Shown here one piece after another: positions 1 to 64,000 of a stretch of DNA of 64,000 bases. The DNA comes from Diadema antillarum (lineage: Eukaryota). The stretch covers positions 1,798,001 to 1,862,000 of the forward strand of contig NW_027270907.1 of NCBI RefSeq assembly GCF_040938485.1, written 5' to 3'. The position numbers were made by a program, and so were the translations under genes. How positions within the stretch are numbered: the first letter of the stretch is position 1; every line of letters begins with the position of its first letter. Under the pieces are notes generated by a model. That model saw only the letters and a list, made by a program, of their open reading frames with translations, did not search any database and was not told the origin of the DNA.

Positions 1-330
1 ATTGAGCTATTTTTTTACACAAAAATTGTTTGATGTGTCTTGAGGAATTCTGGTACAAAAATTTAGCAATCCTCCAGTCTCTTTAATGGAGTTATAGGTG
101 AAAATATGATTTCATGCACAAATCTGCATAATTAATTTATCAAAAATAGAAAGGCAATATTTTTCTATTGTGTGACAATGTAATCTTGTAGTTGACATCC
201 AGCTCTATCTTCAGGCAAAATTTCGCGGCAATCGCGCGATCGGCGGCCGAGATCTGAAGGGGGGGTCAAATTGACTGACCCCCCCTCAGTAAAAACTTGG
301 TCTCAAATAGCCCAGTTAGAATAGGGTTAA
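1..330. mobile_element. End of a piggyBac-like non-autonomous DNA element (left part outside the window)
   Basis: Ends ...GCCCAGTTAGAATAGGG followed by TTAA (327-330), i.e. a CCC-type terminus plus TTAA target site typical of piggyBac elements; subterminal GGGGGGGTCAAATTGACTGACCCCCCC palindrome. The other end is not visible. Confidence 0.55.
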
Positions 331-867
331 AGGTACAAGAAAAATGCACACAGACTAAAGAACAGCGCATCACTGTGTGCATATGATGGTAAGCATGAAC
401 AAAAGCATCAACCATGCTGTTCATGTGAATGTTGATGTTTAGATGCATTTCCTCCATAGATCAAAAGGTGGGGATTATGATCAAGTGTGAGAGATGGTAC
501 ATGTATCATAACTGTGTGCAAGGATCTATTTTATTTCCCAGAAAATGTTGTGCTGCATGATGACATATTAGTAAGAGGATCCCCCTCCACCAAAAAAGTT
601 AAAGTGTTGCATGTGCATTGATATAGGAATTACATATTGGCACATACTGATTATCACAACCATGATGGTTTTTGTTTATGATCTTTCATTTTATCAAATG
701 CAGTCGTCATTATATGAACAGTAAAGCTTCTAATAATTCCTGTTTGGCTTTTGAATCAGAATCATTATTCTCAACTACATCAGAACAATTTCCCTAGTAG
801 CAATACAAGCAATATCAAATTTGTGCTCCTAGTTAACATGAAAAATGTGATGTATATCATTCCATAC

Positions 868-3800
868 CTCTTGAATTCCTGAACACACAAGTTTGAAAGG
901 GCGCTGGTAATGTCATCTCCTCCACACTCATGATGTGTCTTTGAGGCCTCAATCCTGTAGAGGCCATTTGTCACATTGACAACTGACACACTCACTGTGC
1001 TGCCTCCAAGTCTGTACACTAGCACATTACTGGAAAGAACCACAAAACCAACATCTGGGTAAGCTGACAAATGCTGTAACAGCACATCTAAAAGGTCAAA
1101 AAAAGGTATGGCCCAGCTCACAACGACATGCATTATGTCAACCACAATAATATTTTTAACCTCCAAACTATAACTATGTAATCATGACTATGCATCCAGA
1201 TTTCAAACAAATAGAACACCACTGACATATATCATCATTGAACATTTACAAACACTTGTGTTTCTGAAGATGAGTGAACTAAATCACTCCTTCATCTAGA
1301 ATAATTGATGGCACTACAGTCCAAACTCTCTAATCCGGACATGTGGGGACCGGGGCTCATCTGCATGAGGGATTTGGTGGGATATGGGAGACTTAATGTT
1401 TGATACATGCAGCTGCCTACCCAATGGTAGCTACATGTTACTTATTGCAGGTAGCATATACTCATACTCTTTCTTTGCTACAAGTGCAAAATTATAGGCA
1501 TTTCTCTTTTTTTTTTTTTAATAAAATGAAAATAAATTTGTTGTCAAATAATATGTAATTCATGAGAGCTTGTGTAGGAATTTTTTTAAAGTTTAAAATC
1601 CCCCCTTTTCCTGTAATTATTAGATTGAAAAAAAAAAGAAGCAAACAAACAAACAATCATGGTAAGATTGCATCCGGATAATAGAGAGATCCGGATAAAG
1701 GGAGGCCAGATAAGAGAGGTTGGACTGTACTTCTGTTAATGACAGGTGATATAGGCATACCATGGATCATGAAGCTTTGTAACCCCGATGCTGTAAGCTA
1801 GAGCTGCTGCAGAAGGCTCACTGATTAAGCGTAAGACATCAAATCCTGCCACTTCTGCTGCTTTCCTGCCAAACAAAGAAAAAATACCACATAATTATCA
1901 AATATTGCTACATTTCTTTACATGTATTTCTCAACTACCCACAATGATAAGAACTTCCAGGAACATTAGCAAATTGGATGATTTCTTGTGCTCATTTCTA
2001 TCACTCTCAATGAAACTGAAACAAAAGAATATATTGTCTGCAGCTGTCATGCCAGTTTCACACAAAAGCATGAGATATCTGTTGTTTCACTGTTTCATTT
2101 GGCACTGCAGATTTATATCAACATTGATGTGCAGGGTGGTATATGAGGGAGTTATGCATAATATCGTAATGCCTTGCCAACGATTTCGTTGAACATTAAC
2201 GTGGTGTCACCGGAAAAAAAAAAAAAATGACATCACATAGACAATAGAAAACTTGCCAAAGAGCCAAATGTGTCCATTAAATTCTAGAAAACATACATGT
2301 AGCTCAAGATCTATTCTTAGATCATAGCTCCTTTACTGATAACCATTCAAGAATATTCCATTAAGGATAAGGTCCATCTCAAACTCAAGAGAATCCTAGG
2401 TCCTTGAGAGGGTGCTGGACCCCAGCTGCACGAGACTTTGCAATTCATACTTGTGATGCCTGTGGTGAATACAATTTCAAGATCTCTTTCCAGTCATCGT
2501 GCTTAAATTTGCAAGTTGTGGACTACACTGGACATGTGTCATAGCGTGTATGAACAATAATGAACAATACTGCTATAACTGGACAGAAAGAACAGCTGGT
2601 ATTTAGGCTCTAATGATTTTTTAGAAAGCTGTATTTAGTTTAATAATATATCCTCTGCTATCAGTTGGGATTTTGTCATAATTTCTACATATATGGGAAT
2701 TTATCAACAAAAAAGATAAGCTTAGAAGCAGACATTCGTACACAGAAAGGGGCATGGTAAAGAAAGGCAGCTTCACTACAGTGCACACAACTACAGCAGG
2801 TAAACAGGAGATATCCTTATTAAAGAGGAAATCCACCCCCAAAATAAATAAACTTAAAAAAAAAAGAAAAAAAATTCCCTACAAAGTGTTCCAAAAATGA
2901 CAAAAATCAGATAAGAAGTAAGGAAGATATGACATTTTGAAATTTCACATTTCTTAAGAAAACATTTCTTGACCAGTCCATATTCAAATGAGTGAGTTGA
3001 TGATGTCACACCGTCACAATTTTTCATGTACATCATACATGAAATTCTGACAAATTTTCATTTCCATCTAATACAGGTACAAACATATTCCCATACCAAA
3101 ATATATCGGAGTGAACATTTCTTTTTAATTTGGGTGGTATTTATAAGGCTGAAATATGAGATTTTTTGTAATTTCATATAATGAAATGAATAGGAAAATG
3201 TGAGTACATGACAGCATCAACTTGCTGATTTAAATATTCATAACGACTGCTCAAGAAGGGTTTTCCAAAGAAATTTACAAAAAATTCAAAATGTCTTATT
3301 TCTTATTCAATTTTGATCATGTTGCACTGTTCTGCAGGGATTTTTTTTTTCGCTTTCTTATGAAATTGATACAATTTTGGAGTGGATATCTTCTTTAGGT
3401 CAACTAATCATTGATACCCACCTTACTGCATCCCTTTGTTGGCCTGAGAAATCAGCTGGTACTGTTAGGACCGCACTCTTTACACTTTTGCCTCCCCCAT
3501 GCTCTGCAATTTCTGTTCATGATAGATATGACAATACACTGTTAATGCCATCTAATTAAAAAAGAATATAAAAAGTTTTAAGGAAAACGTGACTGAGTTC
3601 CCATCACATGTAGCAATAACTAAACTGTCTGATTTTTCTTAAGTTTAATCAGCTCTTTGTTTTTGCAGTAGCATTGCATAATAATCTTACATCTGTGGGT
3701 AGCTAAAAAATAGCTTTGTGGCTCAGATTCAGAAATTTCACAGTTTAAAACAAGTTTGAAATATGACTAGTGTGAACAGAATCTCATTATAAATGTGAAA

Positions 3801-5663
3801 AAAAATGCAATACAGAAAACTGTACATTTTGTCTTTGAACGATCAGCTGCTTGGCTGAATTGAAATTTGAAGTTTGTTTGCATTGGTAATATAGACAGAA
3901 TTCACAGTTGGAAATCTGATACAAAATACAAAACAAACGTTGCAAAGAAAGAATAGGATGTTAATCACTTTAGAAATTACTGTTATACATGTATAATTAA
4001 GTCATGGAAAAACAAGTTTTGTTTTTGTTTTGTTTTTAACTATAGGATTATATTGGTTGTGGACCCAGTGTACATGTACTTTAATACAATCAAGATTATT
4101 CTATTGACATGCAAATGCAAACAAGAATGAACCTTTCAATTTCTTAAAGATGAGGACAGCAACTTCCAGAGAAGAGATGAGTATCTTCTTGTTGTTAAGT
4201 TCCACCTCAAAGCCTGCCAGGCCCTGTTTGTCTACCACTCTGAATGCAGATCTCTTCTTCACAGCTAGGACCACTTGATCTTCAAAAGACCTTCCTAACA
4301 GGTGTTTGACATGCATCACAGTGTTTACCGGGTTGCGCAGTCTTCCTTGCTTTGCAGCTAGCCCTACAACCTGTCAAACAAAGTCCAAGAAATAATCACC
4401 AATGCAAAAATCTTGGAATCATTTTTGTAGTGCCTCAAGCAAAGAGATTTCCATCTTGATGATCCCAGAGATGCAGTCAAAAAGTATTGTAATCATGTCT
4501 CTCCATCTTTCACATGTGGGTTAGTTTCAAAAGGTTACTCCTTATTCAGGAAGTGAAAGTCAAAGATTCTTACAACTGCATTTCAGCTTTGTGATTTACT
4601 TACTATTTTCAATTTAGTGGTCTTCATATTGCCAGATATCGCACAGTTATTCAAGGACTGACACTACCACCAGCACCAGCAAGGACAAGTGCTTATCTAA
4701 ATCCCAAAATTTATCAGGACCCCATTGCACAAAAGATGCAATCAAACATTAAGTCAGAAAATCAAACTACAGTGCAAGTCAAATATCAGCCAATTCATAA
4801 CATGTTGCACCACAGACAAGGTGCCTTGAGGTACCCGGTATCTGTCGTTAGTCCCTGGGGTCAGCAAAGGTCATTCATTGTTCCCAATGAGCAGAGTGAA
4901 GAAGAGTGGATAAGTAGAGGGAATGTATTTGAAAAAAAAAATATCCAAATTGGTTTCTTTGCATTTTTGCTTTTCGGACAATGATCAATCCATGCAGTAT
5001 ACATGTACTGTATGTCAGTGCACAGCATATCAAACCATTAAAACTCCGGTAGCAGATCGACACAACATACCTTGTCATTGTCACTGAAGGCTACCACGTT
5101 TGGAGTAGTTCTGTCACCTGCATCATTGGCCAAAACTTCAGTTTTTTCATCCTGCCATAACAAAGTGCAAAACACATTAGGAGCCGAAATGATAATCGAA
5201 AGTATGGTGGCTACTTCCTCAGTATAGTGTCATCAGTTATGTGTAACCTGGCACATACATGATGTACTCATAGAGGAATAGAGAAGAAAGAAAAATAAAA
5301 CCACACCTTAACACTGTGAAGGGGAATGACACCCCTCCAACTCCATGATGCAGATAGTTTGTTTGGTGGTGTGTACCACTGTATCTTCGTTCTTATTTGG
5401 TCCCAAAATATCATCGGTCCAATGTCCTACACAGCTACAGCACTAAAATGTACCCACACCACTGGCCATCACACTAAGCAATAAGATGTCATACATATAC
5501 ATCTTATTCTTGCCACCTCTGTGCGGGCGTGGCTGCTGGCCATTGATCGTGAAAGCAGAACCAAACTTCTGCCCTTTGGATAGAATGTACTTAGTAAGAT
5601 TTTCTCTGAGAAACTCACAGTTAAAGAGACAAAAGTTTGAGACAAGACCACCCCCCCCCCCAA

Positions 5664-5703
<40 letters not shown>

Positions 5704-8700
5704 TATCTGAAATAAAAAATCATATAAAAAATGAGAAAAGACAATTAAAGCAAAGTGAAAAGCACTGAAAGAAAAAGTGGTCTAAAATGTATGGTCAATT
5801 TAGTGATTTTCATCATACATGTAGATCATGTAGCTGTATGCATGTACTGTATAGATCTATGCAGTCAACCTTTCTTTCCAGCAATGGCTACATCTACACA
5901 GTCATACACGACCCTGGGGTGCTCTATTCCTACAGTTGTGGAGTTGTACTGAGGGAGCACCCTGAGAGTGAACAGCATGCTACATTGTACATGTATCTTT
6001 GTACAATGAGAGAGAGAGAGAGAGAAAGGAAAAAAAAAAAAAAAGAATTTCATAAATTCAGGAACTTAAAAGTGCACCATGTGTCTCTATCAACAGGGCA
6101 CTGTGCCCTGTTGCATAAAACCCTTACCGCTGGACTTACTGCTCCTTTCTAGCGGTAAGTCTTCAAATTAGCGGTAAATTTTATAATCCTTGATGCTGAT
6201 TGGCTGTGATGCCTAATTTTGACGGTAGTTACCATTGAAATTCAATGGTAAGTTTTATGCAACAGGCCCCTCAGAAATTCTGGATCTATCTAGACACGGT
6301 ACCCAGTCGTCTACAGTCTACGGCGGCTTTTGCTAAACAGTCGAGTCGCAGGTGTGGCGCAGCGCGGCTCACTGGGGCTAATTTAGCTCCAAAATGCTGT
6401 ATGGTGTCTTCAGGAAGACACATTGAAAACAGCCCATATTCATTACCGGCTTGCAACGAATGTACGCCATGCATCAAAACATTGCTTGGGCAAAATGCTT
6501 TTGGTGAAAGATGATTTAAGCCTTTCAAAGAATCGGAGATTAGAAAGGAATGGCGCAAAAGTACACAAGTGCCGAATTCACGAATAATGCATTTATTGGC
6601 ATTTAGATTAAGGTAAAGATCACAAATAAAATGGGGATCCTTGTTTAAGCAATGCCACAAAGATGTGTTGTGTCACAAATGAAGATCCAAGCTCCATTAC
6701 AATTAATGAATGACTCTAGGCCTATCTGTTATGGAGATATTATGTTTTTACCCTCAGGTTAGATAGGTCTACATGTAAAAATCATGATTCAAAGCGGACA
6801 GAGGGGCTATTCATTATACACATTGCATCCAAAAATGTTGATTCCTTATACTTATTCATAATCTTTATTTTCTGACATTCTTAATTTTTATTTTTTGGCT
6901 TCAATGACTTTTCTGCTTTTCTATTCGTATGCTCGTACTCAATATAGTCTCTCCATTCACTTCCTTATAGGTTTTTTGGCAACTCAAATATTTCTTTTGC
7001 TATGGAACTTAGCATTAGTTTAGCATTTTTATGCATGCTCCAGTCAATGAAGCACCGGCGTGCAATTTTGTACAACATAGTAAATTATACAGTGTTCGCT
7101 GATCACACTTAAGTTTACACTCAGTTCAAGATTCTCACCAAATCAGATTGTGACTCTCTTCAAAATGACCTAAATGAACTGGCAGCATGGTCCAAACGCT
7201 GGCTGCTTGACTTTAATGCTGAGATATGTGTTGTTTACGCATACGTGCATCTTTAGATTGCCAGTACTCCCTTAATGGCAATTACCTACAAGAAGTGACG
7301 AGCCAAAAAGATTTGGGTGTTACTGTATAGTGTAGTGAAACCAGCATTGGAATATGCATCCACAGTTTGGAGTCCATTTACAAAGAAAGACATAGTAGCT
7401 TTGGAGAAGGTGCAGACAAGATGCCTACGTTTATGTAGCATCAAACTCAGACTGGAACCTCTTCAGTTGAGAAGAATCAAGACCGATCTTACAGATACCT
7501 ACAAGCTTCTAAATGGCCATTATAAAACCAAGCCAGATATTTTCTTCTCTAACCCACCCAAAACACTAAGAGGCGACTCTTACAAGCTGTATCACAGACG
7601 CTACAAAACCCAACTTGCTGGCCACTTCTACTCCAATAGAGTGCTCAAGCCATGGAACTCCCTCCCAGATTAGAGCATGTTGTGTCTGCATCTACTGTGG
7701 CATCCTTCAAGAGTAGACTGATGAGAGCCCTTCCCACAGGAATAGAGGGCTAATCAACCAAGTATCCAAGTATCCAATCCAAGTAAATGTCTTGGGAAAT
7801 AACCAACACTAAATTGCTGTAATGTCTCTCTTGCCCTTGTGCTATAAGCTGCCTCTATTCTTTGTTATCATCTGATATTGAACATGAGTTTTAATGTCAG
7901 AAAATGAATCATTGAACACAAAAAGTCATTCTTCGAATTCATTTTCAATCACTTGGCATCCACAATCTTGTAGTGTGACTGTGTGGATGTATAGCTCTTC
8001 AGCTCTTTTTTCTTTTTCTTTTCTAGCTGTTAATCTCTACTTGTCCATCATTCTTCGTCATTCTTATCTGATTTTGATTCTGATTTCAGTTCCCCTTCAG
8101 TTCTATAAATCTAACATTATCTCTATCCTCTCTCCCTGTCAATTCTTGTTTTTCTTCACATTATTCTAATTTCTATCATGTTCTCTCTTATTTCTGTCAA
8201 ATTATTTGTCATGTTATGTGTGATATATCCTCTCATTTATTTCTCATTGTAAATTTATACTTTGATTGGTTTCATTCTGTGATATCAATACTCCTTTTTG
8301 ATGTGTCCCATTAGATGAAGACACCATGCACCATGCACCAAACAGCTTTTTGGGCTAATTTCGCTTCAGCAAGCTGCGCTGTGCCACGCCCACGACCTAA
8401 CTACTATTAAGCGGCATGTATAGTAGGTCTAGTCTAGGTGTCAAACACATCGACACCAGGGCTGCCAACTCTCACGCATTGAGCGTGAGACTCATTTTTG
8501 GTCCTTTCTCACTCTAAAAGTACACTTTTATTTCATTTGCATGCATTTCTATTGATCTCACTCATTTTGACTCCTAAACCCTAAATTATAGCATTGGCCT
8601 ACTGAAGTCTCACTCTCAACTAGTTTCCAGTGTTGGCAGTCCTGTGACACTGTACATTTTTAAAACCAACACCCCTCTAAGCTCTATTTATATCATTGGG

Positions 8701-9233
8701 TGTAAAAGAACGAACTTTCACACATGAGACCACACGCAGCAGTGTTCTTGCATTCTTCACTTGTTGTGGATTTGAATAAAAATTAAGATGCCCAAATTAT
8801 CATTCATAGGTCTGTAGTCTACCCCAACAAACAAAAACAAAACAAACAAAACATTAGAGTGTCGATTTGTTGAACACCCAACTACATGTCATGTACGATT
8901 TAAACTAGTGTCTGGAATCTACACATTGCACACTTTACAATTTAATGAAGTACATTTTACAGTGTTACCAGTGCAATACCAGCTGTACCGGTTGTAAATA
9001 TTACAAGTACACAAAATTAGATACGTGGGACTAACAATTTACTAAACACGTGCGAAGCATTGCATGACTAGCTCGGTTCTATTTTTTCCAGTCCATACGA
9101 AAATAACGCAAACTAGCTAGAATCTCCATGTTTATAAATGACTAATAAAGCCAGTATTTGATAAATCACTTACTTTGTTTATTGCTACACAAGACGTTGT
9201 ACCACCAAAGTATACTCCGATGGAGGCTGCCAT
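868..9233 (-). CDS. HSPA14: Heat shock 70 kDa protein 14 (Hsp70L1, ribosome-associated complex subunit); 5' part, gene continues past the left edge
   Basis: Six GT-AG exons in consistent phase on minus: 9233-9174 (MAASIGVYFGGTTSCVAINK), 5151-5071 (DEKTEVLANDAGDRTTPNVVAFSDNDK), 4370-4133 (VVGLAAKQGRLRNPVNTVMHVKHLLGR...LIFKKLK), 3512-3422 (EIAEHGGGKSVKSAVLTVPADFSGQQRDAVR), 1865-1761 (KAAEVAGFDVLRLISEPSAAALAYSIG...), 1029-868 (NVLVYRLGGSTVSVSVVNVTNGLYRIEASKTHHECGGDDITSALSNLCVQEFKR). About 245 codons. The atypical Hsp70 motifs (G-x-x-F-G-x-T, ANDAGDR-TP, V-Y/F-R/K-LGG) match HSPA14 as I recall it rather than canonical HSP70. Confidence 0.93.
1315..1729. mobile_element. Tc1/mariner-pogo-type MITE
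   Basis: TA-flanked TIRs TACAGTCCAAACTCTCTAATCCGG / CCAGATAAGAGAGGTTGGACTGTA; same family as 26671-27117 and 59624-59992. Confidence 0.8.
5683..5706. repeat. (AT)n microsatellite after poly-C/poly-A runs
   Basis: Directly visible. Confidence 0.9.
7090..7786 (+). mobile_element. 5'-truncated CR1-clade LINE fragment (decayed RT C-terminus, 3' UTR and tail)
   Basis: ORF 7317-7673 has KPALEYASTVWSP, LRRIKTDL and RVLKPWNSLP motifs of CR1 ORF2 ends. Upstream is a degenerate FADD-like stretch (GTGTTCGCTGATCACACT, 7092) with frameshifts. A (CCAAGTAT)n tail lies at 7758-7785. Confidence 0.88.
8457..8644. mobile_element. Short MITE with 13-bp TIRs
   Basis: CAGGGCTGCCAAC ... GTTGGCAGTCCTG (12/13 match); imperfect flanking duplication CGACAC/TGACAC. 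Superfamily not assigned. Confidence 0.65.
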
Positions 9234-9622
9234 TTTGTTGGCCTAATGACCTACGCTACGATTACGTCATGCAAATTTGCCCAATCAGTTAGCGACAAAT
9301 GTATGACAAAGTTGTCCACGTGTAGTAGTTTGAGATCGTACACACTAGAAACCGGTAGGTAGCCTACTACTACATGTACTACTATAGATTGGTGTGTGTA
9401 AATCCGCTTGGTTGCCTTTTAGCTGAGTGACTGACGATGTACACATCACATTGAAATCTGTGGATGAGTATGAGTTGGAGACCAAAATTTACTCTCCACG
9501 TCTGTTATGAACCGACTCGTGCTGCTGCTGCTGTAGATTTGCTGACTTGCCGACTTCAATCATTTTGTTTATAGTGTATTCGTTATAAACGTTAGCCACC
9601 ACTCAAAACAAAGTGAGAAAAG
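9234..9622. promoter_or_regulatory. Bidirectional promoter / 5' UTR region shared by HSPA14 and MANF
   Basis: Divergent ATGs at 9233 (-) and 9623 (+). Contains ATTACGTCAT CRE/bZIP-like site (9261-9270), ATGCAAAT octamer (9269-9276), CCAAT (9281-9285), CCACGTG (9316-9322), ATTGG (9388-9392) and CCAAA-N9-CCACG (9482-9500), one mismatch from the ERSE consensus CCAAT-N9-CCACG. Confidence 0.8.
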
Positions 9623-12600
9623 ATGCAGATTTCATCAAATTTATTCATGTGCCCGGCGCTAATTCTGCTCCTATCAGTCGTGATACAATGTTTGACACTG
9701 ACAGAAGCAAAGCTAAAGGAAGGTGAATGTGAAGGTAAGACTATTAGAGTATTTATAACGAGAGTGGCAGTGCAGTGGGGTGTATAGTAAATTAGCTAAA
9801 TTCCTAACAGTGTAACACGTTAATCATGCTAATCTCTGATATCTGATCTCTGTGCGAGTACTTTAGTTGCTGGCCAATTAGGTCCAGGGGAAATACTAGT
9901 AGTATGATACTAAATTATTATGTTCAATGACATTGATGCAATTGTATGAATGATCAGTTCTCCCTATCGCATATAGCTCTCCGAATCTGAACACGTGTGG
10001 CGCTCTAATTTTTTAACCTTTTGGCTTTAATTCTTGGGATATAAACTTCCGGTTATGAAGGCGCGATGTGTAAATGTACGCTTTTATGCACATTGAACGC
10101 CGAAGTACTAGTATTCACAGTTCGTTTTAAATTCTGTCGAATAAAAATAGAGTTATTTTGTAATCTGTAACTTTACTCTGAATGGGATTCTTCCGCAAAG
10201 TGGCCCCATCCCCCATGAATGCTGGGCCGATGATGCAAAACAACGAAATTATGGAAAATATCTAACAGGTTATAGATGAAGGACGTGACGTGGGTAAACC
10301 GCAAAACCGGAAGTTTACGTCCCAAGAGCAATCGGTCAGATATCGGTATCGCATGGTGATATCACTTGATTTCGGCTATATGCGATAGGGAGAATTTCCT
10401 CTTCTTTTAAGTTTGGTTGGCAAGGTTGGTGCTATATTGAACTAACAGTTCGTAGAAGTTTAAAGTTTATTTAAAGTTTTTTATCCATGTCGATCTCAAA
10501 GCGTGACAAAGGCACCTGACTAACGTTAGAAGTTAGAAGTTCATCGCTGTCTCAAAACTCACAGACCCAAACTATCTCTTCTAGTAATGTAGGCCCTAGC
10601 CCCTACGTACAGTATCCGTCACAATAAAGTTTCACTTCTAACGTTAGCTAACGGAGATTATCGTTAGCTAACGTTAGCTAACGGAGCCGCCGGGAAGTCA
10701 GCTAACGTTAGCTATCGATAACTAACGTTAGCTGACTAACGTTAGCTATCGATAGCTAACGTTAGCTATCGATATCAACTAACGTTTGCTCATAATGTAG
10801 GAGTAGTGAGGGCTAACGTTAGACGGAGAATTTCGTCTGTTCGGAGTTTTATTTTACTGTTCAGTATTACGGTCCTCCTCCGAGCTCCGGAGATCGAGAC
10901 ACACGGAAGGCCGACATAATTTACAACGCTGCGTAGCGGGATGCACCACTGTCCCTACACTGACTATACGGACGTGATAGATTGGCAAAATTAATCGTAT
11001 TACATTGTATGTATTATGTCATAAACACATCGGCAATCACGCTCACCGACTGTTCGAAAAAGCGAAGATTTGGGTGTAGTTTTCATGGAAAACACAGCTA
11101 CCAGCTCGCGCTCGTCGACACTGTTTGCAAACTCACGATGCATACAGATACAGTACAATAAATCGTACACTCAACGATCTATCTTGACAGTGAAATGTTC
11201 ATAATGTATAACGTCTTGAGTGCAGGAAATCCCCTTCCCACATACTTCCACCTACCTGTACCAGGGAGGTGCTGCACCTCCCTGCCTGTACCAAGTACTT
11301 AGCTCTGCCAACAGCATGTGTGTGTCGTGTAGTCACGCGCACGTGCGGCGCTTCTGAACTAGTAACTGATTACGGGCGAATCGGTTTCCGTGCTAGAGCA
11401 TCCCACCTGTTGTACAATGTACTTAGCCTTCAGTTTGTATCATTATGTAATTTGGAGGGGGTTCCGTGAAGCCAGACGTACCAGTGATGCCCACGCCACG
11501 GAAAATATCCCCAACGATAATAATACTGATACAATGTCAATGTATTTCGGTAGCCCAGCGACCTCCGTGATATAAAGTAGCGTTCCGTGTACTGAAAAAC
11601 ATTATCAACGTTTGTATAGGACTATTTTTTTCCCCATAATCTGTTATTGATTCCATATTCAAAACAATTTCACAACAAATCAAATCACATGTATTACAAA
11701 ATCCACGATTTAGCATGACATAATTATAATGAAATCAAACCAAGCTGTACTTTCAGCAGAAACAGTACATTCGTAAAGAATGTACAATGCACCAGAGAAA
11801 GAAAACATCATACACTGCTTACTTACTTTCGTTAAAATCAAATCGAACTGTACTTTCAGCATGACAGTACAATGTTAGGCCTAATGTTAGAACTAATGTG
11901 AGGCCTAACCGATACTTGGGGTGAAAAGCGGCGGTTCGCCGGGCAGACCGATCGAGTGTATCGCCATTTTATTAGGTGATCCGAGTATTCAAATTTTTTT
12001 TTTGGACATTTCCCTGTCTTTTTTTTATTTCGATGTCGTTTCCGATCTTCATTGTGAGATCGGCAAGGCATTTTTTCTCTCTCTCTCTCTGCTGAGAAGA
12101 TATCGAAGCGTGGATGAGCGTCGGTCCCGTAATTTTGAAATGAATTCTATACCTCTCAATGTGCACCAACACTTTATTTTTTTCTCTCTTTACGATCGCC
12201 AAGCTATTAAAAGTGTTTATACTGAGTATTTACAGGACATTATTTGCACGTTTTCCGAAGAAATATAATTATAACAGTATGACATTTATTTATGCGCGCG
12301 GGTACCGGGTGTAACTTGACAGTAAACGTGCCTAGCATGTTCAATACGCTGTTAATCTTGCAGTTTATTTATATGCTACGGTAGAATGACTGAATATTAT
12401 AAAGACTCACTTTTAATTGCAAATAGTTATGTTTATACCTATACCGAGAAAAAAAAAATTTCATTTTCCTTTTTCTATTAAACAGTAAACGGCATGTATG
12501 AAATACAAAAACCAAATCAGCTAACGTTAGAGAGACAAAACTACATGTCTACCAGGTAGCCAGCGAGTTTTTCTCTGTGTAGGCCGAATTCAGTGGGTTT

Positions 12601-24617: not shown

Positions 24618-25580
24618 CTTTTGAGTAAAAGTAGAGAAGGCTATTTATTGATAGACTTTTACTTTTATATTGATTTAATTATTCAGTGTGTTGAAAGACA
24701 AGCCTTGTTTTTCAAGATATAATTGCAGACACATGCACAAATCCCAAACAGCAAGAAAAGAATTGGATAGTTGATAAATGAGGGATGCTATTACATTGGA
24801 AATATAGTTGGAGAAGATTCTGATACTTGATTTATTACAACATGTATACTTACAGTACATTGTAAATGTGAATGTGTGTAAATACATGTACTATACAGTA
24901 AGTACATACACAAATTGTACGTTACTTGCAATTGAATGTAACAAGTGTTTAGTGACAAACAAGCATTTTTTGTTGTTAAAAAACTTGCGTAGTGGAACAA
25001 AAAAATTAGGGCATTCAAAATGTACAAAAAACCCTAGAAAATCTGTATATTTTGTATCCATTTAAATTTTCAAAATTCAATTTTATGTCAAATTTTTGGA
25101 AAATTCTCTTACGTACTCTGTGTAGTAGTGTTGAAGATGCATGCTCAAGGGTTTGTGTAATACACATCAAATTGACAAGAAAGTACATTGAATTGAAACA
25201 TGAATTACATTTGCCTGCATGCTCTCTGTAGACAGGAAGAACAGTGCATCTTGATGTGGATGAACCTACCCATCAAATAGTTTGGACACAGAAATGAAAG
25301 AATGCTCACAAGGGGAGAAAATATGAACTCTTCAGTTATACTTTCTTTAATGTACAGTGGACAGTCTGTTTCTGTGACACTGAATGTGCTGAATTCTGAT
25401 CATTTAATGAACTCAGATGTATATATTTCAATCCAGGTTTTTTTTTTTTTTTTGTGGGAGAGGTTGGAGGGGTTGTTAAGTGCTTTATTGGAGAAATTCT
25501 GGTTTTTTTTAATAGGCACTTGTGCAAATTTATCCAATTGCTTTAGAGCCGCTGTACCTTCCAGTTACTGAAGAAAAAAT

Positions 25581-25764
25581 TACAGTGGAACCTCATAATT
25601 ATGAGCTGCTTCGAACCACTGAAATTTCCTTGATATATCGGCATTGGGTTTATCTTGCTTATATGTGGGATAAAAACAGGAGCATAAAAGGAATGGGAAC
25701 TGCACAAATACCTCATTATCAACAGGTATTGCTATATCTGACCTCATAACGTGGTCCAACTGTA
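25581..25764. mobile_element. Degenerate Tc1/pogo-type MITE
   Basis: TACAGTGGAACCTC ... GTGGTCCAACTGTA termini. Confidence 0.65.
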
Positions 25765-25993
25765 TTTTACAATACATGTTCCCTATACAATTGTACATCA
25801 AAATGCAGAAAATTTGCCATTGTACATAAGATAGTAAAAGCGAAATTTAGTCAAAACCTGCATTGTAATCTATGGGATTATAATAATTTAACTTCACAAA
25901 ATGAGTTTTCTGTACTGTTTTTATTTTGATTAAACACAAATGTCCATCTGGTCAAGATCAATTTCACTTGAATATATTGTGCATCTCAAACAG

Positions 25994-26112
25994 TTAAGAA
26001 AGGTGCAAAAGCTAGAAATGTTGGAAGCAATGATACAGTATATCAAGGAATTGAAAGGCTTCTTGGGCAAAAAGACAAGTCATAATGAAATTCAACTTGT
26101 CCAAAGATGCAG
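25994..26112 (+). other. Candidate exon or pseudo-exon encoding a bHLH helix-2-like peptide
   Basis: Acceptor CTCAAACAG and donor AG|GTACTG bracket LRKVQKLEMLEAMIQYIKELKGFLGKK..., matching the K-x-x-K-[LV]-E-[IM]-L-x-x-x-I-x-Y-I-x-x-L pattern of HLH helix 2. No basic-region or helix-1 exon was found. Confidence 0.35.
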
Positions 26113-26670
26113 GTACTGTACTTGTGCCATTGAAATCAGACATGCATTTTTTCTCAGCGTAATGTGGTCTATACCCGTGTATGTACTTTGAGGGAAAAAA
26201 AAGGTAGTTGATAGCATCAACAAAGGAACGGGTAGAATTGTGCACTTTGATACATATTGTGATTCTTTAAAAAAGTGACTGTAGAAGTTCCATGTTGACT
26301 GATTACTGTTGTATGCATACTGTATTTGGCAATGGACAACTAGTACCAGGTATTCATTGCTCTGTGATGTGAAGGTGCGTTATACGTGTACACTGAAGTT
26401 TGACTGCAGGTACTGTACATGTACTTATAAACATCCCTACGATAATTACATGTACTCTTGAGTGTTCATGCAGCACATACAAGTACTTCAGATGCAATCT
26501 GATCCGTTGGCAATTCATTCTCAAGAAGCAACTACAGTGAACATGTATAAATTTAGAGAAATACACATGTACACTGTGTGTATCACTTGTAGCTTCAGTA
26601 GCATTCTGAGTAATGAGTCAGAAAGTTGGCAAATTACACATCGTCGAACTTTTCTGGTCCAGTATACATG

Positions 26671-27117
26671 TACAGTGGAACCTCTCTTATCCGGCCTCCC
26701 TTTATCCGGATCTCTCTATTATACAGACGCAATCTCGCCGTGATTTTTTTTTTTTTAATAATTACGGGAGGAAAGGGGGATTCCCAACTCCTTGAGAGCT
26801 CCTACACAAACACACATGAATTACATATACTTGATACATTTCTTAATAATCATTTAGGTAAATAATCCCAAGAATTTATAAAAGAAAATGATTTCCTTCT
26901 TGCAAACACGAACCTCTATTTTGGGGTCTGTTACTGAGTGTAACAATGAAAAGGTTGCAGTATACACATTACTACATGTGGTACTACAATGGGCTACTGT
27001 ACATGTGTATGTATATTATGTACATGTATAAAGCATTGAGTCTCCCGTATCCGGCCAAATCCCTTATCCGGATGAGCCCCGGTCCTGACTTGTCCGGATA
27101 CGAGAGGTTCAACTGTA
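26671..27117. mobile_element. Tc1/mariner-pogo-type MITE
   Basis: TACAGTGGAACCTCTCTTATCCGG ... CCGGATACGAGAGGTTCAACTGTA, TA-flanked. Confidence 0.82.
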
Positions 27118-28739
27118 TGTCAAGTGTGTCAACTTCTTGAAATATTAGATCAACTAGATTAGATCAAGTATGGGTTAGAGGAGGCAACATACATATTCGG
27201 GCTTAAAATTCTGCAGAAGTAGAAGTTTTTGCGCATTTCACTTGTCCAAAAACCAGCACAAAATAAAAGTCTGTGAGTATTTTCGCTTTTTATATGTAAC
27301 TCTATTTGATGTTTTGATTCCATGGATTTAAAAAGACTTGAAATTCATCTTTCTGGGCCAGGGGTGAAAACTAACTCGAGTGCAAATTTCCACTTTTATT
27401 GAATAACAGCAAAAATCTGCATGCAAGTAAGTTTTCACTCTAATACCATGTAATCTCTTATTTTCAAGCAAATGAACTTGCTGAAGTGTAGCTGAAATTA
27501 GTTATTTTCAATGATTATGGCAAACATCTTTTGAGTACGCTTGTATACATATAGGCCTACCTATATGTGTGTGGTAAAAGAATGGATGCCACTGCGATCA
27601 CAGATTATTTTTCTTCCACAGGTCAAGTGTGAGTTTCACATTCCTCTTGTCCCTTTTCAATTGACTACAGATCAGAGGCTACGACTTTGGATAGTTTTTT
27701 GTTTTTTTTCAGGTTCCATTTTTTGGTTCATTAATTTTTAGCTACTTTTTTTCACACATGCCAAGAATTATGAAATGTATATCATTGCATTTGTATGTAA
27801 ACTGTATATACATGTACTGTCTACAACTTTTAGCATTGATGTACATCAGTACATGTACTTGTACATACATATACTATATATGCATTGTAATATATGCATC
27901 TTGGATGGTCTTTGTGTACCAGCATACTGGCAATCAGTACAATACAGTACATTGTGCAGTGCGATGTATCAAAGTAATGCAGTGTGTATTTGTTGGTCAT
28001 CAAAACACAATTCAACTCTTCAAAGTGTCCTTTATGTGTATTTACAATTGTATCATACATTTACTGCTGTATAACTGAATAAAAGTATGCGTATTCTGTT
28101 TTCAGTATACAGTGTACTGTTTGTTTCTGCACCAGTAAACTTGCATTGAAATTGAATGGATTAGAGATTACTCATCCACCACACTCATTGTGTGCTTGCA
28201 GTGTGTATACATGTTGTACATTATACAAATGTACAAGTGTATAAACATGGATAACATTCATGATAGAGAAATCAAATTAAGGAACTTATAAGAAATAAGA
28301 GTTATGACCAAAGCATCTTTCATACTGTACCTGTCTACAGCAGGTCTCAAGTCGGGTTCTCTCCACTTTTTGTACAGTTACCCAAGTCACAACTGCTGGT
28401 ACATGTATATCAAGATGTGTCACCTGTGCATTGCATTCATGTACAGCATGCCCACATAGAATGGTGGACAGTAATTAACATGGAACTGTCAGGGAATCAC
28501 AGAAGACACAGAAAGACATAAGATGAACAGTGTAAGTACAACTGTATAGTAACAGTTACATGTATTGTCTTTTTTTTTCTTCTATTAAATAGAATGAGAA
28601 CATTCAGCCAGCTAGAAGTATGTGTATGTGTACTTTTCTATGTTGTGAATACCATGTAGTGGTACAGTACACAAGCTTGATGAGAGTGAAGTGACTTTTA
28701 CAAAATAAACATAACATGCATTAACAAAAATACACATAA

Positions 28740-28928
28740 TACAGTCAACCTTGCTTAAGTCGATCTTGCATAAGTTGACTAATCGCTGAAGTCAAAGGTT
28801 TTTTCAAATCCTCTTCTCTTTATATTATATTGATTTTAATCCCTCATAGGTCTAATTTTCTTTATTAAAGGTCAAAGCTGTTTCTTCAGTCCAAATAGAT
28901 TCGACTTTTAAAGGCAAGGTTGACTGTA
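28740..28928. mobile_element. Tc1/pogo-type MITE
   Basis: TACAGTCAACCTTGC ... GCAAGGTTGACTGTA perfect 15-bp termini including TA. Confidence 0.8.
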
Positions 28929-29880
28929 TTGCCAAAGTCCTTATTTCCAACACAAGATAGAAGAGCAGAATAACAGCAATATGACAGACATGAATTACCT
29001 TTAAAACAAAACAAAAGCAATATTTCTAGAAAGAAAATGCATGTATAATTAAATCCAACATAAAAAAGAGATATTCAGAGTTTCCGGCTTTAGAAACAGG
29101 GAGTTTTCTTAGCCTAACAGTTGTTGATGCAGACCCCAAGGACACTCCAAGGATGCCATTTAGAATGAAAGAATGGGCCTGAAAAAACATTGACATAGAG
29201 GTACTTTGATACTACACGTACCAGGGCTTAAATTCAGGCTTTCGCCAAAAACTGGCATCCCTGAAATCTGGCATAAACTACCAAGAAAAAAATCAACTAC
29301 CGGTACATGTACACATGTAGATGAAAAGTCATGTGTATTTGATGAATTATTCAAGGCTAAACAGGTTAAAGGTTTCCATCTTTCTCAGTCACACATAGCT
29401 TAAAAAAAAAAAAGAAACAAAAAAGAAACAAAAAGGCCTATACAGGTAATGGTTTTAGTGTACTTTCATTGATTTCATGGAAATGATTTTAGAACTATGT
29501 CATACTTCCTATCACCAGCTGGTTCAGTATAAAAAAAAAAAAAAAAATCAACATAAATATACAATGCACAAAGAATTGCCTAACTGATTGCCTACATCAT
29601 AAACCAAAGAAACAAGACATTGTCAACCATTCCCTCTTGGACTGAATTATGGACTTCGCAGGCGAAATTTCTGATGTTTCTCTGGCACTGTAGTTATCAG
29701 CAAAGTATGAGTGCGCCAGACGTATCAAATTACACCTACATACATATGCATTAAATGAGATCAACTTCTAAGAAAATCATGTATTGTACTGCATAACCAA
29801 AGTTTTATGTCATGAAGTCATATTAATACAATATAGTTATACTAAGTACAATATGTATTACAATGTAAGTCTTCATACAA

Positions 29881-30822
29881 TCATAAAGCAACAGATGGTA
29901 ATGTAACATTTTTGCTTTCAAATGCAACCAGAGAACACTGTTTGAATGCTTGAATTCGCTCTTTGATTTCTTCTTTCCACTGCAAAATTACCTCATTTAG
30001 ACTTGATGACAAACATTCTGGAGCACTGAATGAGTAAACAACATGCTCTTTTTTCTGCATGATACAAGTGTTGCTTGGGTGCTCATTTTTCATGGATGGA
30101 AAGCTTTCAAACGTAAAATTGCATATGCACTTGTGAACACATAATGGAGTGTAGGAGAGACAGTTTCCATGGACATCCACTTCATACCAATACAGTACAG
30201 GATAGCCCAACAGTAAACCAAACACTGTCGTGAGATTCCATTCACTACATGAGAGATTCACCACATCTCCAGAATCTCTTTCAACCTGAAACACAGCATT
30301 CCTTGCAGCAAGAGCAAAGTTTGAAATATCCTCTTGGCTCGCTATCTTTGGCTTCTCTAATGCCCCAGTAACATCCACCAGAAGTGCAGAGAACTGAGAT
30401 GTTCGACATGTTGATACATCAACAGTGTCGTAGTTGTCACTATCCATCACATTGTTGACTGGAGTTAATGTAGTCAAGAACTTCCTTATATTCTTCAACA
30501 GCAATAGTCTGTTAACAAATATAATGTCATCATGCAATATCAAAGTAATGTACTGTGTCCCTTGCACAACACTGCTATCTTCTGCAACTTCACTTTGTTG
30601 TGCTTGTACAAGTGGAGAAGGTTTCTCAACATTTACACAACATAATGGTTTGACGACATCGCTTGCAAATCTTTGCAAAGATTCTGGTTTACATGGAGGA
30701 TAATCATATACAAAAGCTGGCTTGACTCCACCTATAACACTAGAAATGTCACACACTATTTCTTTCCAATGTTTGCTAGCTGCTCTTCCAAGATAACTTC
30801 TTGTTGCCGACTGTAAGTTCAT
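29881..30822 (-). CDS. C1orf74: UPF0739 protein C1orf74 homolog (DUF4504), single coding exon, 313 aa
   Basis: ORF has GVKPAFVYD, WNLTTVFGLLLGYP, NCLSYTPL, VVYSFSAPE and C-terminal VTLPSVAL, matching motifs I recall from human C1orf74 (KPAVLYD, WNLCTVFGILLGYP, LYSFSVPE, VTLPAVAL). A splice acceptor at 30866-30868 precedes the ATG. Confidence 0.9.
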   Translation of the reverse strand: MNLQSATRSYLGRAASKHWKEIVCDISSVIGGVKPAFVYDYPPCKPESLQRFASDVVKPLCCVNVEKPSPLVQAQQSEVAEDSSVVQGTQYITLILHDDIIFVNRLLLLKNIRKFLTTLTPVNNVMDSDNYDTVDVSTCRTSQFSALLVDVTGALEKPKIASQEDISNFALAARNAVFQVERDSGDVVNLSCSEWNLTTVFGLLLGYPVLYWYEVDVHGNCLSYTPLCVHKCICNFTFESFPSMKNEHPSNTCIMQKKEHVVYSFSAPECLSSSLNEVILQWKEEIKERIQAFKQCSLVAFESKNVTLPSVAL

Positions 30823-31274
30823 TATGTATCATTTACCAGATCATTCTGTTTCGACTTGGAAAACACTGTAAATCCTGCATGTGCACTTCCAACTTTCAGC
30901 AAACGAGCCCAGCGTCAGTGAGTGGCGATTGTGATAACCTCCAAATTTGTCAAGCACTTTTCGATTGAGCTGATGAGCTGATGTAGCAGGGATCTAAATG
31001 TACATCACATTGATTGTATCTACCTTGCACTTGCAGTGCAGTGCCAGAATGTGCTTCACTATGTTCCAAACAAGCTGCCCTTTCTTGTTGGGCTCTTGCC
31101 TGTAACATACAAAGTGTAGTACACAAGACTTGGATTCTGATCCTGTGGGCCTATAGCTCGTTGAACATTAGCCCGACCAGATGTCATGCAAGTACAGACG
31201 TGTCTGATGTGTAGAGGCACTCGAGGCAGGGGTGTAAACCTGTGTATAGTTAATTGAACATAAACCTGTTTGTG

Positions 31275-32073
31275 GGGATGGTATAGTTGTTTTTTGTTTT
31301 TTCAAATAATAGAATTTATTGATTTCTCGAAGCAACATAATTATACAGAGGATGGATGAAATACAAAATTATTACTTCAACACAAAGCCATTTCTTTGGT
31401 ACAAACAATTTGAACACTTATCTGTGTTTTTCATGTTTTTTTTTCAAATATTTGAATAACTCCTTACTAACAAACATACTATAAAGGGTCGTACATGCGA
31501 GGATACCCACTAATGCAAACATGACTTTATATACCCAACCCAAAATGGTTTGGCAGGGACCTCCAAAAACAACTGATTATGACAGCCCTCCTCCGTAGTG
31601 CAGAGAAGAGTATCATTCATTATCATAATTATTCAATTCCATTACAAAAATAGGACAAAAAAACTCTTGGCAGTACATGGCAGTATTGGTTGAGATCAGG
31701 ATTCAGCTTTTATTTTTTTTTTGCAAGATATTTTAGAAACCACTTTATGAAATGTTAAAGAGCATACGATTCAGTGAGGAATTCAAATTTTTGATGAAAA
31801 TCGGTTTTGACATGACTGAGTTACACAAAAACAAAGTAAAACAAAGCGATCCAAGAAGGTGGGTCCCACCTTTCATTAGGGTCACTTCATTTCAGATATC
31901 TCAGCCATTTCAAAACCAATTCTTATCAAATAAACTTTGAATTCCCCTTACAACTATATCATGCTCTTTCATATTTCATAAGAGGTTTCTCGCCATCTCA
32001 AAATATATCTTTAAAAAAAAAAATGTTGGAAAGCTGAAGTCTCATCTCATCCAAAACTATACCATCCCTTTAA
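31275..32073. mobile_element. Degenerate Kolobok-like MITE
   Basis: GGGATGGTATAGTT (31275) inverted with AACTATACCATCCCT-TTAA (to 32073); left TTAA not preserved. Confidence 0.5.
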
Positions 32074-32079
32074 TGCTTA

Positions 32080-32110
32080 TAATAATAATGTAATAATGAT
32101 AATAATAACG

Positions 32111-32142
<32 letters not shown>

Positions 32143-32162
32143 TGCATTTATTTGGCGCTTCA
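32080..32162 (-). mobile_element. Isolated L2-type 3' tail fragment with (ATT)n
   Basis: (AAT)n followed by TGCATTTATTTGGCGCTTCATACTGGCATTTCTAAGCGCAC, nearly identical to the L2 tail at 34641-34681. Confidence 0.75.
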
Positions 32163-33849
32163 TACTGGCATTTCTAAGCGCACAATATTCAAGGCTCCAC
32201 ACTAGCAGTAGCCCTGTGGTCCGAGGCCACTAAAATTTGATGTTGGGCCACCAAATTTCTCCAAATGCTATCTTTTGGTGGCCTAATCAGGCACTTAAGA
32301 CAATGGATTGTCACATTTCCATAATAAATTTAGACAACATTTCTTTTTCAGGCCACCAAAATTCCAGACAGTGGAATAAGTGCAGAATCATGCGAGGCGT
32401 ACGACAGTAGCTCGACCAACGACTTCACATCGTTATTTCAAGTACTGGTACTCGGTAGTTTTACTGCCTACCACTCCAGTACTTAAAATAACGATGTGAA
32501 TTATGAAGTCTCTGTAGTGCTCATCTTCCGTCTTTCCTTCTTTCTTTCTTCTTTCTTTCCTTTCTTTCTTTTATTCTCAGAAAGACTTCAATTTCTAAAT
32601 CTAATATGATAATGTCCTTCGACTAATCTTAAAAATAGATACAACCCTACACTACCCTAACCTTGGTTGCTAATGCACAGACGCACACACCCTATGGTGG
32701 GACCTATTTTATGATTTTGCCGAAGTCTCTGGTCAACGAACCTACCGACACTGTATGATTATAGGGCCATTTCACGAGCTTGCAGAAGACTGTGGCCAAC
32801 AAACCAATAACGTCAGTCTACGATTAATTGGGGGCTATTTCACAATTTTCCTTTTCCCATCCCCACCCCACCTGTTTAATGTTTAATAGACCCAGTTTAT
32901 TTCAATCATCTCTTCTCCACTCAACAAGTAGCAATTCCTAAAGTCACATAATGAACAGAGTTCTGTTGCTAACATTGTGGGAGGAAATCAAGACCATCTT
33001 ACACTACACTCAGCTTACACAAATTACTCCAAAGCTAGCCTGACCAGAGCGGCTGCGTGTAGTTACTCCAAACTAAAGCATGCACCATCAAGAATAACAT
33101 CTGGTCGTTAATCAGCCGTGGATCACTTCTGCAGCCAAGCGAATTGCCAGAAGCAGAAGGAAGAAATGTGCAGACTCAGGGATAGGGATCTCACTCAGGG
33201 TCCAGCCGGAGATGAGAGAGTCCAGAATCAGAACGGTCTCCCATCAAGATCACAATTGCCATAATGTCGGCTGCTAGCGCTAGATAACAGGCATGCTTGT
33301 TAGTGTTTCTCCAGTTATGGAACATTATCAAATATTACTTCAGTTTTCATAAACCTGCATATTTTATTTATTTTTAGTCCGATAAATTTATTTTACATAT
33401 ATTACGATGATAAATTTGAATATAAGTACAAAATACTTCTAAAACCATGTAAACGAGACTTCCATTCTAGTTTGGCAACAATTACATAATGGCTCCGAGG
33501 ACCTGCAGTGTTGCCCCTGCGACAATGACGTCAATCCCAAGCTTTTGCTGCATAGACCGATCTCACCACTGTGTGGTCACTGTACTATACGTACGTACGG
33601 ACGTGCTAACCCGCTACATAGCTAGCTACAGTATGTAAGGAATATTCATTTTACGTAGGCCTCTAGACGCTAGGTACGTTGTTATTTGGCCGGGTTCTAC
33701 TACTACTTTACACTAAAACTGCGAACTGTTTGACCATTCTAGTTCTAGCTGAGATGGGATGAATGAGCGAGAACACCGAGGAGGAGCACAAATAAAAAAG
33801 GTATTTCCATACTAGATTATATTCATATTCAACTTTAGCATACCGCAGG

Positions 33850-34325
33850 GCGAGAGGTGTCATGATTGAAGCCTTTAAATTATTTCATAAATATGATCAG
33901 GAACTTGAGGAAGTAGTGCCTGACTTGGGTTTAATAAAAAAATGCACAAGAGGACATAGTAAAAAATTGTATATTTTTCGATCACAAACCACTACAAGAA
34001 GAAATTCATTTTACATGCGCATCAGGAAACCATGGAATAGTTTACCTAGAAATTTAATAGATGCACCCAGTGTCTTCAGCTTTGAAATTGGTTTGGATAA
34101 ACTCTGGGAAAATGAACCCATGAAATTTAAGTTTGACGCCACGCCACCTGGTCACTACCTTACCGCAGCAGCAACCCCATACGGACAAATACGTATGTGT
34201 TACAGCGCCCCGCGACGGGGTTAGTCACTACCCAGCTCATCTTAAGGACTGAACCTGGATCTGAATACAGAGCCAGAGGCTCAGCCTGCGTTCAGAATCT
34301 TCCATAGGTATCCATATAGGTAAAT
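33850..34325 (+). mobile_element. 5'-truncated CR1-clade LINE 3' fragment
   Basis: ORF 33862-34224 has TRGHSKKLY, RIRKPWNSLP and FEIGLDKLW motifs of CR1 ORF2 C-termini; short ATAGGT-repeat tail at ~34301-34323. Confidence 0.85.
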
Positions 34326-34617
34326 TTATCCATATTATCCTGGAGTGGATCTTGAAATCAGGGTCACACGGCGCAATCAGCGCAATCTGCAACTCCTTTT
34401 GCAATTTTGCTTTCTCCTTTGAGGCTTTGCTATGCTCAGTGTGCCGCCGCTGCAACGAATACGAGCTAGAGCTCGAGCCCGAGGCCGATTGAGAAGTTCT
34501 CCATTGAGCGTCGGGCGTTCACTCGCTACTTACATCCTGCTTTACACAGTGGATGTTTGAGAGTAGACAGTCTACATTTCCTATGTTACAGCTAGATGGA
34601 GAGTAGGGGTCTAGAAG

Positions 34618-35470
34618 AATAATAATAATAATAATAATAATTGCATTTATATGGCGCTTCATACTGACGTTTCTAAGCGCACTTTGCTACTCATACAAAT
34701 AGACTAGAAAACACAATAACATTAACAAAATTAACGTTAACAGTAACAAAAGAAGAAGAAAGAAAAGAAAAGAAAAGAAAAATACATGTGATACAATGGT
34801 ACAACAATTGATAACTGTGTGCGCCTCCAGAAAAAAAAAAAAAATTACAGCTGATTAAACAGGTGAGTTTTAAGAAGAATTTTAAATGATTCGACAGATG
34901 AGGCATTCTGAATATAAAGAGGGAGTTTATTCCAAAGAGTGGGAGCAATGGAAGAGAAGGCTCGGTCACCATAACGGGTTTTTGTACGTGGGCCATGAAG
35001 TAATTGGAGAGAGGAAGATGAACGGAGGGGTCTGGCAGAAGAGGAGGAGCGGAGAGAGACTAGGTTTTGAAGATATATGGGTGCAAGATTACGTGTGATT
35101 TTGTACGTCAGAAGTAGGATCTTGAAAATAATACGGGAATGTACTGGAAGCCAATGGAGTGAGCGGAGAACAGGAGATATATGGTCATGTCTCCTACTAA
35201 GGGAGACTAATCTAGCGGCTGAATTTTGGATACGTTGGAGAGGGGATATGTGAGAAAGAGGGAGGCCGGCAAGGAGGGAGTTGCAGTAGTCCAGATAGGA
35301 GGAGACGAAGGCATGGACGAGCCGCTCAGCTGATGATTGATCAAGCAGACGCCTGATCTTCCCTATTTTGAAAATACCCCATGATGCAGACTTACAAATG
35401 TTTGTGATATGGTGTTTAAGAGTTAAGTGTTTGTCCAAAGTAAAGCCAAGGTCTCTAAGAATATGCAGTA
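34618..35470 (-). mobile_element. 5'-truncated L2-clade LINE (ORF2 C-terminus, 3' UTR and (ATT)n tail)
   Basis: ORF 34845-35438: LVHAFVSSYLDYCNSLLAGLP, LQRIQNSAARLV, HISPVLRSLHWLP, GDRAFSSIAPTLWNKLP, FKILLKTHLF are classic L2 motifs. Tail (AAT)n at 34618-34640. Confidence 0.93.
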
Positions 35471-35522
35471 GTCTAATTTAATGTTCTTGGTTTGAAGAAG
35501 GTAGCCTACTGACATGACTGAG

Positions 35523-35680
35523 TACCGTAGTTACATATGTATGACTTAGATTCTATGGGTAAAGTCGGCCTAGCGGGTAAAGTCGGTCCCCAGCGCGCGC
35601 AGTACAAGTAATTGTACCGTGCGCGCTGGGGGCCGAGACAGAGTTTACCCGCTATGCCGAGTTTACCCATAACTACGGTA
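35523..35680. mobile_element. Fully palindromic ~155-bp MITE
   Basis: TA-CCGTAGTTA ... TAACTACGG-TA; internal arms TATGGGTAAAGTCGGC..CCCCAGCGCGC / GCGCGCTGGGG..GCCGAGTTTACCCATA. Confidence 0.82.
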
Positions 35681-36099
35681 CTTAGTTAGCTGTCAATGTC
35701 ATGTCACTACTGTTAGTGTCGTCAGTGCATTCTTATTATCTTAATTCTGTCAATCATGTGGTAGTGTAGCCTGACCTCGACCAGACCGCTGTGCAAAGCA
35801 CAGCAGTCTGACATGTAAATTACTAGACCGTCTAGTGTTTAAACGTTGTAAACGACCGTCGCTTTTGACGGCAAGACCACAAAAAATGTCTTCTTTTTTT
35901 TTTTGTTAACAGTAATACCACCCACCTATATCGTATTTTGCTGATGGTTGAGTTGAATTTGGTGTTTTGTTGGTATCCAAACCTTAATTGTTGAATTTTT
36001 TGGAGTAGATTGTGCGATGATTCACAAAATCAACGAACTACCACGAACGCGCAAACCGAGGTACTGTGGTAGCATTTTACGTACGCCCTGCGTTTCGTG

Positions 36100-36240
36100 T
36101 GTTACGTAAAGCTTGTCGTCTTCTACGTACATGTATTTCCGCGCGTGCTGCTCTCATGATTTGACGTCACTTCCGCTCCGACTAGCTCATCCACTTCCGC
36201 TCCGACTAGCTACGTTGTAGTATAGGAGAGTGATTGCCAT
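36100..36240. promoter_or_regulatory. Putative bidirectional CpG promoter for C1orf74 (-) and the large EF-hand/repeat gene (+)
   Basis: Perfect CRE TGACGTCA (36162-36169) and an exact 20-bp direct repeat CACTTCCGCTCCGACTAGCT (36168-36187, 36192-36211), each copy with an ETS core ACTTCCG. Candidate first-exon donors at 35925 (minus, AG|GTGGGT) and 36313 (plus, CG|GTGGGT). Confidence 0.65.
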
Positions 36241-37021
36241 TCAATAACACGCAGAAGATGAGGAGTGAAGCAATACGAACGCTTACAGACCTGATTTTAA
36301 GGACGGATTTCGGTGGGTTTTTGACATAATTTAAAAAATACGCATATAGATTATTGAATGATTATTATAGATTACGGGGATTTCTTATATTTTAGTTTTC
36401 CACAATTAATAAAGATATTCATGAAGGAAACGTACACCCACCGCTGAAAAATAACGTCTGCGAAGGAGGAGACGTGCAGCCGCTGTCGCGAAGCGGCTGT
36501 GTGTAGTTAGTGGTAGTGTAACGTTAGGCTCGCCTCTTTGTTGTCTAACAGTTAGACGTAGTCGTACACAGAAAGATCCGTCTGTACAGAAGAGTCTTAT
36601 TGATGTTGTCGTTATCACGCTCCAGGAGGGGATCCATGAAGCCAGACGCAGTCTCCGCGAAACATATCCCCGACGACCAGATACAGACCGATCTTTTGGT
36701 CAAGTTTAGACGTAACCTGTTAAGTGTTAGACCTGAGGTCTAGCGTTAGTACTACTAACTTGGTTAGTTCTAGTAGTAGACTAGTCTATTAAATTTTACC
36801 GGATTATCAAATGGTACCAAAGTGCGTAACAAAATGAGCTTAGGCTCCTAGTTCAACCCCCCAAGTTCAACGCTTTCTTATAATCTTACTTCAGGACGAG
36901 AACAGCAAAGAAAAATTAATACCTGCACATAGGCCTACATAGTAAGAATAAGATGTAGGCCTAACCTTGTTAGAGGTCTAGGAATGTTTTTGAATAGTCA
37001 CTGTGGTACATACACCACACC

Positions 37022-37141
37022 AGGGCCCTGTTTTATGAAGAGTTAAGATTGATTATATAGTTGATTTCAACTGTAAGTCTATGGCAGCCTGTGTAGTAAG
37101 GACATTTAAAATCGATTTTATCTTTTGATAAAACGGGGCCC
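37022..37141. mobile_element. Short PIF/Harbinger-like MITE
   Basis: GGGCCCTGTTTTAT ... ATAAAACGGGGCCC termini with CAG on both flanks. Confidence 0.6.
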
Positions 37142-38832
37142 AGACCTGCCAAATAGTAAGACTAAGTAATCCAATGCAATGGTGGACTGTACTTATCAAG
37201 AAGAAGAAGAAGAGCGATCGACTTCATGATATAGACTAATACTTTCTACTTGAGTACAGAGTAGTGTCCCGCACATTGCCATGTAGTAAAAAGTTTATGC
37301 ATGTTTCATATGTCATTCACCCTTGAAACTAAAATTCTATGAAATCCTACTCTCATAGATCTAGAGGAGAGTCCTTAGAGAGTCAAAACCACAAGTTCAG
37401 TGATGGATACTGGAAACATGTAACTGGTTAGGTATCATCGTCAAATGCGATCAAGTCTTACTTTATATTCTTTTTGTTATTTTTTGCTCTGGATATCAAT
37501 AAATTTAAATGATGACTGTGCATGGTTTCAAAATTTGATGTGATAGACGGTTTCATACACCGGATGAGTTGCACAGGTCGTACTTTACCAAAAGATCAGT
37601 GTGTATCTTGTCTTCGAGGATATGTTCCGCGGAGACTACGCCCGATGCCTTCATGGAATGGGGGACTCCTGAGGAGGACCATAAAAGTTCAAAAAAATGT
37701 TATCTATAAAACTCCTCAACGTTTTCTTGTCTGAGGTCGTACCAACCACTGTTTTAGCAAGAGCCACTGTATTAATTAACTCTGTGCCAAGATGTAAACC
37801 CCTTGTGTGCCACATTGTGCCGAGACCGCAATGTATGAGCACTGTAGAAACATCTGTTTTTCAAAGTCATGTAACTTTTCAAAGGAATGTTTATACTAGA
37901 TGTTCAGTGAGCAGAGTTGTAGAGAAAATATTAAGCTTTGCTGGGGTGTAAATCTTGTGACAGAGCTAGGGTTATTTTTTTGTGAATGGCCTGCAGCTTA
38001 TTGTCCAGGTCTGGGAGGCATGACTTTTGCAGACATACCTGTGCACATTACCACAACTACAACAAAAATGTAGAGTTTTCCTGAAAACCCCCCATGGAGC
38101 ACAGCTATTCAACCACATGCAACACAAGCTATCTGTGTGAGGAATAAAATTGCGATTGAAGCTTTCATTGTATTGTGACATTTGGCATTTTATCAATCAG
38201 TTTGGGGGGGGGGGGCAGAGGTTATGCTTTTGAACAAAATATTCGTACTTGGCACGCCACGACTGAATTGGGCATGCACACATGGCACGTAAAAATTAAA
38301 TTTATACTGGTATCAAGGCATTTAGAAAGTGTCTAATCATATACCCAAATATTCCATGTAAAGTGTTTATACAATGTATTTGTTTATTAGTTGCAAAAAT
38401 ATTCTGACATTTCTGTTTGTGTGTTGATTGTGCTTACAGTTTTTAGGTATGCACCACCTGATATTGAAAGAAAAAAAATACAACTTTCATTTCACATGAA
38501 CTCCATGGTGGACATCCATGTTTGCTCACATACAGTATGAGATCTTTGTGTACAGGGAGATTTTCCAGTCACGTGACAGTGAGGTACTTTCATCATCTCT
38601 AGAGACTATGAAATAGTTTGCAATGATCTGAAACAAAATTGCCTTAAATGAATGATAATAAGGCTATTGACCCCTTATCAGGAAAACTTTGGATGCAAAT
38701 TGTGATATATTATAGTCTTTGCAGAAGTTTTGTGTTCTGTTACTTTTTTATTTACTGCCTGCATTCTTCTTTCTCACCAGGTGTCCTTGCTGATAGTAGA
38801 CACCAGTCCTGTTGAACTGACTGACTACCAAG

Positions 38833-40459
38833 ATGGGAGTCAGTTCAGAATTTGATGCCGTCTACGACATCCTTGATTCGCGTCAGAGAGGATTCATTGA
38901 GTATGAAGAAGTCCTGGAGTTTTACCTTGAATTCTACTTCATGCCAGTAGCAAGAGACCAAGTAAGAAGTTATAAATTTAGTGAAATAAGAGATCGAATA
39001 CCAGTGTCCACATACATACACTATGACTCCACATTACAGACTTATGCTTCTCCACCTTACATTGTGATACCAAAGACACATTCTGTTCTTATTATCAAAA
39101 TAACTTGACAACAACTTGAGACATGGGTTATTAGTCATGATGATCGTGCCCAAAATAGATGAAATCCTTTTGTGTTACATAAAGTGGTTACTTGCTGATC
39201 ACTCACTAATGAATAATGATTGTTCCACATTGGCAGAACAAGAATTGCATTCGATTTTCGGAATTGTGGTGCTAAGCACCGTTATATTCTGCTTAGCATT
39301 TGTTAAATGGAAGAAATATCAGTCTCTGTCACAATTAGAGAATCAAGCTTTTAAATCAGCGATTTTCAGATTTCCTTTTCATTTCTACCCAAAAATTACT
39401 GGGTTTCATGACTCCTTAAGTCTCAACTAGCAATGACAATTATTTTTTATTCAGGTGTCAGAAGCCATTAAACATGTTTGCGGAAAGGAAGCGAATGGAA
39501 GATGCCAGAAAGCGCAATTTCTGGATCTAGTTGTGGAATTGGAGCGCAGACGCCAGATTGAGCATGGAACATGGTGGGATTTTAAAGGCTTAGATACAAA
39601 GGTAAGATTTTATCATATTGAAAACCTTTGTAAGAGCAAATCTTAAAGGTTATGCTTATTCATTTTACAATTTCTGTTATACTTTTATACCTTAGTGTAG
39701 CTTGCACTTGAAGAGCACTAAAAAGATAATACAGTGCTATATGATGACAAATTGTATGATGTCATAATCATTTGTCTGTTTACATGTTTGAGACATTTTT
39801 GCTGTTTGAACTATTTAAGTATAAAGTGTAACAAGTTTGCTTTGTGCCTTTCCAAAACTCAGTGCTCAATATGATTTCATCATGTGTTTTTAGGCGTCAG
39901 CTCAGTTAACACAAATTGATTCTGTCACTGATGTCGTGATTTTTACAATTTTCATCTTGATTTAAGGATGCAGACAGGATTTCGACAAAAGATGCCCTGT
40001 TCCTGATGAAAGCCACACACCAGGAGCACTTCACCTTTGCCACTTGGCAGGGTTTCCTGGAGTCCCGAGCCCATCCTAATGAGGACGTCAGCTATTCTGA
40101 GATTCGGTTGTGGCTCTGTAACTGGCCACTACCAGGGACTAGCTGGAGCTATGAGGAGATCATTACTACAGCAGACATGCTGGACAAGGAGAAAAAGAAG
40201 CAGGACATGCACAGACGCAGAAAGGTCATGAATCTCCAGGTACTGCATTTTACATTAATTACTCTTAGCCTGTGACGACAGCTTTCGTGCAAATATTCGT
40301 CCTTCAGCTCTCCTTGCTTTGTTGCTTCTGAAATCAGTCCTGGTATCTTGAAATATCAGTGAAATTATTTCAGGCATTGCTTAGTTTGCCTGATGATCCA
40401 CTTAAAAAAAAAATCTTCAGAGCTTAGGTACAAATGTATCTAATTTATTTTATTCTCTT

Positions 40460-40511
<52 letters not shown>

Positions 40512-43500
40512 TCACTCTCTTCCTCCCTGTCTTTTTAATACCATAATGACTACTGATATGATGTCCCCAGCAATGATTTAAATGCTCTGTAGCAGTATTT
40601 TTGCAGTTCCACTGAGCCAAAGGCTTATCATGACTATTGTTTGGTGCTTTATTAAAGGGCCAGAAGCTTGTTACATCAAATTTTGTAATACTCCTCGGAA
40701 TTATTCACAAATTGAGCCAAGGTTATGTAATGTGTATCCACCTAGGTAGATGGTTATGAATGGTCCAAGGGGAAGCCAGCAGTTTAGAGTATTTCGTAGT
40801 ACTTCATATGTGGTCAATTTGTTTGATGTTACCCACAAAATGACTGTCCTAATAAGGACAGTCACTGTGAATCTCTTGATGAAACAGATTGGCAAAGCAG
40901 AACGAACTTGAACTGTGATTTATCACCAACTGGATAACACTCATCACAGCGACCACTGTCATAACCTTGAATTCATGGTCCAGTTTCAAGCAATAGTAGA
41001 TGGAATAGAGTAAACAGCATTCTATCAGCAAACAGAGGTTACTTTTAAAACACACTCAATACTAAAGAAAGATATCATAATGCATTTTCCATCATTCTCT
41101 TTGAAAGCAGAATGTACTTGATCTGAATTTTGACAAATGCATGCCACATTCCTTCATTACATTGAGTATTACTGATTTGTAGACCCAATGTTCCAAAAAC
41201 ACCACCTTGCTTCACATATTTCTTGAACTTGATGGTATCAACAGCACTATGTACGGTGCATTACGTTCATTGCAGAAGTGCACTTACATCCCAGATAGTA
41301 ATACAATGTAGTATACAAATGATGCACAGATCTGAGTGTATTAGTATACAAATATCGACTGCTACAGAGGGAGATGGTAAAACTATTTGCACCGAGGTGA
41401 CTTCTCAACAGTGCTATGTCCCGAGACGAAGTCGAGGGACATGGCACTGTTGAGAAATCACCGAGGTCAAATAGTTTTACCATGGCCCGAAAGAAAGCAG
41501 TCAATATTTGTTTTATATCCCTCTCGAGCATTTTACAAGAGTGATGACAAGGTTCCCTTTTGGAAAAATGTGCAGGTTTAACGTTAAATCGAACGTTAGA
41601 CCGTGGCAGTGCAGCAGCAGTGCGTGCAGTGCGTAGCGAACGACACCACTGCATGCGCTGTATAGGCCACCGTGTATTAAACCGTTGTTGGTTCCTACGC
41701 ACAAGCTACACTACAGCGTGCTAAACTCCGAACGATCAAGGAGGTCCAGGACTAGAAGTAGGCCTAAAGCAGCTTCGTTGCCCATATCATCTTCAAAATC
41801 GGTTTTAGTTTATTCCTAATTCGTACCTGATATGTTGTCCTTCTCCTGCAATCATTCCTCCGTTACTTGAAGCAGTCACTTTGTCAATTGAGCTGAACTG
41901 CATTGATCATACTAATGTTACACACACACACACACACCATCGCACCACAGATTTCTGTAATGCCATCGCGCACCGCACTCTAGCGCTAGCTCGCTACAAG
42001 CCACAGGACTGTCGCTAGCTAAAGTATCGCTACTACGCGCACTGCGTACATTCTCAAGTGAGAAATGTAGATATCGATCACACAATCACGATTGGGTGCA
42101 GATCGTGGATTCCCAAAAGTACTATATCACGCTGGCTAGTAACTCTTTCCACCGCATCCAGCTGCTCATAGCTAGCTAGTAAAACTACACCATTTTCGTG
42201 CTCCGTATAATCCTATGGCAAGAAACTTTACATGAGGGATATAATATGAATTGTTTGCACAAGATAACTGTGGCATTGCTCAACCCACTCGTCTGTGTCT
42301 CACGGGTTAAGACCAGTTTCCGTATGCACACACTATTCATACTGACGTACAAAGAAGCATATACATTATCTGTTTTGTAGAGCAGTGACCAATTTTTTTC
42401 CAAACCTCCATTTTTTTTAAAAATCATGCTTCTAGTAATAACCAAAGCATGGCAAAACTATCAGGTGTAATGCTAGCCATCTTGCTTGGTGACCTATTGC
42501 AGTGAGCTAACTGCTTATTAGCGTGTTTACAGTGGCTATCATCAATGATTGTAATAATCGCTTGATATTAAACTTCTGGCCAGTAAAAATCAACACACAG
42601 CTCTCGACCAATGAGATTGCACATTGCCTTACACTGTTCCATGATAATTGTTGACAATATTGTAATTTATATTTCATCCGTAATTTTGCCAGGATGATTT
42701 CATCTCGGCAATAGAAGCCCAAGAGAAGCAGCAGTACAGCAATAGATTCAGGAATGAGGCGAGGAGAAAACTCAACAGGTAAGGCTAACTGTGCATTCAC
42801 TTCCTTCACATAAGTTTTAAGTGAAAGGTAATCAGCCCACTATTGTAGTAATGAATCATATGTGTTATGAGGAGATATTCCATGCATTTTTAGATTGAAG
42901 ATATACTACTCTTGTCTAAAATTACAATATTGAGTGAGTCATGTTTTCAATAGAAATTGACCAGGAAGTCATGGAACTTGTAATTTGTAATATATAAGTC
43001 AAACTTATATACCGGTACTGTATGATGCCACTGAACCTTTAATACTTTTCCCTGATTTTTAGGATGCTGCAGAGCTGCAATGAACAAATTTATTTACATT
43101 CAGTACATGGATGTATATGTATGGCAAGCTGTGTATGATTTTCTACCTTGCATTTGTTTGAAAACACAGTGATTATCATTGCCTTATATGTGATAAATTT
43201 CACCTGTAGTAGTGATAGTTATTACCATGAACATATCTCTTTGTCATCGTAAAAGATGTAGGACATATCGATTTAATTGCTTTAAAGGTTGACTTGCTTG
43301 AACTTGATGAAGTGACAAATTGATTGATTTGCTTTTAAGAATGGATGTGCAGAAAGAAACTACATTGTGCAATCATTTGATAGAATATAGTCCTACATGT
43401 ATACTCCTACATGCACAAAGAACATGGCCATATTGGAATAAAGATACTTTGCAAAAAAAAAGAAAAAAATATGATGATCATAAGTAGATGACATCAAATA

Positions 43501-46500
43501 AACTTCAGCGTTTGGAATCCCTCATAGTTTTAATTGCATCATATTGTTTGTGATATTTCAGTCATGCCACCAGAGTTCTGTAGTTGCCTTTTTACACAGT
43601 AATTTGCACACATTATCCTGTAGTAATTTCTTGTGGGCATATATGCACTGACTTGCAATTGATGTGATTGATTTTTTACATATGACTTTCATGTTTAGTC
43701 AAATTTGATTAAACAAATGAAATATATCTGTTGGCTGATGTAGGTGGGTGCAACTTGGGGTTGAATCTCTCCTGTTTGATGACGGCTATGATGCCTTTGA
43801 AGGAGATGGCACAAAGCGAAATACTGTCACAGTACAGGATCTTATGGAGGCCATGGAAGAGAAGTATGACATCCTGAGAGAGAAGCTGCTCTGGGAATCC
43901 ACACAGAAGCATGTCGGTAAGTAGCAGTTTTCACCACCAGAGGCATGCCCCTACTTTCATGCTTAGCATGACACATTTTCTATTTCATGATTTTATGTCA
44001 TGGAATAAGATGAGAACAGAAAACCAAGCAGCAATGTAGACATAACTCTTTTCATGCTAAGTAATTATATAATAAAAGCATGTTTCATTTTCTGTTTTTG
44101 TGTTGTTGTTGTTGTTTAGTTGTTGCTTTTTTGTCTGTAGTATCAACAGAAATTCAGCTACAAGGAACATTCTCTCTAGAAATAATACCAGGTCATTTTG
44201 CGTTTGTGGTCCGAGTGTACATTGTTCAATATGAGCAAGATGAAGAGGTGAAAATTATTGTCAAAGGCAATCCATTACATATCAATTGGTTCAAACATTG
44301 GCAAAGCTGTCATAAAATAAGTAAACTTGCGTACACAACTCTTTCTGTTTTTTGTTTTTCTTCTTCAGGTGATACTATCTGGTCCTCAATGCGTGAGAGC
44401 GAGCGTGAGGAACAGGTTTTGCGCGTCAAGACCAAAGAGACAGAATACCGCATCAAGGGTGACTTTGAGAAAGTCACCCAGCTGAGCGTCTCATACCAGG
44501 TTTATGACTTCACGCTGACATCTGTGATGGGTTATGACCGACTGGCACATCTCAAATACCTGAAGGAGTTGCAGGACAATGAGAAGAAATTGCAGGCAGA
44601 GGGGAAGTCAGAAGAGGAGCGCTACTTGGCATTTGCTGCTGAACACATGCAGAAAGTTCAAGGTAGATAGTTTGTAGCCTAAATAAATGATTCTATGACA
44701 GCTAAACTACCATATAATTGATCATGTTTTGAGAAATGTTGTTCACAAAGCATAGGTCAGATTTTGTCACAGTCAGGCATTTTAAGTACAAACATTTCTA
44801 AATCTCAGATTGTACTTCTCAAGGTTTCTAGACCAATTGCAGAATCATGCAGTCATTAATGTTTACTTGTGTAATTTAAGTTTTTCTGGAGAATGGGGGC
44901 AGCAAAAAAACAAAAAAACAAAACAAAAGTAAGTCAAACCTCATGTAATTATGAGTCTGTGATAACTGGAATTGAAATATCTAAGTTTTGTGACTAGGAT
45001 GATGTATTTATTTTGTGTGTGAAACCCCTTTTTATGCCTCTTCCCGTATTAATTTGGTTATTAGATGGTATGAACTTTAGAATGCCTGCAAAGTCCCTTT
45101 ATCATGCATTTTTGTTGTCATTTAGCAAAATAACTGATAGTGTCTGATTGTCTGATTCAATTAAAGTTCACAATGTGAACATACAGTTAAGACAAAACTG
45201 ATTGTAAACAAAATCTCGTTCTCTCTGTATCTGTAGGCAGAGCCACAGCTGGCCAGCTTCTGATTGACCTGCACAAAAGACACATGTCTGAAAAGGACTT
45301 TGTCCTCTCCTTGTTGAAGGGCAGCCAGGGTAGACCTCTCTTTGCTGCAGAGATGGTGACTGAGTATGTCTACTATGTCAGCCAGCAGCTCATTGCAAGC
45401 TGGGAGCCCTCTCAGCTGGAATACTCAGCAATGGCCATGGGCATCTCTGAGCGGACACAGGATATCAAAATGTCCTGGTCAGTGGGAAATCTTTGCTCGC
45501 AGTAGATAACATGAACATTATGAATCTTAGTTTTGGATTTAACTCAAAAACATTTGATTAATTACATGTATTTTCATGTTTAATCTTTAATTACCTTCAT
45601 TGTCGTGTTTAATTCTTAATTCCCATCACTGTTATGTTTAATGATCAATTATTTCTATTCGTAATCAATTTTCAAACAGAAGAGTCAATGAAGATACATA
45701 TGCATACTGTTTTGCAACTTTATTGATAACTGCATCACCTGAATGTGGTGGGAAACTGATGAGTGGTTTATTAAATGCCATCTCAAGAAAGGAGTGCAGT
45801 CAAACAGGAGTATATTGGATCGATGTGTGAGTTAAAAGTGTGAAAAGTAAAAGTACTCTTGTATCCTCTTGTGCATGCAGTTATGATTATGATCGTGATC
45901 TGCATGAGCTGCTAGCTTTAGAGCGTCTTCACAAGGCCCCAATGGGGACCTTCCCAGACAAGCCGTCAGGAGAACACCCACCCATGGAAGGCCGCAGTCG
46001 TGGGATTGTAGACATCCAAGTTCAGGTCATGCGTGCTGTACTCCGTAAACACATCCACGAAAGACAGGTGAGCATTGGTGGATGTTGTCGTTTTAATTAC
46101 TTTGTACCCTGCTTCACTTTCTCGTGCTCATTCTAGTAAATCTGCCCATGACTGCGTAAATTTAATAAAGTCAGTATGTCGTAGAGCAGTAAGGAATATG
46201 AAGTTGTCCAAACTTCGCCTTGAGTTGCATTCCACAGCGTAGCTGGGTTGATATCTAGGTTTCATAGAATATTTACATTTGACGCAAGGATTGTATGAAG
46301 CCAGGATTGTATGAAGCCAGAAACACCCACAGTGTCAAGACAAGAGTTGATATGACACACTGCCTTATGCTCTCTGTAGATGATGGTGTACATGCTTCAA
46401 GGCAAGGAGAGCAAGGCCTGGCGAGCAGTAGCCCGCAGGAGGACCACTAGGGAAGGGAGAGAGGAGAGAATCAATGAGCTGAGAGCCCAGTGCTCCAACT

Positions 46501-49500
46501 GGCGCCAGTCTTCGGCAGACTTCATGCGTGCAAAGCAGAAGGCACACATCAAAATGCTGCTTGAAGGCACCTGGCTCTACCATGAGAATAGGTAAGAACC
46601 TTAGAGTCTGAAAAAGCTCTTTCAAACTGTTTTATTGAAGTCTGTCAGTCAGGTGATAACCACATTGGTCTGACATAGAGTAGGCTAAACACTATTATTT
46701 TCTGTACTCCTATTTCTATGACATGCATTATACTCAGAAACAGTGTTATCATGGTATTGAAAGAAAACAAAAAGCCTGTCATTGGCTGGGTAGGCCCATA
46801 GTCCTTTTCCTTCAGCAGAAATTCAAATTTGCTACCATGCCCACCAATGATAGAAGATATAAATATGAGGGACGGAAAACTTCCCTTCGAATAATTTCCC
46901 GTGTTTGAAACTGATATTAGAGTAGGGACTTTTGCATACATGTCAGAGAGAAGGAAACCATGCAAGCATAAAGCTTAGAAAAGAATTTGTTTTTTGCTAG
47001 TGTGGTTACTTTTCTACTTCACTCATGCTGCTATTGATTAGAAGTGTCAAAAGCATTGTAAGAGTAAAATCTCAGTCCTCTTTCTCCTATCCCAATGAAG
47101 ATGCTTGTAGTGCATACACAAGTACATACTGCTTGTTCATGCATGTTCAGTTTGTTACTTAATGACATCTCATGTCGTTTTGTGTGTCTTTTGAAAGTAA
47201 AGGAATACACATCCAGTTTTGCTGATGGACCATCCTTTCCAGGGAAATGATGATATCAATGAATTGCTATCTGTTTTTTCCAGTTGAAGGATAAGATGCT
47301 GGAAGTAATCTGCTTGCACTTTCACTTCCTTCTATCTTTCCTCATATGTATGATAAAGGCAACTAGACATCAGAGGAGGCCACAACCTCAGCCTGACCCA
47401 GGTTTCTGCTCATGTGTTGGCTGACATCCAGCAGCATCACACCAAGGAGTTGGAGCGCATCCTTCTTGAGATGCAGCACAAGGTTTGAAAGATCCTTACT
47501 CATCAGGAGTTTCTCTGCCCGCTGTGCTCTGACATTTTTCTACCTTTGAAAAAAAAAAGCCTTTGTTTTAGATGTCTATATGATATAGCAGCGATAAAAT
47601 CATGATGATGGTGACGACGATGATGATAATGATGATAATCATAATTATAATGACTGTCCTATTCACCAAGGATAGCAGGTTGGCACTGATCTAGCTAGTT
47701 CCAGAAATTATACACCAGTAGAGTTAAATTTCTGTTGCATGCCATTGGCATAGTGGAACAGACATTGGGGAACTTACACTGTTTGAAAAAAAAGAGTAAA
47801 AAATGGAAAGTCCATAGTTTTTGATGTACCGTTTATACTGCCAGAAAATTAGAATTATTCCTTTTTTTAGGCTTCTTAGGCAAGAAGTGTGCATGCGCAG
47901 AAAAACTGGTATATATTAGTTTTCTAGGTAGATGGTGTGCATGTGCAACTTGTATCTGTCTTTGCATGAAGGCCACTGATCTGTTTGATTCTTACATGGA
48001 GATCAGTGCTGTAGGCAGGCAGGCAGGAAATCTCACATGCCAAGGATGGATGTCACATGACCAAACATTGGAATAAAACTCAAGAGCTAGGTGTCGGTGT
48101 TTACGTTGGCACAAAAAAAAAAAAAAAAAACTGAATAAAACTGCCAATTTCAATAAATTCACTCCTGAGGAAGGCTTTTCAATTGCTTCATTTCGCTTAC
48201 GCACCAGTAGATGCCTAGCAACATCCAACAAAATACTGGAATGTGTAGAAAACTATATATATATATACTTTTTTTTTTTGGTGACAGTGTAAATGCCCAT
48301 GATCATGATCTGATGAGTGTTAGATCTAGATCCACCCTGTTTCCTGCCTGGTTGCTTCTTTTTTTTGTCTGTGAAAAATATTTCACAATATTTTATTGTG
48401 AAATAAAATTGTGTATTCTATATATTGCTTGTACCTCATGTGCAGGATGTAAAAGAGCTGATGTCCATCTGGTGGAGGGAGTACAGTGCACTGAATGAGG
48501 AATGGCTGGATGGGATCTCTGCTGTCATCCTAGGAACTTTTGAACTCACCCTGGAGGAACTCGAGATAGTAGCTGCCCTAGAAGCAAAATATGATGTCCT
48601 TAGGTAAACACGTAATTATCAAGTCATAGAGGATTAGTAGATTTTCTCTCTCTTCTTTCTTTCTATAAAACAACAACAACAGGATTAGTAGTCTCTTGAG
48701 AGAACTTTAATACAACCAAGGGAAATTACCTACACAGATCCATACTTTAAATATACAATTTACGAGCCAAGTCGTAGGCATAATAGCATATCAATTATTT
48801 TCAATATTTGTTTGGGGACTATAAAATGTATATAAGAATGGAATTGAAAGTAAACAGTGAAACAGTGCAACGTTTACCTTGAAATTCCAGTATTTTGAAG
48901 CATGATATCAGTATAGTGTCTCCAAATTTCAATGGGTAAATACAGTATGATAAGTCAGGATTTTGAATGGTTAAATAAAAACTCACAGTGTTTGGCAAGT
49001 CACAAACATAAACTACTTATTCATTTGGTCTGTCATATATGCAGCATGTTTTATTGTGAAGCAGGAATGAGCAATGCAAACTCATATCTCTTGCCTGTCA
49101 TATTTCCAGGGACAAGCTCTTGACAGATGCCCTTCTGAAGCAGTTTGGAGAGGCTGAGTGGAGGAAGATGACTGAAGGAGATCGCCAACGCCACATCCTG
49201 AAGTTGAAGCTTGAGGAGCGGCGTCTCAGGCAGGAGGGCAAGTTTGACCAGGCAGCAAAGCTTTTGGGAGACAGTATCAAGGTATGTTCAACTTTTCCAA
49301 GTTATCATGTTTGGATGATAAAGCCATGATTAGAAATTCTTTCATTATTTCAGTGATACTATAAGTTAGCCGTGCAGTGTATCAAACATGAGCAGTCTCA
49401 CAGTGATTACTTGTCATTGATATTTGCATGACTGGAATGGTGATCACAACTGATGTTGTTTGTGTTTTTTTTTTTTTCCACATGGTTGATGTCATTATAT

Positions 49501-52500
49501 AACCATCTTCATAGATGTTGGTATAACTAAGGGCGTCATATTTTGGAACAGCATTGCTGTACATATTCATGAAAATTCAAGAATTTCATTTATTTACGTC
49601 GATATAGGGCAATTGTCAATCAGTTGCAATAGCATTGCTGTTTCTGATTTGCTAGGGAGATTCTACAGTATTGGTAATATTTCTCTTTAATCAAGTATAA
49701 AGGACACATTTACGAAATTATCATGTTCTTGAGAAAACATAGTCACCACCAGCAGTGATGATAGTTAAAAGTTATCTTGGTACAAAGGTGTGAGAATGAT
49801 CAGTACATATGAAGATTGCTGGAGAATTGTATTGCTGAGCAGTATGCTCTCTATGTGTGTTTGCTATAGGACAAGGAAGCACTGGAGAAATTGATGGGCA
49901 CCAATCGAGAGGAGTTCCAGAGGAAGCTACAACAGAGGCTTCTCATGAGGGAAAAGCGTAAAGCCCAGGGCCTTGAATCTGATGAAGAGAGTGATTCAGG
50001 TATACAGTACTCCAGTTATAACAAACATGGTTATTACAGTGTTCTTGTTACAACGAAGTAGAAATTTAGGTCCCAAAATTATCATCAATGTGTCTTTATT
50101 TAATTCACTGTTCGGCTATAATGAAATTTTGGTATGACGAAAGAAAAATGCTGGTCCCAAGGACTTCATTGTAACGGCAGTCACCTGTGCTTCAAGACTT
50201 TTCATTGAATATTTTCATTGTCCCTTTCTGTACTAAGACAGCTCTCTGTACTGCATTCTTCTGTCATAAAGAGCACTAGCTCTCAAGCAATCTCATATCA
50301 ACAAAACACTAGAGGACAACTGCAATTTCTAGCTACATGTAAGTGAAATGAATCAAGTGCAATTTTGCACTCAAGTGAAGTACAGCAGTAGTATTGTAAT
50401 AGCAGTGACTGTCTTTTGCTTCAAATTGAACTTCTGATTGAAGAAAAATCTGATATACTCACTTCTGGCAGAAATCCAAGAGAGTGAGACAACCACAGGC
50501 AACATCCTGAAGGACCTCCAGAAGAGGCAGGATGAAGAGCTCAATGCCATCATGATGTTGCTACGGCAACAGCAGAACCAGTACCTCAGTGAGAGAGAGA
50601 GGCAGGAGTTACTGCTAAGGCTAAAGAGGGAGCGCCGACGTGCAGCCAAGGAGAACAACTTTGACGAGGCAGCCATCTTGCTTGGATTGGCGGAAAGGAA
50701 CAAAGCCAACATGGAGGAAAAGTACGCAAATTGGTAGAAGTCTGAGCTTGCAGCAATACTACTATTACTTTGCCGCACTGTCATGTGTCAATACCATTCA
50801 GCTTCCATAATCTTCCACTTTTTGAGTTGTGATTTTTTTTCCCTTTCAAAATACAAACATATTCATGCAAACTTTTGTGAAGAATTATGTAAGTAGTACG
50901 TGGAGTCATTTTGATATTCATATTGTATTTTTGAGTGTTTTTCATCACTTTACTCCTTCAATTAACCATTTGGTATTCAGAGGAGATAGAACATCACTGT
51001 ATAAATTCCAACCACAATTTGATTGTAGATTGAAGGCAGAGAGAGAACGTCAACTCAAACTTGCCAGAGAACGGCTTGCAGCAAGGAAAAACAAGTCTGA
51101 GCAGATTGTGGATGACTTTGATGAGCCAAACTTACCACCCAAAGGTATGTCATCCAAAGTAATTTGTGGGATTTTTTATTTCAATACTTGGGACACTTAC
51201 TGAATACCAGAGACCACATGTAGCATTCACTTCACGTATATATGGTAGAAGCACTTAAGTTTGGTGAGTACGGCTCTCGAGTTGTAAACAGAAGATAATC
51301 ATGATTTAAAGTTCTGCCCAGTGCGTAATCTGTGGATATTTGTTTCACCCACAACGTCATGGCTGTCCCAAATTTACAAATGGGTACCAGGTAACATAAT
51401 GATAATTACAGGATCCTGTTGAAGAGACTACCCAGGGAAACAATATATTCATTATCTTTAACAGATGTCCTGGCATATTTTACTTGCCCCTATAACGAAT
51501 TGAACAGTTAGACCTGTCAATGCTTTAGCGTCAGATAATTGCATTGATGATTAGGTTTAAATAAGCAAGAACTTTGGCTTGCAGGGCATTACACTTTAAC
51601 CCTGTACTGTCCCCCCAGGTGACCTTGAGGCCTGGCGGGATGCAGTCCTGCGAGAGATGGATCGCAGGCACCGGGCGGAGCAGGAGCTTCTGGTGAACAT
51701 CATCATGGATGAGGGCAGTGAGGATGTGAGAGATGCAGCCAGAAAGATGGGCAAAGAGGGCAGGCAGGAAAGACTCCTTCACCTCAGGTCCAAGGCAGAG
51801 GGACTCAACCTTGAAAAGAAAGGTACAGTGACTGTAGTAAGATGGAGAGACTCAAACAGGATTTGTTGCCCCATTTTATAGTGTAATGGTTTAATCTGAC
51901 TATATTTATGAACTTTTGTCAGTACACTCAACTGTAGAAATCAGTAGAAACTGTAGAAGCAAGACTATTTTTAGTGAAAAAAGAAAGATAGGATATTTCT
52001 GAAAAAGAGAAAAAAAAATCATATTTGTAATCAACCTACAGTCTTGTACACATTACAAAGTCAGTGTAGAATAAATACTATCAGTGAAATTTAAAAGTTT
52101 TGGGGAAATTGAAAAACTGTTGTGAAGGGTTTGATAAGAGTAAATTATGCGTCATTTTCTTGTGCTGTGAGAGGTAAAATCCCATTTGTAAATATCTAAG
52201 GAAGGACTGGTGGTGTTTTGGAGCTGCAGTCATTGACTGTGACATTATTTGATGTACATGTAAGAAATATTGTGTAAGTGATAATGACTGCATTTGTAGT
52301 AGGTAATGCTAGGATTGAAAGTGAAGACAGAAGTCTTGCATGTATTTATTCTACTGTATATGTTTATTTATCTTTTAAACTCCTTGGGTAATGTGAAGTT
52401 GTGGACAACTATAAAACTCTCTTTCAGAGGAAAAAGAAGAGAATCGTGACATCTTGGAGGAGGCAGGAGCCATAAAGAGTATCCTCCGTCATAGAACCTT

Positions 52501-55500
52501 ACAGGAACAGCTGACAGAAGGGGAAGTTGAGCAGGAGGAGGTGACTGCTACACTCTTAGCAGACCTACAGGAAGAACAGGAGAGGGAGTGTGAGGTTGTC
52601 ATGGCAACCATCTTCACAATGGTAAGACAGATGGGACATGTGTATCTACTGTATACGCCAATTAGCGGGTCTATTTTTTTGCGAGAAGGGACTTCCCAAC
52701 AATTTTGCAAATGGTTAAATTCACGATTGTGGAGCACAACACTGAATGGAGAAATATATGCATGCACGTCACATTCATGTCGGGATCATAGTTGATATTT
52801 TTGTGTGTTTTTAAATTCATGAAGAGCGCCCAACTCTCGAAATTCTCTGAAATATAAACCTAGCGAAATATTCTGCGTACACAGTTATTCAAAACTGTCA
52901 GTGAAGATTTAAATAAGTCATTGTTCTTTTCGATATTTGCCTTTGCAGCATCACACAGAATGCTGTTGTTTCAAATGAAGAGTACCAGTAGTTGTAAATC
53001 TAAGCTACTAGCATAGGTAATTGAGATGAATCCTGTGTACTTCTTTGTGTAGTACATGAAAGACAATTACAACTTACTCCATTGAATGTACTGGGTGTCA
53101 ATGGGCTGCTTTCATCTTCCATGCTAATCGCGCTGTGAGGTGACTTATGTTGAACAAATGGAAGGAATGTCTCATGCATTGTGCATTGTGCATTTTGCAT
53201 GAGAAGATATTATGTTCAGGACCTTGGCTTTGGGAAGCCTTTTATCAGGCAAGTAGAAGTATGAACTATATCTTAGTTAGTGCATCAGTCTTCATTTCTT
53301 TTTTTTTCAAAATGCTTGGTGACAACTTGTCCCTCATTCAAATTATCATCCATTTGACGGAATGTGCTTGTGACAATTTTGTCCTTCAAACTGCTTATGG
53401 ATTTAAAAGGAAAAATAGTGTCACCCTGCAAATCTATGATGAGCACTGTATATGCAAATTCAGTTCAGTTTGGTATTGTCTGGTGTTTGCACTTACCTTG
53501 TGGTACGGTTAAGATTTGAGGCTCATCAAAATGTGATAGACTTTTATTTGGTGAATTCTTTGCCATTTTCATCAATAATTAGATTTTAGTAAAACATATA
53601 GGATTAATCCAGCACTATGTTTCTTGATTTAGGTGTCATAAAAAATGCCGTATTAGACATTCAAACTTCACAACTATACTCTCCCAGTCATTCGGTCATG
53701 ATTATCATTAAACTACTACCAGACAGTGTACTTATTTCAGTGCTCTCAGAGATGGTTACGACAATGTCGAAGTGTACAGTGATAATATTGTAATGATCTG
53801 ATTGTGCTGGGTGATTCTACTCCCTTCGTTCATGGATCTAGGGGGATATATGTTTCAAATAATTGAATGCTATAACATAACAAAAATGCTTGATTTTACT
53901 TTCGAGCAAACATGCAAAGATGAAGACAAACATCTTAAAATTGGTCTGAAGTTCATCAAATTGCTTTGATAATTGAAGGAAAGGGGGTAATGCATTACAC
54001 AAAATTGGAGGATATGATCCAAGAAAGCTCTCTTGTGTAGCTTTAAGAAGATTACAGTTTTTTCAAATTTTTATTACAAGAAATGGAACTAGCTAATAAT
54101 CAGAGTGCCCAACAACTGACAACTTAATAACTAGAAAGTGAGAAGCTGAACTTGAATCTCTGTGGTTGTGTCTGGAATGACCAAAATATGTCTGTGCTTG
54201 TTTTTTTTTTCACCTTGCCAGACTGAGGAGCAACTGTCTCGTCTGCGCATGGATCAGATCTGGGCTCGCCACAATGAGCAGGGACGCAATGTGTTGACAA
54301 TCTTCACACAGTATGAGGGTGTTGGTGATGAAGACAGCTTATTACAGGTGAGGAATTGTTGAATACAAATGAGTGCTTTTCTTGTCATTTAGAATAACTG
54401 TTTCTTTCTCTGCCAGTTTATTATGTAGCATAACCCTGCTGATAGTTGCTCTGAATTTAATATCAGCAGATAAAAGAAGCTATTGAGCAAATCCAAATGT
54501 TAAATTTCAGTGCTGAAATTGCAGTAAGCTCATAATGGTATTATTGTTCAAGAGCATTGTTCTCATAATAGGGAACACAGTTGTGATTTAATTGTCCCCG
54601 CCGAACGAGTTCGAGCAGGGGACTATGAAACGTGTGTGTGTCCATGTGTCCGTCTGTGTGTCCGTCCGTCCATCCGTGTGTGCGTCCGTGTGTGATCAAA
54701 ATGTTCAAAATGCTACTCCTTTGCCATTTCTAACCCGATTTTGATTCTGTTTGCTTTATATGATAGCACTACATGGGAGCTTTGAAACTTCTATACAGAA
54801 TTTCAGTTGTGACCTTTGACCTTGACCTTTGACCTATATTGTACATTTTGCTTCAAAATGCTACTCCTTCGCCATTTCTAACCCAATTTTGATTCTGTTT
54901 GCTTTATATGATGGCACTAGGTGAGGGCTTCAAAACTTCTACACAGAATTTTGACCTTTGACTTCTTTGACCTTTGACCTTTATTTTTGACCTATACTGT
55001 ACATTGCCTACAAAATGCTACTCCTTCGCCATTTCTAACCCGATTTTGATTCCGTTTGCTTGATGTGATGGCACTAGGTGAGGGCTTCAAAACTTCTACA
55101 CAGAATTTTGACCTTTGACTTCTTTGACCTTTGACCTTGATTTTTGACCTATATTGTACATTTTGCTACAAAATGCTACTCCTTCGCCATTTGTAACCCG
55201 ATTTCAATTCCGTTTGCTTTAAGTGATGGCACTAGGTGAGGGCTTCAAAACTTCTACACAGAATTTTGACCTTTGACTTCTTTGACCTTTGACCTTGATT
55301 TTTTTTACCTGTATTGTACATTTTGCTACAAAATGCTACTCCTTCGCCATTTCTAACCCGATTTCGATTCCGTTTGCTTTATGTGATGGCACTAGGTGAG
55401 GGCTTCAAAACTTCTACATAGAATTTTGACCTTTGACTTCTTTGACCTTTGACCTTAATTTTTTTACCTATATTGTACATTGGCTACAAAATGCCACTCC

Positions 55501-58500
55501 TTCGCCATTTCTAACCCGATTTCGATTCCGTTTGCTTTATGTGATGGCACTAGGTGAGGGCTTCAAAACTTCTACATAGAATTTTGACCTTTGACTTCTT
55601 TGACCTTTGACCTTAATTTTTTTACCTATATTGTACATTGGCTACAAAATGCCACTCCTTCGCCATTTCTAACCCGATTTCGATTCCGTTTGCTTTATGT
55701 GATGGCACTAGGTGAGGGCTTCAAAACTTCTACATAGAATTTTGACCTTTGACTTCGTTGACCTTTGACCTTCATCTTTTTACCTATATTGTATATTTTG
55801 CTGCTAAATGCTACTTCCGGCGGGGACATATATTACGCACCGCGTAATTTCTACTTTTCCTTGTTGAGATATGCTAATATTTGAAGAAAAAAAAATGTCA
55901 TAACAACTGTTGAACAAGGTGGAAGTGAAATGGCTAAGTCAGCCATGCATTAGATGTACATTGATCGCTAAACATGTTTAATTATGCCTTATATTTTATA
56001 GGCCCTTGACAAGAAGTATGACACCCTGAGACAGAAGCTGCTGAAGGAGGCTCTCATCAAGAAGGTTGGTGAAGAGAAGTGGGAGACAATGTCTGAAGAG
56101 GAGAAACATACCATGCTTCTGGACCTCAAACAGCAGGAGAGAAGGCTGCGGGCTGAAGGTGACTTGCTTTCAAATGCTTAACGGAAGAACAAATGATATA
56201 TGTTTGTAGTTCAGTTGATAGTTGTATGATCTTACATATGAGAAAATTTCCCTAAATATTCCTAATTTTTGAGGGGAAATGCCTGCTGAAGACCATGAAC
56301 AAGTAACAAGTTTTTGAGTTTTAAACAGATTTATTGTGTGTTCATTGTTTTGTATGTTTACAATGTAGTATTGAAAAACAGATGTGATGGTGTGTGTTTC
56401 ATGTAGTCATAATTTTTTTCTCTGTATGAATGACAATAATTGACTTTTGACGTACCGTTATGTTCTTTTTATTAGCAATGAGGCCAAAATTGAATTGAAT
56501 TTGCTGGAATTCAGAAAGGGTAGATAAAAGCAGCTGTAGCTGCAGTGATATTTATATACTCACACAGCAGAAGTTGCTTTCTCACAAAAGTTGGCCGTAG
56601 ACCGTGTTTTACAATCCTATACTCATGGCTTATTCATAAAAAAAAACACACACACCAGAACATATGACTGACAACCATGACCTCTTCAACAGGCAAAACC
56701 TCTGAGATTTCTGAGTTACTTCAGATTGAGGTGGCATCAGATGATCTCAAGAAGTTGATGGGTTCAGAGAGGGACCGCTACGAAGAGAAACGAAGGCAGA
56801 AAATGGAACTGAGAAAGAAGAGAGTATCACAAGGTAAATGGCACATATTGTATCAATGTCCATGATAAATTTACTTTTTTTAAACTGGTTTATGCAGACA
56901 AATGCATTACCATTTCAAACAATATCTGCATGTAATAGTGTCATCCACGTTATTTTGTGTGCTTGCTTTAGTAATGCTTCAATTACTAAAATTTGACTCA
57001 TTCTAATTGATCATATTAAAGGTCTGTTCTAAATGTAGTTGAGATTTTGTGATTTGAATTGCAGAAATATTCATGTGAGATTTGACTATTTGAGCAAATG
57101 TTTGATTATTGGGGTCCTTGTGCCAGTGCAGTGTTTATCATGGAAACATCAAGCTGTCTTCTTGATCCCCCTCACTTTCACTTCACTTCAATTCAATTCA
57201 ATTTTTATTCAGCCATTCAGTAAAAACATACGTATACACTTGCAAACAAAAATATGCGTGTAATTATTTCAGAAAGTGTAAATATATAAAAAGACATTGA
57301 AAGGTCATGGACCCCTGTGAAAGCACGGCTTGTATTGATTGTGCCCAGTAACAAAATCTTATTCTGACACAAATCAAACTTCACATTAAACTTTCCAGGC
57401 CTTGATCCAATTCAAGAGGGTGAGGAGGATGGCATCTCAGAAGATGAAGAGGAGACAGAGGATGATGTTCTCACTCAGATCCAGAAGCGCTATGATGCAG
57501 AGCGGGAAGCCCTCATTGCCCAGCTTAGGGGTGTTGATGCACAGTACCTCAATGAGCGGGAGAGGCAGGCAGCACTGGCCCGCCTTAAGAGGGAGGTACG
57601 GAAGGCCAGGAGAGAGGATGGATTCCATGCGGCTGCCCTGGTCCTTGGCCTGGCAGAGCGACATCAGGCCGCTTTGGATGAGAGGTAATATACCAGTCTT
57701 TACCAACCAACTTTGTACTCTTCTTCATCTTTTACTATAAACTAATGCAAAACATGAGAGTCGGTGTACTGTGTGCTGGAGAAGAGTTATCAGCATTTCA
57801 TTTGTTTGTTTCAAACAACTTTATATTCATATTTACATCTTTACTCATCTTATATAAGTACAGTATCTGAATATTGATGTGTCATGTGGCGATAGCACAT
57901 ATACACAATCTCCGTACTCAGCATTATTTTTTAGACAAAAGGATGACCACAGCATTACTCCAATCAAATTTTATTCCAGAGTATTCACAATTATTCTAGG
58001 TTTTATGCCAACCTGATTTCAAGGCAGGGTATCACAGTAGTAATTCATATACACCTCAGCAACATGAGAATAGAGTAATGTTTGTGCAACACAAACTTTG
58101 TGCCCAGATTACAGCGGGATCGGCTACGCCAAGAGCAGTTGGCCAAGGAACGGCTTGAGGCAGCAAGGAGAAGACAGAAGCTAGGAACTATTGAAGAGGA
58201 GCAGGATGAAGAGCTACATGTTGTTGATGTGGCAGACAAAGGTGCCATGCAGGTGAGATTTCATAAGATCACGCCCTATGTTTGGTCATCTCCTCGCGAT
58301 TGAATCCAGAGAAACTCTATACATGTACTGATCTCATTATGTCTTACTTTAGTCATGACGAGTTGTTTAATTGTTGACAGATGTCTTAAAAAGGAAGATT
58401 TAGACTGAGAATTTAGATCGAGGGTATTCCAAATAAGCAGAATTTCAATCATGTTCATGGCCTTGGACAGGTTTGTATTCCATGCATATTGCTTTGAGCT

Positions 58501-61500
58501 ACCAGTAGAAATGTGTTGATGTATTGTACCTCAACTCACTTGTATGCACAGCTACTCTTTCTAGTGCTATTTCTCATTAGAGTGATTCTACTAGCAAAAT
58601 AGTTTGTTGTGTTGGTGGACTAAAGATGTATTTCAGAAGTGTTCTGATGCATGTATACCTGCTCATATGCATACCAGTTTGGAAACAGGTACAAATATAC
58701 CCAATATGATGTAGACTGCTTTAAACAAATTGTGGTACAGTGTAGAGGAGTTCACATTTATGATGGTTTCTTGCACCCAGGGGACAAATTTTCCTTTCAA
58801 TTATGAGGAGTTTTCATTAAGTGTAGTCTGTGCTGAAGGTTCCCTCCTGATAATGTTCTGTACACCAGGATGCGGTCCTCAAGATGCTAGAGAGGAAACA
58901 TGAGAGAGAGAGAGTGGTTCTCCTTCAGCTCCTCCAACATGGTGGCAGTGAGGAGGAGAGGTTCATCGCTGGAAACATGTCAGCTGAGGCACGTGCTGAG
59001 AGACTTCAAGACATCTGGAACCAGATCAAGCAGCTACAACTCAGTGAGTCTATACATCACAATGTCCTTGTGAAAAGCCTTATAATGTTATTCATTCCTC
59101 TTCAGTAATACCTTGTAATCTGATTTGATTCTTTCTCATGAGTTTAGAAAGAATATGTCATATCCTCCTTTTTTAATACCTAATGCAAGATTGGCCTTGA
59201 TAGCTTTGTTCAAACACAAGTCTTGTTCAATATTCGGGCTTTTTTTTTTATAGTGGATTTGGCTTTATTTGCGATGCTTTTTTGACACAAATTAGTGATA
59301 TTCTCTCTCTCTCTATTCTAATCATTTCCCATGTACACAGGTCAAAAGGAAGAGAGAGCTACGTTACTGCAGGAGGCAGCTGTTGTTAAGATGGTCTCAC
59401 GATCCAAACTCCTGGAATCCAGTCGGGAGGGAGAAGTGACAGAAGATGAAGTGATCATTTCCATCATGGCTGACTTACAGCTACAGCAGGACAAGGAGTG
59501 TGAAGCCATCATCCATTCTCTACCAGACAAAGTAAGACATTCTTGAAAACAAGACTGGTGTGGGTATGGCTCTGTTGATGGCTGGTTGCTAACATCTGAT
59601 TCCTTTGTTTCAAGTTATTGAAGTACAGTCTGACCTCTGTTATCTGGCCATGTTGGGACCAGTGCCCATCCGGATATAAGTGATTTGGCTGGATATGGGG
59701 GAGATAATGATTATGCACATGTACTTGTAGTTGTTGATCCAGTGGTAGCTAAGTAGATAGCGTACACTGCAGCAGTGGTGTAATCTATGCTAGCTAATTA
59801 AAGAATAACAGAAATTGAAGCATTTTAATGTAGAATTCGTTGCATGTATCTGTTCAGAATATTATGGGTTAATCATGTGAGATTTGTAGGAATTTTGATA
59901 GAGTTTGAAATCTTTTTTTTTCCATCTTCACTGCCTGTAGAGGATAGAGAAGTCCAGATAAGAGATGGCTGGATAATAGAGGGCAGACTGTAAGCCACTT
60001 ATAGCGAGGCTGATGAAAGCAAAAAGTACAATGACATTGTCATGGTTTTATTCATAGACCACTGTACACAGGAGAGTTGTTTGCATATCTAACAATGAAG
60101 CGTAACTCTGTAAACCTTTCTGACTAGAAGAAAATTATTGTCAACTGTCTCAGACATGTATTTATACTAAACATCTTTCCATTACCAAGCAAAGGTAAGG
60201 CCATGCTAATCATATGAGGACGGGGAGCAAAGAACTCTGCATATCTTGAGACTTAGTACTGTATGTATTACCGGTACTTCATTTCTGACATACATTGGCA
60301 GATGTCACAGCTGTTTCATCCATTCAAGGATATGTTAAGCCTATTACAACATCTCTGAACTGGGAGCAACTCTTGTGGTGAAAAAAAAAAGAAATTATGC
60401 AGAAATATGATATACATTTTGAACAAAACAGGCTTAGAGAAGATACAGTTTGTCATGTTTGGTAGGAAGTGAGATACTGAGTGTACAGTTTTAGCCAAGC
60501 AGTGACAAGTGTTTCACATATTGTGATTATTTTTGTGTCTCTTCTAACTGCCCTCATCATGAAAGGATCATGGTGCCCTTACCAAGCTGCAGACTGAGAA
60601 CCAAGAGGCAATCAAGAATGAGAAGAATGAGAATGTGACCATTGTGGTGACCAGTACTGACCTTACCACTAAGGCTGGAGAGAACCAGCTGATAGAGGCA
60701 CTGGAGGCCAAGTATGATGCCCTCAAGGACAAACTACTTGCTGATGCCCTCATGAAGCAGGTCAGGATTCCCCCGTGTTACTACCAAATTAACCTGTTGA
60801 GGATGGACTGATTTTGCGACAACACGCATTTTCCATAGGCACTTGCCTGAGTATACTCGGGACTCGTCCTCAACGGTTTAAGACATAGAGAATAGATTCC
60901 AGTCTCGTAATTTTTTTTTTTCAAAGGAACGTATGTTAGCTGGTATATACAAAAAAGGGAAAAAATGAAAGTATGTCTTTAAGAATTTTTTAAAGCAAAT
61001 TTTGTCCTTTGTCTGTCATCTCACATACATCATATACAAATGAATTTTCTCAGATTTCGGTCTCTAGTTAAAGGCTTGAAGTACATAAGCAGTACTGGTT
61101 TATGGACACAAAATATGAAGTACCTTCTTCAGAAGGGGTAGTGTTGATAAGCTCCAAACATTGATCATCTTTTGTGCTGACTCTCTGTTGTAAAAGGCAA
61201 GCTAGTGCTATTGCAAACACTGGAGTGAGAAAGATATGACATGAACTCAGATTTACTGTGTATAATGGGAGTTCATGCTATGTTATCTTTAAATTTTGTC
61301 CATGTTTATAGCGATTACATCCCATCTTCAGTCCCCTAGTATTCCAACAGTTCCTGTCATTCGATGTAATGTTTATGTGGTGATGTCAGAAAGGTTCTAT
61401 CTGTGTTTCTATCTGTCTCAGTGTTTTTGCATTATATCTATTGCATGTTTTCAATATGTCTGAGATCCAGAACAGCAGTCTTTGCATCTTTAGCTGCATT

Positions 61501-61872
61501 AACCCATTAAAGACGAGTCCCAAGACTACTCGGGCAAATTTCAAATGTGACAATTTTTAATGCAAACTGTGTGCCTCTGCACTGCATTCCCTGTAAACTG
61601 TCATTGCTTCTTTACTCGTCTTTGATGCCTGTAGCTTGGAGAGGGAGAATGGGCACAGCTATCAGAGAGGGAACGCCAGCTACGCCTCATGAAGCTGAAG
61701 ATGGAAGAACGCCGGCTGCGGCAAGAGGGCAAGTTTGATGAGGCAGCCATGCTGCTGGGTGATGCTGCCAAGTCCCAGCAAGCCCTGGAGTCCCTAATGG
61801 GGGAGTCCAAGAAGGCTCAAGAGGAGAGACTGAGACTAAGACTAGCAAGACGCAAGCAGAGGCTGGCTGAAG
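38833..61872 (+). CDS. Large uncharacterised protein with degenerate N-terminal EF-hands and ~410-aa helical/coiled-coil repeats (trichohyalin-like composition); 3' end beyond the window
   Basis: 26 GT-AG coding exons join in frame without stops (4,744 nt, 1,581 codons): 38833-38961, 39455-39601, 39967-40239, 42693-42778, 43744-43916, 44369-44662, 45237-45477, 45881-46067, 46380-46591, 47359-47482, 48446-48603, 49110-49281, 49870-49999, 50472-50721, 51029-51144, 51619-51822, 52428-52621, 54222-54347, 56002-56158, 56693-56833, 57399-57684, 58108-58252, 58869-59043, 59341-59531, 60566-60760, 61635-61872. Good Kozak context (AAGATGG) and an in-frame upstream stop. EF-like loops DSRQRGFIEYEE and DTKDADRISTKD. 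Confidence 0.9.
40460..40522. repeat. (CT)n microsatellite
   Basis: Directly visible. Confidence 0.9.
41348..41511. mobile_element. Palindromic ~165-bp MITE
   Basis: ACAAATATCGACTGCT / AGCAGTCAATATTTGT outer arms; ATGGTAAAACTATTTG..TCTCAACAGTGCTATGTCCC / GGGACATGGCACTGTTGAGA..CAAATAGTTTTACCAT inner arms. Confidence 0.82.
50003..50188. mobile_element. Degenerate Tc1/pogo-type MITE abutting a splice donor
   Basis: TACAGTACTCCAGTTATAAC ... GTAACGGCAGTCACCTGT; begins at intron position +4. Confidence 0.55.
54590..55853 (+). mobile_element. Helentron/DINE-1-like non-autonomous element with internal ~158-bp tandem array (7 units)
   Basis: Subterminal inverted TGTCCCCGCC (54593) / GGCGGGGACA (55819). 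A (GTCC/GTGT)n microsatellite follows the 5' end, and a 3' hairpin ATTACGC-ACC-GCGTAAT lies at 55832-55848. Unit starts AAAATGC at 54707, 54855, 55012, 55170, 55330, 55488, 55646 and ~55805. Confidence 0.8.
59624..59992. mobile_element. Tc1/pogo-type MITE
   Basis: TACAGTCTGACCTCTGTTATC ... GATAATAGAGGGCAGACTGTA. Confidence 0.78.
60789..60881. mobile_element. Mini piggyBac-like MITE
   Basis: TTAA-CCTGTTGAGGA ... TCCTCAACGGT-TTAA; a related terminus fragment TTAACCCATTAAAGACGAGTCCC lies at ~61499. Confidence 0.6.
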
Positions 61873-63659
61873 GTTTGTCTTTAAAGTTTTAGTCCAAGTT
61901 TTGATTTATTTGATGTAGACATCACAGAGGCAATTGGGTGTTTATGATGAAATAACAATGAACTGACAGTGTTGTGCCATTCTGACTGAGAACAAAATGC
62001 CTTGCTTCAAACATCTTCCTGGTACTGCTGCTACCACCTTACACCATTAGTGTGAATGCAGATGTAGTATCAAACAGTGTGACTGTGAAGAATTATCCTG
62101 ATACTGTTGTAAGCCGGGTTAATGATGACGCTGACAGTCTCCATGAGTTGAAATTGCAATGATTTATTGAGCAAATCAAACAGACAGTCTAAACTCCGCA
62201 CTATCCTCAGCTACATGTCGAATACAGAGTGAATAACAGATACAGGCCTATTAACTATTCAACATAGCAGAGCTCGTAGAGAATACATTAGTATACCATC
62301 CATTCTCTCTCAAGTGAAAGGTCAAAGTCAAGAATCAAGAATCAATCAAATCTGCGTCATTATATTCACATGAAAAATAAAAGTTGCGTTGTGCCCATGC
62401 CAACCACACGCACACTGCGCCATTGGCATGGACACAACGCGCCTCAACGCATTGACGCAACAATAACATACCGCATATTTCCATTTACCACAAACTTCCC
62501 CGCGATTATATAACACAACCATGGGTTATATAATCCCAATTACATCATATCATTTTCATAACATCCTATACTATAATACTCGAAGTTGTTGTTGTTGTCG
62601 CGGCCTTATGTATTTCCTGTTTTATTTTGGCGTTGCTGGTTTCTCTATCTCCTCCCGAGCCGTCGGCTCCGGGCAGTTGCGACCGGTGCCGTCGGCCGCA
62701 GGAGAGTATCCTACATCGAATGGCGCGGGTTTCGTCCCCTCTCCGCCTCCGTGTCGACGTCGAGGACGAAAAAGAAAAATTAATTAGCTACATGCATAAT
62801 GCATTTTTGTGCGTGACGAAAGAGCCGAGCATTTCAATATTCACGGAACCTGCGCTGGCCTCCTGCTTTCTCGATCTTCCATCTTTTAGCTTGCAGAGAC
62901 ACTGGGGGATACTAAAGATGATGGTGCAGCGAAATCTCTGACATCTTCCGGCGGACGCGCACGCACACACACAATGTACCTCGCAGAACTCTATACACAC
63001 TCTACACTGTGTGTATATAGTTCGGTGATGTACCTTTGCCTCCGCCTGTTACGTGTACTGAATGTATTGACGATGGTTACACGAATCTGTGTGTGCGTGA
63101 TATGGACTACAAGGGCATTTACGTACAGTTCGCCATTATTGGCGTCCCCAAATGAAAACAACGAACGTTGGTTATGTAGTTGTATTTTGCACAACTGCAG
63201 AATACTATATGCAGCTCAGGTACGTCATTTAGTTTGCTCGCCGTTTGCTCTCAAGTCCGGTGTCATTGTACGCAGACTGTTTAGGACGCGGCTAAATATA
63301 TTTGCCGATCGTATCCTTACGTATCAGATTACACGCGCAGCTGTGTCCATTCGTTTACTGCAGAGCTGCTGTAATCATACATATTCATAAGATGAGCGGA
63401 CGTAGAGGAAAACCTCGCTTTGCCGACCGCCTATTTTTAAAATTGCAAGTGGAAATAGAATGTGTGGTTCTATGGTCTATCAAACCAAGTTTTGGTGACA
63501 AAAAAAAGAGGGAGCAAATGAAGACGAATGCAGTGATGTATATATTCTTCTTTCTTCCATAACATGGGGAAAAATATTAAAGAAAAAAATACGAGGTCGT
63601 GAGAACCTACTCACACGGGTGCCTATTAAACCTGATGACTATGATCTCCCCCTCCCCAA

Positions 63660-63750
63660 ATAATAACAATGATAATAATAATAATGATAATAATAATAAT
63701 AATAATAATAATAAGGATAATGATAATAATGATATAATAATAACAATAAT
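63660..63750. repeat. (AAT/GAT)n microsatellite
   Basis: Directly visible. Confidence 0.9.
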
Positions 63751-64000
63751 AGGAGCAATAATTGTAGGCCTAATATTAATTATGATAATGTACAATCTGA
63801 AGCAGATGTAGTTCTATATTAATATGATATATCAAGCCAAGTTTTGGTGATTAAAAACAAAAAGGAGGGAGCAAAATTATGAAGACGAAAATATCTTATT
63901 TTTCTCTCATAACGTGGGGAAAAGAAACATGAAAAAAAAAACCCACAAAACAAACCGAGGCCTTGAGACCAGCCGTGGATTCCCGCGGGTGCCCGCGTGG

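What the first reader, a model, noticed from the sequence alone, without database searches (positions are those of the whole stretch)
43744..61872. Unnamed ~410-aa helical module repeated at least four times in a giant EF-hand protein
The signature A[LM]E.KYD.L..KLL..AL.K..G...W..[ML].E.ER...L.KLK..ERRLR.EG recurs in exons at ~43850, ~48580/49110, 56002 and ~60690/61635, with periods of 418, 407 and 409 aa from my exon assembly. Each unit has nested sub-repeats (KLEERRLRQEGKFDQAAKLLG vs KRERRRAAKENNFDEAAILLG). I cannot assign a known domain or gene name. Automated pipelines would likely call it trichohyalin-like. A conserved Trp/Gly-punctuated helical repeat behind EF-hands suggests a calcium-responsive scaffold or filament protein (inference).
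Basis: partly seen in the sequence, partly recalled or inferred. Interest (0 to 1): 0.7.

Follow-up and report, generated by a model that had tools for sequence, protein, structure and literature searches.

The report
Five-unit helical repeat, giant EF-hand protein
The repeat is real: this sea-urchin gene encodes a roughly 2,900-residue protein made of five ~410-residue helical units behind a calmodulin-like head. The same layout is kept from placozoans to chordates, yet it has no Pfam family, no matching solved fold and no paper about it.

Summary
Observation confirmed, to the residue. The window is Diadema antillarum (contig C19). The + strand gene starts at 38833 and runs past the window end.

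- **Identity.** It is co-linear with RefSeq XP_071495122.1 (P0178, 2,898 aa, "uncharacterized protein"). That model is encoded by a 92-100% identical second copy 574 kb away, most likely the other haplotype.
- **Repeat.** The ALExKYDxL signature sits at P0178 residues 250, 668, 1075, 1484 and 1900. The periods are 418, 407, 409 and 416 aa. Four copies lie in the window and a fifth beyond it.
- **Sub-modules.** Each unit holds four ~100-aa sub-modules. The first two are clearly homologous (hhalign 95%, E 3e-8).
- **Conservation.** The five units sit at the same residues in Trichoplax, cnidarians, echinoderms, hemichordates, a brachiopod and an annelid, and they cluster by position, not species.
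- **No known relative.** There was no Pfam hit, no PDB sequence hit and no fold match for a confident AlphaFold model (pLDDT 84, pTM 0.80). No paper was found.
- **Head.** The N-terminus has a calmodulin/centrin-like four-EF-hand fold, but none of its four loops is canonical in Diadema. A calcium response is therefore unsupported.

Best reading (inferred): a fixed-length modular helical scaffold. No vertebrate, arthropod or nematode member was found. Interest is moderate.

The parts
38833..40239 (+). Exons 1-3 (aa 1-183): N-terminal calmodulin/centrin-like four-EF-hand domain. Its calcium loops are degenerate in Diadema.
   Evidence: Exon map. AlphaFold model pLDDT 84.2. Foldseek against calmodulin, centrin and troponin C: E about 1e-4, probability 1.00, about 140 columns. 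Pfam EF-hand_7 scores 18.4 bits, below the 30-bit cut-off. Loops examined.
42693..43837 (+). Exon 4 and the start of exon 5 (aa 184-243): end of one long predicted helix (residues 154-216) and a low-confidence linker, joining the EF-hand head to unit 1.
43838..48562 (+). Unit 1 (aa 244-661), exons 5-11. This is the most divergent unit. Signature at 43850.
   Evidence: Sub-module profile hits: S1 244-346, S2 374-466, S3 489-584, S4 591-655. Exon map. Signature.
48563..54338 (+). Unit 2 (aa 662-1069), exons 11-18. The signature is split by an intron (48581-48603 and 49110-49281). The S2 sub-module is exon 14 (50472-50721).
54339..60685 (+). Unit 3 (aa 1070-1477), last three codons of exon 18 plus exons 19-25. 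The signature lies in one exon (56002-56158). The S2 sub-module is exon 21 (57399-57684).
60686..61872 (+). First ~105 residues of unit 4 (aa 1478-1582), exons 25-26. Signature at 60698-60760 and 61635-61872. The rest of unit 4, all of unit 5 and the C-terminal tail lie beyond the window; the next exon is at window-equivalent 68072.

Best explanation
**What it is (shown).** The region encodes units 1-3 and the start of unit 4 of a five-unit repeat of about 410 aa. The protein is about 2,900 aa. I saw no N-terminal signal-like stretch, so I take it to be cytoplasmic; this is an inference, and no signal-peptide or membrane-span predictor was run.

- The gene has at least 45 exons and spans more than 65 kb of Diadema antillarum DNA.
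- Each unit is all-alpha and consists of four ~100-aa sub-modules (S1-S4). S1 and S2 are clearly homologous. S3 and S4 are only weakly related to them.
- In front sit a calmodulin-like four-EF-hand head and a long helix (residues 154-216). Behind is a ~530-aa charged tail with two more degenerate S2-like stretches.
- The gene is single-copy per haplotype. The five-unit layout dates from before the split of placozoans, cnidarians and bilaterians.

**How it probably works (inferred).** It is a fixed-length modular scaffold built of packed helical bundles, not a single long coiled coil.
- The five units are not interchangeable. Each has been kept as its own ortholog, which suggests each holds its own partners, or that total length matters, as for a ruler or spacer.
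- In Diadema the EF-hand head is more likely a docking or peptide-binding module than a calcium sensor.
- The cell type and structure it serves are unknown.
For: - **Repeat and exon register:**
- **Exon map and exact periods:**
- **Sub-modules:**
- **Same five units at the same residues in ten species, from Trichoplax to Diadema:**. Hydra, Magallana and Branchiostoma were each missing one or two sub-module hits.
- **Units cluster by position:** SH-aLRT support is u1 100, u4 97, u5 99, u2 79. Four label changes are needed, the minimum possible, against 24.8 for shuffled labels.
- **Orthologs of 2,500-2,900 aa** in Placozoa, Cnidaria, Echinodermata, Hemichordata, Cephalochordata, Tunicata, Mollusca, Annelida, Nemertea and Brachiopoda.
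- **Unit model:** pLDDT 83.8, pTM 0.80, 18 helices of 5-29 residues.
- **The sub-module occurs nowhere else** in the 1.75 Gb assembly except the two copies of this gene.
- **Full-length intronless 8.9 kb contig** encoding a 2,817-aa ortholog in a public run. I read this as a transcript.
- **Head fold and loops:**
Against: - No expression, localisation or interaction data exist for any member; no RNA run was listed for this stretch.
- The scaffold or ruler role is inferred only from architecture and conservation.
- The AlphaFold model is of the Antedon unit 3, about 50% identical to the window's unit. It is a single unit with a 25-row alignment, so how units pack against each other is unknown.
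- EF3 is canonical-like in 4 of 16 species, so calcium binding may survive in part of the family.
- Absence from vertebrates and ecdysozoans rests on searches with limited reach.
Confidence: 0.6

Rival explanations
1. A calcium-responsive scaffold or filament. The EF-hand head senses calcium and switches the assembly or partner binding of the helical rod.
For: The N-terminus has a calmodulin/centrin-like fold. EF-hand_7 passes the Pfam cut-off in Acanthaster and Lingula. EF3 has canonical-like ligand residues in Lingula, Branchiostoma, Trichoplax and Owenia, and EF1 in Antedon.
Against: In Diadema, EF1 reads DSRQRGFIEYEE and EF3 reads DTKDADRISTKD, with basic or neutral residues at ligand positions 3 and 5. 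EF2 starts with G and EF4 with an invariant R. EF2 and EF4 are non-canonical in all 16 species. The short packed helices argue against a filament-forming coiled coil.
Confidence: 0.2
2. A structural protein of motile cilia, basal bodies or rootlets in ciliated epithelia and larvae of marine invertebrates. This is a more specific version of the scaffold reading.
For: Members were found in lineages that I know to have ciliated epithelia or ciliated larvae (Trichoplax, cnidarians, echinoderms, hemichordates, amphioxus, tunicates, molluscs, annelids, nemerteans, brachiopods). None was found in arthropods or nematodes. A coral larval proteome lists a 'trichohyalin-like' protein, XP_027045087.1, as ciliary and depleted at metamorphosis (PMC12960093). 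A 'trichohyalin-like' transcript is enriched in Lytechinus secondary spines (PMC11574069).
Against: I could not show that either of those proteins belongs to this family. In the oyster atlas, the two 'trichohyalin' marker genes shown (of three mentions in its supplement) are other genes, LOC105346986 and LOC105338222, and this family's accessions are absent. Vertebrates have motile cilia yet no member was found. No axonemal cryo-EM chain matches the unit or sub-module profile.
Confidence: 0.15
3. An ordinary charged coiled-coil protein of the trichohyalin, golgin or plectin type, whose apparent repeat comes from E/R/K/Q-rich composition.
For: Sources name members trichohyalin-like, golgin subfamily A member-like or autophagy-related protein 11. 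The sequence is rich in E, R, K and Q.
Against: No S_100 or other Pfam family reported, including coiled-coil families, at E up to 0.01-1. Invariant W, G, Y and K positions recur with a fixed period. Units are orthologous by position across phyla. Helices are short and packed, pTM 0.80. The profile hits nothing else in the whole genome.
Confidence: 0.04

Closest known systems
Trichohyalin (TCHH) and other S100-fused-type proteins
   Same: An EF-hand N-terminus followed by a very long, highly charged, E/R/Q-rich helical region. This is why pipelines transfer the name.
   Different: There is no S_100 Pfam match. The head here is a four-EF-hand calmodulin-like domain, not an S100 pair. The repeats are 410-aa and ~100-aa modules with conserved W/G/Y/K positions and packed short helices, not short low-complexity quasi-repeats. 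From my own knowledge, trichohyalin is a mammalian hair-follicle protein. This family was found only in invertebrates.
Giant helical-bundle rod proteins (spectrin, plakin, nesprin type)
   Same: Tandem ~100-aa all-helical modules forming a long modular scaffold. EF-hand domains occur in the same proteins, for example in alpha-spectrin and alpha-actinin (my own knowledge).
   Different: There is no Pfam spectrin hit. The only structural resemblance is Z 5.5 over 58 residues. The EF-hands here are N-terminal. The modules are grouped into a fixed five-by-four super-repeat.
Calmodulin / centrin / troponin C (four-EF-hand domains)
   Same: Residues 1 to about 145 are predicted to adopt the same two-lobed four-EF-hand fold (Foldseek probability 1.00, E about 1e-4, 16-20% identity).
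   Different: The calcium ligand positions are degenerate. The domain is fused to a 2,700-aa helical body.

Membership tests
Trichohyalin / S100-fused-type proteins | N-terminal S100-type EF-hand pair (Pfam S_100) | tested here: not met
   Pfam scans of P0178 and of the N-termini of six orthologs list EF-hand_7, EF-hand_6, EF-hand_1 and EF_EFCAB10_C, never S_100.
Trichohyalin / S100-fused-type proteins | Short low-complexity charged quasi-repeats forming a single long helix | tested here: not met
   The repeats are about 410 aa and about 100 aa long, with invariant W, G, Y and K columns. The model has 18 helices of 5-29 residues, pTM 0.80.
Trichohyalin-plectin-homology (TPH) domain proteins | Match to the Pfam TPH model | tested here: not met
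   No such hit for exons, 25 single units or whole orthologs at E up to 0.01-1.
EF-hand (calmodulin-like) domain | Helix-loop-helix pairs with the calmodulin-like fold | tested here: met
   AlphaFold pLDDT is above 90 over residues 11-170. Foldseek against calmodulin, centrin and troponin C gives probability 1.00. Pfam EF-hand_7 scores 35.5 and 36.5 bits in Acanthaster and Lingula against a cut-off of 30, but 18.4 bits in Diadema.
EF-hand (calmodulin-like) domain | Canonical 12-residue calcium loop (D at position 1, D/N/S at 3 and 5, E/D at 12) | tested here: not met
   Diadema: 0 of 4 loops. Across 16 species: EF1 1 of 16, EF2 0 of 16, EF3 4 of 16, EF4 0 of 16. Actual calcium binding cannot be tested with these tools.
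Spectrin-repeat rod proteins | Three-helix-bundle repeats of about 106 aa that match the Pfam spectrin model or fold | tested here: not met
   No Pfam hit. The best structural row for spectrin is Z 5.5 over 58 residues, within the noise for helical models.
Any solved structure or known fold for the 410-aa unit | Significant sequence or fold match | tested here: not met
   Profile against PDB sequences: 0 hits at E up to 1 for the unit, and only E 0.086 and 0.17 for the sub-module. Foldseek PDB best E 1.0, TM at most 0.14. VIA-align wide search best Z 7.0 over 78 residues. ESM Atlas by shape TM at most 0.27, by features no usable hit.

The most novel reading that the evidence does not exclude
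The ~410-aa unit (four ~100-aa helical sub-modules) is a new domain family and possibly a new fold. It would define an ancient, single-copy metazoan 'ruler' protein whose five units have each been kept since before the placozoan-cnidarian-bilaterian split. That protein would serve a structure, perhaps of ciliated epithelia, that vertebrates and ecdysozoans lost or rebuilt with other parts.
Probability: 0.25. Interest if true: 0.65.

Novelty: new variant of a known kind. Interest (0 to 1): 0.45.

Why it matters
This is a large and strongly conserved animal protein about which nothing is known.

- It has orthologs of 2,500-2,900 aa, with the same five units at the same residues, in species that diverged more than half a billion years ago (date from my own knowledge).
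- It has no Pfam domain beyond a weak EF-hand, no solved relative and no paper.
- Its database names ('trichohyalin-like', 'golgin-like', 'autophagy-related protein 11') are transfers based on composition and are misleading.

Defining the unit as a family would correct those annotations. The rigid length and the unit-by-unit orthology suggest a precise structural job that can be tested in sea urchin, Nematostella, Ciona or amphioxus. The apparent loss in vertebrates and ecdysozoans would then point to what that job is.

Tried and rejected
- **Pfam on single exon peptides.** Only sub-threshold noise: TPR_11 E 0.12, ZMYND11_CC, S_4TM.
- **RNA evidence.** No sequencing run was listed for 55950-61949, so splicing and expression could not be checked and read laying was not used.
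- **Papers by accession or locus tag.** 17 identifiers tried, none found.
- **'Trichohyalin' as a ciliated-cell marker in oyster.** The two marker genes shown in the supplement are LOC105346986 and LOC105338222, not this family.
- **Coral and Lytechinus 'trichohyalin-like' records.** They could not be tied to this family.
- **ESM Atlas.** No usable hit by features, TM at most 0.27 by shape.
- **Further homology searches.** The full-length profile A4 and the unit profile A2 added no new lineage and no vertebrate.
- **Assembly-artefact reading of the repeat.** Rejected: units within one protein are only about 27-42% identical to each other, and each has its own ortholog in other phyla.
- **Exact-match exon mapping failed**. 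P0178 differs from the window by a few residues because it is encoded by the other copy. It was redone with tolerance.
- Exons were searched one by one by reference. After that the database protein P0178 and its orthologs stood in for the product, and junctions were checked only locally.
Full report
**1. The observation**

The full pattern is at 43850 and 60698, and its E.KYD core is also at 48581. The copy at 56002 reads ALDKKYDTLRQKLL. The second motif, FDxAAxLLG, is at 49216, 50633 and 61707.

An all-against-all BLASTP of stop-to-stop peptides shows that whole series of exons recur in the same order:
- 49147-49281 against 61638-61772: 64% identity, E 2e-18.
- 50477-50722 against 57440-57685: 48%, E 2e-22.
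- 52430-52627 against 59343-59537: 39%, E 3e-13.

After adding 40 kb downstream from the same contig, a fifth copy appears at window-equivalent 73.6 kb, and the gene continues beyond 104 kb. The repeat is real and far beyond chance.

**2. Which gene**

The window is G000:C19:1798001-1862000 of a 1.75 Gb assembly in 2,963 contigs. I searched a profile of one repeated exon (A1, four copies given by reference) against 1.84 billion representative proteins. It gave 228 hits, led by proteins of 2,500-2,750 aa with 11-18 matched stretches each. Their sources call them 'uncharacterized protein' or 'trichohyalin-like'.

A word-indexed search with the crinoid ortholog returned P0178. This is XP_071495122.1, 'uncharacterized protein [Diadema antillarum]', 2,898 aa. 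It lies on a contig of 2,862,786 bp, which is the length of C19.

P0178 is co-linear with the window at 95-100% identity per exon. It is encoded with 100% identity by a second copy at C19:2.41-2.46 Mb, whereas the window's copy is 98% identical in the exon tested.
- The two copies are 92.6-99.8% identical across five compared stretches of about 3.2 kb that include intron sequence, and their intron lengths differ.
- The neighbouring DUF4504 gene is duplicated too.
- The published description of this assembly says the 1.75 Gb version retains both haplotypes: 84.4% duplicated BUSCOs and a haploid size of about 703 Mb (PMC13511894; preprint).

The second copy is therefore most likely the other allele. 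The window's copy is intact over the 45 exons mapped here (aa 1-2609).

Exons were searched singly by reference, and then P0178 and its orthologs were used.

**3. Anatomy**

Local GT-AG junction checks against P0178 give 45 exons up to residue 2609. The finding's limits, 43744 and 61872, are the start of exon 5 and the end of exon 26.

In P0178 the signature is at residues 250, 668, 1075, 1484 and 1900, so the periods are 418, 407, 409 and 416 aa.

An alignment of 25 units from eight species (A2) has 39% mean column identity, with invariant K, W, E, A, L and Q columns. I cut the unit into four segments and searched their profiles back. Every unit of P0178 contains S1, S2, S3 and S4 in order, for example 1070-1171, 1194-1291, 1310-1402 and 1405-1468.
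- S1 and S2 are homologous: hhalign 95%, E 3e-8, over 96 columns (alignment A5).
- S3 and S4 are only weakly related to them (15-69% probability).
- Two further degenerate S2-like stretches lie in the C-terminal tail.

In the whole genome, the sub-module profile hits only the two copies of this gene.

**4. Structure**

AlphaFold2 on the Antedon unit 3 with A2 as its alignment gives pLDDT 83.8 and pTM 0.80, with 18 helices of 5-29 residues and two disordered acidic linkers. This is a packed helical domain, not one long coiled coil.

No known fold turned up:
- Foldseek against the PDB: best E 1.0, TM at most 0.14.
- VIA-align against 48,161 chains: best Z 7.0 over 78 residues (helical hairpins of ribosomal protein L29, TRP-channel helices). 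This is below the tool's stated noise level for helical models.
- ESM Atlas by shape: TM at most 0.27.
- Profile searches of PDB sequences: nothing.
- Pfam: nothing for exons, units or whole proteins.

The claim is therefore 'no match found', not 'new fold shown'.

**5. The head**

Residues 1-250 of P0178, with 15 orthologs as the alignment (A3), give pLDDT 84.2. The model shows four helix-loop-helix motifs up to residue 143 and then a single helix from 154 to 216. Foldseek matches calmodulin, the SCaMC regulatory domain, troponin C and centrin at E about 1e-4, probability 1.00. Pfam EF-hand_7 scores 18.4 bits in Diadema (cut-off 30) but 35.5 and 36.5 bits in Acanthaster and Lingula.

The ligand positions are degenerate. 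In Diadema no loop is canonical. EF2 and EF4 are non-canonical in all 16 species. EF3 is canonical-like in four species and EF1 in one. The EF-hand fold is confirmed, but a calcium response in Diadema is not supported.

**6. Distribution and age**

Named members come from these groups:
- Placozoa: Trichoplax.
- Cnidaria: Nematostella, Stylophora, Pocillopora, Hydra, Clytia, Sanderia.
- Echinoderms of all five classes.
- Hemichordates, amphioxus and tunicates.
- Molluscs, annelids, nemerteans and a brachiopod.

No named hit is from a vertebrate, arthropod or nematode. Two further profile searches added none. Given the limits of these searches, this is absence of evidence, not proof.

In ten species the five units start within about 40 residues of the same positions. 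In a maximum-likelihood tree of 40 units from eight species, the units group by position. SH-aLRT support is 100, 79, 97 and 99 for u1, u2, u4 and u5. Four label changes are needed, the minimum possible, against a shuffled mean of 24.8. I left Magallana and Branchiostoma out of the tree because not all of their unit starts were detected. The five-unit layout therefore predates the placozoan-cnidarian-bilaterian ancestor, and the units have not been homogenised since.

An intronless 8,908-nt contig encoding a complete 2,817-aa ortholog is present in a public run. I read it as a full-length transcript.

**7. How it probably works**

Shown: the architecture, its conservation, the predicted helical packing, the EF-hand fold with degenerate loops, and the fact that the module is unique to one gene.

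Inferred: a fixed-length modular scaffold in which each unit has its own conserved partners, or in which the total length is measured. The head would serve as a docking module.

The cellular setting is unknown. A ciliary role is a lead only. It rests on the taxa that keep the gene and on 'trichohyalin-like' entries in a coral larval proteome and a sea-urchin spine transcriptome, which I could not tie to this family. In an oyster atlas, the two 'trichohyalin' ciliated-cell marker genes shown in the supplement are other genes.

**8. Comparison and verdict**

This is not trichohyalin. It has no S100 head, no low-complexity quasi-repeats and a different taxonomic range. It is not a spectrin-repeat or TPH protein by any test run here.

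It resembles giant helical-bundle rods in design. The gene model already exists in RefSeq. What is new is the recognition of the unit as an undescribed, ancient repeat family of fixed number.

The only note near it concerned the MANF intron upstream.

Interest is moderate: a real 'dark' pan-metazoan protein, but with no functional evidence yet.

Noticed in passing
G000:C19:2401880-2459788, compared with window 29881 to beyond 64000: The whole block (DUF4504 gene plus the giant gene) is present twice on contig C19, 574 kb apart. Across five compared stretches of about 3.2 kb that include introns, DNA identity is 92.6-99.8%, and intron lengths differ. The annotated protein XP_071495122.1 is encoded by the other copy. 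The published assembly paper says the 1.75 Gb version retains both haplotypes, so this is probably an uncollapsed allele placed in series, not a paralog.
   Followed up: partly
window 54706-55815: A tandem array with a 158-bp unit, about 6.4 copies at 94% match, lies inside the intron between exons 18 and 19. The spacing of two matched exons that flank this intron is 1,275 bp shorter in the second copy.
   Followed up: partly
window 62106-62492 and L011:3539-3925: About 390 bases are translated identically in all three forward frames twice, 5.4 kb apart, inside the long intron after exon 26. This is a repeated element or a local duplication. The intron is about 3.4 kb shorter in the second copy.
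   Followed up: no
window 29881-30822 (-): An intronless ORF of 313 aa matches Pfam DUF4504 (E 1.4e-26, 93.9 bits, full length). It lies between MANF and the giant gene.
   Followed up: partly
window 24393-24617 (+): An ORF whose end (…[32 protein letters not shown]…) looks like the C-terminal SAP-like exon of MANF.
   Followed up: no
window 34845-35438 (-), 7317-7673 (+), 33862-34224 (+): ORF fragments that look like the C-terminal parts of retrotransposon (LINE-like) proteins. 7461-7667 and 33835-34047 are 33% identical at the protein level.
   Followed up: no
Strongylocentrotus purpuratus proteins P0245 and P0249: S. purpuratus RefSeq carries two series of models, 'trichohyalin' and 'trichohyalin-like', each with six isoforms. 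They fall in one cluster at 90% identity and lie on the same 62 Mb scaffold. This may be the same duplicate-allele problem or a real echinoid duplication.
   Followed up: no
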